From Neophaeotheca triangularis (taxonomy: Eukaryota), in assembly GCA_054600435.1 (NCBI GenBank), contig BAAIJX010000007.1:372001-436000 (forward strand): a DNA stretch of 64,000 nucleotides, in the 5' to 3' direction. The position numbers and the translations under genes were made by a program. Positions 1-64,000 of this stretch are shown here, piece after piece (position 1 is the stretch's first letter; the number at the start of each line of letters is the position of its first letter). Under the pieces are notes generated by a model. That model was not told where the DNA came from. It worked only from the letters and a program-made list of their open reading frames with translations, and did no database searches.

Positions 1-328
1 TGTTGAGACCATCACGACTTAAGGTGCCTTCTAGGTATCTATCGCAGACATCCATCGACACAGCAAATGTAAGCACAGCTCGGCGTGGAACGTACTTCCC
101 TTATAGCTCGTCTTATTACAACCAATTGGCATCCCGAATTCACGTTGCCAATGTTACCTGTCTTACTCCAGGCTCCAGTTCTCTTCCACGGGTTGCGCGC
201 GCACCGAGCTGTAAACATGTCTCGCCATCGACTGGCTATTCTATAAAACTCTCTACAACAGCCGCTAAACAACTTAGCAGCACCAGGTTTGACAGCATTC
301 GCTCTCGAAGATCCACTCTTCAGATAAA

Positions 329-3300
329 ATGGCGACCAAAGAGCGCAAGAGCTCTCAGTCCACCAGGAGCACTGCTGCTATGAGTAGAGAAACGCAGTCT
401 TCCGGATTCAATAGCTACCTAGTGCGTATGGCTGTCTTTTATATCTATTCACTTTCTAACAAACCCTACAGAGAGTCTTTGGATATGCCGACTCCAAAAG
501 TTGGCTGCTCTTTGCCGTTGCGTTGATAGCAGCAATAGGCGCAGGCGTACCCTTGCCTTTGATGGATCTCGTTTTTGGTCAATTCGTGACTGCCTTCAAT
601 GACTTCGCTACAGGGAGTAGCAGTCCATCTCAATACATGTCTACCGTTACTGAGTACACGTGAGTCTTCTTTGTTCCACTGGCCACGATCACTTGCTAAC
701 GTACCCTAAGATTATACTTCATCTATCTCTTCGTTGCCAAGTTCGCTTTGGTGTACATACACACGGTCTGTGTCTCCATCGCAGCCATTCGAGTGACCGA
801 AGCCCTACGAATCGACTTTCTCAAGACTATGCTGCGACAGGAGATTGCGTTCTTCGACTCCAAGGACTCGGGTTCGCCCTCGGTAAAAGTCACTACAACG
901 GCGAATCTCGTCAACCAAGGAATCTCGGAGAAGCTCAGTCTGACCATTCAAGGATTGTCGACATTTGTGACAGCCTTTATACTGGCCTTTGCCGTCCAGT
1001 GGAAGTTGACTCTCATCACAATTTCCATCGTTCCGACTATACTGGTCGTAACCGCCATAAGCGTTGGCATTGACGCAAAACAGGATGGTAAGATTCTCTC
1101 CATCTATTCGCAAGCAGGACTTTTAGCCGAAGAAGTGTTCGCAAGCATCACTACTGTTCATGCATTTTGGCTACAGCCAGTCATGCGCGGCAGATACGAC
1201 TCCCTTCTTGCCGAGGCCGAAAAGGTCGGAATGCGGAAATCCCCCAATTGGGCAGTCTTGTTCTCTGTTGAGTTCTTTTGCATCTACTCCGGCTATGGTC
1301 TGGCTTTTTGGCAAGGCATCAGGATGTACGCCAATCGCGAAATAGAAGAACCTGGGAAGGTCGTCACGTATGTATCCCCTCCCAGTCATCAATGCGGCCG
1401 TGTGAGCTGATTACGATCTGTAGTGTCATCTTTGCTGTCATCGTGGCGGCAACCGCTCTTACACAGCTAGCACCTCAGTTCTTGCAAGTCTCCAAAGCTA
1501 TATCAGCAGCCGGAGAGCTCTTCGAGACGATCGACAGAGTCTCTAATATAGACGCTCTGTCTGAGGATGGACATGTTCCCACACACTGCACGGGAGACAT
1601 CGAGGTGCAGAAGCTGGAGTTTGCTTATCCAGCACGGCCGGACGAGATGATTCTTCGGGGGCTAAATCTCAAGATACCTGCGGGAAAGACTACGGCCCTC
1701 GTCGGCGCGTCCGGGTCTGGAAAATCGACGATCATCGGTCTATTGGAGCGATGGTACGAACAGTCTGCCGGAAGCCTGCTGCTAGACGGCGTTGACATCC
1801 GCGAGCTCAACATCCAATGGCTGCGGACTCACGTTCGGCTCGTACAGCAAGAGCCCGTCCTCTTCAACGGCACCATCTTCGAGAACGTCGCTCACGGCTT
1901 AATCGGTACACCACTTGCTGAGCTACCTGATGATCAAAAGCGCGAACTTGTGGAGCGCGCTTGTCGAGATGCGTTTGCACATGATTTTGTCATGACCTTT
2001 CCCAAGCAGTACTACACCCTTGTTGGCGAGCGAGCTCGAATGTTATCAGGCGGACAGAAGCAAAGGATTGCCATTGCCCGGAGTATCATTTCCGATCCCC
2101 CTATCCTTTTACTGGACGAAGCGACGAGTGCGCTTGACCCAAAGGCCGAACGGATCGTGCAACAGGCTCTTGACAATGTGTCTTCGACTCGCACTACGCT
2201 TGTGATAGCACATAAACTTTCCACGATTCAGCGGGCGGACAGCATTGCAGTCATGGCCGCCGGAAGAGTTATCGAGCAAGGTACGCATAGGGAACTTCTG
2301 AGTCAAGGCGGCGCATACTCTCGTTTAGTCAAGGCGCAAGATCTCGGTAGTTCGCAGCAAGAGGAAGACAACAGCGACGAGGATGAAGGCGATACCGATC
2401 CAAAGGTCACCCTCACCCGCACTAAAAGCGAAGTGGTGGTTCCCGACGAAGACTCCGATCTGTCAGAAGCGACTGCCGGCAATCCCTTTAATTACAGCCT
2501 GTTGTACTGCGTCTGGAAGCTTCTCCGCGAGCAGAGGAGACTTTGGCCACACTTTTTTGTCGTGGCGATCGGCTGTATTGCAGGAGGTGCGATCTTCCCG
2601 GCCCAGGCGTACATGTTTGCGCAGACCTTTGAAGTTTTTCAGCTGGAGGGCAGCGATGCTACCGAGCGCGGCGATTTCTGGGCTTTAATGTTCTTCGTCG
2701 TCGCCATTGGAACCCTGGTCGTGTACGGCGCTCTTGGCTGGTTGTGCAACACCATCTCGCAGGTACTGGCTCGTGAGTACCGGCAGGAGCTTTTCACGAG
2801 CGTCATTCACCAGAACATGGCCTTCTTCGATGTCGACAACAACGCTACCGGTGCCTTGGTTTCAAGATTATCCAACTGCGCGACGAACCTGCAAGAGCTG
2901 CTCCAGATGAACGTAGCACTGATCCTCATCAATGTGGTGAACGTGGTATCCAGCTCCATCTTTGGCATAGCCTTTGGCTGGAAGCTCGGGCTGGTATGCG
3001 TCTTCGGAGCTCTGCCGCCTCTGATCTTAAGCGGATACATTCGCATCCGGCTCGAATTCAGACTCGACGACGCCACTTCGGCGAGGTTCGCGAGTTCGGC
3101 AGCCGTGGCCGCAGAAGCCGTGTCCGCTATTCGAACAGTAGCGTCGCTGACCTTGGAGAAGAGTGTGTTGCAAATGTACCAGGATCGTCTTGCCGATGTA
3201 GCTACGAAATCGACAAAGGCCTTGCTCTGGACTATGGTTTGGTATTCGCTTTCCCAAAGCATCAACTTCCTCGCCATGGCGCTGGGGTTTTGGTAAGCTT

Positions 3301-4338
3301 CACCAGCAACGTCGTTGATATCAGGATGAAAGAATACTAACGCAAACCAGGTATGGTAGCAAACTCGTGTCAACGGGGGAGTACACGACAACACAGTTTT
3401 ACGCCATCTTCATCGCCGTCATCTTTGGCGGAGAGGCAGCCGCAGCATTCTTCCAATACACCACCAGCTTGACCAAAGCCCAGACGGCCGCAAATCTCAT
3501 GTTCTGGCTTCGAAGCACTGCGAATGACCTTGAACCCGACTCTGCGCCTCCCAGTGACGATGACAACGAAAATACGTCCCCCGAGCCCGCCGGCGTCGAC
3601 TTTGACGCCCTCACCTTCGCCTACCCTTCCCGTCCAAACACAAGCATCCTCAAGAGCATCGACGTCAACATCCCACCCGGCAGCTTCGCCGCCTTTGTCG
3701 GCCCTTCAGGCTGCGGCAAATCCACCACCCTCGCGCTACTAGAAAGATTCTACGACCCCTCGTCCGGCGCCATCCTCGTCAACGACATGCCCATAACCGA
3801 AAGGAGCCCACGCCAGCACCGCCGCCGTCTAGCCCTCGTCCAGCAAGAGCCGACGCTCTATCAAGGCTCGATCCGCGACAACATCGCTCTAGGAACAGCC
3901 GAACACACGTCAGCCACGGAAGCGCAAGTGCAAACCGCGTGCCGCCAAGCCAACATCCACGACTTTGTAAGTTCCCTGCCAGAAGGCCTGGACACCTCAG
4001 TCGGCGGCAGGGGTAGCCAGCTCTCCGGCGGCCAGCGGCAACGCGTCGCCATTGCGCGCGCGCTAATCCGCGACCCGCGCATCTTGGTCCTGGACGAGGC
4101 GACGTCGGCGCTGGACACGGAAAGCGAGCGTGTGGTGCAGGGGGCTTTGATGGCGGCTGCGGGCGACGGGTCGCGCACTACCGTTGCCGTTGCGCATCGG
4201 CTCAGCACCATCAAGCGCGCCGATTGCATTTTTGTGTTCGAGGCCGGTAGGATTGTCGAAGCCGGCACGCACGCGGAGCTTGTGAGGAAGGGCGGGAGGT
4301 ATTTTGCTATGTGTCAGAGTCAGGCTTTGGATCAGTGA
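329..4338 (+). CDS. Full-length ABCB (MDR/P-glycoprotein-like) ABC transporter, TMD-NBD-TMD-NBD; exons approx. 329-421, 472-659, 711-1367, 1424-3292, 3351-4338
   Basis: Two NBDs with Walker A (GASGSGKST; GPSGCGKST), signatures (LSGGQKQRIAIAR; LSGGQRQRVAIAR), Walker B (LLDEATSALD; VLDEATSALD) and H-loops. Four GT-AG introns with branch sites join the ORF fragments in frame. Confidence 0.95.
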
Positions 4339-5760
4339 GAAGGAAGTGGGTGACGTTTTTTTTTTCCCTTTCTTTCCCTTTTTTTCCCTCTCTCTTCCTT
4401 TCTCCGCTCCTCTAGGAGGGCGCTTTTGATTGGCGTTCTGAGCGTGGGAGGCGTTGGGAACGGTAGTGGGGGAGTACGGACGGCTTCGAAGATGTAACAA
4501 ACAAGAGCGACTTAGACTATTACCTTGCGCGAGAGAGAGAACCCTCCTCAGCGAAACGATACAAAGGATACCCAGGAGTTGAAACCTGCTGCTCACCCGC
4601 TCTTACAAGCCCACCGCTCTCTTCCTCCCGTGCCACGTAATCAATCCGATGGGGCTTCCTAAGAGAAACCCTCCCCCCCCTCCCCAAACAGTGCGTGCGG
4701 TCAGCGCAGAGATTACAGGCCTCGCCGTGCGTGCCTTTGCCACGCAACAAAAGCTGCAAGCGATTAGACCTCGTGTCCCAGGTCCAGACAACGCTCCTTC
4801 GGACCGCACGTCGAGGTTGCGGAAACCTAGAGTGGGCACGCGGGATCGCAGTGGCTCTGTGAATTCGAGGCGAGTGGTTACTGCACGGCTCTGGAGAGCG
4901 AGCGAGCGAGCAATACGCAGACTGCCACCACGCCGGCCGCTGCAACGCTGCTCGCGAAAGAAGGGAACGAGGTCTACAAGCATAACAACGTACTAACATA
5001 CGAACACACAACCATACCCTCATACCCCAATACCCACGCCGACGCCGACGCCGAGGGGCAGAGGGGTAGAAAACTTGCCACCCCTCCGCCTTTCCACCGA
5101 CGTCGCGCGGCATGCCATTGCGATGGATAGACACCTACCTGCCACCCGCAGGAAGAAGGAAGACGGACGGGGACGTGGGAATCCCGGATCAGCCGCTCCC
5201 TCGAGACTGCATGATTGACGTTGCTGGAAAGAAGGCGGCCAGACTACTGCGAGAGGTGGGTGTGTGTAGTGTAAGGTAGACTGTTTGTGTTTGGCTTTGG
5301 CTTTTACATGTCGACGACGAGGATGGGGATGAGGATGAGGATTGTTGGGGGGAAGGCAATCGCTAGTTACAGTAGTTTCTCTCAATCGTGGAACTGAAGG
5401 GAGCCCGAGTCTCTCTCTCATCAATGCCTTCGTTGCAGGGACTGCGGACTGGTCGAACGGGGTCTGGCGGGGAGAAAGCGGGAAAGAGTAGGTAAGTAGG
5501 CGGGGAGTGGTGATAGGGTGCTCGTGGTTTGCTGTGTGGATTTGCTGTGGATGTAGGCATGTAATAGTAGTGGTGGTAGTAGGTAGTGAGGGAGTAGTAT
5601 GTATTTAATGCTAGCCGGCTGTGCAGAAAGGAAGTAGTGTAGTGTAGGAATAACCCAAAAATGCATCAATGGGAAAACCTGGAAAAGGACGGACGGAGAA
5701 GATGCCCTCTTTGGAAATCGAATGATGGTTTTTTTTTTTTTAATTATATTGATTGTATGG

Positions 5761-5781
5761 ATGCATGCATGCATGCATGCA
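5761..5781. repeat. (ATGC)5 self-complementary tetranucleotide repeat
   Basis: atgcatgcatgcatgcatgca read directly; a shorter copy lies near 12390-12403. Confidence 0.9.
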
Positions 5782-5845
5782 GTCCCTTCCCCGGTAGGCC
5801 CGCCGCCCGATAGACCTAGGGTTGTAACGGGGTTGAATACTGTTG

Positions 5846-5869
5846 TAGTAGTAGTAGTAGTAGTAGTAG
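5846..5869. repeat. (TAG)8 microsatellite
   Basis: Read directly; related tracts at about 6090-6160 (degenerate GTG/GTA) and 8526-8550 (CTA). Confidence 0.9.
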
Positions 5870-8800
5870 GACGCAGATGCCCACCTGGCTCCCTGGATTA
5901 AGAGAAGATGCATGCGGCGTGACTCTGCACGTTGTACGCCTAATGATGGACGATGATGATGGGGATGCTCGAAGCGAGGTTTGACAGCGAGCAAAGCGGG
6001 TTGTGTTCGACACGTGCTGAGGAAGTATACTTGCGTTACCTTACCTACCTATACTTACAGACCAGGGCACATGGCTTATTAGGAAGTGGGTGATTGTGGT
6101 GGTAGTAGTAGTAGTGGTGATAGTGGTGATGGTGGTGGCGGTAGTGGTGGTGGTGGCGACAATAGGCGGTAATAGTGTCGATGATGACGATCACGGCGGA
6201 TGTTTGGTCGATACAGTAGTACCACACCATCTTCTACCGTCGAGGCAAAGGAAAAAGGCTGCCGGATCGAGAATCATTGCTGCAGGTCTCACTCACCATC
6301 TTAGATGTGCAGACGGGCGGATGAGGATCGGAAAATCATCCCATGGCGCTGGCTGTGTTGGATTTGTGTCTACCAAGGTACTGCTGCTACTGTTACCTAC
6401 ACATACATGCTGTGGTACCTCGGTTGCGCTCGCGTCTGGCGCGTGAAGTAAAGGTATTCTTGCCGTGAATCCCGTGATGGCCGTTGGTGCTGTTTTATTG
6501 TTATTACTGTAGTTGAGGCGATGCCGATCAGTGTGTCGTACCCCTGGCGTGAATCGGTTAGCATAGGTGGGTGGGTGGGTGGGTGTATGATCTTCGCGAG
6601 GTAGAAGGGGTAGTATAGGTGTCGACGCTGCCACTCATTATGGGACAGGCGGTGGTCTCGGTCTTCCACTTGCGATCAAGTCGCTTACAGCCTTGCAAGG
6701 CGACTAGACTGTCGTTTTCGATTGCCGTAATCACTCCCCTAAGACTCCGAGTCGTAGCCATAGTAATCTCATAAATTAATCCCGTACCATCGAGTCTCGG
6801 CCGAGCCGGGGTGAAAAGGAGGGAAGTATTAAGAAGACCCTATTAGGCTATATATACAGTATGTGATCCAAAAGCGGCAGGATCATCAGACGCGATTCTA
6901 GAGACGAATACCGACCGGCATGCATGAAAAATCTCGTGATGAAGTGTCTGTCTAGTTTCACGTGTCAAAGTAGTGACGAGGTTCCTGACGAAGCTCGCGT
7001 AGGAGTAGGCAGACGGGAGGTAAGAATAATAATGATAATGATAATAATATTGATAAAGGTTAGGCAGGCTCTACTGCAGCGGAGGTAGAGATGCGCGAGT
7101 ATCGGGTCCACTATGTAGGTAAGGTATCCTGTGAGGATTTGTGGATTTGCAACGGGGGGGCTGACCAAAAGGCTCTAAGCGAGCTGATCCTAAAGCAAGC
7201 AAGCCTAAGCGGACCCGGTAGACATACATACATAGGTTATGTAGGGTACTACTACTCTGACTACTGTATACATGGTCTAAGGGTCTCCTCCTAATTATTT
7301 AGAAGTCTCCTTCCTTCGAGCTGCGTAAGCTTTTGAATTAAAGCCCGGGGCAGTCCGTTGATGCTCATGATTAGTACTCCACCTTGATTGTCCGACTTTG
7401 GTTTTGATAAGAGACGCGTTGATATTTGCATCTGCTTGCGCAAAGTTGTCCATGTGTTGATTTGTCGAAACGGTAGGCGTACTTGCTAGAGTACTTGCCG
7501 AGATATAGACTTCCGAGCAAAGTCAGCAACGACAACGGTACGAGGAGGTGATGAGGTAACAGGGCCAACGGGCGTCGAAGTATGTCGTGTGCATCTCTCC
7601 CCATTTTGGCCGCCGTCTCCATTCCGGAGCGTGGATGTAAAGTATATCTCACATGATCTGCGCGGCTCTCCCGCTTCATTGGAGCCGATTGTCGTGTGGT
7701 AACTTTTGACCGTTGCCCTACTAGTCGACACGTAGCTTTCTAACCACGAGGAGCAGTAGTGACCGAGCCGGGTAGGCAGGCCTTAAACTAAAGGATCAAC
7801 GGCCCCGAAGTCATGGTCGCGAGTATATTAAAACCAGGTGGATCACAGGTTCGTACTGTCTAGTAGTAGTAGCGAGAAAATTGCTGCATGTCTTTTATGC
7901 ACGTCTTGCTTTGTGCTGACGACGAGGTACTCGGATCTTGCATCAAAAGGGTACCTTTACCGGCGTGTCCACTCTCTACCCACAAGCCCGGGTATAGTGA
8001 TAATAATAATAATAATACCAGGCATGTAAGTGGAAGACAGCCCTGCCCGGGACGATCACCTAAAAGGAAGATCGGCGCTGCAAGCACACACCGAGAGGGT
8101 TCATCCTATGGGCCGTCGCTCTTGCCGGAGATTCTCACGCCTCATCAATCATCATGTACTGTACCTACCTTGGGTATAGTGTACCGTACCATGCTATTGC
8201 TTGCCTGCCACATCCTGCCACGCCCATACCCATACCCATGCCCATACCCATGCAGGCCTCGTGTAGCGTGCTCCACAGGATACCGGCGATCGACCTTGGC
8301 GCCGGAAGCGTCGCTCGTGGCTCTTGCAGGGAACAGGGGTCGGGCCTAGGTTAAGCACGAAACTCCAACCGGCCTGCATGATCGGCTTGTGAGGTGTGAA
8401 CGCGGGCGGGCGGGCATGTCGCACTTCGCTTACACTAGAACTTCGGCCTTTCTAGGTCATGATGATTGTGGTCATTTTATTATTGTTGACTCTGCAAATT
8501 GGGGTAGAAGCATTTAGTCTTCTCACTACTACTACTACTACTACTACTACTGACTGACACCTGTCGATGCGTCTTGATCTGTTGATACTAATCTATCCAG
8601 CATGCTGCTAGGCTAGGCCAGGCCAGGCCATCAATGGTCTCGCTCAATAATTTACACATGATTACACTCATGCCTCCCTACCTTGTTCTTCAACTGACTT
8701 GGTTACCCTCAAATTGGACGAATAATAAATGCCACAGGGTCCCGACTGGGCTCCCGGCTCCACTGTCTTGGATATCATTACCGATCGAGCAGGCACATGC

Positions 8801-10162
8801 AACACGGCGGCGCAGCCTTTGTTTATTGCGTCTAGACGCATGCATCATCCTCTACACACGCAAGCCCAGTAGGGCAGAAGCATGCTGTCTGTAGTAAGTC
8901 GGCGTCGGACGAGGACTGGCCACTTGATACTTTCTCCCCCGGCCGCTAATAGCGTGCGCCCAAAACCAATTGTCCTTTGCTAGGCCGAGGGTGAGCGAAG
9001 ACGCTGTTGGCTTATGTCTATCGCCAGCAATATCCTCAACATGTATGTGGAGTAGGTATTGAAGTAGTATTGTATGCAAGTAGCAGGTACTACTACTATC
9101 CTAGTTGGAATCAATCTCAAGTCACTTGTACGTATCGGTGATCGACTGGGCTACGACGCTCGCTTGTGCTGATCCGTGTGCCTACCTACCTAGGTACGGT
9201 AGATGTGCCATGACCAACCAATAATGTAAGTTCGGCTTGACAACGAGCAGGACAATTGTTTGGTGAATGAATTACAACAGTAATAATGGTGGTGGTGAGG
9301 CGGCGGCTACTACCGTTAGGTGGCAGGCAGCCATTAGGACAGGTTGTAGACCAAGTGTACCACCTCCATACTACTGTACAGATACTAGTAAGTAGGTAGT
9401 GGGCCAGTAGCAGTTTGATAACAAGAATAATATCCCGAGCACGTGGATTTAGCGCCAGCGCGCCGTTCATCTTCACGACAGTCGCCGCCGACAGGGAAGG
9501 ACAAGGACAGAAGAGACAAGGACGTGTGGACCCGGGCAACGGCACATACACGCTTGACTCTTTGACAAGTTGACCATCACGCACCCTTCAGCTTCTGAGC
9601 CCTTCTCGCCCTCTCGCCCTCGAGCCCTCTCGAGCCCTCTCGAGTCTCATCATCTCATCATCTCATCATTTCGCTTTGGCCACCGACTTCCATACCACAA
9701 CTTCCTATCCGGGTGTCGTCGCCGCCGTCGCCCTCTCTCCGTCTCCCGGTGTCCAGCTCAGCTAGATTAGGTACTTGTACTTACTAGCTAGCCAGTGCTT
9801 GCTACCACCACCACTCCGCTCGCTCACATCTCCACCACCTGCATCTGGCGACACTTCCTGCTTGCCTGCCTGTTTAAACCACCTGCTGAGTCGGAGACAC
9901 TTGCACCATCCAGTGAGGTCGTCATCTTCCGCCTCCTACCTAGCTACCTACTACCTACCTACCCACTCACCTAACGCCATCTTTTCCACAAACCTTGGGC
10001 CACTACCCGACCTACGCTTTTCCGTCGTATCTCCGTGAGGACTGCCTACAAAGCCTGTGCCCGGGCTTGATAGATTAGCAGCAAGGATCCATCGCCGTGA
10101 CATCTATCCCACGAGGCCCGTGTACGTACCACGCCTCATTAATCCGGACTAAGACTCCTCCT

Positions 10163-10207
<45 letters not shown>
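10163..10207. repeat. (TAC)15 microsatellite in the putative mtfA 5' leader
   Basis: Perfect trinucleotide tract read directly. Confidence 0.92.
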
Positions 10208-10209
<2 letters not shown>

Positions 10210-10581
10210 TGGGTCGTCACTACCATCACGATTTGCTTGTGCATCGTACCTACCCTTCGCACATCCTTCGGTCAATCCCTGGGCCAAAGACTTGAAACCG
10301 GTATACAACACCACTACGCCAATCCATCGGTCCCTGCACCCACGACTAAGGCCAAACGACTTCAATCTACCCAACCTTGCTGGCGGCTCCTCGTTCAATC
10401 TATGCTGGCGATCAGAATTCTGGCTCTGTTTCCATACTTGAGAGAAGGACTCTGCCGGGAACCGCAACTGTAGTTGCACCTCTCAATTCCCCAGCATACG
10501 CATCGTTGTCTGCAAGCATCCGACCGTTTCCTGCCAACGCCTATAGCTTCTCGCTTCTATTCACACATTTCACTCCCCCAA

Positions 10582-11815
10582 ATGGCAAACGTTGGCGTCA
10601 TGTCCTACCCTGCCCATGGAATGCCTCAAAACTACTCACAACAGTACACGATGCCGCAGACGCGAGCACATCACCCGCGAGAGGGTCTTCCCTTGAATCC
10701 TTATTCGACACATGTACCCATGCAACAGCCACAACCGCAGTTACAACCGCAACCCCGACAGCATACAACGTCACAACCTCCGAATGCTAGCGCTGCAACA
10801 GAAGACTTTACTAAACCTTCTTTGCCGTCAATTTCTAATCTCCTTGGCTATGTTGACGCTGAACGACCATCACAGGATGCGGGTGAGTGACTATTGAATC
10901 GCAAAGCTGTACTAAATCACCCAGCTGACAATTGATTTAGCGCCGCAGCAGATTCAAGGCCAACAGCAACAGGCACAGTCGCAGCAGCCTCGAGGACAGT
11001 CGCAACAGCAGCAAAATCATCCGCAAACGGCTGTGCAGCCATCTCAAATCCATCAGAGGCATACTGCTACATTCCCGCAAGAGACCTCCACAACGCAACG
11101 CACAACGATCCCACCTACGCCGCCGTTCCGCAACGACTCGATTATCGAAGGTGGACATAGCCCGTCCACAATATCGACCGGCTCGTCTCTCTCAGGCCCG
11201 TCAATGTTCGCAGCCTCGGCCATCAACAATGTCGAAGCCTACGATCAAAGAATAGCGACGCATCAATCCTTCCCCAAAAGACCACCACTTCCATCCCACG
11301 CCAGCGCTTCCCCATGGCGCACATCACCCTACTCATCATCCCCCTACTCGACCTCCCCCGGCACAACTTCAACAGGCTCCTATTACTCCCCCAACGACGC
11401 CGCCTACCATTCGACTTCGCTCTATCACCAACGACCACTCCCCTCAAATTTTCCCCCACCCCCATCACACCACCACAACCAACATATGCCGCCGCCCTCA
11501 TCCTCGGAAACCTCCCCGCACATGCCGCACCCGAACCACAACCCCTGGGAACACCACCACTACATCAGCGCCTCTTCACAAGCCACGTTCCCGCAATCCC
11601 AAGACCGCTACATTTGCCAAACCTGCAGCAAAGCTTTCAGCCGGCCATCGAGCCTCAAAATTCACACGCACAGCCATACGGGCGAGAAGCCTTTCCAGTG
11701 TCCGCACGCTGGGTGTGGCAAGGCTTTTAGCGTTAGGAGTAACATGAAGAGGCATGAGAGGGGGTGTCATACTGGGGGTCCCGGGGTCGGGCTTGGGGGA
11801 ATGCAGATTCGATGA
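10582..11815 (+). CDS. mtfA: C2H2 zinc-finger transcription factor, MtfA-like; exons 10582-10882 and 10941-11815
   Basis: C-terminal double finger [54 protein letters not shown], with upstream PWEHHHY and LPSIS motifs, matches Aspergillus MtfA-type proteins as I recall them. Intron gtgagt...gctgac...tag (10883-10940) keeps the frame. Confidence 0.85.
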
Positions 11816-14056
11816 GCCCATTCCCGGTGGGCGAGCTGTGTCATTCTTCTTCTTTTCACTTCTTCTCAATGAGTTGGGTCTTTTGTTGCCGTTGTCGGGG
11901 CGCGGCTTGATACCATTTTTCCCGTCGGGCGAGAGCGTGGTGTTGGTTGGCGTTTTCCTTTTATTGTTTATTGTCCAGACGGGTGGATGGATAAGTTGTC
12001 TTGGAACCGCGGTCGTAGCGCTCCAAAAGACGCTTTCGATGGCATAGTAACGGCAGGTGTGCAAGCAGCAATAGCGAGCGGCATAGTAGCTAGCCTCACT
12101 CGATGGGCGGCGCAGTCTTGCTTGGTCCAAGGAAGGGAAGGGGAAAAAAAGAAGGAAGGGCCAGGCAGGTTTGTACAATGGTCTGGTCTGGTAGTGTTTT
12201 GTAAATTTTATTACCATCGACGGCTCTGCCCTCGTATTTATCATCTATCTATCATTCGACATTTTTCGCCCGCTCCGTCTCCCATCCGACTTTGTCCTCT
12301 GCCCTTTTACCCCTTCTCGTGCACAAGACCGCACATACTAGTATGTATGTACGTATGTAAGTAGGTAAGTAAGTAAGAAGTGTGTATGTATGCATGCATG
12401 CATGTATGTACGCACGGAAGCAAGAGCGACAGTATTGGACGCTGGGGGAAAACTCCGAGTTGTAATTCTCGACTTTCCCCGCCATCATGATGAACAATGT
12501 GACCGTGAAAGAACCAACCACCAGCTTAGTTAGCACCACAGACAGACAGACAGACAGAGCCAGCCACAGTGACAGAGCAAAAGGGGGAACGAGCGAGCGG
12601 CGGTCGGGAGACTCTCGCTCGCTCGCTGCTGCGCTATTCCACCCAATCCCATCCCATCCCATCCCATTCACGCTCCGATCGACAAGTCTAGTTCCGTTCG
12701 AGTCTGAGTCTAGTTCTAGCTCAGCTTGGCCATCGGACTGAACTGGGTACTGATTGTAGCGTAGCGTAGCCTGTTTTTTTATTACTTACTCTTTTTGGAG
12801 AGTCGTTGCGGTTTTGGTGCGGGGGGAGGGGGAGGGGACTGGCTAGCAGGAGATTGGATGGATTGGATTTGGGGAAGTTTTTTTGTTCGTCCTTTTTGCC
12901 TTTTTTTTTTTTTTGAGATGCGAGATTGTTCGCTGGGAGATGGGTTGGAGGAGTGGGTGAGGATGGGAGGGGGGAAAGGGGGAGAGGGGAAGGGAGGGAG
13001 GGAGGGAGGGAGAAAAGGGGGAAGAGGGAGAAAGAGCGAAAAAGGCTTTACGTACAGCGTAGGCATAATGAACGCCGGTCGCGAGGGCGAAAAACAATGT
13101 GGATCTCGTTTTGTATGTTTGCCCATCTTTCTGACGGCTGCCGACTTTTTCTCCTTTTCTTTTCTTTTACTTTGTTCGCTTTTCTTCTCTTTTTTTCAGT
13201 TGGCTCTGGAGCGCAACACCCTACCCTCCCACCCAAGAGGCCAGGGGTCTTCGCGACCTCGAACCGTGGAGTCGTGTAGGACTTGGTTCAGGAGTTGCGG
13301 TCGTCGCGGTGGTAATTGCTTGGGTTCTGTATGATTGGGAACAAAGATGGCCGGCGGTGGAAGGCGTATGGGCTAGGCACTTTGTGCTCCTCGTTCTTGC
13401 ATTCTTGCTGTGTTACACCATGGACGACGACTATGGGCTTTTGCGTTGAGGATTTTCTAGATTGCGACCAAGTCGTGGTGAGGCGCTCTGTCACATTCGG
13501 GTACTACTGAACCTCTAGCCAGGGGAGTCAGGGGACTCGTGATCGCAGCGATGTTTGTATTGGCATGATGCAAGTGATCGTTATCATCAATGTCTCGGAA
13601 GCTTAGGAGGTGGTGCTGTTGGGAAGTCCGGGGCGCTGTTTTTGCAAGCAAGGCTCGACTGTGAACAGTAAACGTGGTACGTTGATTGCGGATGATCCAA
13701 CCTTCACCTACTTCGGAATTGTATCTTTCAGTGGACTTGCCTGTGTTATTCTTAGAAGAGGTAGGATAGGTAGCCTGGTCGCTTACTTGATGTCGGGGCT
13801 GATGCAATCGTTCGGATGATGAGCTTCTCCCATTGCAGCGCTGCGCTGACGGATTTAAGAGCGTGAAACGGTAAATGCCAGTCTTGTTTTGAATAGATGA
13901 CACGCATTGCACGGGAACATGCGTAGAGCAAGGCGGGCCAAAAGTGTCAAACAGCACGAGCGTGCGAAGTCACGGGTGGCGGTATTGTTCTCTGACAAGC
14001 AACGAATACGAAGAAATTTACATTTAGTTCTACAGCACAGCAGTTTCAAGGCCGCA

Positions 14057-14862
14057 CTATATGATGGAAAGGTTGCCGAATTTCTCCTGCATAGGTGGTC
14101 AGTATGTTGCTGCGGGCAAGGCTGTCGTCAGCATGAGGGATAGAACGTACCGTGTAGCCGGGCACTTGCCAGCGGCCCTTGGAGACGAGCTGCGAAACAC
14201 GCTCGTCGATGTCGGGGCGGGCGGCGACAACGTCGTCCTGGTGTACAAATTAGCACGTGTATACAGCCGGAAAGCATCCTCCTGAGAATGCCGCAAAAGC
14301 ATGCGATTCTGGCTTCTACGCACCACAGTGAGGTCCTCAAATGGCCTAGCGGACTCAATGTTCTTCAGAGTCTTCTCCAAGTCCTTCAATTCGGCATCAA
14401 CCTTGCCCTTGGTCTCCTCGGCGCTCTTGACGGCCTGGGCCTCGAAAGCCTCAATAGCCTTGATCTGCCTGTTGACATCGTACTTCTTGACGCTGAAGCC
14501 GCTGAATTGCTTCTCAATGTCGTCGACAATGGCGGTGTTCTTAAGGACGGAGCGGTAGTGGGAGAAGTCGACGTTTTGGGGCTGCTCGGACAGCATCTGC
14601 ACCCGGCGGCGCGCGTCGTCGTTGCGCTTCTTGAAGGCCTGCAGGGAGGAGGCGGTTGAGCCACGGAGGCCGAGTTTGGTGGGCAGAGCCGCCCAGTCAA
14701 TCTTCGTCGCGGCAGAGCGCTGTAGGCGACTGGTTAGCATTGATAGACTCCCCCACAGTCAGAGAATGCGCGGTGCTCTGGGGATCGGGGTGGCGCATCC
14801 GGAGGTGGGCTTCCAAGGGTATCGGTGTAAAGGCAAGGGTTCGAACGTACTGAGGCCGCCAT
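14057..14862 (-). CDS. ATP7: Mitochondrial ATP synthase subunit d; exons 14862-14851, 14719-14324, 14237-14151, 14086-14057
   Basis: Spliced protein [16 protein letters not shown]...[10 protein letters not shown]...[12 protein letters not shown]...[11 protein letters not shown]...[19 protein letters not shown]; three canonical introns. Confidence 0.95.
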
Positions 14863-14983
14863 TGTGTATGTTTCGAGGTGGAATGTGTGAGCGAAGAGGC
14901 AATTACAGTGCTGGTGAAGGGATGAGGTTGGAGGTCCGCAGCTTTCGCCGGGAAGCGGAGTCGCTGCTTGCCAAGAAATAACA

Positions 14984-14993
14984 GTCACGTGAC
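14984..14993. promoter_or_regulatory. Palindromic E-box GTCACGTGAC upstream of ATP7 (candidate Cbf1-type bHLH site)
   Basis: Perfect 10-bp palindrome about 120 bp upstream of the ATG; an identical copy lies upstream of EGD2. Confidence 0.55.
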
Positions 14994-15301
14994 ATTGTTT
15001 CCAACGAATGAATAGTAGATCCTCGTGCCGGCAGCATCGTTGACTAGCTCATGACAACATCGCGACCTTCGAAAACAAAGACGTTTGAGAAGAGGCTTAT
15101 CACAGAAGCTCACACACGGCAGACGTTGCAGAAGTGATGTGGGAGCAATGTCCAGCTAGTGGAAAATTGCTGTAAACACGCTATACATGTTACAACTGTG
15201 CTTTTGCTTCGCTAGTAGACGCCGACCATACGAAGTGCACAAGATGCAGCTCTTCAAAGGCCACCACGGACGCCAGACTGCCACCGAACCCCAGCTCGAG
15301 C

Positions 15302-16084
<783 letters not shown>

Positions 16085-16257
16085 TCATGTCAGATGTCCA
16101 ATGGGATACTCACATGCTACAGTCGGAGGTGTTTAGAGGAGGTGATGTTTCGGGGGTGCGGCGTTCGTGAAAGATCTCTAAACTTCACCTCTAGTTGGAG
16201 ATGCTTGACCTGCCCGAAGCGCACCTGCCAAAATTATTGGGTCAAAGCTTCCAACAC

Positions 16258-16267
16258 GTCACGTGAC
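16258..16267. promoter_or_regulatory. Palindromic E-box GTCACGTGAC upstream of EGD2
   Basis: Read directly; same 10-mer as upstream of ATP7. Confidence 0.55.
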
Positions 16268-16671
16268 TCCTTCGACAGCAGCATTACAACATTTATTTCA
16301 CTATGCGAATGCAATATGTATGGAACTTGAACAATCAAGCCTTACTGTAAGGCTAAGCACCCATCCGTGAACCATATCAACAAAGTCCGGCGCTTCCATA
16401 AAACCCCCATAGACCCACAAACACTTCAGACCGGGGATTTGAATACATGTTGGCTTGAATCATGTTTGTTTGACTGCAGACTAAATGGAGGATCTTGAGA
16501 TGCAAGCAAGCAGTGCTCGCTGCCAACCCAACTTGACCCAGCCCATCCGGCTCGTGTAAAGGTATCGTCACATCAGCCAGATACACCCGCGCTTGACCCC
16601 TATGAACGCCGATGCATTCTTTCCGAGGATACGCTACTTGTCCGTCGCTTTTGCTCTCCAAGTCCAAGGCT

Positions 16672-17245
16672 CTATGCCTTTGCGGTCTGGCGGGCCGAGG
16701 CAAGAGTCTTGCGCACCTCGAAGCGGGCCTTCGTGTATCAAGTCAGCCTTCTCATCCGAGCATACTCTCTCGTGTTGAATCTCCGTGTAAAACTCACCTG
16801 CTTCCTCAACCTCATAACCTTGAAGCGCTCAAAGTCGTTGAGCTGCCTCCTCCTGATACCCCTCTCACGGCTCTTGGCCCAGGCGCTGTTGTTCCACCTG
16901 CCCTCAACATCGGTCGACTGCCACAGCTTCTTCAAGGTAGCGGTACCGGCGGCGCGAGGGAGCTTCTCAATGACGATGGGAGTGAGGGAGACGTGGGCGA
17001 TCGGAACGGACTGGCGGGTGACAACGTGCTCCTTCTTCGAGTGAGGGGCCTCGACCAAAATCTAGGATTGCGAGGTTAGTATTCGCTCGTGTTTGCTGGC
17101 CTGGATGGTAATTTCGTACGCGCTTGTGGTCGATAATCTCGCAGATGGCGGCCAGCTTGCCCTCGTACTCGCCGTAGTTGAAGAGGACGACGCGGCCGAC
17201 CTCGATGAGGCGCCAGGTGCTGGCGATGACGGTTGCTTCTCCCAT
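16672..17245 (-). CDS. RPL14: 60S ribosomal protein L14 (eL14); exons 17245-17120, 17061-16798, 16728-16672, plus probable 5'-UTR intron 17321-17265
   Basis: [12 protein letters not shown]...[20 protein letters not shown]...[26 protein letters not shown]; canonical introns. Confidence 0.96.
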
Positions 17246-18146
17246 TTTCGGTGGATCGGTACTGCTAGACGTGTTAATCGGGGGTCCTGGATGGTTATGG
17301 AGGGGTCGTAGAAGGGCGTACCGGTTCGCTGTCGTTAGTTAAGAAAGCCGGCTGGTCGTTAAAGTGTTGAAGTTGCTGATTGTAAATCCTACTTTGTGCG
17401 CCAAGCCCGTTAAGCGGCTCTGCGGGACGCGGGCGGGCAGACACTTCGCTTCTCTACTTTAGGTCCAGAGCTCCAGCTCCAAACTTTTCTTCCTCCCTTT
17501 CAACAGCAACTTTACTTTTTTGGACATAACCCAACAGACGCAGCACCGCTCGTGGCAGACATGTCTCTTTTGTAGACAAGCGAGCATTATGTGAGCAGTG
17601 CATCACTCGCCCCTGGCCGACCGCCAGGTGGACCGATTGGTAAGAGAATACCCTCCACCGCGATGATTTCACCCCTTTGGAAAGATGATATAATTTGCGA
17701 TTGATGGTCATGCTGGAGTTACTCGCCGGTTTCTCTTAACAGCGTGGCTTAACATGATAGTCAATTCTTACATATCCTGACCCACATTCGCCGCCTCACC
17801 TGCTATTCCGCTCTTCCGCTCTTTGGGTCGAAACCAGGCATACTGACAAGCTCAGTAGGAGAATGCACCATCTTTAGGACAGGCCATTGCCGATGAAGAC
17901 CACCTAATAATAAATATCGCCAACAGCAGACCTTTGGTACGTCGACACTGGTGCTTACCCCTTTCCCAATGATTAAAAACACACGCACTAGATAGTAATT
18001 GACCTTCGGGCATGATACATCTTTTACACCAAGATCACTGAGGGCTTGATTCACAACACGGCGCTTATGGACATTGTCGATGTCGCAAATCGCTAACGCG
18101 CCCACCGTACAGGTCGTTAATCACGTATGAAACCTAAGTTTCTATC

Positions 18147-19226
18147 ATGCAGCCGTCGACTATGACGCCCATCCGTATCCGCGGCAAGCGTACTGCAGTT
18201 GCTGGAGAAAAGTGGCATGCTGGCAGGAAGAGGATCGACTTGAGAACGCGCGACGACGATCCCGTCCGATCGGTCCCTTCATCTTCACAGAAAGATGGAT
18301 CTGCGCCGCCCCACGCCAAACGTCGTCGAATCCACACGTCCAAAATCGAATCTCTGCCGACAGAAATCGTCCAAGAGATCTTCCAGCTTTCTCGCAACGT
18401 CGACATGCCCTGCGCCTCGCTCGCACTCCGAAACAAACTCTCAAGTGCAGCCATGTACAGGCAGATGGCGATATCTATACTCCGAGCCGTGTGCCGATTG
18501 CCTCTCCAGGGATCAGCATTCAACTCCCAGGACATCAGGGATGCGAACCGTTTATTCGCTTGTCGCTTCATGACACATGCATTCTTCAGGAACATCGCCG
18601 AGTCGCTACTCACTATAGCGCCATCGAGTGACGAGGGTCAAAACTCTCTACTACCAACAGACGAATGGTCCACCGACAAGGTCTGGTTGACATTACATCC
18701 ATACAAGGAGCTATTACCTCCTTTGAAGCTTTTACGAGGACCCTTCCATGGTGACAAGATCGATTACCTCAAGGCTCTCTGGACTCAACCACTGGACCAC
18801 AACTCTTCTCGGTATGCCACCGCATGCGAGGGGCTTTCAGAGGCTGTATCTGAAGGCGCTACTCCAGTAGCAACACACTTCCTGCAACTCGGAGTCCGCC
18901 CCGACCACGATCTGCTACGCACCGCCGTGACGAAACCCCAATGCTCAGCGCAACTTGTCGCACAGATGCTCTACATTGACATGAAAAAGTCTCGCGAAGC
19001 TAACGAACATCCTTCGTTCGACTGCTTGGATCCCATGATCTGGTCATGGGCGGGCGATGCGGAATTAGAAGGGGATGTGAAAGCGACGCAGTGCATGGAA
19101 ATGCTGAGATACACAGCGGACTGCGCGGGGATGCGGTTACCTCTGAGGGCTTTCATGAGGCGGTTCATGCATTTCTTGCAAGAGATTGAATCCTTGACCC
19201 CTACAACAGACGCCGCTTCAGACTGA
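18147..19226 (+). CDS. Hypothetical protein (359 aa) with an F-box-like motif and basic NLS-like N-terminus
   Basis: Long single-exon ORF; IESLPTEIVQEIFQLS resembles an F-box start; HAKRRR basic cluster. Confidence 0.7.
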   Translation: MQPSTMTPIRIRGKRTAVAGEKWHAGRKRIDLRTRDDDPVRSVPSSSQKDGSAPPHAKRRRIHTSKIESLPTEIVQEIFQLSRNVDMPCASLALRNKLSSAAMYRQMAISILRAVCRLPLQGSAFNSQDIRDANRLFACRFMTHAFFRNIAESLLTIAPSSDEGQNSLLPTDEWSTDKVWLTLHPYKELLPPLKLLRGPFHGDKIDYLKALWTQPLDHNSSRYATACEGLSEAVSEGATPVATHFLQLGVRPDHDLLRTAVTKPQCSAQLVAQMLYIDMKKSREANEHPSFDCLDPMIWSWAGDAELEGDVKATQCMEMLRYTADCAGMRLPLRAFMRRFMHFLQEIESLTPTTDAASD

Positions 19227-20118
19227 CCGCTGTTGGAAATAGTCCGTGCTGATTCAAAGGATGCCTCGTAGCTACATAGTATGTACTTGGTATCTCGAAT
19301 GTACTGAAGGAATTGAAACCACCTCTGTAATTTTGCTCTGAGAACGCACCACCTGTGCCAAAATATGTTGTACGCGTAACAGTATCTATCATGTTCCAGA
19401 GCGGTAGAGTCGCAAGAGCATGGGAGGGAGTAGGTCGATCTCCAGGGTCTAACCCCCTCCAGCCGAAATCGCCAACGGCCCCCTCCCCTCACCCCTCATC
19501 AATCAATCAATCAAGCGGCAAACCTGGAAGCCCAGAGTTGGCGGCTTGACGTTGCTCGAGACACATGCAATCTCGCCTACCTAGTCTACAGCCTCGACGG
19601 CCAACATCGACCAATACTACTTGAGCCGCGCACGCCTGTGCTCGACGACTCATGGCCTGAGCAGGACACTCGTAAGCTAGCGCGATCGGTCTACACACTC
19701 CCAGTGTCCCACACACTACCTACTAGTAGGTACTGCTCAGCGCTCCCACCTCATTTGTAGGTCGTAACCGGTTTGCCGCCCATTGTGGTCCATGTTTGTT
19801 CCAGACACTGGTGACTACTGCGGTTTCATCTACCAGTACCTGATTCAATCAAAAATTCTGGCTGCAAGGTAGGTAGCGAGGCACAGTGACTGAGTAGTGC
19901 GGGTGTGGATGAGCTTCCTTCGCTCTGCTACTGCGGCGGTGCGGTGCGCTCGTGATCTTAAGACTACGCCATCACTCACCGTTGACAACCTTGGAAGCAA
20001 TTTGCATGCTTGAATGCTCACCTCTCCTCTCTGGTTTCTTTTTCCTCACTTACTTGCTCTCTATCCCCATTGTTTTCATCTCCCGCAACCTCTATGCAGC
20101 TTATCTCGCTGCCACATC

Positions 20119-23049
20119 ATGCCGTTTCGTACCCCTCGAGCCCGTGAAGAAGGCCGGCCTTCTTCATTTGCCATGCGTTTCGGGATACCTAACTTTTGGG
20201 GGAGGAAGCAGAGCGGTCGGCAGGAAAAGCAAGACTCGATGTTTGAGGAAACAGAGGAGTTCGCGCCGAGGAAGCATAGCATGCAGGAATTCTTCAGGAA
20301 TACCAGCGAGAGCTTGAAGGCGAAAATACCTGGACGGCAGTCAGTACAGCAAGAGAGAGATCGTGACGCCTCTCCTTGCTACACAGGACCACGAGACAGC
20401 GCGCATATGAAGTCGCTGGATATCAACGAGGAAGCTTTGGAGCGTATCTTGGGTCAGCCGAAAGACTCGAAGAGGGCGTCGAGTAGCTTCTGGCTGCAGC
20501 AGAGAATGCGCGCAGACTCTGCGCAGCCCTTCGACTCTAGACTTACGCCGACGCGCAGTCTTCCCAAGGCTGAGCGGGATCGGCTGCCAATTTGTGCGGA
20601 GGAGCTTAGGGAGATGCTTTCCGGAGCTCTGTATTTTTCGGTGAAAAGATCACAGGATATTTACGAGCCGTGCATTTTGTTGGGACATGGCTCCGGAGGC
20701 AAGACACAGGATAAGAGTGATTGCACGGATTTCTCGCACCCGAGTTTTGCGGCATCGACATTGAGGTCCCTCAAATCGAACAAATCGACCGAACTTACTT
20801 CTTCGAAATACGTTGAGGATTGGCATGCTGCTTGTGAAGTCCCCACCATGCTGGGAGCGCAAGGCAATGACCCCGGAACCATCGGTTACGAGCACTACCT
20901 ACAACTACCCGTTGCCGACAGCACTGTGGTGGCAGAGGAGACGAACATTGGAGGACGCAAGCGCCTTCTAACGGAGCCGGGATCTTTGGGATTGCAAGCG
21001 CTCGATATGGTATATCTGGTGCAGCGACTGACCACTCTCGGCCACCTGCTTGCAAGCATAATGGGGAACGTCTCGAGCGATCAGCTCAGCCAGGATAACT
21101 TGCTGGGCAAGGAGCTCTTTTCGAAACTCATAAGTGATGAAGCCGGAGAGAGGAACGCTAGGGAGAGCGAGTGCAGGCTAGCGGCGGAAACAGAGGCGCT
21201 CGAGTACGCTCTCGGCCAAGCTGGGCTTTGGCATGACTTCAGCTTGGTAGAGTGGCGTATACGAGCAGGACAACTCCTTTGGGTCACCCAGGATGATCAT
21301 CAGCAACTGCAAAGTGAGAGTCGCGAGCCTGGCGAGATGGAGGTGCTCATATTGCAGGCGACACTAGCCGCGGAGCTGCTCGTTCGTACAGAAATCCTCA
21401 AGCAGCGCGGCAATACAGAAGTGGATCAGATTAGGGAGCCGAGCGTAGCATGGAGCATGGTACTTGCGAGGGTTGTTCTGGAGAACCTCACATTCTCGTT
21501 GCCTCGCACAGAGACTGAATCTGGAACCTACCGCCAGAGCTTCCTCTCAGCTATGTCTTACTTCACAGCAAGTGCAAACGAAGAGGAACCCTGGTTCGCC
21601 ATACCTTTGACGCACTCAAAGAAGGAAACAGCGCAGCTAGAAGGCTTGCTCCATTTTGCTGAAGAGATTGGATGGCCACACGCACAAGACGTCCGTTTAC
21701 AGCTCGAGCAGAAACAGGAGAATCGTCCGGCAGATACGCCTGCTACGTTCGACGGTGGTCGCAGCCTCACCAGCACGGCGTTTAGCATGTACGCTACCCC
21801 TCTGAGCAGCCCTATGATCTCTCTACCCACAAAGGGCACACCGACAACTCCTGGCTCGAGGCATAGCTATTTTGGCGGCGTGGGCGCGCAGAGGCCGGGT
21901 TTTAGCCGCAAAACCACTGCCCATAGTATGCAGCTCGAGCCAGCAAACCACAACCAGGACAATCAAGATGAGCCACAACAAGCCGGCTTCGAGGTTGGAG
22001 GCTGGCTCAGCCGCTCCTGGCTCATGGGTTTAGTAATGCCAGGGGAAGCGGCATCGCACTTCTTGATTAGCACGCTTCTCGAGAATAGCCCTCAAGCCAT
22101 TGAAGCCTTGGGCGACCAGGCAAACCTCTACGGCGGCTTTCTGTACGCCGGTCGTCAGTTCTGGAGTAAGAGCTGCGTCGTCGGTCGGGTGCTCGCTGCC
22201 ACCGATGGCGCAAAAGAGTGTATGGGCTGGATCTCAGTAAATGATCTGGCAAAAGGCCAGGCTGATGGCTGGATCAACTTGGACGTCAAGGATATTCCGG
22301 AGCCTCCAGCGCCTAAGATCAAATTGAGCGGAGCAGTTGCTAGGGACTCTGATCCACTGCACGGCCACGCAATCGCAGAGCTACAAATGGGAGACTTCAC
22401 AACTCCCGTCGACGGCCCTCCGGTCATGGGCAACGAAGTGCGCTGCGAGGGTATGTCGCTCATTGAAGCATTTCATACCAGCTTAGAGGACGCCTACGAT
22501 CTCTCCATGGCCGAACTGACCTTTTCCTCGCCCCTCAACAAAAAGCTCGCGCCCGTGAAAGTTTCCATAACCTACGACGTCAACTTCGTCTCCTCATACC
22601 CCTGCTACCCATCGGCCTCGACCTCCGAACCCCGAGCACGAAATAAGACACCACCATGCATCGACAATGACAGCAATAGTCTCCTCCAGCCATCGTACTC
22701 TCGGGCAGAAAAGTACCCGTCTCCCGCGCCTGCACACCCTCTCCACGTCGACTACAACTTCACCATCGTCCCTGTCACTGCGTTACTCTCCGCTCCGCCA
22801 GCGGAAGGTCGCGTGAACGCTCTGTCTGCGCCAGGCGAGGCTACATCGGTGGGAGAGCAGGATGGCGAAGTGACTGTGCTGGATTGCCGGGGCACGGGGC
22901 CAGGCGCGAGAGACTTGGAGTTGCTGGCGCGAGCGTGGTGCGCGAAGGTCGGGGAGAGTGCGGTTGTCGGAAAGGAAGGGAGGACGTGTCTGAGCTGTTG
23001 CGTTAGAGAGGCCAGGGCTGTGGGTGTTAGTGTCGTGATCCGGATATAG
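20119..23049 (+). CDS. Large fungal hypothetical protein (about 976 aa) with C-terminal Cys motif
   Basis: Uninterrupted 2.9-kb ORF from ATG 20119; conserved-looking blocks GGWLSRSWLMGLVMPGEAASHFLISTLLEN and LARAWCA...RTCLSCCVREA. Function not recognised. Confidence 0.8.
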   Translation: MPFRTPRAREEGRPSSFAMRFGIPNFWGRKQSGRQEKQDSMFEETEEFAPRKHSMQEFFRNTSESLKAKIPGRQSVQQERDRDASPCYTGPRDSAHMKSLDINEEALERILGQPKDSKRASSSFWLQQRMRADSAQPFDSRLTPTRSLPKAERDRLPICAEELREMLSGALYFSVKRSQDIYEPCILLGHGSGGKTQDKSDCTDFSHPSFAASTLRSLKSNKSTELTSSKYVEDWHAACEVPTMLGAQGNDPGTIGYEHYLQLPVADSTVVAEETNIGGRKRLLTEPGSLGLQALDMVYLVQRLTTLGHLLASIMGNVSSDQLSQDNLLGKELFSKLISDEAGERNARESECRLAAETEALEYALGQAGLWHDFSLVEWRIRAGQLLWVTQDDHQQLQSESREPGEMEVLILQATLAAELLVRTEILKQRGNTEVDQIREPSVAWSMVLARVVLENLTFSLPRTETESGTYRQSFLSAMSYFTASANEEEPWFAIPLTHSKKETAQLEGLLHFAEEIGWPHAQDVRLQLEQKQENRPADTPATFDGGRSLTSTAFSMYATPLSSPMISLPTKGTPTTPGSRHSYFGGVGAQRPGFSRKTTAHSMQLEPANHNQDNQDEPQQAGFEVGGWLSRSWLMGLVMPGEAASHFLISTLLENSPQAIEALGDQANLYGGFLYAGRQFWSKSCVVGRVLAATDGAKECMGWISVNDLAKGQADGWINLDVKDIPEPPAPKIKLSGAVARDSDPLHGHAIAELQMGDFTTPVDGPPVMGNEVRCEGMSLIEAFHTSLEDAYDLSMAELTFSSPLNKKLAPVKVSITYDVNFVSSYPCYPSASTSEPRARNKTPPCIDNDSNSLLQPSYSRAEKYPSPAPAHPLHVDYNFTIVPVTALLSAPPAEGRVNALSAPGEATSVGEQDGEVTVLDCRGTGPGARDLELLARAWCAKVGESAVVGKEGRTCLSCCVREARAVGVSVVIRI

Positions 23050-23536
23050 GGAGGGTTGGCAGTGGTGAGGCGCTAGGGGTTGTGTTGGTGTGTGTTTGGG
23101 CCGTTTTTCGGTTGGCTTGCGATAGATACCCCCTTCTGTTCTGCTTTTGGGGGCATTGCCCTCAGTGTCTATTTGTTTCAAAGCGCCTACTTAAATTAGT
23201 TGAACCTCTTCCGGATCTTAGGTCCTTTAGTTGCGCATCGTTCACACTTGCTAGGATAATTCCTCGAAAGCAGTTTTTTCAATAGCCCATGATACGCGTA
23301 GCTTCCAACCCCCTGCGATACTTGCTTGACATATCCAGGACGGACACCCTGACACGCCCGGCAGGACAATTCAACTCTGACCTGAGACCAAAGAGTTTGG
23401 TTGCTTCCACACAATAGCAGGGTATCATAGTTGCTCGTTGCCTTCGAAATACTTGTACATATGTACACCACTCTGCTCGTGCAATGGTGCGCTTTTGAGG
23501 CATACACCCATTCACCCGCTCTCCTTTGAATATACG

Positions 23537-24022
23537 CTACTGCCCATCCTGCACCAACTTCGTCACAGTCGCTTCTATGCCCTTGTCGTCCAAACCTGTA
23601 GGAACATCAGAAGTCAGCTGGCCATTCTACCTCCGCGCCTGTCACCACGCGAAATCCTCCATCCTCTAGTGGCGCGTCACTCGCTTACCTGCCAGCTCCG
23701 CGACCTTCTCCCTTCCAAACTCATACCGTGCGAAGACTCGTGGCGAAACGTTCAGGGCTTCTCTTATCATGATCGGCGTGTGAGGGTTGTGGTGCTTCAT
23801 CGTGGGGTAGGCGCGGGTGAGGAAGGATCTTGAAGGCCAGTCAGCATGCCACCCTTGGTCCGCCTTTTATGTCCTCTGTATTCCTCCTTGTGTGTCTTGT
23901 TCAAAGTCGTCCCTAAGCCCCCTGGTTGGCACGTACCGGACATTTGCGCTGGCGTCGCTGGTTTGGCAGTGGTGGAAGCGCACTTCCTTGAGGGCTTTGG
24001 TGAAGGCGTATTTACTGGACAT
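23537..24022 (-). CDS. NADH:ubiquinone oxidoreductase B8 / 10.5-kDa subunit (NDUFA2-like, L51/S25/CI-B8 domain); exons 24022-23937, 23828-23689, 23595-23537
   Basis: Not in the ORF track. Spliced protein MSSKYAFTKALKEVRFHHCQTSDASANVRSFLTRAYPTMKHHNPHTPIMIREALNVSPRVFARYEFGREKVAELAGLDDKGIEATVTKLVQDGQ*. Confidence 0.93.
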
Positions 24023-24323
24023 GATTGACTCCCGAAACTCCTAGTAAAAGTGGTATGGACAGTAGGCGATTGCAGTGGACTCTGTAGATCTCTATACAAT
24101 TGTATGGCTTGGAGTAGCATCTACAGTACGTCCCGTCTGAAGCTCATCGCCATCGGCCTTGGCGTTTTTAAACTCCGCTGTAGCCGTGCATACTTCACCC
24201 CTCACGTTTCGCATTGGCACTGCAGAGCTATCTAGTATCTACCCTCGAAGTCTGGATAAGGGAAACAACAAACAATCACCCATACCGACCGGACAAGACC
24301 AATTCACATACCGATCAATCACA

Positions 24324-24970
24324 ATGGCCTCCCGTCTCGGTTTCCGCGCCGCGCAACAATCCTTCAGACAGAGCACCCAGCAGTTCCGCCTCGGCGCCCA
24401 ACGACGATGGCAAAGCCAGCAAGCAACCGGCACCGTCGAGAACGCCGCCGGCACTGGTGTCCCCCCGGAGGCCGGTAAGCCCCAGAGCGCCGTCATGGCC
24501 TACCTCACCGGACCTGTGGGACCCAAGACTGTCCACTTTTGGGCCCCCGTCATGAAGGTAAGCAAGCAAGCGGAAGCTATTCTCCGAACTCCCCAAACAG
24601 TAAAGAAAACACACCAGCTAATACGACCACTTCTCTCCAGTGGGGTCTCGTCATCGCCGGCGCCGCCGACTTTGCGCGCCCAGCCAGCCAACTCTCCATA
24701 ACCCAAAACATGGCCTTGATGGCTACGGGCTGCATCTGGACTCGCTGGTGCTTCGTCATCAAGCCGCGCAACCTGTTCCTCGCCAGTGTCAACTTCTTGC
24801 TCTTCTGCGTCGGCACCACGCAGGTCACGCGCGTGCTCATGTGGAGGAAGAGCCAGGACAACGAGAGCTTGGGAGAGGAGATTGCCGATGTGGCCAAGGA
24901 GCAGGGCAAGGTGTTGGAGAATGTTGTTGAGCACCCCGAGAAGGCTCTCAACAAGGTTCAGAAGCCGTGA
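24324..24970 (+). CDS. MPC2: Mitochondrial pyruvate carrier, MPC2/3 type; exons 24324-24557 and 24641-24970
   Basis: GPKTVHFWAPVMK|WGLVIAGAADFARP...QNMALMATGCIWTRWCFVIKPRN; Arg-rich presequence-like N-terminus. Confidence 0.93.
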
Positions 24971-25866
24971 GGTCGGGTTGTTGGAAATGTAGATGAGGTA
25001 CTGTTTTCTGGGGGTTGCGGTGCTTGCGGAAGGTTCTGTCTTTTTGGCATGACGGTTTCGCTACGATTGTGCTATATGCGGGTTCCTCTATCTAAGGTAT
25101 AAGGCTAGCGAGCGATGAAGAGCTCGCAAATATGATCATTACCCTGTAACGGCTAGAAATAGCGGGTCTTGTCGCTTGTATCATTTTGGCCGTGTACAGC
25201 AAACGAATGGCCGTTAAGTACCCTACTCGTTTGCGTTGACATCCCGTATACCTGGTTCGCCACCATTCGAGTCCACACTTGACGCTTTCACTTTCTTGCA
25301 TGGCACTGCACAGGAATCCATCTCGGGAGCACCACTTGCACGACATACAAGCAGCGAGGTCAAGACCGCGAGGGTAAGGTCTAGAGTCGTAGAAGGGTTC
25401 CAGATTTGACGATCGGGCGATTCAAACGACAGGTAGAGCAGAGCTTGCTACTCGTGACAACTAGTCGACGTTTCAACGAGCGTATATTCAATGGGCCACC
25501 GGGGCTGTGAGAGGATAGGTAAATGTAAACTCCCGATCCTGTCACGATCAAATGACAGACTTGCTCCTTAGCTTTGTCCTACGGCTGGACCATCTCGTCA
25601 GTGCAGCGGAACATAAGAGGTTCTGCAACACCATTGGGTTCGGTCCATCGTCTAACGGACCCCCGACCATTGAATCGATCACAGTCTAGTTATTGCATAT
25701 ATGATTTAACCAAACTCTCACCCTCGAAGCTGTTGTCAGGTTACGGTACACATCCGAGGAGTCCGCGCGTCGCGTCTGACCACAACCCCAGAACAGCGGC
25801 CGCCAAACCACGAGCCTTGGGTTAGTCGACATCTTCTGCACTATTAACTCAAGACAAAGTCAAACA

Positions 25867-28438
25867 ATGGAGGACGGCGCATCGGGGCAGGAAGATGGTG
25901 GGCGCATCGCTATCAAACGATCCGTTAGTGACATCGGCCCCTTCAGACGCTGCACTGTACTGACTAGCCCACCAAGTGCGACGCTTGTCGAGCACGCAAG
26001 ATACGGTAAGGCACCTGGACGACTCGATTTATCTATAGATTTTTGATTAGTCTTGCGCATGTCGCTCGGAAGAGTGCTGACCCTTTCTCAGATGCGACCG
26101 CTTATCACCCTGCTCGCATTGCCGCGCAGCTCAAATCAGTATGTGGCGTGCACCTTCTTTAGATGGTGATGCCTGCTAACCAAGCGGTCGTCAGCTTGCC
26201 GTACCACTGCGCAGAGACCCAGAGAGGCTCGCTCAAGAGTGGTCATTTCGAACGAATAGTCAGTAACCGTCGCAGACAATCCCTCACTCGTCGAAGGGAC
26301 GGCTGATCAGGCAACAGTGAGAAGAAGATTGATGGGATCGAAACCCGTCTTTCCTCTGTCGAAAGTCTGCTTCGTCAGACGCTTGATTCCCTGACAAGCG
26401 TACAAGACAAGCCGGTTCGCTCTTCTATGAACACTCCTGCCAGTAGCCTCGGTGGACAGCGAAAGACGCCTGCTCCTGCCAGGGTTGCCACCGAGGAAGA
26501 GGCGTTTGAGGGGTTCACGAGCACCAATGCCCATTCGCAGGTTGCCACCAACATCGTTGAACAAACATTGGGCCAAGATCCAGCTGCGTGGCAGGACGCA
26601 CAGCTTCACAGTGCTCTCAAGTCACTACGCGACCTGGCCAGCAAGATGCAGAAACCACCGACTCGCGTCCCCACAGAGGCTCATGTCCTCCTTCCTACTG
26701 ATAGTGAGACCGAAGAGATGCTGTCCCGGCACGACATGGAAGATCTGCTTAGAAGAGTCTGCTGTAAGGCCATCCTTTGCCCCACCACTCCGCCGTATCT
26801 TGCTAATAGTTACCTCGATAAGCTGGTGAAACGCTCACAGTCCCATTGATCCTGCCGTTCTTGTCGAAGTCTAGGTTTTCGGCACGCTGCGAAGAATGGT
26901 ACGCTGATCCAGACAATGCCCCTAAGCCCATGGAACTCTACATAAGCGGCTGTTTCTACTCCATATGCTGCGAGATGAGCGCTATGGAGGCAAAAGAGTC
27001 TGCTGCCCAGCATTACTATCGTCTGGGTCTCATCTGTGAACGACGCCTGGAGAAGGCTTTGACCGACGTGAGCCTTATGATGCCTGCCACTCGTGACAAT
27101 GTGGAGGCTCTCATTGCTGCAGTATGTACAAAACGACGTTGCACGATGAAGGTATTTGATCTAACTGCGTAGGGATCCGCTGCGATCGACATGTGCAAGC
27201 CTTCTGTCTGCTTTGCTCTGGTCTGTTTGGCCACGACATTGGCGCAGAATCTCGGGTACCACCGATACAGCACCATGACCGCCGATACCGAACCCGAAAG
27301 ACAAGACAAGATAATTACATTTTGGTCATTGTATCTGCTGGATCGAAGCGTCGCTCTACGCCTCGGCAGAGCTCCCGCGATCCAGGACTACGATATTTCG
27401 CTGCCTTATCCTTCGCCGTCTGCAAAATGCTCCACGGAGGTGGCTGGACTGTTTGGGTATTGGCTGGACGTTGCCCGAGTTCAAGGGAAAATAACCGAGA
27501 AACTCTACAGTCCTGGAGCACTTTCGAGGCCTCAGGAAGAGCGTTTCCATAGCGCAGCCCAGCTGGAGGTTGAGCTCGACGCAGCATACAGTAAACGAGG
27601 ACAGTTACAGCGCATCCTCAACACCGGCAGAGACGTTGGCCGTGACACTTCGATCCGCGAGTCATACGAGGACGTTCTGCTGAACAGCGACTACGTAATG
27701 CATTATAGCATATTAGCGTTGGTCCAGTATGCCAAGCCGGCTAGTCCTGGAGAGCCTTCACCTGCCCTTGATGCCGCGAGAAAGGCTTTGCGCCTCTTTC
27801 ACGCCCGACCGGTGCGCGATGAAGTTAATGTGTACTTTTGGGTGAGCTACTGCCACTGGTAAGGACCTCATGTCGTGTGACTACTGTGAGATCTGCAGAC
27901 CAGTCAACTAACAGGCGAAACCAGGATTATAATGAACTGCCCATTTACGCCATCTCTCGTAGTCTTTTGCCACATCATCAGTTCACAGTCGAGCCAAGAA
28001 AGTGGCACTGACCTTGAGCTACTCAACAACTTCGTCGACAGTCTAAAGACAGCATCGCATGTTTCAGATGGCGTGAACAAGCTCTATCAACTCTGCTCAG
28101 TGTTCTGCAATGTTGCAGAGTCCTACGTGCGTGCCAAACGGCAGAAAGAGGAAGTAGCTTCTCAGCAAGCTTTCATGACACAGCTTCCAAACGAACCCGC
28201 AAACGCTCTGGAGGAGTTTGACGGTTATCTGGCAACGATCGGATTGGCTCCGCCAACGCTGACGGATGGTGCTGGGATGGCGGACATTGGCAACCCCAAC
28301 GACCACATCTCGGCCGCTGGGCAGGACATGTCTACCTATCTACAAGATTGGTACTCTGGTAACGTCTCTCTGCTGGGTCTCTTGGAACAGGACATAGGTC
28401 ATGGCAACTTCGGCGCCGACCAAGCATATGGCCCCTGA
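25867..28438 (+). CDS. Zn(II)2Cys6 transcription factor with fungal-specific middle homology region; exons 25867-25923, 25977-26005, 26092-26138, 26195-26258, 26318-26763, 26823-27121, 27173-27858, 27925-28438
   Basis: Splicing gives CDACRARKIRCDRLSPCSHCRAAQITC, then coiled-coil YEKKIDGIETRL and MHR motif LAQNLGYHR...FWSLYLLDRSVALRLGRAPAIQDYD. All seven introns are GT-AG and phase-consistent. Confidence 0.92.
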
Positions 28439-29058
28439 GCACCAATCGTTGGCGCGTCAATGGGTTCAATGCCCTGTTCGACTATCGCGGGTTCCTCTGG
28501 GATAAGGCTGGGCGTCATTTGCATGTGGCATCAGCCTGGCGATATCAAGCACCTGGCCGATGCTACTACCTTCAGGCGGCGCCCAGAGGTATTGACCTTC
28601 CAGTGGATCCGGCACCTCCAAGCTTGAGACAGTGGCTACAATTGAAGGCACTCAGCACGGAACAGGCTCGCTCGGTCTTTAGGCAGGATCGATGTCTCTG
28701 ATCTAGTCTCTTCGGACAGAGGAAGAAAGATGTCTGCGATATTATTACCAGCAATAGCTTGATCTAGAGCGTCGATATATTCGGACCCCAAAGAGCTGGA
28801 GAGGATGCACCCAACGACTAAAGGTTACCACTTTTCTCGACCCATACGTATACGACCTGACTCCGCTCACACGGCGAGCGGTGGGTAGTAAAATGGCTTT
28901 CCCCGTCTACTACCACGAGGTTACCAGACATTGAAACGCAGGCTCTAATCGCGAGTAGTGATTGTTGTCGTGACATGAGCTTGCTGGGGGATGACTAGCG
29001 GAACTAAAGCATCAATCTCGAGTGCAAGACAAATCCATACTATATCTTGCTTCAAGCT

Positions 29059-30024
29059 TCACGATACTGGGCTGACCTCACCGAATCGGTATTGAGCCCA
29101 GCTCATCGAGCCTTCCGGCAAAGTCCACAGTCTCTCTCCTTTATCGTTTCCGGCTGCTCCAGCCCCGATATGTATCGGTAACAAGTGCTCAAGACTCGGG
29201 TGGGCCTTCCTGGCATCCGGTCGCTTGAGCAAGTTCCTCATGGCCTCCTGACGTTGGCCTACGGGTGCTTCCACTGCCTCTCTCAGCGCTTCGTCGAAAC
29301 TGGTTGCGTAGGGAAGAGCTCCCGGCATACTGAGCGCTTGCCACATGTCTCGCAGGTTGTGAACGGCCATGCCGCTCACGATAATCTGCACGCCTTCTTC
29401 GCGTAGGCTGGAGATTGCTTGGCCGAGTCGATAGTGCATGTCGGCATCATCAGAGGCGAAGAGGCTGACTTGGACCAGCGGAACTTTGAGAGGGTTCGAT
29501 TCGGGATTGAAAGCAACCATGAAGGGCGCCCACACTCCGTGATCCAGACCACGCTGGACGCCTTTTGCTTTGATCCCTGCGTGCTTGAAGAGGGATAGCA
29601 CCTTCTCGGCGAGTTCCGGGGACCCCTGATTAGGATACTTGAACGAGTAGTAGTGGTCTGGGAATCCCATAAAGTCGTAGATGAGATCTGTCAACGGTGC
29701 GTTGTTGACCTGGATGCTGCCGTCTCGTGGACCCTGCCAGTGAGCGCTAAAGACGACGACAGCTTTTGGCTTGACTTGGGTAGTGATCTCTTTGCCAATG
29801 CTTTGGAGTTTGGCGTAGGCTGGGTGCTCTGTCTCTTCCATTACGTTTGGGCCGCCGTGGCTCATGAAGTATACTGGAGTGCGAGTCATGTTTGATGCTG
29901 TGGTTGTTGATATCGAGGGAAAGTAGTCGCTCGCTGTGTTAAATAGCAGCCAACCGACAAGGACGGGGATGAGGAAGCCTGCTGTAAGTGCCAGGGGGTA
30001 TGAGGCGAGCGAGGTCAGATGCAT
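29059..30024 (-). CDS. LigB-family extradiol ring-cleavage dioxygenase (DODA/YgiD-like); alternative start at 29889
   Basis: Motifs YFMSHGGP, FSAHW, LIYDFMGFP, RGLDHGVW, PLVQVSL, SGMAVHNL, AHPSLEHLLP. Confidence 0.92.
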   Translation of the reverse strand: MHLTSLASYPLALTAGFLIPVLVGWLLFNTASDYFPSISTTTASNMTRTPVYFMSHGGPNVMEETEHPAYAKLQSIGKEITTQVKPKAVVVFSAHWQGPRDGSIQVNNAPLTDLIYDFMGFPDHYYSFKYPNQGSPELAEKVLSLFKHAGIKAKGVQRGLDHGVWAPFMVAFNPESNPLKVPLVQVSLFASDDADMHYRLGQAISSLREEGVQIIVSGMAVHNLRDMWQALSMPGALPYATSFDEALREAVEAPVGQRQEAMRNLLKRPDARKAHPSLEHLLPIHIGAGAAGNDKGERLWTLPEGSMSWAQYRFGEVSPVS

Positions 30025-30334
30025 ATAGAGGTTGCTTTAGTCGTAGTGAACAAAGCAATGTACGAGATAGTAATCGAAGCGCTGAATGATGTAGTAATCA
30101 AAGAAGCGAGGAGAGCAAACACGGTGAACGAACGATGAAACGAGTTTACTTGCACAGCAGTTTACAATTGATATATGCTCTTCAAAAGTACTTGGACCGA
30201 GCTCTGGCTTATGGCATACAGCGGAGCGCTTTCCGCAGTACCTAGGTATTTACCGACGTCATGCTCAACTTCTCAATTGCGCTCTGCGAGAACCCGAACC
30301 GCATCAACAAAAACGATATTCCAACTAATCCACC

Positions 30335-31137
30335 ATGTCAGGGCCAGCAGCAATTGTTGTCCCGGCGGTTCGCCGTCACACCTCCACCTGCATCGTCGCC
30401 CACGGTCTGGGAGACAGGTAAGTCGAGCACAACCCTCCGTCACCACCACCACTACCACCATTGCGCAAGCAAAAGATCACCTAGAGCTAACAGAACCGTC
30501 CCCCTCCCCCAGCGGCGCAGGCTGGTCCTTCCTAGCCGAAAACTTCCGCCGACGCAACACCTTCCCAGAAACAAAATTCATCTTCCCCAACGCGCCCTCG
30601 ATCCCCATCACCGTCAACATGGGCATGCGCATGCCGGGCTGGTACGACATCACCGACTTCAGCGACCTAGCGAACCGCAGCGAAGACGAGCCAGGGATCA
30701 CGCGCTCCCAGCAAACCCTGCACTCCCTCATCGCCGACGAGATAGCGGCAGGCATCCCCAGCGAGCGCATCGTGCTGGGCGGGTTCAGCCAGGGCGGCGC
30801 CATGGCGCTCATGGCGGGCATCACGGCTCCGACGAAATTGGGCGGCATTTTCGGGCTGAGCTCGTACTTGCTGCTGCAGGGCAAAGTGAGGGACATGGTT
30901 CCCAAGGACAACCCGAACAAGGCCACGCCCATTTTCATGGGCCATGGCGATGCCGATCCCATTGTACGGTATGAGTGGGGCCAGAAGACGAGTGAGGTTT
31001 TGCAAGGGTGGGGTTGGAAGGTGGATTTCAAGACGTATGCGGGTCTGCCGCATTCGGCTGCGCCCGAGGAGATTGATGATTTGGAGAAGTATTTGCTGGA
31101 GAGGTTGCCGGGGGTGGAGAAGGAGGGGGCCTTATGA
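30335..31137 (+). CDS. Acyl-protein thioesterase 1 / lysophospholipase (alpha/beta hydrolase); exons 30335-30417 and 30513-31137
   Basis: MSGPAAIVVPAVRRHTSTCIVAHGLGDS|GAGW...FPNAPSIPITVNMGMRMPGWYDI...GGFSQGG...HGDADP...LPHSA (Ser-Asp-His triad); in-frame stop just upstream of ATG 30335. Confidence 0.94.
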
Positions 31138-31440
31138 CTTACGAATAGGGAAACGGGGGCGAGGGAGCCTTGGGATGCTGGGGAGATTCGGGTGGTTTTT
31201 ACATTGGTGCTGGCGGTGGGGATGTGGCTGCTTATTGTGGCGGGTTGGAGGCGCTGGCGCCGGGATGAAAGAGCCACGTTAGATGGGATGGATGGGTTGC
31301 GTTAGGCTTGCTGGAAAAGGGCATCGAATGGCAAAACCTGAAACCACGACACTGTCATAGAAGCATGGACATTACTAGCATATCTAGACTACATGGCAAA
31401 AGCCCTGTGCCAATCTCGATCGCCCGGTGAGAAAAGTCTC

Positions 31441-33082
31441 CTATACCGTCTCGATGTAGCGTCGCACCTCCCTGTTGAGCATTAGCATCCATACCACAAG
31501 AATCGCAAAAGTAACGACTTACCAATCAGTAACAGCCTCGTCCCAAAGCCGGACTTCATGCTCCCTCGTGCCAGCATAGTGGTCCACGAAATCGTCCCCA
31601 AACACCTCACGCGCAATACTTCCCTTCCGCGCAAACCGCTCAGTGGCATCCTTGAGGCTCTTCGCCAGCCTTTCGCCCTTGTCATCCGCACTGCCAACAT
31701 CTTGGCCCTTGCCCAGTGGAGGAATCGGAATCTCCAGCTTCTTCTCCACGCCCCGCCATCCGAGTGCGAGGATAGTGGCCAAGACAAGGTAGGCGTTTGT
31801 GTCCGCGCCTGGCACACGTACCTCGAATCGCGTGGCCTTGGGCGACGAGAGGGGTGGCGAGATGAGCCGTATGGATGCTGCACGGTGCTCTAGACCCCAA
31901 GAGACGGTCACCGGCGCCCAGAAGTTCTCTACTAGTCTCTTGTAGCTGTTGATAGTGGGCGCGACAATGGGCATCACGTCGGGCAGACCCTCAAGCAGAC
32001 CAGCCAGAAAGTGTCGGCCGACGTCGGACAAGTACTTGAGGTCGGGATACGGAGGGTTAGGATCCGGCTCGTCTCTCGCGAAGAGGTTGGCCTTTGTCTT
32101 TTGATCCACAAGCGAGACGTGCATGTGCCCGCTGTTGCCTGGCAGGTTCGCGCGAGGCTTGGCCATGAAGCATGGCGTGATGCCAAACTTGTTTGCAATG
32201 TTCTTGACAGTGAGCTTGAATAGCACCGCTCGGTCTGCCATCTCTCTGATTTCGTCAAACTCGAGGGCAGCTTCGTAGACTCCAGGCCCGGATTCGGTAT
32301 GCCAGCCTTCAATGTCGCAGCGAATTTGACGGCAAGCGTCGTACACGCCATAGTAATAGTCTTGATTGTGTCCTGGACGAGTCAAGCTATACGCAAACAT
32401 GCCTTCCTCCAAGCTCGGCAGACTCTCTACAGGGTTCTCGCGCAAAAACGTCGCAGTCGCGGAGGAGTTGCGATCGGTCGAGTTGGGAGGAACGCTTGAA
32501 TTTTGAGGCGTGCGGAACTGGTAAAATTCGTATTCGGCTATGGACACACACGCGCCTTGTCAGCGGTGGTGGACTTGTAGAATGGCGCATCGCGCTTTTC
32601 ATGCTCGTAGGAGCCTTCAACACGATGCCGATGCAGCTCATCTTACCTCCTGCCATAGCGCCAATACCCTTGGCGCCAATCTTCGAGCATGCCCTCTCCA
32701 AGACACTCCTTGGACATGCGCTCAAGCTATTCCCGTCCGGCTCCCTGAAGCTGCATAGGAAGAAGGGGACGTTGTTCTCCCATGGAATGCGCCTGTAAGT
32801 GCTCAAGTCGACTTTCGCCAGTATGTCCCTATAACCGTTTTCGGCGTTGCTGATTTTAAGCTCTTTGAAATACGTCTGGTCATGCTGGTCCCAACCAAAG
32901 ATGACGCTGCAGAAGCCAAATCCGGACTCTGCGATGGATAGGAACTTCTTCTTGCTCATCAACTTGCCGCGCATCTGGCCGTCGATATCAGTGCCTCCGA
33001 CTTTGACCGAGTGATCATCTTGCAGCAGCTGCGGGAGTTGTGCGAGCGTGAGCTGCTGCGCCGTCTCTTGCGAAGCCGCCAT
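31441..33082 (-). CDS. Glutamine synthetase-like protein (gamma-glutamyl-amine ligase, GlnA4/PuuA-like); exons 33082-32647, 32537-31523, 31471-31441
   Basis: DIDGQMRGK, AEYEF, WHTESGPGVYE, GNSGHMHVSL, NSYKRL, RFEVRVPGADTNAYL, C-terminal VTDWEVRRYIETV*. Confidence 0.93.
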
Positions 33083-34064
33083 TGTACTATCTGTTGTGAA
33101 TGGTGCTGGCTCAGTCGTTGCTGGCGAAGGTCACGATATGTCTGCCTATCGGTCCAGTGGTTTGGATTTGCTGATTTACGTCAATCGAGCAATGTTGAAT
33201 GCTCGTGGTATGGGGAAGGAGAGCAAGTTATAGAAGAGGTGACAGATACAACAGATACAAGTAGGCAAAGAGTTGAGCTGTGATTACTAGTTGCGTGAAG
33301 CTCTAGACCTCATAATCTACTACAGCTCACTAGCGCGGATCATGTCAGCTCTAGCTTCCTTCGCTAACGGTGCATGTGCCCTTGATGCTCATTATTGCTT
33401 TTGCCTTTGTCCTTATCCCAACCTCACTTCCTCTTCATGTCTTGGACGTGTATTATTATAGATTTTGATTTTGATTTTGATTTCTTCCTGTGCAAAATCA
33501 CGTCCAGCGAACTGTACTGCGGGGCCAGGCCTGGAGTCCTTAAAGCCACAACACAACAAAGTGCTAGGTAGTGTTGTTCCAACCATGGCCCGCAACAATG
33601 GGGATTAGGAGCTACCTTGTGGATCAACTGCAGTACTACTAGTATTACTCACGCCTATACGTTGTCCGGTCATGAGTTGAGCATTCTGGTAAGATCAGAC
33701 TAAGCGTGTCCTTGGCTTGGGTGTCAGTCAATAATGCCCGTCCAGTGTTTTGAGGACCTGGATGCCTGATCAGTGAGGTGTTACGGGCAGCTTCGGCGGA
33801 CCCTCACCGACGGCGCCGCGGGCAGCAATCGAGCTTATCGGGCGGTGAGAAACTTCGAGGTTATGAATGAGTAATAAGGACGATGCACATCTTTCAGCAA
33901 GGTTAGATACCGCGAGAACACACCTCAGTTCCGTCGTTCATCATCAAGTTGAATCCAAGTCGTGTATCAAATACCAGCAGACAAGGAACAGCAGCCATCC
34001 ACTGCTTCCCAGATTCTTCATTCAAAGCTTAAAAGAATCTTCTTCAAGCGTCACTTTCAACAAG

Positions 34065-35089
34065 ATGGCGAGTATCCCCCGACCTGATCATGGTACAATA
34101 CATAGCTAACGGGACGGCAGGCATCCAACGCCAGTGCACCTCGCGGTCGTCTCGCAGGCAAGAATGCCGTCATCACTGGAGCAGCTGGGTAAGACGAGCA
34201 CTTCACACTTTTCGTGTTAGGAAGACCGATAAACTAAAACTATGGTCACCACAGTGGCATCGGTCTTGAAACGACCATCTTGTTCCTCCGTGAAGGTGCC
34301 TCCGTTGTCATGGCCGACATATCTGAGCCCGCATTGGAGAAGGCTGTAACCAAGGCCAAGGAGATGGCTCCTCAGATGACAGGTCAGGTCGCCACCAAGA
34401 AGTGCGATGTCAGCAAGGAGTCCGATGTGCAGGCCGTTATCGACAGCCTTGATCCCTGGGGCGGTCTAGACATCATATTCAACAACGCTGGTATCATGCA
34501 CGGCGATGATGCTGGTGAGTACCATGCCCACGTGAAAGTGCAAAAGATTCTGACCCGCCATGTAGACGCCATCGACACCCCTGAGAGGATCTGGGACCTG
34601 ACTCACAACATCAACGTCAAGGGTGTGTGGTATGGTAGCAAGCACGCCGTGCTCGCACTCCGAAAGCACAAGAAGCAACGCGGCTCCATCATCAACACAG
34701 CTTCGGTTGTGGCCCTCGTCGGCTCCGCCACCCCCCAACTCGCCTACACGGCCTCGAAGGGTGCCGTCCTCGCCATGACCCGCGAGCTGGCCATTGTGCA
34801 CGCTCGCGAGGGCTTCCGTTTCAACGCCCTCTGCCCTGCGCCTTTGAACACACCACTGCTGCAGGACTGGCTGGGCGATGATCAGCCCAAGAGGCACAGG
34901 CGCGAGGTTCACTTCCCGACTGGCAGGTTCGGTGAGGCTGTTGAGCAAGCGCAAGCGGTTGTTTTCCTTGCGAGCGATGAGAGCAGCTTCGTCAACGCCA
35001 CCGACTTTGTCGTGGACGGAGGAATGACCAGGGCTTATGTGACGCCCGAGGGCCCTCCCTCTGCGGCACCGGCAAACTTGGCCAAGTAG
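34065..35089 (+). CDS. Classical short-chain dehydrogenase/reductase; exons 34065-34067, 34121-34188, 34255-34514, 34566-35089
   Basis: GRLAGKNAVITGAAGGIG Rossmann motif, NNAGI, YTASK catalytic motif, VDGG. The first exon depends on a GC-AG intron (see findings). Confidence 0.92.
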
Positions 35090-36679
35090 ATACGGTACGA
35101 CGGGGGCGGAAACTTGATGGTTGAGCCGCACAGAGCATACAAGTAGATTTGATACACGGGCCAGTGCGTGTATGATGAAACGATGCGACGCCCTGATCCC
35201 ACACCACACGCTGCTACGAGAGTTGTTCGTACATGGAAGTCGTCGAGTCCCAAATGCCTCGTGGTCGATACGTGATACGTGACGATACCTACCCAAGACG
35301 ACATGACGAGCTTCAGATGTCACATTGCCATCAGCACCCGATGATTTCCTTTGAGTGATCATCTCACATAAATGCTGCATCTTGACAAGGCTGTCGTCAG
35401 TCGGCATGGCGCTAGAGCAAGGGCGCGCGATTGGTGCACTGTTCCGGAAGCGGGCTTGATGGCTCTTGATGCAGGGCAGGGCTGGCTAGCGTCCCATCGT
35501 CACTTCTTCGTCGTTGGCATCGCATCCCGAACTCGCCGGCAATTGCAATGGAACCTTGGAACCCTTGCCTTCTTAATACATTATGTTTGCGCGAGGGGTG
35601 TTGGACTCGCGCAACAACTTTCTTATTATTACACGAAGAGTAATGATGCCGCCGGCCAGTCGTTTTTCCGATTCAGATCCGCCGTCCTATGCTAGCAGCT
35701 TGCCCTGTGTGTCGAGAACGCCCTGCGTCTTGCGGCAAAAAGCAAGCACTCGGGCGTGCACAGAAGCAACCTTGGAAGTGTCTCCGGGCAAGCTGGACGA
35801 GCGCCGACGGCGACAAGTCGGCGTCGTCGTCGTCTCCCCTCCCCCACCCCTCTCTCTATCTCTCTCTCTCTCTCTCACCGCCCGGGAAAGCGCACCTGAC
35901 GCCAGCCATCTCAAACTAACTGGCCTCCTCCACAAGTAAGCACAGGACAACGTGGACAACGCAGACTGCGCCTATCCTTTACGGACCTCTGCCGTGCAAT
36001 ACCGCGTCCAGTAGGCGGAATGGGTAGGTGCGTGATGACGTCTGATCATCACCAATTCCACCCTTTCTTAGCTACCTTCCAATTACCTACTCCCTTTATC
36101 GCATATCGCCCTCGTCAGTTCTAGACCAAGTTGGCCATACAGTTCCTCCGCCGCCGCCTTGTACGTGGACACGTCTTGGTTTGCCCCCTCTTGCTTGTCT
36201 GTACATATACCCGGACCGACTCCTCTCGCTCATCATCCTTCTCCTGCTCCTGCTGCTTTCAGTCTTCCCAACCTAAGTTACTTACCTACGAAGACGAACC
36301 TCGATAGAAGCACTGGACTATTGTAGCATCGCTTCGCATTCGACTGCAGAACACCACACCAAAGAGCCAACAAGACGAAACAGAGCTCCCGCAACTCAAC
36401 AAGGGTCCCCGAGTTCGCAATAACAATAATCACGAGCTGAGGTGGGAAGAAGTTCGATCTACGTGAAAATCATAGGACCAGGTCGCCTCAGTAGGAAAGA
36501 ACGAGGTGTGCGTCTGTGAAATCAGACAGAGCTTCCGCACACGATGGCGACAGGATTGGCGCTGAAAGGGTACGTCAGCACGAGGCGCTCCGATACATCT
36601 CAAGATATCGGCTACCTTTCCCCCCACCCAACCCCTCTTCCACACATTCACTTCTTCACTGAGAAAGGAGCTATACAAG

Positions 36680-37960
36680 ATGGAGAAGCTGATATTTATC
36701 AGCGTCATGTACGGAGTGGATAAGGTCCCCGACAAATGGTTCGACAAGGTGCCAGGTGGCTATTTTAAGGAAAAGGAGAAGGAGGGCGAAGAGAAGGAGA
36801 AGACAAAGCGCCGTAAGGAGAAAGAAAGCAAGAGCGGGTCAAGGCGCAGTAGGAGAAATAGTGATGGCCACAGTGACCGCAGGACGCGAAGCAAGACGCG
36901 CAGTAAGACCTACGACCGACGGAGCAAGACCGCGTACGACATGGACGGGGCAAATGACGAGAGCGGGGACGAGCGCCATCGCAGACGCCGATCAGCTGGA
37001 CATCGCAGGAGGCGTAGGAGCGTTGATGATGACCGCTATGGATATGACGATGGATATGGCAGGCCACCCAGTGGTAGGCGGGAGGGGCATGATGGACGCC
37101 GTAGAAGCCAGCAAGGTGCTCCTCCAGGATATGCACCGCCAGCAGTAGGTGCTCGGACTGCTCAATACACCCCACCAATAAATCCGCCTGCTCCTGGCAG
37201 TGTCCCACCAGGAGGGTTCACTGCGAGTCCTGCCAATGGCTACACTCCGTACTCGCACATCTATGGCCAGTCTCCGCAACCACCAGCGGGATCTGGTGTG
37301 CCTCCTCCACCGCCGCAAAACCATATGAACGGCTCCGCGCGTGCGCCGAACGGCATCAACACCGCTGTTCCACCGCCGCCTTCTGCGGCACCAATGATGC
37401 AGAGCCCATACGCCCAGTCTCCTACGTATCCTCCTGGGGCTCCTCCAATCCAGCCACCTCCTATGGCACAGTCTGCGGAACCACGCGTCGATCCGCGCTA
37501 CAACCGCCGCACGCCACCAAGTCATTCACCCTCTCCGCCGCGTCGCCATCGCTCCAGACGCTCCCACCCAAGCGATGGGTACTCGGACTACGAAAGCGAA
37601 TTCAGCGACGACGACCGCTACGCCCGCCGGAAACAAGAGGCTCGCTCGAAGTCTCTCGGTAAGTCCAGGCGCTAAAGCCTGGATTGTCGGATCTGGCGCT
37701 CACAACCCTAAAGCCAGAGAGAAATACGTCGACCCTCGCAGACCAATCACCGACCAAGCTCCGGCCAGGAGATCATCCACTAGGTGCGCAAAGCAACGAA
37801 CAAAACTCACCACCCGTCTCCCGCGCTAACAACTCGTCACAGACACCGCTCTGACAACCGCTCCTCCGAATACGCCCGCGATGGGAGCTACGACGCACCC
37901 CGCAGTAGCAAGCGTAGCAGCCGCCGTAGCGCCCGCCATGACGGCTACTACTCCGACTAG
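36680..37960 (+). CDS. Low-complexity Arg/Ser/Pro-rich hypothetical protein; exons 36680-37658, 37714-37783, 37843-37960
   Basis: Short conserved-looking N-terminus (YGVDKVPDKWFDKVPGGYF). Two phase-consistent introns extend it to ...RHRSDNRSSEYARDGSYDAPRSSKRSSRRSARHDGYYSD*, which matches the composition of exon 1. Confidence 0.75.
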
Positions 37961-38744
37961 GAATCCTCAGACGTCGCGGGCGCCGCAACTACAACAACAG
38001 CAGGCCGCCCAAAGCCCAAGCGCCAGCAGCAACAACAGGCTGTGCGCGAGAAGGAATCGAAATCCAAGATTGTTGCCGATTACCTACGAGGTTGGCGGGG
38101 GTGACTAGAACTCGCCTTCCACGCGCTCGATGCGTACGCTTGATGTCACGCGTGCAAGGCGGGTTCCGGTTGAGTAGGTAGTTCCCTCTGGTCGTTTTGA
38201 AGGTGTGGCTTGATGAGCTTTGGCTTTGATAAGAGCTTGGTGCGGATGCGTGACCGCGTCTCTTTTGGCTTGAAGTGTGTTGGCATTGATAGCTTTTGCT
38301 CTGGCAGGGTTTGTGGGTGTTGGGTCTTAAGATTGGCTTGAGGGGTTGCAAGTGCTGTGCTCGCTGGGTTTTGCGGAGCGGTTTGGTAGAATACCTTTGT
38401 AGAAGACCTGTATCTTTACTTGCCTATCGATTCATCGGAACACTACTGTATTACATCAGACAGAAATGACTTGATAAGGTGAAATCTATTCTACCTCGAT
38501 GTTCCAACTTTCAAGTCCTAAGACGTGCAGATGTGGGGTCCAAATTCGGCATGCAAGTGAAGATGGGCCGAGCCTCGCGAGCGGTTTGCTGCAGGTGGGT
38601 GACATCGGAATATCGTGACACAGCACCGACGTCAAGGCAAGAGCTCCAGCTTCAAAACAGCAGGCTCGACTACTTCATTCTCACCTTACAGACCTTCCGA
38701 TCTTTGTTGCAATCTCAAAAGCACGTATTCGCAAACTATCGAAG

Positions 38745-39461
38745 ATGAACGTCTTTAAGAACCTGTTCAAGGAGGTATGTGTTCCCCGTATTGTTCGGGA
38801 TTCGCGAATGCAGTGGTAGGGCTTGAGAGCCAGGACAAACGCAATCTTCTGATAAATTAATCGTATGTATACGCAACTGACCAACACAAAATAGGCTGGA
38901 ACCAAGGATGTGATCACCCTCTTCCACAACCCGGCCAGTCATGCGTCCATCCGAGCCCACACGATCCTCAAGCAAGCCAACGCTACCAGCAAAGCCCATG
39001 CGACCGAGGACCAGGCCAGCGGGCACGACAAGCAGAGCAGGCTCGAGAGGACAGAGTTCAACCTCGGTATGGAGAGGATAGTTGATGAAGTGGATGGTAG
39101 AGCATGGACAGAAGGCTGATGTGTACCCGCAGACGTCCAGGAGACGGCACCCACGACTGATCAGCTGTCCAGCATCCTCGAATACCTGGGCGCTTCCAAG
39201 GTCAACTCGGTCGTGGAGGATGCTACGGGCACGAGCGATGCGTTGAGGAAGTTCAAGGCGAGCGAGACTGCTTTCAAGAGGCCGATCACCGTCGATTGGA
39301 ACAATGGGAGAGCAGGTATGTTATTCCTCTTGGGCTTGCGCGGCCGTGATGTGCGTGGGCGAGAAGGGAGGCTGACACGTTCGTTCGCAGTTACCGGTGA
39401 TGATGAGAGCGAGCTGATGAAGCTCATCCGGACTTTGCCCAAGGAGACTGACCAAGTCTAG
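38745..39461 (+). CDS. Fmp46-like (DUF1687, thioredoxin/ArsC-like fold) putative mitochondrial protein; exons 38745-38774, 38895-39066, 39133-39315, 39391-39461
   Basis: DVITLFHNPAS...EFNLDVQETAPTTDQLSSILEYLG...FKRPITVDWNNGRAV; three canonical introns. Confidence 0.85.
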
Positions 39462-40440
39462 GTTCGAAGTCTAGTTCGTTTGTCGTAGCAGTGTAGTATA
39501 GTTTGTTCAAACCCCTTTCCAATATCAAGGCTTGTGTTCGGAGCTGTAAGAATGGCCACGTCCGGTCAGTCAGGTTTGGTGCGAAGAAACGGGGTTGATG
39601 TTGAGCGCGAGGAAGAGGATGAAATTGTGATGGTGGTAGTGAAAGAATCGGCGAGTCGCCTGCCTGCATGCATACGCATACGACAAACGAATGGCATGGG
39701 AAGAGAGCAAAGGCAACGTAAGGCTCACCTCACTTCACCTCACCCTACTAATCCTCAGCGACACATCCACAAGTAATACGACGAGGCGAAGAGAGCGATA
39801 CAGAGGACTGCAGCGGTTTCATTGGGGAGTCTGGGTGTTCAGGAGAAGAGGAAGTGTTGTGGCCCTGAGACGGAAGAAAAGGCCCCCAAGGCAGCATTCG
39901 CAACCAAACACATTCACGTCGTCGACAATCGAAGTTCACCTCTCTCGCCTCGACGCCTACGAACCGGTGACGTCGCTAATCTTACGGCGGACCCCGCTGC
40001 TGGTCCAACGAGGCAGTCGCGACTGCCCCTTCTGGCTGCCAAGGCAATTTCGCAAAAAGCTCACCTATACAGCCCCGTCAACAACCTCCGCCCTCGCTTC
40101 CACTTCGACCTCCCACAACCACACAAACCACATCCGATATTCTCATCAAGTCGCCCTCGCTCTCCGCCTTCATCAACACGAGTCTGGTATACGATAGCGA
40201 GTATCTTCACACTTGCTTTTGTACCACCACTCCTCGTCGTCGCCGATCGCCGAGCCACGCTCTTGATTCGAATACCACCAAAACCTCACCTATTTCTTCA
40301 CCACCCAAATCCACACCTACTCCCCCTTCCACCTCTACTTCCTCCTCCTCACACACACACCCACCTCCACACCGCCAACCCCACCCCTTACTGCGCTTCA
40401 ACCACGACCACTTCTTAGCTACTCCGTCTCACTTGTCGTT

Positions 40441-43400
40441 ATGGCCAGTGACTCCGGTAGCGACAGCGGCGGCCACAACCCGGACGCAGACCACACCCAA
40501 TCCGCTCCCCCACGCGTGACCGCCTTCACGCTGGACGACATCACCTGGGTTGACCCGGCCCTCCAGTCCGCCCCTGCTGTCGTTCAGTATTCCACTTTCG
40601 ACAACAGCCGTCCAGTTCCTACGCAGGACGTCTTGACCGCCCCAGCCAGCGCCCCAGCTCCCATCGTTGCTCAAGAGACTTCTGCAGCCCCGGCCAGCGC
40701 ACCAATTCCCACCGCTGCTCAAGAGACTTCGCCAGTCCCAGCCAGCGCCCCAGCTCCCATCGCTGCTCAAGAGACTTCTCCTGTCCCGGCCAGCGCCCCA
40801 GTTCCAACCGCAGCCCAAGAGACTTCTCCAGTCCCAACCAGCGCCCCAGCTCCCATCGCTGCTCAAGAGACTTCTCCTGTCCCGGCCAGCGCCCCAATTC
40901 CAACCGCAGCCCAAGAGACTTCTCCAGTCCCAGCCAGCGTTTCGGGGAAAGGCATAGCTCCAGAGAGCATCACCCCACGCCGCTTCGTACCCTCATCCGG
41001 TGCGCCAGCCAGTGCTGAACTCTGCAACTGGATGCACGGTCTTTTTGCCACAGATCTCTTCAGGCAGATGATTCTGAACGGATCGTACCCTCTCGAGAGA
41101 ATGGACGACTTCATCTGCCCAATCAACTTCGCCACCCCTCCAGTTACTCCTACCATGCAGCATGCGCACTCCATCACGTTCGGCCAGATGCCACCGACCC
41201 TCCACCTCAGGCCAGTCAGCGAGGCGGACCTCCACAACACCAGAGCGTACCCGATCAGCGCAGTCCACCAGCAGGTGTTCGCCAAATTCCCTCGCCTCGC
41301 AACGGAGGACTACGTGCAGCAAATCTGTGCCGTGGTTGAAGGGTACTACAACTCCGACATGAACAAGTGGGGCAGTGTTCTGCCGTGGGAGTTCCCCTAT
41401 GGCGATCGTGCCGCGGAAGACGCTTTCGTCATCGAGCAGTTCGGCGCTCATGAGTGCGAAGCTTGGGGTGGTGCGTTGAACGATGGCCAAGGCTACAGAT
41501 TCCTCAAGAACGTGTGGATTTCGCTCGCACGCTACAACGCCCACGCCAAGATCAACTACGTTGCCTCCTGGTGGTGGTACAAGGACGACCACATGAGCTT
41601 GACCGAGACTCGTGAAGGTGTTCTACAGTTCTTCAGGCCCAATCTCCATCCTGCCGCTCTCTTTATGGAAGAGGATTTTGACATGTGGGGAGAGACCCTT
41701 CTGTGGCACGCGATGTATATGATTGTCGACCAGGTGTACGCTTTCGTCCAGGACTCCGATCAAGCCATGTTGCAAAGTGTCGCCGACAACGCTCAGACCC
41801 AGCATGCTACCCAGGCAGGAAGCTCGCCGCCAGCTGTCACGGCTGCGCAAAATTCGTCACCAAACCCATCTCCTACTAGCGTGCCGGTGCCGACTGAAGG
41901 TGAAGCTGCACAAGTGAAAGCGCCCGACACCGCCGACACTCAGCCTGCACCTGTCCCTGCCTTTTCTCCACCGATCGAGGAAGAAGTTCCCAAGGCATCA
42001 GCTGGCATCAACACAAACAACCATTCCTCGGCCATGAATTCCAAGGAGCACCACGCGCCCGCCCATCACGTTCACGCCACGAACAGCGTTGACGTTGCGT
42101 TGGTGCATGACAGGCAGAACCAAATGCTTCCGCAGTCTCAGGACATGATGCATGCTAGCCACGTGCAGCCGCAAGCCTCCTCTATGGAGTCTGGATCTTA
42201 CATACAGTACCCTAGGGCCGACCAGCATGCCCAAACCCAGGCTCAGCAGGTTAATAGGGACGGGTTCAACCCTTACTACGAGCAAGCCCACCGTGGAGAC
42301 CGTAGGGGTCGCGCAAATGGTCGTTACAACCATGCAGGAAGGAACCAGTACCAGGGCCCTCATCAACGCATGTCAGGCAGCGGTTATCAACAGCAGCAAC
42401 ACTCTTACCAACCACCTTTCGAGCGCGGCCATCGTGGCAATGCTCACTCCGGCGGTATGCAGCGCTACCAGCACGAGAACGTCGCTCCTGCCATGCACAT
42501 GCAACCAGCAATGCATGCGCAAGTCGTTGGTCGCGGGAACTTTCAACAGCTCCCGCCCAACTTCGCCCCGGGTCCTAACGTCATTCCACCTCCCATGGCG
42601 CCAGTACCCCAGGCTCATCCTCGCTTGTTCGACCCCAACACGCCGCAACATGGCCAACAGCATACTTCTCTGCCTGAAAACACGGTGACTCGTGATTTCA
42701 TTGGGACAGACTGCCCATCAGCAAAAACGCTTGTGGTTCTCGATATTCCCGAGGGAACCGGCTTGGGCGACATGCTCGCCGTGTTTGCTCCAGCTGGTGC
42801 CCGAATTCAGGGGATGAACCTTGCGAACAGAAACGGCCAATTATCGTACTATGTCGACTTCGCCACCCACATGGACGCTCGTGCAGCGCTGATGGCCTAT
42901 CACCACGGAATGCTGGCGACCAACTTGCGGATTGAGGTGGCCGGATCCTGCTACGACCCAACCCATCACAACTACCGCAATGAGAACGTAGGAAGATCTT
43001 CGACCCAGAACAGACCCATGCCAATCCTCCGAGCTAGTGACGATGTCCGTCTCACGCAGGGGCACTTTCCAACCTCTCAACACGAGCAGCGTCCTGTGTA
43101 TGTTCCGCAGAGCATGATGCATCAGGCTCAGGCCCCTTATGACCAGCGCTACGCTCATCAGCAAATGGAAGCGTCTCCTTACGCAATGCCCCCACCTCCT
43201 GCCGAAACGGGCTCTATGCGATTGTTTGACCACCAGGCTCCTGATGTCCACCACCAACAGTCCCAGCGTTCCACTGCTCAGCCAGCGGCAACCAACATGC
43301 CCACGGCATCTACCAAGGAACAGCCGAAGAACAAGGGCGCTCATAGTCGCGGGGGAAAGAACAAGAATGGCGCCCGTCACGCCAACAAGGGAGCCAAGCC

Positions 43401-45675
43401 AAAGGACGCCCAGGATACGAGCGGCGCATCAAAGGATCCTCCATCTGGAGCGGATGGTGCTCATAAAGGCAAGGGAGTACCTCAAGCAGCCCATCGCGCC
43501 AGCGACCCAAATATCCGTGCGACGACTCCATCTGGCCACACCGAGGATCCTGCTTCGCAGTCGCGTCCTCAAGAGCCTCAGCCTAAGAAGAGCAAAGGCA
43601 GGCCAAACGACACTGCGGTGAATCCTGGAGTCGCTACTCGTGCTCAAGAACAGAAGGAACCACCGAAAGCAAAGGACAGCGCTACAGAGCCCTCGGGTCA
43701 AGACGTCGCCACTAAAGAGGCTTTACCCGTTGCTACAACTTCTCCAGTTGAAGGTCACACCAGCAACATCAAAGACAAGCAGCGTTCGCTCCAGCTGGAC
43801 ACTACGACAAAGCCGGAAGCAAAGCCGGTGAGCGCCAGGGTTGCGGACACAGCTGCGAAGGCCGCAGAGTCAGAGATAGCCGCCACGACCGATGTTATCA
43901 AGCCCAAGGTGAGAGCCGGGGCGGCTCCAGCTCAGTCGGCAGAGCCGGCAAAACCCGCCCCAACTATTGACACTGAACAGTCCGTTAAGTTCTCGCCCGA
44001 GCTTTCATCAAAGACCCAGACGGGCAAGGAGTCACCTATCTCCGAGGCCAGTGTTGCTACTGCGAAGCAGGGTAGTAGTCACTCAAGCAACGGTAAAGTC
44101 GCAGCGGCAGAGAGGCGTTTCATTTTGGGATCTTCAGTTGCTCAAACACCAACAGATGCCTATCAAACCGCGCCCAACACTCCAGGCAGGGAGGAGCATA
44201 CCGCCGACTCACGACCTGCAACCGTCTCCGAAGACGTCTCAAAGGCCAAGAACGCACCCAAGCCCGATACACCTAAGGCCGCTGAACCCATAGACGGCCC
44301 TAAGCCCGACAAGCCTTCGGAGCTGGCACAACCAAAGGAGACTGCGGCCACAAAGGCCGAGAAGTCCAAAGGACCCAGCCAGACCGAATCGCTCAGCATG
44401 TTCAGCAACAAGAAAACCAAGAAGCCAAAAAAGTCCAAGCCAGTCAAGGGGGCAGCTAAGAAGTCTCAAAGCCAGAAGGCAGAGTCCAGCGGTCCATCTA
44501 CCCCGTCTGCTGCTGCTCTTGGAGGCAGCCAGGGCAAGGACAAACAAGCTTCAGAGCGCGAACAGGCATCAGACTCGCAGACCGCAAGCGTGTCCGATGA
44601 GAGTGTTGCAACCGGGGCTCATGGTGGTACGTCTTCCTCACCCCCGGGAAGTCCTCGCACAAGCATTCGCGAGGACGGACCAGGGGGTCGCGAGGAACAT
44701 CACGCTGGCATCTTACTGACACACATGGAATCTCAGGCCGGAAGTACTGAATCCCTCCTTATTTCCGACCAGAGCGATGAAGCGCCTAAAGGCTTGCACG
44801 ATTCAATTTCCGTACACTCTCATGATGATACTGGTTTCGTATCGGCTGGGGAGCCGACAAACCCAAACCACGTCTTGGATGACGACGAAACCATTGAGCT
44901 CGAGGACGTGGCTCAAAGCGCCTCTGCGGCCCCTCCGAAGATGACAAAGTCTCAAAAACAGCAAAAGAAAAAAAGGGAGAAGGCAAAGGCAAAGAAAGAG
45001 GAGGCGAGACAGCGAGCGGGTACAGCTAGAGCACAATTGGAAAGCACGATTGCGCGTCTGCGGGCGGACCCTCAGGCGTTTGGCATGGGAGCTCCACGAA
45101 GACCAGAGGAAGGGGAGATTTACGAGAGACCAGACTTATCTGAGATCATCCGCTTGTTCTCACAAGCTGAAGAGGTGCGTAGAGAGCTGGTCAATGACAA
45201 TACCGCGACCACCGCTCCTACTAGGGCTTCGATCACCGACACCGACAACTCCTCCGCCCCTGCATCCTCTTCGATCTTCACAGAAATTCAAATCGCCCTC
45301 CATGCCGTCGCCAAGCGTGCCCCCTTGGATCGTGGCTTCCTTGCAAATCTGACCGACACCGGAGATCCTTCTGGTCTGCTCCTCGATTACACGAGTGGCA
45401 GAACAGTGCTCATAGACCGCACCATCTCCCCCCTAGCCCCGCAGGGCCGGCAGTGGGGACCGGAGCTCAACTTCCGCGACAAGGAGAGCGCGGCAACGGC
45501 CGTCTCCATGTTCAAGGCGAGCCCCGAGTTCTTGGAACGGTACGGCGGCGGCAAGTTCGACATGAAGGGACTAACCGTCATCTTCATGCCGGACTCGTGC
45601 GAGCCGGAACTGTACCTCATGCCGGCCGCTCTCTACGGGGAGGTGTTGGGCTCGGGTTCCGAGGACGTGGAGTGA
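40441..45675 (+). CDS. 1744-aa hypothetical protein: N-terminal tandem repeats, aromatic-rich globular region, Q/H/G-rich region, degenerate RRM-like domain, long disordered tail
   Basis: 5.2-kb uninterrupted ORF. KTLVVLDIP...LSYYVDFATHMDARAAL (about 42721-42945) resembles RNP2/RNP1. Confidence 0.82.
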   Translation: MASDSGSDSGGHNPDADHTQSAPPRVTAFTLDDITWVDPALQSAPAVVQYSTFDNSRPVPTQDVLTAPASAPAPIVAQETSAAPASAPIPTAAQETSPVPASAPAPIAAQETSPVPASAPVPTAAQETSPVPTSAPAPIAAQETSPVPASAPIPTAAQETSPVPASVSGKGIAPESITPRRFVPSSGAPASAELCNWMHGLFATDLFRQMILNGSYPLERMDDFICPINFATPPVTPTMQHAHSITFGQMPPTLHLRPVSEADLHNTRAYPISAVHQQVFAKFPRLATEDYVQQICAVVEGYYNSDMNKWGSVLPWEFPYGDRAAEDAFVIEQFGAHECEAWGGALNDGQGYRFLKNVWISLARYNAHAKINYVASWWWYKDDHMSLTETREGVLQFFRPNLHPAALFMEEDFDMWGETLLWHAMYMIVDQVYAFVQDSDQAMLQSVADNAQTQHATQAGSSPPAVTAAQNSSPNPSPTSVPVPTEGEAAQVKAPDTADTQPAPVPAFSPPIEEEVPKASAGINTNNHSSAMNSKEHHAPAHHVHATNSVDVALVHDRQNQMLPQSQDMMHASHVQPQASSMESGSYIQYPRADQHAQTQAQQVNRDGFNPYYEQAHRGDRRGRANGRYNHAGRNQYQGPHQRMSGSGYQQQQHSYQPPFERGHRGNAHSGGMQRYQHENVAPAMHMQPAMHAQVVGRGNFQQLPPNFAPGPNVIPPPMAPVPQAHPRLFDPNTPQHGQQHTSLPENTVTRDFIGTDCPSAKTLVVLDIPEGTGLGDMLAVFAPAGARIQGMNLANRNGQLSYYVDFATHMDARAALMAYHHGMLATNLRIEVAGSCYDPTHHNYRNENVGRSSTQNRPMPILRASDDVRLTQGHFPTSQHEQRPVYVPQSMMHQAQAPYDQRYAHQQMEASPYAMPPPPAETGSMRLFDHQAPDVHHQQSQRSTAQPAATNMPTASTKEQPKNKGAHSRGGKNKNGARHANKGAKPKDAQDTSGASKDPPSGADGAHKGKGVPQAAHRASDPNIRATTPSGHTEDPASQSRPQEPQPKKSKGRPNDTAVNPGVATRAQEQKEPPKAKDSATEPSGQDVATKEALPVATTSPVEGHTSNIKDKQRSLQLDTTTKPEAKPVSARVADTAAKAAESEIAATTDVIKPKVRAGAAPAQSAEPAKPAPTIDTEQSVKFSPELSSKTQTGKESPISEASVATAKQGSSHSSNGKVAAAERRFILGSSVAQTPTDAYQTAPNTPGREEHTADSRPATVSEDVSKAKNAPKPDTPKAAEPIDGPKPDKPSELAQPKETAATKAEKSKGPSQTESLSMFSNKKTKKPKKSKPVKGAAKKSQSQKAESSGPSTPSAAALGGSQGKDKQASEREQASDSQTASVSDESVATGAHGGTSSSPPGSPRTSIREDGPGGREEHHAGILLTHMESQAGSTESLLISDQSDEAPKGLHDSISVHSHDDTGFVSAGEPTNPNHVLDDDETIELEDVAQSASAAPPKMTKSQKQQKKKREKAKAKKEEARQRAGTARAQLESTIARLRADPQAFGMGAPRRPEEGEIYERPDLSEIIRLFSQAEEVRRELVNDNTATTAPTRASITDTDNSSAPASSSIFTEIQIALHAVAKRAPLDRGFLANLTDTGDPSGLLLDYTSGRTVLIDRTISPLAPQGRQWGPELNFRDKESAATAVSMFKASPEFLERYGGGKFDMKGLTVIFMPDSCEPELYLMPAALYGEVLGSGSEDVE
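40642..40941 (+). repeat. Coding minisatellite: six 48-nt units plus a partial unit (16-aa PASAP[AIV]P[IT]AAQETSPV)
   Basis: Units read directly in DNA and protein. Confidence 0.95.
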
Positions 45676-45704
45676 TTGACAGAGAAAGAAAACATTTTAA
45701 AAAA

Positions 45705-45840
45705 CCAAAAAAATTGTAATCTAAAAAAAAGGCGGACATTTCTTTTGTTAGGCATGGGGGTGGAGAGAGAGAGAGAGAGAAAAGAACCGAAAAGACCAAA
45801 AAAACTTGTAATCTAAAAAAAAGGCGGGCATCTTCTTTTC
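45705..45840. repeat. Imperfect direct repeat with period about 91-92 nt downstream of the 1744-aa gene
   Basis: ccaaaaaaa(c)ttgtaatctaaaaaaaaggcgg.cat starts at about 45705 and again at about 45796. Confidence 0.85.
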
Positions 45841-46487
45841 TTGAGTACGATGGGGGAAGGATAATGTTTTGAGAGGTGGGAGTGCTTGTTGCGGTGTTGG
45901 GCGGATTTCTTTAGGTAGCATGACAATGCGAAAACATCAGAAAAACGTCCTCGTCCCGTATCAGTAGTTGTGATAACCGTGAACTTTTGAGATATTTGGT
46001 GTATCTGAGAATGGTGTTCTGAAGTAACAAAGATCGCACATTGACAGCAGTTGTAATAGACGTGACGACAGTGATGATAGAGGTTGAACGGCGCATCATA
46101 TTTGCAGAGCTATACGAGCGAGCCGCAGGGTACGCCACAAGCAAAAGAGACCATGTGCACCCTTCCTCCCAGCCAGCAGGCCGGCAGAGAGAGAACCTCC
46201 ATCTCGAAACCCCATATTCATAAGACCTTCCGAGACGTGACGACTCTCACCCGCAGCCATCCCACTTGCTGACCGATCAGAGCGCTCAAGCCCTCTCGGA
46301 GACAGAGTGACAAAAACAAACGCCCATATGCCCATCCACTCCTCCTCCTCCTCCACCTCGGCCAACAAGACTCGCTCACGGCCCCCTTCCCACTAGATCA
46401 GCAAAGCTTGTCACGCCCATTTCATCGGTTCGTTCGTAGTGTAAAATGAGCGGGTTGGTGTAATTATCGTGAGGAAAGGTTGGTTGT

Positions 46488-46820
46488 TTACGAGGTCGGG
46501 TTGGGGTTCATCTTCCTCTTGCCACCGGTCATGGTGACGTTGACGAAGCGGCGGGTGTATGTGATTCTCTTCTTCGCGCGGCCCTTGGGGGTCTTCTTCT
46601 TCTCCTGGGGCTCGACCTGTGGAAGTGTGGAAGTGGTTGTGTCAGTGTGTTGCTTCTTCTCATGATCCTGTCTTCTTTCTTCTCGCACGTGCTGATGGCT
46701 GCTTGCTTGGTGCGTGCGGGCCTTCTTTCAGCTTTCTCTTTTGGGGGTGTTCTTTCGTACCTTGGGAGTCTGCGACTTGACCTTTCCGGCACGGGCGAGG
46801 GATCCGTGGACCTTACCCAT
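46488..46820 (-). CDS. RPS30: 40S ribosomal protein S30 (eS30); exons 46820-46761 and 46616-46488, plus probable 5'-UTR intron 46976-46865
   Basis: [62 protein letters not shown]. Confidence 0.97.
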
Positions 46821-47321
46821 GTTTGCGTTTGGATGGGTTTGGAGGTGGGTTCTTGGTGTGGTTTCTGCTCGTGGCGGAAAAGTGTTAGCTGGCGGGTCGC
46901 AGAAATCGCGCAGAGTCGTATAAGTCGCTCGGAACGGTTCTCTGGGTTCGTGCAGGGAATCGGGAGATGGACTCACGGTGTGGTTGACGGTGTCGATGTC
47001 GCTGTCGTTGGGTGAAGTCGGGTTTGCCGTTGTCGTTCGAATTGGAATTGCTCTCCCGCTGCGGAGTTGGTGGCCTTGGCATCAAATTATCGACGTCACG
47101 TGGACCGACTCATGGCAGCAGCCGACGCTCTTATCGCGGCATGGATCAGGATCAGATTAGATCACGCCATACAGCAAGCTACCCTCGGCGCCGACCTCGC
47201 AAGCGACTTGGAGTCTTGGAGTAATCTAATCATCTACCTATATAAACATGTCGTTGAACTGTCAAACAAACACCCTGTCTTTCCTGTTGGAAACACTTTT
47301 GGATACGCCCCGTCAAACAGG

Positions 47322-48146
47322 ATGAAGTCGACATTCGTGGCTGCCTGCCTAACCACAGCAGCGACTGCGCGATCATGGCAACCCGCCGCGCCTCAACACA
47401 TCCTCTCCAACCCACCCGCTCACGAGGAGAATGTATACCGCATACCGACCGCGTACGAGTCTGCCGTTATGGCTAGGAGGATCATGCACCTCTCGAACCT
47501 CGGAGAGCTTGTAACCACTTTCCCTCCCGTGAAGAGCCCCTCCAACGACGACCTAGAGACATCTGAGAACAGGCCGGCGAACGTGGCCGGCGCACCCATA
47601 GGCCTGGTCGAGTACATCGCCGATTGCGAGCCCGAAAGCGGCAGCCCGACCATGCTAGCCATAAACATCGCAACGCCTTACAAGAACTACTACGCTGGCA
47701 GCAACATCTCGCTCAGTCTGCGGTGGTGGCCAGAGCAAGACACCTCTTTCTCCTCGCAGCCTTCGTACTTTTGGTCTGGGGAAGAGAAGATCCCGACACC
47801 ACACACGCCTGCTGCCATGCCGAGGTTCTCTCTCCAGGGTCATCTCGAAAAGATAGAAGGCGATGTGGTAGACAAGCTGGGCGTCGCAGCGTGCTTTCTG
47901 CGCACACACCCGGACTCGGTGCTCTGGCAGCCGGGCAACGACATCCACTCGAGCGAGTATGTTCGCTTCGTACCGGAAGAGCTTTATTGGTTCGGCGGAT
48001 TTGGGGATCGTTCGTACATTGGCTGGATCCCGATTGAGGATTGGCGAAATGTTACTGTGGAGGAGGTGGAAGCGTGCAGGTTGCCCGGGGAGAAGGATCA
48101 GAAGAGTTGGAGTGATGGATTCCGCGCTTGGAAAGAGTGGTTGTGA
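47322..48146 (+). CDS. Secreted CREG-like / pyridoxamine-oxidase-type split-barrel protein
   Basis: Signal-peptide-like MKSTFVAACLTTAATA; IPTAYESAVMARRI, PIGLVEYIADCE, PRFSLQGHLE, HPDSVLWQPGNDIH, YWFGGFGDRSYIGWIP. Confidence 0.82.
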   Translation: MKSTFVAACLTTAATARSWQPAAPQHILSNPPAHEENVYRIPTAYESAVMARRIMHLSNLGELVTTFPPVKSPSNDDLETSENRPANVAGAPIGLVEYIADCEPESGSPTMLAINIATPYKNYYAGSNISLSLRWWPEQDTSFSSQPSYFWSGEEKIPTPHTPAAMPRFSLQGHLEKIEGDVVDKLGVAACFLRTHPDSVLWQPGNDIHSSEYVRFVPEELYWFGGFGDRSYIGWIPIEDWRNVTVEEVEACRLPGEKDQKSWSDGFRAWKEWL

Positions 48147-48878
48147 GCGTGCTTTTGGCGAGGCTTTGGATATGATTCCATACACAGTAAAGGGGTCCCG
48201 CGGCCTTTTCAGTTCTCGAAGGCAGCGATGCGGTTCTTTACGTTCTCGGATGGACGTTGGTATAACTGATTATGCCACGACCTCATGACGAGTGATCATT
48301 AGGGGGCCTGATAGCCGCCTAGGCATAGAATTCATGTAAATACTTCAAGCTTAAGCTTGACCTCCCACGCCAGCTCCACGTGAAAGAGAGGTTCAGCTGG
48401 TGTATTCCGGTACCTCTGTGCTGGCAGACTTGGCGAATACACGTGCAACGACAGTGTTAAAAGTCTCACGGCCCCGTATAAGAAGATTCCATGACATGAA
48501 GTGTTGCCCAAGCCCTGCTACGCATTGACGAACAATGTAGACGCCCGGGTTCGCGCGCGGCAAGACTTCCTCCCTCGTTCCCGCGCAATTTGTTTCGAAG
48601 CCACCTTCTTCCGGTGAACCGCTCAGTCCAGCAGACCACCTGTGCTACCGCGGCGTCGCCGGTCCCCAAAAACAACCATGGCTGCCGCCCCGGAAGAAGC
48701 ACATCCACCGTATCCGTCGGCGATATCCCAAACTGTCTCAGAGCATCGAGCAGCTGGCGCGCATTCATCCCAGCGACCTCTTCCATCCAATGGCCAACGC
48801 CACCGCGCCCATCCCCCGTAACCCAGCCCTGCAGCAGTCGTAAAACGAGCATGGCTCTTCTGGCCACTGGCATCCCCA

Positions 48879-49426
48879 ATGCCTTCGTCCTCCCGTCACC
48901 AGCAACAGCAGTCCCGCTCGCCCCCACAGTCTGCAACCCCTGGCTCCATCGCCGACAACCGCCTCGGCCTCAGTCCCCAAGATGTCGCGACATTGCGCCA
49001 GCACCAGCAGCTCGCGCACGCGCAGTCCCGCAGTCCCGCCGGCAGCCAGGCGAGCAGTCAAGGCAGACTCCTCCTCGACCCGGGGAGCTTGCAGCTGCTC
49101 TCCAGACACTTCGACCGGGTCATGGCGGCTATACAGCAGAGGCTTGAGCAGGTATGCGCTGTTGGGGCGGCTGCAAGATACGAAGAGAATGAGAGAGACT
49201 GATGAGGGTCATACAGCTCAACCGCGCGACCGAGATCGCTACTGAAACCCAATATGACCGGGCCGGCAACGCTATCGAGATGGCCGACGCCGAGATTGCG
49301 CGGTTCAGGGCGATTTTGCAGCAGATCGATGAGTTGGAGAATGAGTTTGATAAGGTTCGGAGGATACGGGAGATTGTGAGGCAGTTTCGCGCGAGGGTAG
49401 AGGCGCTTGAGAGGAGGGTTGGGTGA
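48879..49426 (+). CDS. Small coiled-coil protein, probable BLOC-1 subunit (Cnl1/BLOS4-like); exons 48879-49151 and 49217-49426
   Basis: SSQGRLLLDPGSL...FDRVMAAIQQRLEQ|LNRATE...QYDRAGNAIEMADAEIARFRAILQQIDELENEFDKVRRIREIVRQFRARVEALE; phase-0 intron. Family assignment from memory. Confidence 0.7.
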
Positions 49427-49818
49427 AGAGGAGGGAGGGGAGGAGGGAGGGATATTAATTGCGCTTTCTATGGGGCGTCGGCGTTGTGACAGAGGCTGCC
49501 TCACGGCAATGAAATACCCTTACATGCTGCTGATGTTTATACAGCCAGTGCGGTCACGAATATGCATGCATCATGCCCTTAGCAGACGCTCACCGAGGTT
49601 CTCGCCCGTGGATGTCCGTCGCATCGTTGTTGCTTGGTCGCGGGTGATTAATAGCTCCATGCCGTGTTCGCTGACGTGCAAGCACTGCTCTGAATTGTCT
49701 ATCTAAGTATACTTAGGACGCTTTGCCCACTTCTCGCCTTTACCCGGCAGTCGCGTTCGTTCTCACACTGTATCGGTAAGCCCTGGCGGTTTGCAAACCT
49801 CATCCAAACCGACCCTCG

Positions 49819-50421
49819 TCACGACAGGGGCACAATTACAAACTCCGACCGAAACCGGGAGCAATCAGAGCGATAAGCCTGAAGCTGTAACAACTCGAGG
49901 CCCTTGCCTCGCAACACCGGCTCTAAATTATCGACGTACTTGTTGAAAGTCATGTTGCGACAAATCGGCACCATCCTGTACTCGAAACCGTACGTCTCTC
50001 GAAAGAAGCCCTCATTCTTGGGAGAGATTCTACGTTCCTGTAGCACCTGCTGCCATTCCTGACAAAGACGTTCCCGCACCAGGTCTGGGATAGTGTCGGG
50101 GGAGAGGGAAGTATAGAGCTGTAGGATGAGATTGTGCATGTCCCACAGACTGATCTCGCGGACGGAAAGTATCATCTCTCGATCCATGTGCGAAAGCCAT
50201 TGGACTAGTGGTGTCGATGGCCCATCGTCCAAGTGTGCGTTGAACCGGGTGTTGGCGTAGTACATGGCTAGAGTTTCTTGTCGAAGTTGTCGGCTCGTCT
50301 GGCAAATGGCATGTTGGGTTTTGCCGTTTGCTAGGGCTGTGGCATACTTGTCGTCGAAGATGTAGCTATAGATGTGATTGCGGAGTTCGGCGGACAGCGA
50401 GGCCATGGGAGAGTTGTCCAT
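49819..50421 (-). CDS. Hypothetical protein with F-box/2EXR-like N-terminus
   Basis: SPMASLSAELRNHIYSYIF...ICQTSRQLRQETLAMYYANTRF is typical of a Dothideomycete-expanded family. Start codon uncertain. Confidence 0.72.
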   Translation of the reverse strand: MDNSPMASLSAELRNHIYSYIFDDKYATALANGKTQHAICQTSRQLRQETLAMYYANTRFNAHLDDGPSTPLVQWLSHMDREMILSVREISLWDMHNLILQLYTSLSPDTIPDLVRERLCQEWQQVLQERRISPKNEGFFRETYGFEYRMVPICRNMTFNKYVDNLEPVLRGKGLELLQLQAYRSDCSRFRSEFVIVPLS

Positions 50422-50768
50422 GGTTTCTTGAGTGCTATGTAATAGTTTCACCGGTGGGCGGCGGGCAGACCTGCTAAGGGAGGCATGTGTGGCCTTTCTC
50501 GGACGACTAGGAAGACCGATAGTGTCAAAAGTATCTCTTGTCTTTTGGGGTCTAGAAAGACTTCACATTCTTCGACAAGACAAGATCAATGTTGATAGCA
50601 CCGTAACATGGAAGTACAGGTGAAGTGAAGCTGTGAGACTCTAGGTGAAGCCAGAGAGTGCGCCGAGCGTTTCTAGCTCGGGATGTTTGAAGCTTCTCGA
50701 CAGACGGGAGCTCCTTTGTCTTCTAACTCCCGCCTTGAATGTCCTTCAGGAACTCGACATTAGCCAAA

Positions 50769-51791
50769 ATGTCCTTCTTCCAATCCGCAGGGCCTCGCCT
50801 GTTGAGACCCAGCTTATCACTTCGGTATCAATTCCTCCGTCGCGCTGAGTCTACTACAGCGAACACCGCTCAAAAGACCGCCAAACCGGGCCTGTTCAAA
50901 AGCTATCGACGACCGATTATATGGACCACCTCCCTCATATTTGGTCTGATAGGGGGCAACTTTGTCGTTCATACTGTTGCGCCTCCACCACCGATGCTAC
51001 CGGGCTCACGAGAGGATACGATTCTTATGGCCGATTTGAACAAGCGCATCGACAATGATTTCAAGGTCAACGTCTTGCGTGGAAAGTGCTTGGGAATGGC
51101 TAAACAGCTCAAAGGCACTAAGAGCGGCTGGGTGGAGGTTGTGTCAGCACCGGAAGAGCCGGTCCCGGGCCAGGTTGAGGGTCTGGTCCATCAGATGGCG
51201 GGCTCGAATGGGTTGGGTGTCGAGAGGCTTTTCTGGGATCGCAAAGAGAAGCAGCTTGTCGCGGTCATCTGGTTCGGAGGATCGCTTTCAGGCTGGCCGG
51301 GAGTAACGCATGGTGGCGCCATAGCAACCGCCTTTGCCGACAAAATGGCATTGGCGGCTCAATTATCTCGTGAAGATGCCAATGGCAACGTTGCCGCAGC
51401 TGCCGTGCCTCAACGACTACCAGGGACTGGCGATCACGCAAAGATGCTGGCACCGAGTGAGAAGCCACAGGAGCCAAGTCAAATGAGTTTGAGCTACGTG
51501 AAGCCAACCTACGCTCATGACTTTTACGTCATTCGAGTCTCTCCGCCGGCCATTCCGCTTGATCAAGACCCTGAGCACATTGTACCTTCGGAGCCCGCTG
51601 GAGGTCACGAGTACGAAGCAACGCTCGAGACATTGGATGCGCGTATCTGCGCCAAAGCCAAGGCGAAGTTTGCGCCTAGTTCGAAATTGGAAAGGGTAGG
51701 AGAGAAGGTGGCAGAGGGCGCTCAGAATGGATATGCTGAGTTCAAAGACTGGATGTGGCCTAGTAGGCAGAAGAATTCGCAGCTTGGGTGA
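50769..51791 (+). CDS. Mitochondrial hot-dog-fold thioesterase-like protein (Fmp10/THEM4-like); alternative ATG at 50739
   Basis: Arg-rich presequence, one TM segment, and WFGGSLSGWPGVTHGGAIAT motif. Confidence 0.8.
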   Translation: MSFFQSAGPRLLRPSLSLRYQFLRRAESTTANTAQKTAKPGLFKSYRRPIIWTTSLIFGLIGGNFVVHTVAPPPPMLPGSREDTILMADLNKRIDNDFKVNVLRGKCLGMAKQLKGTKSGWVEVVSAPEEPVPGQVEGLVHQMAGSNGLGVERLFWDRKEKQLVAVIWFGGSLSGWPGVTHGGAIATAFADKMALAAQLSREDANGNVAAAAVPQRLPGTGDHAKMLAPSEKPQEPSQMSLSYVKPTYAHDFYVIRVSPPAIPLDQDPEHIVPSEPAGGHEYEATLETLDARICAKAKAKFAPSSKLERVGEKVAEGAQNGYAEFKDWMWPSRQKNSQLG

Positions 51792-52472
51792 GAGGCAGCA
51801 TTGCAGCGGGACATGTAACTCTTGAGTTTGAGGGAAGCACAGCTTCTGACCGACCTTACGAGATCGCCTAATTTTCAGCCTCGGGAAGGACGAAGACGTC
51901 CGCTGCCCGCTCAGAGAACCATATTACTCGATGTGCGGCCATACAAAGTGTCGACTAGGCTCTTGACTCTGCTGAGCGAAAGACCCACACTCGACTGTTA
52001 TCTTCAAGCACGCAGACCAGGCACGGCCAGGCTTGCTCTGTCTAAAGGACCTGTTCCAACAATGAAACAAGAGTCGCTTGAAATGTCGTTCTGGACGATG
52101 ATCAATTGGGCAACCATCACGGACAAAGGACTCCTTGGCACAGCCGAGTACGTCGTAAGGCTTCCTGGCTTATTCTTTGTAACTACACACCAATACGATG
52201 TTGCTCAACAAAGAAATTACATATGCGGCCTCGTCTGGGTCAATCTGCAGAGTAGGAGAGCTTTGTCCTAGCATATTGCAAAGAACAATGTACGCTTATG
52301 GACATATTCTAGAGCAGCCCCAAGTTGCAGGAGCAGGCAGAACAGTGTCATATCTTCTCCTCCCGAACTTCCTGGTCGACCCGACTATCCACACTATTCA
52401 TATCATTCCTAACCTAAAGACCCTCCAAAAACCCACCAAACACTGAGAAGGACTCCTTAAACCAATCTTTCA

Positions 52473-55187
52473 ATGGCTACAATAACTCATATTCCTCAGA
52501 CAGAGCAAAATGATCGCGGGCGATCAACTCCACAGCCTCCATATCCCCCGACTGGGCCATCAGCATCCTCGGCCAGAGGCATCACCTTCGGAATAGAATT
52601 AGAATTCCTTGTCATTTGCAACAAGATCGAGAATTGGATGGCGTCCTTGGGACAGGTTCAAGCCGAACTAGTTGGGGCCTTGGAAGCACCGTGGCACGGG
52701 AATTGCAGTCTCCCAGGTTGCAACCAACAACACGAGATAATTGTACCCGTCAACGAACCCGGCCAAAAGTTGCCCTACACCCGCTGGGGCGTCGATTCGG
52801 ATGGCAGTGTAGGTGTGAACCGTGAAGACGTTTACGCCATGAAGGATTCACGGCACATGTCAATCGTCGAGTACGGCATGGAAATCACGTCTCGAATCCT
52901 CGAGTTCGATCCTACTCCTCCGCCGATTGACGCAGACTCTTGGGACCCAACCTCGCACGAACCCTTCACCGACTCCTTCTGGGAAATCGCGCTTGTCCTC
53001 AACCGACTGCACGATGTCTCCAGGACCTCACGGTACAAGCTACTTGTCAACCGATCTTGCGGCATGCACGTACACGTTGGCAACGGCAACAGAGGCTTTC
53101 CCCTGTCTGCGATCCGGAACACCGTGGCAATTACTACCGTCTTCGAGCGCCTCTGGGATTCCGTCCAAGCCCAAAACCGAATTTCAGACGCGCGGTATGG
53201 CCGTTTTGCAACAGCGCCCAGACGCAGACAGCGCCGCAATTCCTTTGCAACAATCCAGCCAGTTCCTAGAGACCCCAACGTCTGGGCGAAGCCTTTTTCG
53301 TACAACGCCCTGTACGCAGCTTGGTTCACCAGGCGCGAAGAGGAAATTCAACGCCACAACCCTACCGGTAAATGCCCAACTCCATATGAAAGACTCGACT
53401 GGCCGCGGAATCTTTGCAACGACAACGACCCGGGCATGAGAGCAGCTTGCAAAAGCATGGACGCGCTGGCATGGTACTACATCCAGCAATCAGCCACGAA
53501 CCTCTTCCAACTCAAGTGGCTTTACAACGTGGTCAATGCGAAACAATCCACTGTCTGTCTCAACCACTTGTCGGAAGAGGCACGCGAGGATGATGCTGAA
53601 GTTGACGATGACGACCCTTATCCCGGCCCACCTAAATCTGAAACTATAGAGTTCCGTCAACACGCCGGCTCTCTCAATTTTGAAGAAATCAAGGCTTGGG
53701 TCTGCGCCGTGGTGTCGCTTGTTCAGTTCTCCGAAAAGTCCTCGCTGGAGAATGTGAACAATCTTGTCCTGTCCGACTGGGCCAACCTCCGGATGACTTT
53801 CCCTGATCTCCTGAAGAAATTCGGCACGGACAGACGGACAAGAAAGTTCTATTACGACAAGTTGACGGATGAGAGATTGTATTCTGAGCGGCTAGAGGAG
53901 GCGCTTATGGATCCTTTCAAAGACCTCGACCCCCAGCTCTACCTCCATCAGATCCTCCACATCATAGTGCAGAATTCTACCCAGCCGCATAGCAGGATGA
54001 AGGATGCAATCAGACAGAAGCTCGAACAAGGCGGATTTGGCCAATTTCCTCTCGAGTCCCTGAAAGCCGTCACTCCCCCTCTCGACCCGGAAGTCACGAA
54101 GAAAGTTTCGAGTTTCTACAGAGAGGAGGGCTCAGGCGACTTCACAAACCCGCCCGACAGTCCAGCGCCACCCAAAACACCCTCACCAAAATGGGTGTAT
54201 CGAGGCGCCTTTCCCTTCCGCCGCCGCCGCCGCTCATCATCCACGTCCCGGACATCCTCAGGCCCTCAGCTCCCCTCATCCATCCCATCCGATGCCGATT
54301 TCGACATGTTTGACCTCTCATCCCCAAACTCCCCGTCCAAACAACCCAAAAACCCCCCACATCCCACCGCAAGCCCCGAACTCCTGACCGACGCCGTCTT
54401 CCAACCCACCATGCGCAACCTCCCGTCATCCCCCTCAACCCCGTCGCGCTCCCAGCGCTCCAGACACCTCATCCACTCCTCCCCGCCAAGCGCACGCTCC
54501 GCCCGCAACAACCTACCCTTCTCCCCACCTCTCCCACTCCCAAACATAACCGAACACCCTAACTCCCCTTCCCCATCCCCAAATCCGAATCAGAAACCAA
54601 ACCCCAACACCAGCAGCCCCCCTTCCTCCCCACCACCACCCATCTTCACCCCGCTCCCGGGCTGGGGCACCAACGCCGGTAGCAGCAGCGCCAAAACCAC
54701 AGCCTCCTCGCCACTACCACCCACCACCCACCACCTCCCCGCGGCCCCACCGGCGCCGAACTTCGGCCGTGAAAACAACAATCCCGCTTCCGCTTCCGCT
54801 TCCCAAACTCCCGACGTCGAGATGGGCGAGAACTTCCCCTCTACTTCTTCTTCTTTCTCGCCCCGCTCGACCGTCTCGTCGGAAGAGGAGTTTCCCATGC
54901 GGCCGAGAAGGTTGAGCGGGACGCCTACGCCTGTCGCGGTTGCTTTTGGGTTTAGTGGGGGTAGGAGTCCGGGTCGGATTGACGGGGGCGGGAGGAGGAG
55001 GGTTGTTGTGGGGGGGAGGAAGGGGAAGGAGAAGGAGGAAGAGAAGGAGAGGGAGAGGGGAGAGGAGGTGGAGAAAAAGAGCGAAGACGAAGACGAAGAC
55101 GAGGGCGAAGAAGGTATGGGTGGACGAAAAGATGACGACAAGCCTGGAGAGGGTGTTGTTCTGAAGAAGAAGTGGGCGTGGCGTTGA
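52473..55187 (+). CDS. Putative amidoligase (Amidoligase_2 / COOH-NH2 ligase family) with long Pro/Ser-rich and charged tail
   Basis: TFGIELEF, DSDGSV, GMEITSRIL, VNRSCGMHVHVG, TIEFRQHAGSL in the expected order. Confidence 0.85.
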   Translation: MATITHIPQTEQNDRGRSTPQPPYPPTGPSASSARGITFGIELEFLVICNKIENWMASLGQVQAELVGALEAPWHGNCSLPGCNQQHEIIVPVNEPGQKLPYTRWGVDSDGSVGVNREDVYAMKDSRHMSIVEYGMEITSRILEFDPTPPPIDADSWDPTSHEPFTDSFWEIALVLNRLHDVSRTSRYKLLVNRSCGMHVHVGNGNRGFPLSAIRNTVAITTVFERLWDSVQAQNRISDARYGRFATAPRRRQRRNSFATIQPVPRDPNVWAKPFSYNALYAAWFTRREEEIQRHNPTGKCPTPYERLDWPRNLCNDNDPGMRAACKSMDALAWYYIQQSATNLFQLKWLYNVVNAKQSTVCLNHLSEEAREDDAEVDDDDPYPGPPKSETIEFRQHAGSLNFEEIKAWVCAVVSLVQFSEKSSLENVNNLVLSDWANLRMTFPDLLKKFGTDRRTRKFYYDKLTDERLYSERLEEALMDPFKDLDPQLYLHQILHIIVQNSTQPHSRMKDAIRQKLEQGGFGQFPLESLKAVTPPLDPEVTKKVSSFYREEGSGDFTNPPDSPAPPKTPSPKWVYRGAFPFRRRRRSSSTSRTSSGPQLPSSIPSDADFDMFDLSSPNSPSKQPKNPPHPTASPELLTDAVFQPTMRNLPSSPSTPSRSQRSRHLIHSSPPSARSARNNLPFSPPLPLPNITEHPNSPSPSPNPNQKPNPNTSSPPSSPPPPIFTPLPGWGTNAGSSSAKTTASSPLPPTTHHLPAAPPAPNFGRENNNPASASASQTPDVEMGENFPSTSSSFSPRSTVSSEEEFPMRPRRLSGTPTPVAVAFGFSGGRSPGRIDGGGRRRVVVGGRKGKEKEEEKERERGEEVEKKSEDEDEDEGEEGMGGRKDDDKPGEGVVLKKKWAWR

Positions 55188-55771
55188 TTCTTGTTTATTA
55201 TTATTGAATTGCTCTTTAGGCGTTTGGGTTGTTGTCGATGGTGGTTGCTCTTCATTACCTTATATCAGAGCCAGAAATGTTGCTTATAACGATGAACCTT
55301 GTATGCTTTGTTTTTTCATCATGTTTGCACGATACAGTCAGTAGTTAATAGTGTTTAGACGTCCACGGCTTTTGGAGAACTGCTCTCTTTGGAGATGTAG
55401 GTGATCTGGTAGAAAGCAGGGCGAGTCAATTACCGACCGGTACACCTTGTGCGCGGCCTATATAAGAACTCGATCAACGTAGGTTTCGCTATCCAGTGGC
55501 ATTTTCAAACCCATAATCTGACCTATCCAGCAATAATAGTCCCGCTCCCACCACAATGACTTGCACGATCAAATCTTGGAAGAAAAGGAGACTCAACCAG
55601 CACGCCGGAGAAATTACAGACTTATTGCACAGAATCCACGATTGGATACTCAAAGTGATGACAAGTCAAGACAGACTCAAAAGCCAGCTTTTGCAAGAGT
55701 GAAAGATGAGAATATGAGAGAGTATGGGTATCAAAACCACAAAAAGCAAAACCCCTAAACCCCTAAACCCC

Positions 55772-55775
<4 letters not shown>

Positions 55776-55805
<30 letters not shown>
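55776..55805. repeat. (TC)15 microsatellite
   Basis: Read directly. Confidence 0.9.
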
Positions 55806-55810
<5 letters not shown>

Positions 55811-56018
55811 TCAAAAACCCGAAACCCTCAGAACTCCGGCCAAAGATTCCCATCAGACTTGAACTCTATTCGTCGGTATGCGCACGCTCCATCCCGTGAC
55901 TTTCTCCTTGTCTAGAAAGGAGACCTTGCAGTTCCTACAAAATCCCGATTTCTTGGGGAATGACAACTCCCCTCTTCCCACGGCTAGCCATTGCAGAGAG
56001 AGAGAGAGAGCGAGAGAA

Positions 56019-57198
56019 TCAAACATCCCTCCAAGACCCACCGACAGGCTTCCTGGCAACCGCACCCGGACCCGCAGCGGCAGGGGCAGGAGGCGAGCCG
56101 GCAACTAAGCTCGGCGCCGCGGTGCGATAACTCGGGGGCGGTGCGGCGCTGGTTTCATAGCTCTGCTGGCCGGGATAAGCCGACTGGCCTGGATACGCTT
56201 GCACCGGGGAGGGGTTGTAGACGGTTGAGGGCGGCGGTGGGGCGGAGGCGTAGTAGGAGTTTGGAGACGGGGGGCGGGCGTAGCCTGGCATGGGTTGTGG
56301 GGCGTGAATTGTGGAGGGTGGGGGGCTGGAGGTTGTGTAGTGTGAGGAGGGGGCGCGGTGGAGGGGTTGAGGGGTTTGTTGGGAATATTGTTGTTGGGGT
56401 TGTGGGTATTGCTGCTGCTGCTGCTGTTGGAAGGCGGGTGGAGGAGAGTAAGGGGATATTGGGCCATATGGGTTCTTGTCGTCGTTGTAGTAGGGGCTTG
56501 CTGCCATGGCGCCGAGGTCGCCTTGGTCTTGCTGCTGGCCGTAGTAGCGGGGGCTGTTATTTGGTTGTTGTTGTTGCTGGGCTAAGAGGCTCTGCTGCTG
56601 CGCGTTGTCCATGTTTGCCATTTCCACGTCTTCGGATGCTTCGACCCTTCTCGAGGTCGCGGCGCCCCAGCTCGGCATGGCTGGCAGCGCGTCTTCGTTG
56701 TAGGTTGTGGGACTCTTTGCTGTGGAAGGGGAGTCGAATGTCGCAGTGGCGCCACGGTAACCGCCGTAGAGTCCTGGTGGGTTGTGGGTCGGGGATGGGC
56801 CATACATCATGGGCGCGGCGGGTTGACCGTACTGCGGCGGGAATTGATGGAACTGGGGAGGTGGCATGGGCTGCTCGTAGCCATCTTTGCGGCTCCGGCG
56901 AGGAGAGGGACAGCAGGAGTTACAGCAAGAGAAGCAGCCGCAGCAGGCTTCGAGGCCGCAGCATAGGCAACGGGCGATGCACCAGATGATTGAGAGGACG
57001 AGGATGCTGCCGAGGATGATTGCTGCAATGACTGGCCATTTGCTGGGAGACGGTAGGTGTTAGTCGTACTTGATAGCAAAAAGGTGGCTAGGTTTGGTTG
57101 TGTGCGCTGTATTACCAATATGTCTCGCTCATACAATTGTCCCAGCTACTGAGCGTGTTCAGAGGGTCCTGCCTGGGTTGAAGGTACGACGTTGCCAT
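56019..57198 (-). CDS. Pin2-like single-pass membrane protein; exons 57198-57116 and 57042-56019
   Basis: Spliced N-terminus MATSYLQPRQDPLNTLSSWDNCMSETYCKWPVIAAIILGSILVLSIIWCIARCLCCGLEACCGCFSCCNSCCPSPRR, then a Q/P/Y-rich tail. The SWDxCM..C plus TM pattern resembles yeast Pin2. Confidence 0.8.
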
Positions 57199-57835
57199 TG
57201 TGATATGAGTGATGGGCCAGAGTAGTGCGTGAAGATGAAGGTACTAGTAGGTACTGTACGGTACGGTATGTTGTCCCAGGTCCTGCCTCTTGCCTACCGT
57301 ACTGGTATGTACTGTATGTACCGTACCAACCCCCTCTGATCCTGGTCTTGAAGAAGGCTGGGGGGGATAAGGTAAGGTATGGATCGTGAAGTAGATAAGA
57401 TAAGGAAGAGGCAGAGAGAGCGAGAGAGAGAGGGAGGGAGATTAATATTATCCCATTGTTATTGCTGTCGAGTTACTACTATTATTATCATAATTATTAT
57501 TACTACAGAGCCAACGCGCAAGTCAAAGGGGGCGCAGACGGCTTCGATTGCGCATCGCCCAGCTTGACAGGCAAGACAGGCAAGACAGGGCTGATCTGAG
57601 AGAAACACTCCACTCACTCTCTCCCCACACCTCACCAACCTTAAACTGCCGTTTCACACTTGGTATTCGCTAAGCCCCCTTTCTTCGTGTCAGGTGCCCA
57701 TCCATCCCGAACACCACCTCATGTTCAAAGCCAGTGATCAATTTGACATACTAGAGATAAGCGACAAAATCGATTAATTACTCTATACCATTAACTTCTC
57801 AAAAGCTATTCTATCCCATCCCATCATACCCTACC

Positions 57836-59419
57836 CTACCCTATCTGCCTCAACCCAGGATCATCCTCAAACGCGCCACAAGTATCCTTCCACCCCAAAT
57901 AATTCCCCTGATGCCCCCACGCACCACCCTTGCCCGCTTCTGCCGGCCTATCCAACGACTTGCCCCCAGGCGCAAGCGCAGGTCTGTAACTCGTATTGCC
58001 CACAATCGCGAGCTCCGCTTCCCAATCAATGGCTTTGCCCACCATGAGCGCTTTCGCCCACGGGTAGAACCATATTCGCGGCCACCAGAGGTCGCGGAAG
58101 CTCTTGTCGCCCGTCACGTGGAAGATGGGGAAGATTTGCTGCGTTATGGCGTTGACACCTAGGGAAATTTCCGACCATGGCGTCGACGAGGGTGGGAGGT
58201 TGTAGTGGTTTTTGTCCGGGTTGGACGGGTGGTTGGAGAGCCAGGGTGGGAGGTCGGCAAAGGGGGCTGGTGAGTCGGACACGTCCTTTTGCAGGGGCAT
58301 CTGGTCTATACGTGGTGTCCGAGGCGTGCCGTCCGCGTAGGGTGGAGAGGGAGGAGAGGTGTGGTTGAAGGTGATCCAGGTGCAGAAGGAACGATAGCCC
58401 GCGTTGGTCTGGAAGAGGGCCGCGTCGTAGTCCAGCCCGATGCCATACTCTACCCTCTGCCCAGAGCCTATGGTAGGGAATTGTGCCGTAGTATCAAACT
58501 GCTTTTTGCCATCCTTCATTACCTCCTGACGAACGGGAGGCGGTACAACTTCTCCATCGCGCGCGGCGATCCGTGAATACTCCTGCTCAGCCCAAATTTC
58601 TGAAAAGTAGTACTGATCAGAGTTGCGGAACTGAAAGCTTTCGTCATATGTCTTGTTGATGCGCTCTTGCGTGGCGTAAAACACCTCGCGCATATCCTTT
58701 ACAGGCCCAATCATAGTACCACTGTTCAACCAGCGCGGCCGCAGCGTGACCATCCACCCACCAGTCTCAGGCCCAAACACCCAAGGAGGGAAGTTGGGAC
58801 CTAGCTGGTCGTAATCCGGTACTGCCCAGCAAGCTGTGCGACGGTCGTCCTTTGGCCAACACAGCTTGTCCGGTCCGAATAACACTGATTGTCTAATCTC
58901 CTTCCCAGTCTGATCCGGCACTCCCAGTATTCCCTCGGCAGCCAGCCTTGCATTGGCATGCTCGATGATTTCGTAGTATCGTTTGATGATGACATCTGGC
59001 CGCAGTTGAAACCAGATGTCATAGCCATCGACTATGAGTACGAGGTCATCATCCGACTCCGGAGGCAGACCTTCGAGATATTCGAGGATTGTCGAGACCT
59101 TGAAAAGGTGGTTAGTCGTATCATCGGCCCAGCCTATGAGTACGGGTTCGGGATAGCCCAAGACGGCGATGGAGAGCAGTAGTCGGCACAGGTCGAGGTT
59201 GGATTGGGTAGCGGGGATGAGGAGATGTAGGCGCAGGGAGGATGTTGGGGCTTGGATGTCGGAGTAGGGGCTGGGTGAGCTGTCGCGACTGTCGCTGCCG
59301 GCGGAGGAGAAGGGTGAGAAAGGTCTGAAGGGACTGTCGTTATGCGAGTAGAGGGAGAAGAGGGCGATGGCGGCCAAACAAATGGCGGTTAGCGTCACGA
59401 GCCGCTGCCGCCATTGCAT
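57836..59419 (-). CDS. Type II membrane GT-A-fold glycosyltransferase-like protein (PLOD/LH GT-domain-like)
   Basis: N-terminal signal anchor; DDLVLIVDGYDIWFQL, VLFGPDKLCWP, RWLNSGTMIGPV, SDQYYF, YGIGLDY. Confidence 0.82.
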   Translation of the reverse strand: MQWRQRLVTLTAICLAAIALFSLYSHNDSPFRPFSPFSSAGSDSRDSSPSPYSDIQAPTSSLRLHLLIPATQSNLDLCRLLLSIAVLGYPEPVLIGWADDTTNHLFKVSTILEYLEGLPPESDDDLVLIVDGYDIWFQLRPDVIIKRYYEIIEHANARLAAEGILGVPDQTGKEIRQSVLFGPDKLCWPKDDRRTACWAVPDYDQLGPNFPPWVFGPETGGWMVTLRPRWLNSGTMIGPVKDMREVFYATQERINKTYDESFQFRNSDQYYFSEIWAEQEYSRIAARDGEVVPPPVRQEVMKDGKKQFDTTAQFPTIGSGQRVEYGIGLDYDAALFQTNAGYRSFCTWITFNHTSPPSPPYADGTPRTPRIDQMPLQKDVSDSPAPFADLPPWLSNHPSNPDKNHYNLPPSSTPWSEISLGVNAITQQIFPIFHVTGDKSFRDLWWPRIWFYPWAKALMVGKAIDWEAELAIVGNTSYRPALAPGGKSLDRPAEAGKGGAWGHQGNYLGWKDTCGAFEDDPGLRQIG

Positions 59420-60324
59420 GAGTGATGATCAGCGCGGGGGGGAGGTGGAAGGGAAAAGAGATGTTGAAAGATGAGATGAGATGAATGGGATGAAGGGGAG
59501 AGTGAAGGTGTTGGAGTGTCAGTGGTAGATGGTAGTATAGCCTCCCCCACGCAGGGAAGAATCAGTGTAAGAAGACAAGAGTCAAGACGGAGGGAGGTCC
59601 TGGCGCCGCGTAGCTTTTCAAACCATAAGTTATTGTATCTCTGTATGTAACTCTGCCTCCTCCTACAAGTAGTAGTACTGTAAGTAGTACTGTATGTTGT
59701 TACTGATTAGTAGTGAGCTGTCATGGTAGATGGCTTGACCCGAGAGCGTGGGTGTTGGGGCGATTCCCATTGAAATCTTTCATTAATGATTCGTTAACGA
59801 TTCGTTCGTTTGCTTGTCGAGCAGTTCGGAGAAGCTGGCATATGTAACCAACTGGCCTTGCTGTAAGGCTAAGCGGGACTGGGCGGGCTCGTCCGAAAGT
59901 ATCCCAAACTGCCTGTGAAACCTTAACAAACACCACCGCCGCTTCACCACCCCTTCATCCTTCTAGTACTAACTACTAACTACCAACTACCTTGCCCTCC
60001 CCTCCCTCCCCCCCCCCTACCTACCTAGGTACTATTCATTCTTCCGCCCTATCTTATCGTTTCCGTTTCCGCTCCGTCGCCTGGGCGAAAGTGTCGGTCG
60101 GGTGTTGTGACTACCCAACTACATAACGTTATTGCTACAGCATCCAATTTCACATATCCATCCTCCATCTGCACCAATCCCTGCAGACCAAAGGCACCGA
60201 CCGAAGTTCCTCGCCATGAAGGTTTGAGACATCATCTACTGCGCTCTTTATCCGTTCATCTGGGAGGTGCTCTCTGCTTGTCGTCGTAATGTTGGCCGAA
60301 CTTCTCTCCAATACACGCTCCATA

Positions 60325-61842
60325 ATGTCAGGCGGCCGCCAAAAGGGGTACGCAAAAGTCGAGGATGGTCGTGTTGGACCGCCAACCTCTATCCCGGCAA
60401 GGTGGCGACTGATGGGTGGTTTGGCCGTGGCCACTTTTCTGCTTTGGTTCCTATCTGCTATCGGGGTAAGAGCACCTATCTAACCCTCACGCGAATACGT
60501 CTGGACTAACGCCAAAAAGATACCATACCCTCATACTACGGTCAAAACTAAACATGAAATCAGCGGCTCGACATATATGCACACCTTACTGGCCGCGCCG
60601 GATACCACCGAGTCCATGTGCAAGACCATGCTCAGCGCAGAGGTGCTCAAATATGCCTGCGTAAACCTGCCAAACACCAAAGCTGGAGGAGATAACCCCA
60701 CCCACCTCCTCGGAGGCCACCGCAAGAACAAGCTAATGGGCATTACTGATTATCTCAAAAGCGATGTGCGCACTTTTAAGCCTGGTGACATGGCAATGGT
60801 CATCGACGGCCACAACGTCCTATTCCATTTGCCCCCCAAGGCACTCTTTTCTCGCTACCGCGATATCATCGAGTCCAGCAACGACCGCCTACGCTCTAGA
60901 GTCGGCCCAGCCCCCGTAGACAGCGGCGTCGTGGAGAACTCCATCGTTATTTCTTCCCCCGCGTGCTCAGGCCCCGATGGCGGTGCTCAAACAGCCACAG
61001 CACAGGACCCCCTCATCCCGGGTGTCGTCATGGGCCCTATAGAGCAAATGCGCCGCGTCTTCGAAAAGCTCAACAACGACCGAGCCAACAACCAAGAAGG
61101 GAACCTCAAATACACCTGCGTCTTCCACGACCTCCTCACCGCGCAAGAAGCGCACCGCGAAAGCATGAGCTGGTGGCTCTACTCCCTCGGCCCGCGCATA
61201 GCACTCTGGTTCTCGCACACCTTTGGCGGCGAACCAGAGCCCTCGGATCTCCCCGGCAACGACGCCGAATATGGCCTAACCCTCGATACCAACAGCCTCA
61301 TCATCGCCACGCCCGAGTCTCTCGAACGCAAACGCTGCGAAGACCTCGGCGGCCTTCAAACCGCCATCTACGGCTCCTACTCCTCGCGCTGCGCCTTTCT
61401 TAACGACATCCGCCCGCCCTTCTGGACCCAACACGGCACTGTGCCGCAAAACGACACGACCTGGTTCAACAGGGACCTGCCTTACTCGCTCGCGGCAAAG
61501 ACCTTCCCGGTCATGACGCAGAATTCAATGTCCGCGGGCTTGGAGGAAAACACCAAAATCGCAGGCCAGGACCAATGGGAGAACATGTGGTTCCATCCGC
61601 ACGCGCGAGCGCTGCTGGACACGCACGTCTGGGACGCCACGCTGCCTATTGCGAAGGTCGACACGAGGAAGGGCGAGTGGACGTATTGGCCGCGCTGGGC
61701 GGAGAGGGGCGGGGCCCGGAGCGCCGATGGCCAGTGGCAAGTGTGGGATAAGTTTTGCGGGGGCGATTTGGGGGAGAAGCTTTTTAGAGATGGCAAGGGT
61801 AGTTGGCAGGATCCGCGTGGTGGGTGGACCGGTGGGGGTTGA
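60325..61842 (+). CDS. Divergent paralogue of the adjacent glycosyltransferase-like protein; exons 60325-60465 and 60520-61842
   Basis: Signal anchor in exon 1 and phase-0 intron gtaaga...ctaac...aag. Collinear motifs: CKTMLSAEVLKY, GDMAMVIDGHNVLFHL, GVVMGPI, EYGLTLD, WENMWFHPHARAL, GGA...W..FCG. Confidence 0.8.
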
Positions 61843-62031
61843 TTTGTGTTGTCATGTACTACTTTACAGAGGGCGTGTACCTGTTATCAATAGAGTATTA
61901 AATTGAGCACCGGCGACCTTTCCCCACGCGGCACTTTGGGCTATCCATTCTCTCTCTGTACTCACCCCGGGCACCGACTCCCACCCAGGGTGACAAAGAA
62001 ACCAACGCCGCCCAACTCAAACCATGAAAAC

Positions 62032-63090
62032 CTACCTCTCGCTCCCGACAAACCCCCCCATCAACCTCCTAGGCTCCTCGCCACCGCCCTCAAAAGCGTC
62101 AGCAAAAGCCTCGACCCCAGCCTCAATTCCCTCCTCAACCGAGCAATTCTCCCACTTCAGCATAAGCCTCTTCTGCGCAGCAACAGCCCCGGGCCCCATG
62201 CCCGCAATCCTCCGCACCCACTCCGTCACCACCGCATCCAACCCCGCCTCGGCATCCTCAACAACCCTCTCCACCAAGCCCCAACGCTCGGCTTCCACGC
62301 CCCCGACCTTCTCGCCCAGCAACAGCAACCGCCGCGTCCGCCCCATGCCGATCAACCCCGGCAACAGCGCCGCTTCAACCACGCTAGGGATCCCGACCGC
62401 GACCTCGGGCATCCCGAAGACGGACCGCGAAGTCGCGATGCGGAGGTCGCAGGAAGCGGCGATTTCGAGCCCGGCGCCGAGGCAGTAGCCGTCGATGCGC
62501 GCGAGCACGGGGATGGGAAGGTCGCGCAGCGCTTGGCAGGCCGTGTGGATTGTGGTTATGAAGGTGCGGGCGGAGGCGGGGGTGGACAGGGCGTGCATTT
62601 CGTGGATGGAGGCGCCGGCTGTGAAGGAGGGGGATTTGGGGTTTGGAGGGGCTGGGGCGGCGCCGGTGAGGATTGCGGCGCGTAGGGTTGGGTGCTGGGA
62701 GAGGGAGCGGAGGGTAGTAATTAGTTGGTGCAGGAGGGGGGTGGTGAGGATGTTGAGTTTGGTGGGGTTGGAGATTGTTATTGTGGCTGTGGTGCCCCAT
62801 TCGAGCTCTGTGAGGGTATGGGAAACGTGTGGCTCGGGGTTTGTAAGGGGTGTGGTTGCGAGTCGTCTGATGGCTGTGCAGCTTGGGGTGTGCCATTGCA
62901 CGACAGGAGCTGGCATCGGCCTGGGGACTGCATTGATCGCGGCTGAGAGAGGGTGCAGCACGGTCGAGAACGTCCTGCTTGAGAGCCAGCTTCTCCTAGA
63001 TTTCAAGAGAAGCCAGTCCTGCCTCTCCCTTGAGGAGCGAGCTAGTATCCTGGCGGGTGAAGCAATCCTGCTTGGTCGAGACCATGCCAT
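62032..63090 (-). CDS. Enoyl-CoA hydratase/isomerase (crotonase) family protein, possibly mitochondrial; start uncertain
   Basis: ISNPTKLNIL, SFTAGASI, PIPVLARIDGYCLGAGLEIAASCDLRIA, FGMPEVAVGIP; Arg/Ser-rich N-terminus. Confidence 0.9.
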   Translation of the reverse strand: MAWSRPSRIASPARILARSSRERQDWLLLKSRRSWLSSRTFSTVLHPLSAAINAVPRPMPAPVVQWHTPSCTAIRRLATTPLTNPEPHVSHTLTELEWGTTATITISNPTKLNILTTPLLHQLITTLRSLSQHPTLRAAILTGAAPAPPNPKSPSFTAGASIHEMHALSTPASARTFITTIHTACQALRDLPIPVLARIDGYCLGAGLEIAASCDLRIATSRSVFGMPEVAVGIPSVVEAALLPGLIGMGRTRRLLLLGEKVGGVEAERWGLVERVVEDAEAGLDAVVTEWVRRIAGMGPGAVAAQKRLMLKWENCSVEEGIEAGVEAFADAFEGGGEEPRRLMGGFVGSER

Positions 63091-63538
63091 GTTTCTCGCT
63101 ACGAGTACGTTAGGCCTCCTTCAAGCGATATTGGCCATCGAGCTGACCTCGTAGCTTGCAGCTCTTCATACCCGGATGGGCAATAGTAGAGCGAGCTCAG
63201 TGCTCGGCGAGTCTTGAGTATGTCTGGGAGATGGTAGATACCGATGGATCAGCCGTGTTTGTCAGTTTTGTGGGCGTTTCGAAGCATTTGCCCCGCCATT
63301 CGATGGACCAGAAGTGGACGCGGGCCAGCTTGCGACCCCGCATGGCGTCAGCTGCAGGCATTAAATGTAAAGAATAAGGTATGCCGCGAAACGAGCTCAA
63401 ATATTAAAGAGAAGGCTAATACTAGTAGTTCAACACTCTCTCCACATACCCTACTTGCCTATACTCACCTTGTCGAGAACCGATTGCTGTCTACTTAGTG
63501 CCAGAACAGATCGACTTACCCATCACCAGAAGCCCAAA

Positions 63539-64000
63539 ATGTCCCAAACGTCGACCATGAAAGCGCTGCATTACGACGGGCCATTCAAGGTCTCTGTCAA
63601 AGACACTCCACTGCCTAAGCTCGAGCATCCAGACGATGTGATCATCAAAGTCACCACAGCGGCAATCTGTGGCTCGGATTTGTGAGATATTCTTCAGTTT
63701 TCCTATAGGAATCAGGCTAAGAAAATCGCCGCAGGCATATGTACCAAGGGAGAACAGCTGCTGAAGGTGGAACCGGCCTGGTCTTCGGGCACGAGGTAAG
63801 GAAAGCGGTCCATGAGGATGAATTTCTCTGACATTCGCCACAAATTAGAACATGGGGATCGTAGAAGAATTGGGAACTGGAGTCACACTTTTGAAGAAGG
63901 GCGATCGCATAGTCTTGCCTTTCAACGTGGCAGATGGTCGGTGCAGAAACTGCGAAGAGGGCAAGACTGCTTTTTGCACAGGTATGGCTCCTATCCCAAC
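63539..64000 (+). CDS. Zn-dependent medium-chain dehydrogenase (glutathione-independent formaldehyde dehydrogenase-like), 5' part only; exons 63539-63681, 63735-63795, 63849-63981, continuing beyond the window
   Basis: AICGSDLHMYQGRT...VFGHENMGIVEE...GDRIVLPFNVADGRCRNCEEGKTAFCT. Confidence 0.9.

What the first reader, a model, noticed from the sequence alone, without database searches (positions are those of the whole stretch)
31441..35089. Candidate fungal gamma-glutamylation pathway for amine (ethanolamine-type) catabolism: head-to-head GS-like ligase and SDR
Seen in sequence: a GS-fold enzyme and an SDR are divergently transcribed from a shared region of about 980 bp. Both carry spliceosomal introns, so they are integrated fungal genes. 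Recalled family knowledge: in Actinobacteria, GlnA4 (Streptomyces coelicolor gamma-glutamylethanolamide synthetase; Mycobacterium tuberculosis Rv2860c) lies with an aldehyde dehydrogenase, a gamma-glutamyl hydrolase and an SDR (Rv2857c type). The SDR here has the string GSATPQLAYTASKGAVLAMTRELA...NALCPAPLNTPLL...VDGGMTRAYVTP, which I recall as characteristic of that SDR subfamily. Inference: the ligase glutamylates an amino-alcohol and the SDR oxidises its hydroxyl group, forming a co-regulated two-gene core of a pathway I do not know to be characterised in fungi. The aldehyde dehydrogenase and hydrolase are not in this window.
Basis: partly seen in the sequence, partly recalled or inferred. 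Interest (0 to 1): 0.85.

Follow-up and report, generated by a model that had tools for sequence, protein, structure and literature searches.

The report
Fungal gamma-glutamyl ligase and dehydrogenase pair
Two neighbouring, oppositely oriented fungal genes probably carry out the first two steps of breaking down ethanolamine-like amino alcohols by first attaching them to glutamate, a route so far described only in bacteria.

Summary
A 493-aa glutamine-synthetase-like gene (31441-33082, minus strand) and a 284-aa SDR gene (34065-35089, plus strand) diverge from a 982-bp spacer. All five introns are seen as joints in RNA-derived contigs. The interpretation passes every test I could run.

- **SDR placement:** it is sister to the SDR of the actinobacterial GlnA4 (gamma-glutamylethanolamide synthetase) operon. 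It shares 26 signature residues with that SDR, and its best NCBIfam and PDB matches are that family.
- **Ligase active site:** it keeps the metal, ATP and glutamate residues but lacks the ammonium-site residues, so it is unlikely to be a glutamine synthetase.
- **Ligase phylogeny:** it is not a GlnA4 orthologue. It belongs to a fungus-wide clade inside the sister group of GlnA4. Bacterial members of that group are followed by aldehyde dehydrogenase, iron alcohol dehydrogenase and gamma-glutamyl hydrolase genes.
- **Pairing:** the divergent pair recurs in 30 of 39 informative fungal metagenome loci, and three named fungi carry the two genes under consecutive locus tags.
- **Extra neighbours:** a few fungal loci add an aldehyde dehydrogenase or an amino-acid permease.

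Substrate, co-regulation and the later steps remain inferred. I found no fungal study of the pair. I class it as a new variant of a known bacterial pathway.

The parts
31441..33082 (-). GS-like gamma-glutamyl-amine ligase gene, 493 aa. Exons 33082-32647, 32537-31523 and 31471-31441; introns 32646-32538 (109 nt) and 31522-31472 (51 nt).
   Evidence: Reading frames. Pfam Gln-synt_C 3.7e-73. Both introns seen as joints in RNA contigs. Homologues 74-82% identical across Pezizomycotina.
33083..34064 (.). Shared 982-bp divergent spacer. The 5' UTR of the SDR transcript reaches at least back to 33936.
   Evidence: Coordinates of the two ATGs. RNA contig X1 record 4 spans 33936-34066 before the first joint. 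Three HGATAR sites at 33087, 33146 and 33835, not above expectation in this window.
34065..35089 (+). Classical SDR dehydrogenase gene, 284 aa. Exons 34065-34067 (ATG), 34121-34188, 34255-34514 and 34566-35089; introns 34068-34120 (53 nt, GC..AG), 34189-34254 (66 nt) and 34515-34565 (51 nt).
   Evidence: Frames. Pfam adh_short and adh_short_C2. Three joints in RNA contigs. NF004713 is the best family. TGAAGGIG, an Asp at the end of strand 2, and the S and YxxxK motifs are visible in the translation.

Best explanation
The pair most likely encodes the first two enzymes of a gamma-glutamylation route for an amino alcohol, most likely ethanolamine. Step 1 (inferred): the GS-like ligase uses ATP to join the amine of the amino alcohol to the gamma-carboxyl of glutamate, giving gamma-glutamylethanolamide. 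Step 2 (inferred): the SDR, probably NAD-dependent, oxidises the free hydroxyl to the aldehyde. Steps 3 and 4 (inferred, genes not in this window): an aldehyde dehydrogenase makes gamma-glutamylglycine and a hydrolase releases glycine and glutamate. Shown here: both genes are real, spliced and transcribed; the ligase has a GS active site without the ammonium site; the two proteins belong to families that are joined with aldehyde dehydrogenase and hydrolase genes in bacteria; and the pairing is conserved in fungi. My confidence is about 0.6 for 'ligase plus dehydrogenase acting in turn on a gamma-glutamylated amino alcohol' and about 0.4-0.45 for ethanolamine as the substrate.
For: SDR. Its best NCBIfam family is NF004713 (276 bits, next 207.6) and its best PDB chain is 4WEC. 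4WEC belongs to the actinobacterial family (1.8e-113 with the L143 SDR). NF004713 members occur over the cut-off in 62 of 151 sampled Actinomycetes genomes. I fetched 40 of those places, and 38 have a GS-like gene 1.4-2.1 kb from the SDR; in the two loci I annotated an ALDH lies between them. L143 reads permease-GS-ALDH-SDR with a divergent Peptidase_C26; L123 reads SDR-ALDH-GS with a GntR regulator. This is the layout published for the S. coelicolor glnA4 cluster (PMC6529630 passages; PMC9397018 Table 2). The fungal SDR clade (100) is sister to that SDR clade (99), joined at SH-aLRT 94. Twenty-six positions are invariant in 7 fungal SDRs, shared by at least 14 of 16 actinobacterial SDRs, and present in at most 15% of 33 other SDRs. 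They cluster in the substrate-loop region and the AYVTP tail.

Ligase. Metal, ATP and glutamate residues are kept. E327 is W, the Y179 stretch is absent, D50 is not kept and N264 is P. The same pattern was used to argue that GlnA4 and PauA7 are not glutamine synthetases (PMC6529630 passages). In the careful tree a 100/99 split sets 11 other GS-family genes against a 33-row group that holds the GlnA4 clade and a 100/99 clade of fungal plus bacterial ligases. In 7 of 10 gammaproteobacterial loci of that clade the ligase is followed by ALDH and Fe-ADH, and 6 of those 7 also have a C26, GATase or M81 hydrolase. These families match three of the four (PF00120, PF00465, PF00171) listed for the proposed C. 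salexigens ethanolamine pathway; its hydrolase is PF05013, a different family from those found here.

Fungal context. The divergent pair occurs in 30 of 39 informative loci. An ALDH lies beside the GS-like gene in L206 and beside the SDR in L196, and these two ALDHs are 61% identical. An APC permease lies beside the SDR in L188, L189 and L235. HGATAR sites number 165 against 79.6 +/- 8.3 expected in 31 shared spacers.
Against: No enzyme activity, mutant or induction data exist for the fungal genes. The ligase is only 28-32% identical to the SDR-linked actinobacterial ligases and lies outside their clade. Its pocket residues differ from GlnA4 (P/W against E/F at the N264 and E327 positions), so the substrate may differ. 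The closest bacterial ligases have no SDR nearby (0 of 10). The fungal SDR scores below the NF004713 curated cut-off (276 against 404), and the SDR tree used only 33 other SDRs, with the key branch unstarred. Eight of 39 informative fungal loci have the SDR without the ligase. No ALDH, C26, GATase, M81, Fe-ADH or permease is in this 64-kb window. HGATAR sites are not enriched in this window's own spacer (3 against 2.8), and I ran no control with other fungal promoters. Very high conservation (SDR 86-91% across classes) is unusual for a dispensable catabolic enzyme.
Confidence: 0.6

Rival explanations
1. Same chemistry, different substrate. The ligase glutamylates another hydroxylated amine (for example 1-amino-2-propanol, 3-aminopropanol, serinol or an amino sugar) and the SDR oxidises that hydroxyl. 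Ethanolamine is not the physiological substrate.
For: The ligase is in the sister clade of GlnA4, not within it. Pocket positions differ (P/W against E/F). Substrates of the Fe-ADH-linked bacterial clade were not tested in any paper I read. SDRs commonly act on secondary alcohols (general knowledge).
Against: The SDR shares 26 signature residues with the GlnA4-operon SDR, mostly around the substrate loop. The bacterial clusters share three of four Pfam families (PF00120, PF00465, PF00171) with the proposed ethanolamine pathway. Ethanolamine is the one amino alcohol that every fungus makes (general knowledge).
Confidence: 0.2
2. A biosynthetic or signalling role. The ligase makes a gamma-glutamyl compound that the SDR modifies, as has been proposed for FluG, and not as a nitrogen-catabolic route.
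For: Very high conservation of both proteins. FluG is argued to be a gamma-glutamyl ligase acting on an unknown compound in development (PMC6478659 passages). No hydrolase gene is linked in any fungal locus examined.
Against: All bacterial relatives examined sit in catabolic-looking clusters with ALDH, a hydrolase and often a permease. ALDH and permease are neighbours in some fungi. GATA-site excess in the shared spacers fits nitrogen control.
Confidence: 0.1
3. The two genes are functionally unrelated neighbours that merely share a bidirectional promoter region.
For: Eight of 39 informative fungal loci have the SDR without the ligase. The closest bacterial ligases have no SDR nearby. Early-diverging fungi have the ligase, but I could not determine whether they have the SDR.
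Against: The same two protein families are joined independently in Actinomycetes (38 of 40 loci). The pair stays together while its neighbours change sides: LigB and Abhydrolase_2 lie on the GS side here and on the SDR side in at least L175, L198 and L208. The divergent arrangement holds in 30 of 39 loci whose GS-like genes are 53-82% identical to this one.
Confidence: 0.07
4. The GS-like gene is a true glutamine synthetase, as many database names say.
For: Source names such as 'glutamine synthetase' and 'Type-1 glutamine synthetase 2'. The best NCBIfam match is TIGR00653 GlnA.
Against: The TIGR00653 score is 222 bits against a cut-off of 429. E327 is W, the Y179 stretch is missing and D50 is not kept. 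The gene is separated by a 100/99 branch from the genes that pass the GlnA models.
Confidence: 0.03

Closest known systems
Streptomyces coelicolor GlnA4 ethanolamine pathway (SCO1611 SDR, SCO1612 ALDH, SCO1613 GlnA4, SCO1615 hydrolase; Krysenko et al. 2019, PMC6529630; review PMC9397018)
   Same: A GS-like ligase without the ammonium site sits beside an SDR of the same subfamily (sister clades, 26 shared signature residues). The proposed order is ligation and then alcohol oxidation.
   Different: The fungal ligase is outside the GlnA4 clade (28-32% identity). The fungal genes are monocistronic, spliced and divergent, not in an operon. ALDH and hydrolase are not linked here. The fungal SDR is below the NF004713 cut-off.
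Proposed Chromohalobacter salexigens ethanolamine gamma-glutamylation pathway (PF00120, PF00465, PF00171, PF05013; PMC9397018 Table 2) and the gammaproteobacterial GS-ALDH-FeADH-hydrolase clusters found here
   Same: The fungal ligase is nested among ligases from such clusters (34-43% identity over the full length, 96/93 and 100/99 support). W is shared at the E327 position and P at the N264 position.
   Different: The alcohol dehydrogenase there is an iron-type enzyme, not an SDR. The hydrolases I saw were C26, GATase or M81, not PF05013. The solved C. salexigens protein 5DM3 is itself closer to GlnA4-type ligases than to these. That 5DM3 comes from C. salexigens is my recall; the tool gave only the molecule name.
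Puu/Pau polyamine gamma-glutamylation (E. coli PuuA, P. aeruginosa PauA7)
   Same: The same ATP-dependent gamma-glutamyl ligation logic, with loss of E327 and D50.
   Different: NF045547 scores only 161-165 bits against a cut-off of 650. In those pathways an oxidase acts on a terminal amine, and no alcohol dehydrogenase is involved (general knowledge).
FluG of Aspergillus nidulans (amidohydrolase fused to a GSI-like gamma-glutamyl ligase; PMC6478659)
   Same: A fungal GSI-like protein with W in place of the flap glutamate, regarded as a gamma-glutamyl ligase of unknown substrate.
   Different: FluG is an 865-aa fusion. The protein here stands alone at 493 aa. No protein of 800-900 aa is among the best 150 representatives. 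I had no FluG sequence to place in the tree.

Membership tests
GlnA4-type gamma-glutamylethanolamide synthetase | GS catalytic fold with metal, ATP and glutamate residues kept | tested here: met
   Pfam Gln-synt_C 3.7e-73. E129, E131, E212, E220, H269, H271, R321, R339, R344, E357 and R359 equivalents are all kept.
GlnA4-type gamma-glutamylethanolamide synthetase | Ammonium-site residues (D50, Y179, E327) lost | tested here: met
   E327 is W, the Y179 stretch is absent and D50 is K (alignment there is uncertain). The criterion is taken from PMC6529630.
GlnA4-type gamma-glutamylethanolamide synthetase | Falls inside the clade of SDR/ALDH-linked actinobacterial ligases | tested here: not met
   The fungal clade lies in the sister group (100/99), and the actinobacterial clade is separate (99/99). 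Identity is 28-32%.
GlnA4-type gamma-glutamylethanolamide synthetase | Gene neighbourhood with dehydrogenase, ALDH and gamma-glutamyl hydrolase | tested here: inconclusive
   The SDR is adjacent (met). ALDH and hydrolase are absent from the window. An ALDH is adjacent in 2 of the 80 fungal loci fetched, and a hydrolase in none.
GlnA4-type gamma-glutamylethanolamide synthetase | Ligates ethanolamine to glutamate | not testable with these tools
   Needs an enzyme assay.
NF004713 / PRK06057 SDR (GlnA4-operon dehydrogenase, PDB 4WEC) | Scores over the curated cut-off of the family model | tested here: not met
   276 bits (P0122) and 271 bits (P0124) against a cut-off of 404. It is still the best of all families by about 64-68 bits.
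NF004713 / PRK06057 SDR (GlnA4-operon dehydrogenase, PDB 4WEC) | Sister or member in a tree with other SDRs, with shared signature residues | tested here: met
   Sister clades joined at SH-aLRT 94 with 33 other SDRs outside. Twenty-six signature positions are shared. 4WEC is the best PDB chain for both.
NF004713 / PRK06057 SDR (GlnA4-operon dehydrogenase, PDB 4WEC) | Classical SDR motifs (TGxxxGxG, catalytic S and YxxxK) | tested here: met
   TGAAGGIG, NTAS and YTASK are in the translation. The Asp after strand 2 (VVMAD) suggests NAD; that rule comes from general SDR knowledge.
Type I glutamine synthetase (TIGR00653) | Model cut-off and ammonium-site residues | tested here: not met
   222-223 bits against 429. 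Site residues are lost.
Gamma-glutamylputrescine synthetase (NF045547) | Model cut-off | tested here: not met
   161-165 bits against 650.
FluG C-terminal domain | Fusion to an N-terminal amidohydrolase; clade membership | not tested
   The gene here has no amidohydrolase part. No FluG sequence was available for a tree.

The most novel reading that the evidence does not exclude
The pair is the core of a general, so far undescribed eukaryotic route that turns ethanolamine from phospholipid turnover into glycine through gamma-glutamyl intermediates. It would have been built in the ancestors of filamentous ascomycetes by placing an actinobacterial-type SDR next to an ancient, kingdom-wide fungal ligase, where it replaced the iron alcohol dehydrogenase used by the ligase's bacterial relatives. 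It would be under GATA-factor nitrogen control.
Probability: 0.3. Interest if true: 0.75.

Novelty: new variant of a known kind. Interest (0 to 1): 0.6.

Why it matters
A GSI-like protein found from chytrids to ascomycetes is labelled 'glutamine synthetase' in databases and has no assigned role. This analysis gives it a specific, testable function and a partner enzyme. If correct, it would add a gamma-glutamylation route for amino alcohols to fungal nitrogen metabolism. It would also correct many database names. Finally, it would show the same pathway logic assembled with different alcohol dehydrogenases (SDR or iron-type) in different lineages.

Tried and rejected
- the genome-contig scan with the SDR used fungus-specific peptide patterns and returned only distant SDRs (28-43% identity). 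I used them only as outgroups and as a way to obtain genome handles.
- no genome is held for this window, and a locus id is not accepted as 'of'. I went on through handles.
- a 117-row mixture-model tree did not finish. I replaced it with 64-row quick and 44-row careful LG+G4 trees.
- **Gene model by eye:** no GT-AG model joined ATG 34065 to the conserved frame. The RNA contigs resolved this.
- the k-mer search of the shared spacers mostly found coding remnants. Only GATA-type words stood out.
- **MoGLN3:** I could not tie MoGLN3 of Magnaporthe (PMC8229676 passages) to this family without its sequence, so its mild deletion phenotype is not used.
- **Papers with nothing on this pathway:** the P. 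putida fitness preprint and the Ophiostoma paper.
- **Earlier findings:** three look-ups gave nothing.
- **Protein atlas:** it listed mostly actinobacterial SDR clusters. I treat this as a lead only.
- **RNA runs:** the runs hold transcripts of both genes (X1, X2, X4), but contigs cannot show level or co-regulation. Parts without cover mean nothing.
- **Not attempted:** structure and complex predictions.
Full report
**What is there.**
The window comes from a dothideomycete fungus. The SDR exon is 100% identical to a protein of Neophaeotheca triangularis (P0122).

On the minus strand a 493-aa gene runs from ATG 33082 to the stop ending at 31441, in three exons. Its second exon matches Pfam Gln-synt_C at 3.7e-73.

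On the plus strand a 284-aa SDR gene runs from ATG 34065 to the stop ending at 35089, in four exons. The two start codons are 982 bp apart.

I laid contigs from four metatranscriptome runs (three studies) on 31300-35300. They are at least 99% alike and carry joints at all five introns:
- GS-like gene: 31472-31522 and 32538-32646.
- SDR gene: 34068-34120, 34189-34254 and 34515-34565.

The first SDR intron begins right after the ATG. Within the 3-base play of the joint it only fits as GC..AG (donor GCGAGT). This explains why no GT-AG model worked. It gives an N-terminus MASNASAPRGRLAGKN, like the homologues MATAPRGRLQGKN and MAAPRGRLQGKN. The deposited model P0122 starts at ATG 33199 with a ~900-nt intron. 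The RNA contigs do not support it; one of them runs unbroken from 33936 to the ATG.

**The SDR.**
- Among NCBIfam models the fungal SDR scores best with NF004713/PRK06057: 276 bits for P0122, with the next family at 207.6. This is under the curated cut-off of 404.
- Its best solved relative is 4WEC at 1.5e-46, with the next at 1.2e-27.
- I searched 151 genomes of the class Actinomycetes for NF004713. Sixty-two have one member over the cut-off.
- I fetched up to 20 kb around 40 of these. I took them down the score list and skipped short contigs.
- A GS-like gene lies 1.4-2.1 kb from the SDR in 38 of the 40. Of the two misses, L156 ends 466 bases past the SDR, and L150 has none in 20 kb.
- Pfam on two loci shows an aldehyde dehydrogenase between the two genes. 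One locus (L143) also has an amino-acid permease and a divergent Peptidase_C26. The other (L123) has a GntR regulator.
- This matches the published glnA4 cluster of Streptomyces: short-chain dehydrogenase, aldehyde dehydrogenase, glnA4, regulator and amidotransferase. The proposed steps are gamma-glutamylethanolamide, then the aldehyde, then gamma-glutamylglycine, then glycine plus glutamate (PMC6529630, passages read; PMC9397018 Table 2).
- The SDR of L143 hits 4WEC at 1.8e-113, so 4WEC is of this family.
- In a tree of 7 fungal, 16 actinobacterial and 33 other SDRs, the fungal clade (100) and the actinobacterial clade (99) are sisters at SH-aLRT 94. This was a quick search and the outgroup sample is limited.
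- Twenty-six positions are invariant in the fungal set, shared by at least 14 of 16 actinobacterial SDRs, and present in at most 15% of the others. Most lie between residues 155 and 232 and in the C-terminal AYVTP.
- Fungal and actinobacterial SDRs are 44-50% identical over about 262 residues.

**The ligase.**
- Aligned with four genes that pass the GlnA models, the fungal protein keeps all metal, ATP and glutamate residues.
- It has W at the E327 flap position, lacks the stretch holding Y179, has no D50 and has P at N264.
- Krysenko et al. used the loss of E327, D50 and Y179 to argue that GlnA4 and PauA7 are not glutamine synthetases.
- The fungal protein passes no NCBIfam equivalog: GlnA 222 against 429, GSIII 197 against 470, gamma-glutamylputrescine synthetase 165 against 650.

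**Where the ligase belongs.**
- A search of 1.84 billion cluster representatives found relatives at 43-55% identity. The named ones are fungi of other phyla and subphyla: Trichomonascus, Wickerhamiella, Funneliformis, Podochytrium, Phlyctochytrium and Ramicandelaber.
- Relatives at about 38-42% are bacteria (Collimonas, Glaciimonas, Verrucomicrobiota, Paceibacterota) and a gregarine.
- In 300 gammaproteobacterial genomes, 10 have a match at E <= 1e-42, with 34-43% identity over the full length.
- In 7 of those 10 loci the ligase is followed directly by an aldehyde dehydrogenase and an iron-type alcohol dehydrogenase. Six of the seven also have a C26, GATase or M81 hydrolase. Two of the other three are cut by contig ends. 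None has an SDR like ours.
- The families PF00120, PF00465 and PF00171 are three of the four listed for the proposed C. salexigens ethanolamine pathway; its hydrolase is PF05013, not one I saw.
- In the careful tree (44 rows, LG+G4) a 100/99 branch separates 11 other GS-family genes from a 33-row group. Three of those eleven pass no NCBIfam cut-off (L266, L270, L271); six pass a GlnA model (PRK09469 or TIGR00653), one passes the type III model and one falls just under it.
- Inside the 33-row group, the actinobacterial SDR-linked ligases form one clade (99/99). The Fe-ADH-linked and fungal ligases form another (100/99).
- The fungi are one clade (97/91). Its branching order runs chytrids, then Kickxellomycotina and Glomeromycota, then Saccharomycotina plus Pezizomycotina. 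By my knowledge of fungal phylogeny this fits vertical descent.
- The fungal clade is nested (96/93) with Collimonas, the L249 ligase and the gregarine.
- So the fungal ligase is not an orthologue of GlnA4. It belongs to the wider group whose members, in both branches, sit with an alcohol dehydrogenase, an aldehyde dehydrogenase and a hydrolase.
- PDB 11ZS and 5DM3 are GlnA4-type (3.5e-129 and 3.9e-121 with the L143 ligase). They are also the best chains for the L249 ligase. For the fungal exon 11ZS is also the best chain, but only by a small margin, and 5DM3 ranks eighth.

**Conservation of the pair in fungi.**
- Source names give consecutive locus tags for the two genes in Sarea resinae (M1819_004114/004115), Pycnora praestabilis (M1827_001047/001048) and Meristemomyces frigidus (LTR85_009887/009888).
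- For four more fungi the two proteins' longest contigs have the same length, which suggests one shared contig. One of these is an 11-kb contig of Aplosporella.
- A metagenome scan with the SDR gave 80 loci, of which 39 have at least 2 kb upstream of the SDR.
- Of those 39, 30 have the ligase divergent upstream, with 525-1832 nt between matched parts. One has it downstream in tandem (L176). Eight have none in the DNA held (L187, L190, L196, L219, L220, L221, L229, L230).
- Three shorter loci show the start of a divergent ligase. Some loci are near-duplicates (L222/L223, L220/L221, L236/L237), so the counts are not independent.
- In this window a LigB-type dioxygenase gene and an Abhydrolase_2 gene lie beyond the ligase. 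In L175 and L198 both lie beyond the SDR, as does LigB in L208 and Abhydrolase_2 in L174 and L179. The pair has therefore stayed together through a rearrangement.
- An aldehyde dehydrogenase lies next to the ligase in L206 and next to the SDR in L196. The two are 61% identical.
- An APC-family permease lies next to the SDR in L188, L189 and L235.
- None of these, and no C26, GATase, M81 or Fe-ADH gene, is in the 64-kb window.

**Regulation.**
Across 31 shared spacers, HGATAR sites number 165 against 79.6 +/- 8.3 in first-order shuffles; the maximum of 300 shuffles was 109. This fits control by a GATA factor. However, I ran no control with other fungal promoters, and the window's own spacer is not enriched (3 against 2.8). 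RNA contigs of both genes occur in runs X1, X2 and X4, which shows presence only.

**Literature.**
- Searches for GlnA4 or gamma-glutamylethanolamide found 47 papers. I saw the listing of 15, all on bacteria or archaea.
- I also searched ethanolamine + gamma-glutamyl + fungi + glutamine synthetase-like, ethanolamine + sole nitrogen source + Aspergillus + gamma-glutamyl, glutamylation pathway + fungal, and ethanolamine catabolism/utilization + fungi.
- None returned a study of this fungal pair. Subscription journals are not covered.
- The FluG paper (passages) treats a different, fused GSI-like protein.

**Verdict.**
One correction is that the ligase is an ancient fungal member of the sister clade of GlnA4. 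The function remains an inference from two independent gene-neighbourhood patterns plus active-site features. I rate it a new variant of a known kind of pathway, with interest 0.6.

Noticed in passing
window 33199-34120 (and protein P0122): The deposited gene model of the SDR starts at ATG 33199 (MLV...) with a ~900-nt first intron. RNA contigs instead show the start at ATG 34065, followed at once by a 53-nt GC..AG intron.
   Followed up: yes
window 29062-30036 (-) and 30172-31134 (+): A LigB-type extradiol dioxygenase gene and an Abhydrolase_2 (phospholipase/carboxylesterase) gene lie next to the ligase. In other fungal loci the same two genes lie on the SDR side of the pair (both in L175 and L198; LigB alone in L159, L193, L200 and L208; Abhydrolase_2 alone in L174 and L179). 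Whether the hydrolase has any part in the pathway is unknown.
   Followed up: partly
window 26307-28435 (+): Open frames with a Fungal_trans (fungal-specific transcription factor) domain lie about 3 kb beyond the ligase. This is a possible pathway regulator. It had no match in the other fungal loci.
   Followed up: partly
window 40267-45672 (+) and 20014-23046 (+): Two very long open frames (1802 and 1011 aa) have no Pfam match at 1e-5.
   Followed up: no
proteins P0241 (4424 aa), P0255 (2757 aa), P0270 (1356 aa): Very long proteins in the representative library carry 3 to 6 separate stretches like the GS catalytic domain at 30-33% identity. They may be fused tandem genes or real multi-domain proteins.
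   Followed up: no
proteins P0068 and P0131: Both the ligase and the SDR have close copies filed under the oak Quercus suber (76% and 91% identical). This looks like fungal DNA in that plant assembly.
   Followed up: no
L216 and L217: Two metagenome loci hold an SDR only 58% identical to the window's. This may be a paralogue or a distant fungal lineage. Too little upstream DNA is held to see a ligase.
   Followed up: no
G154 locus L273: A genome reached through a Xanthomonas locus has a GS-like gene that groups (100/100) with the actinobacterial GlnA4 clade, so GlnA4-type ligases are not confined to Actinomycetes. I did not examine its neighbours.
   Followed up: no
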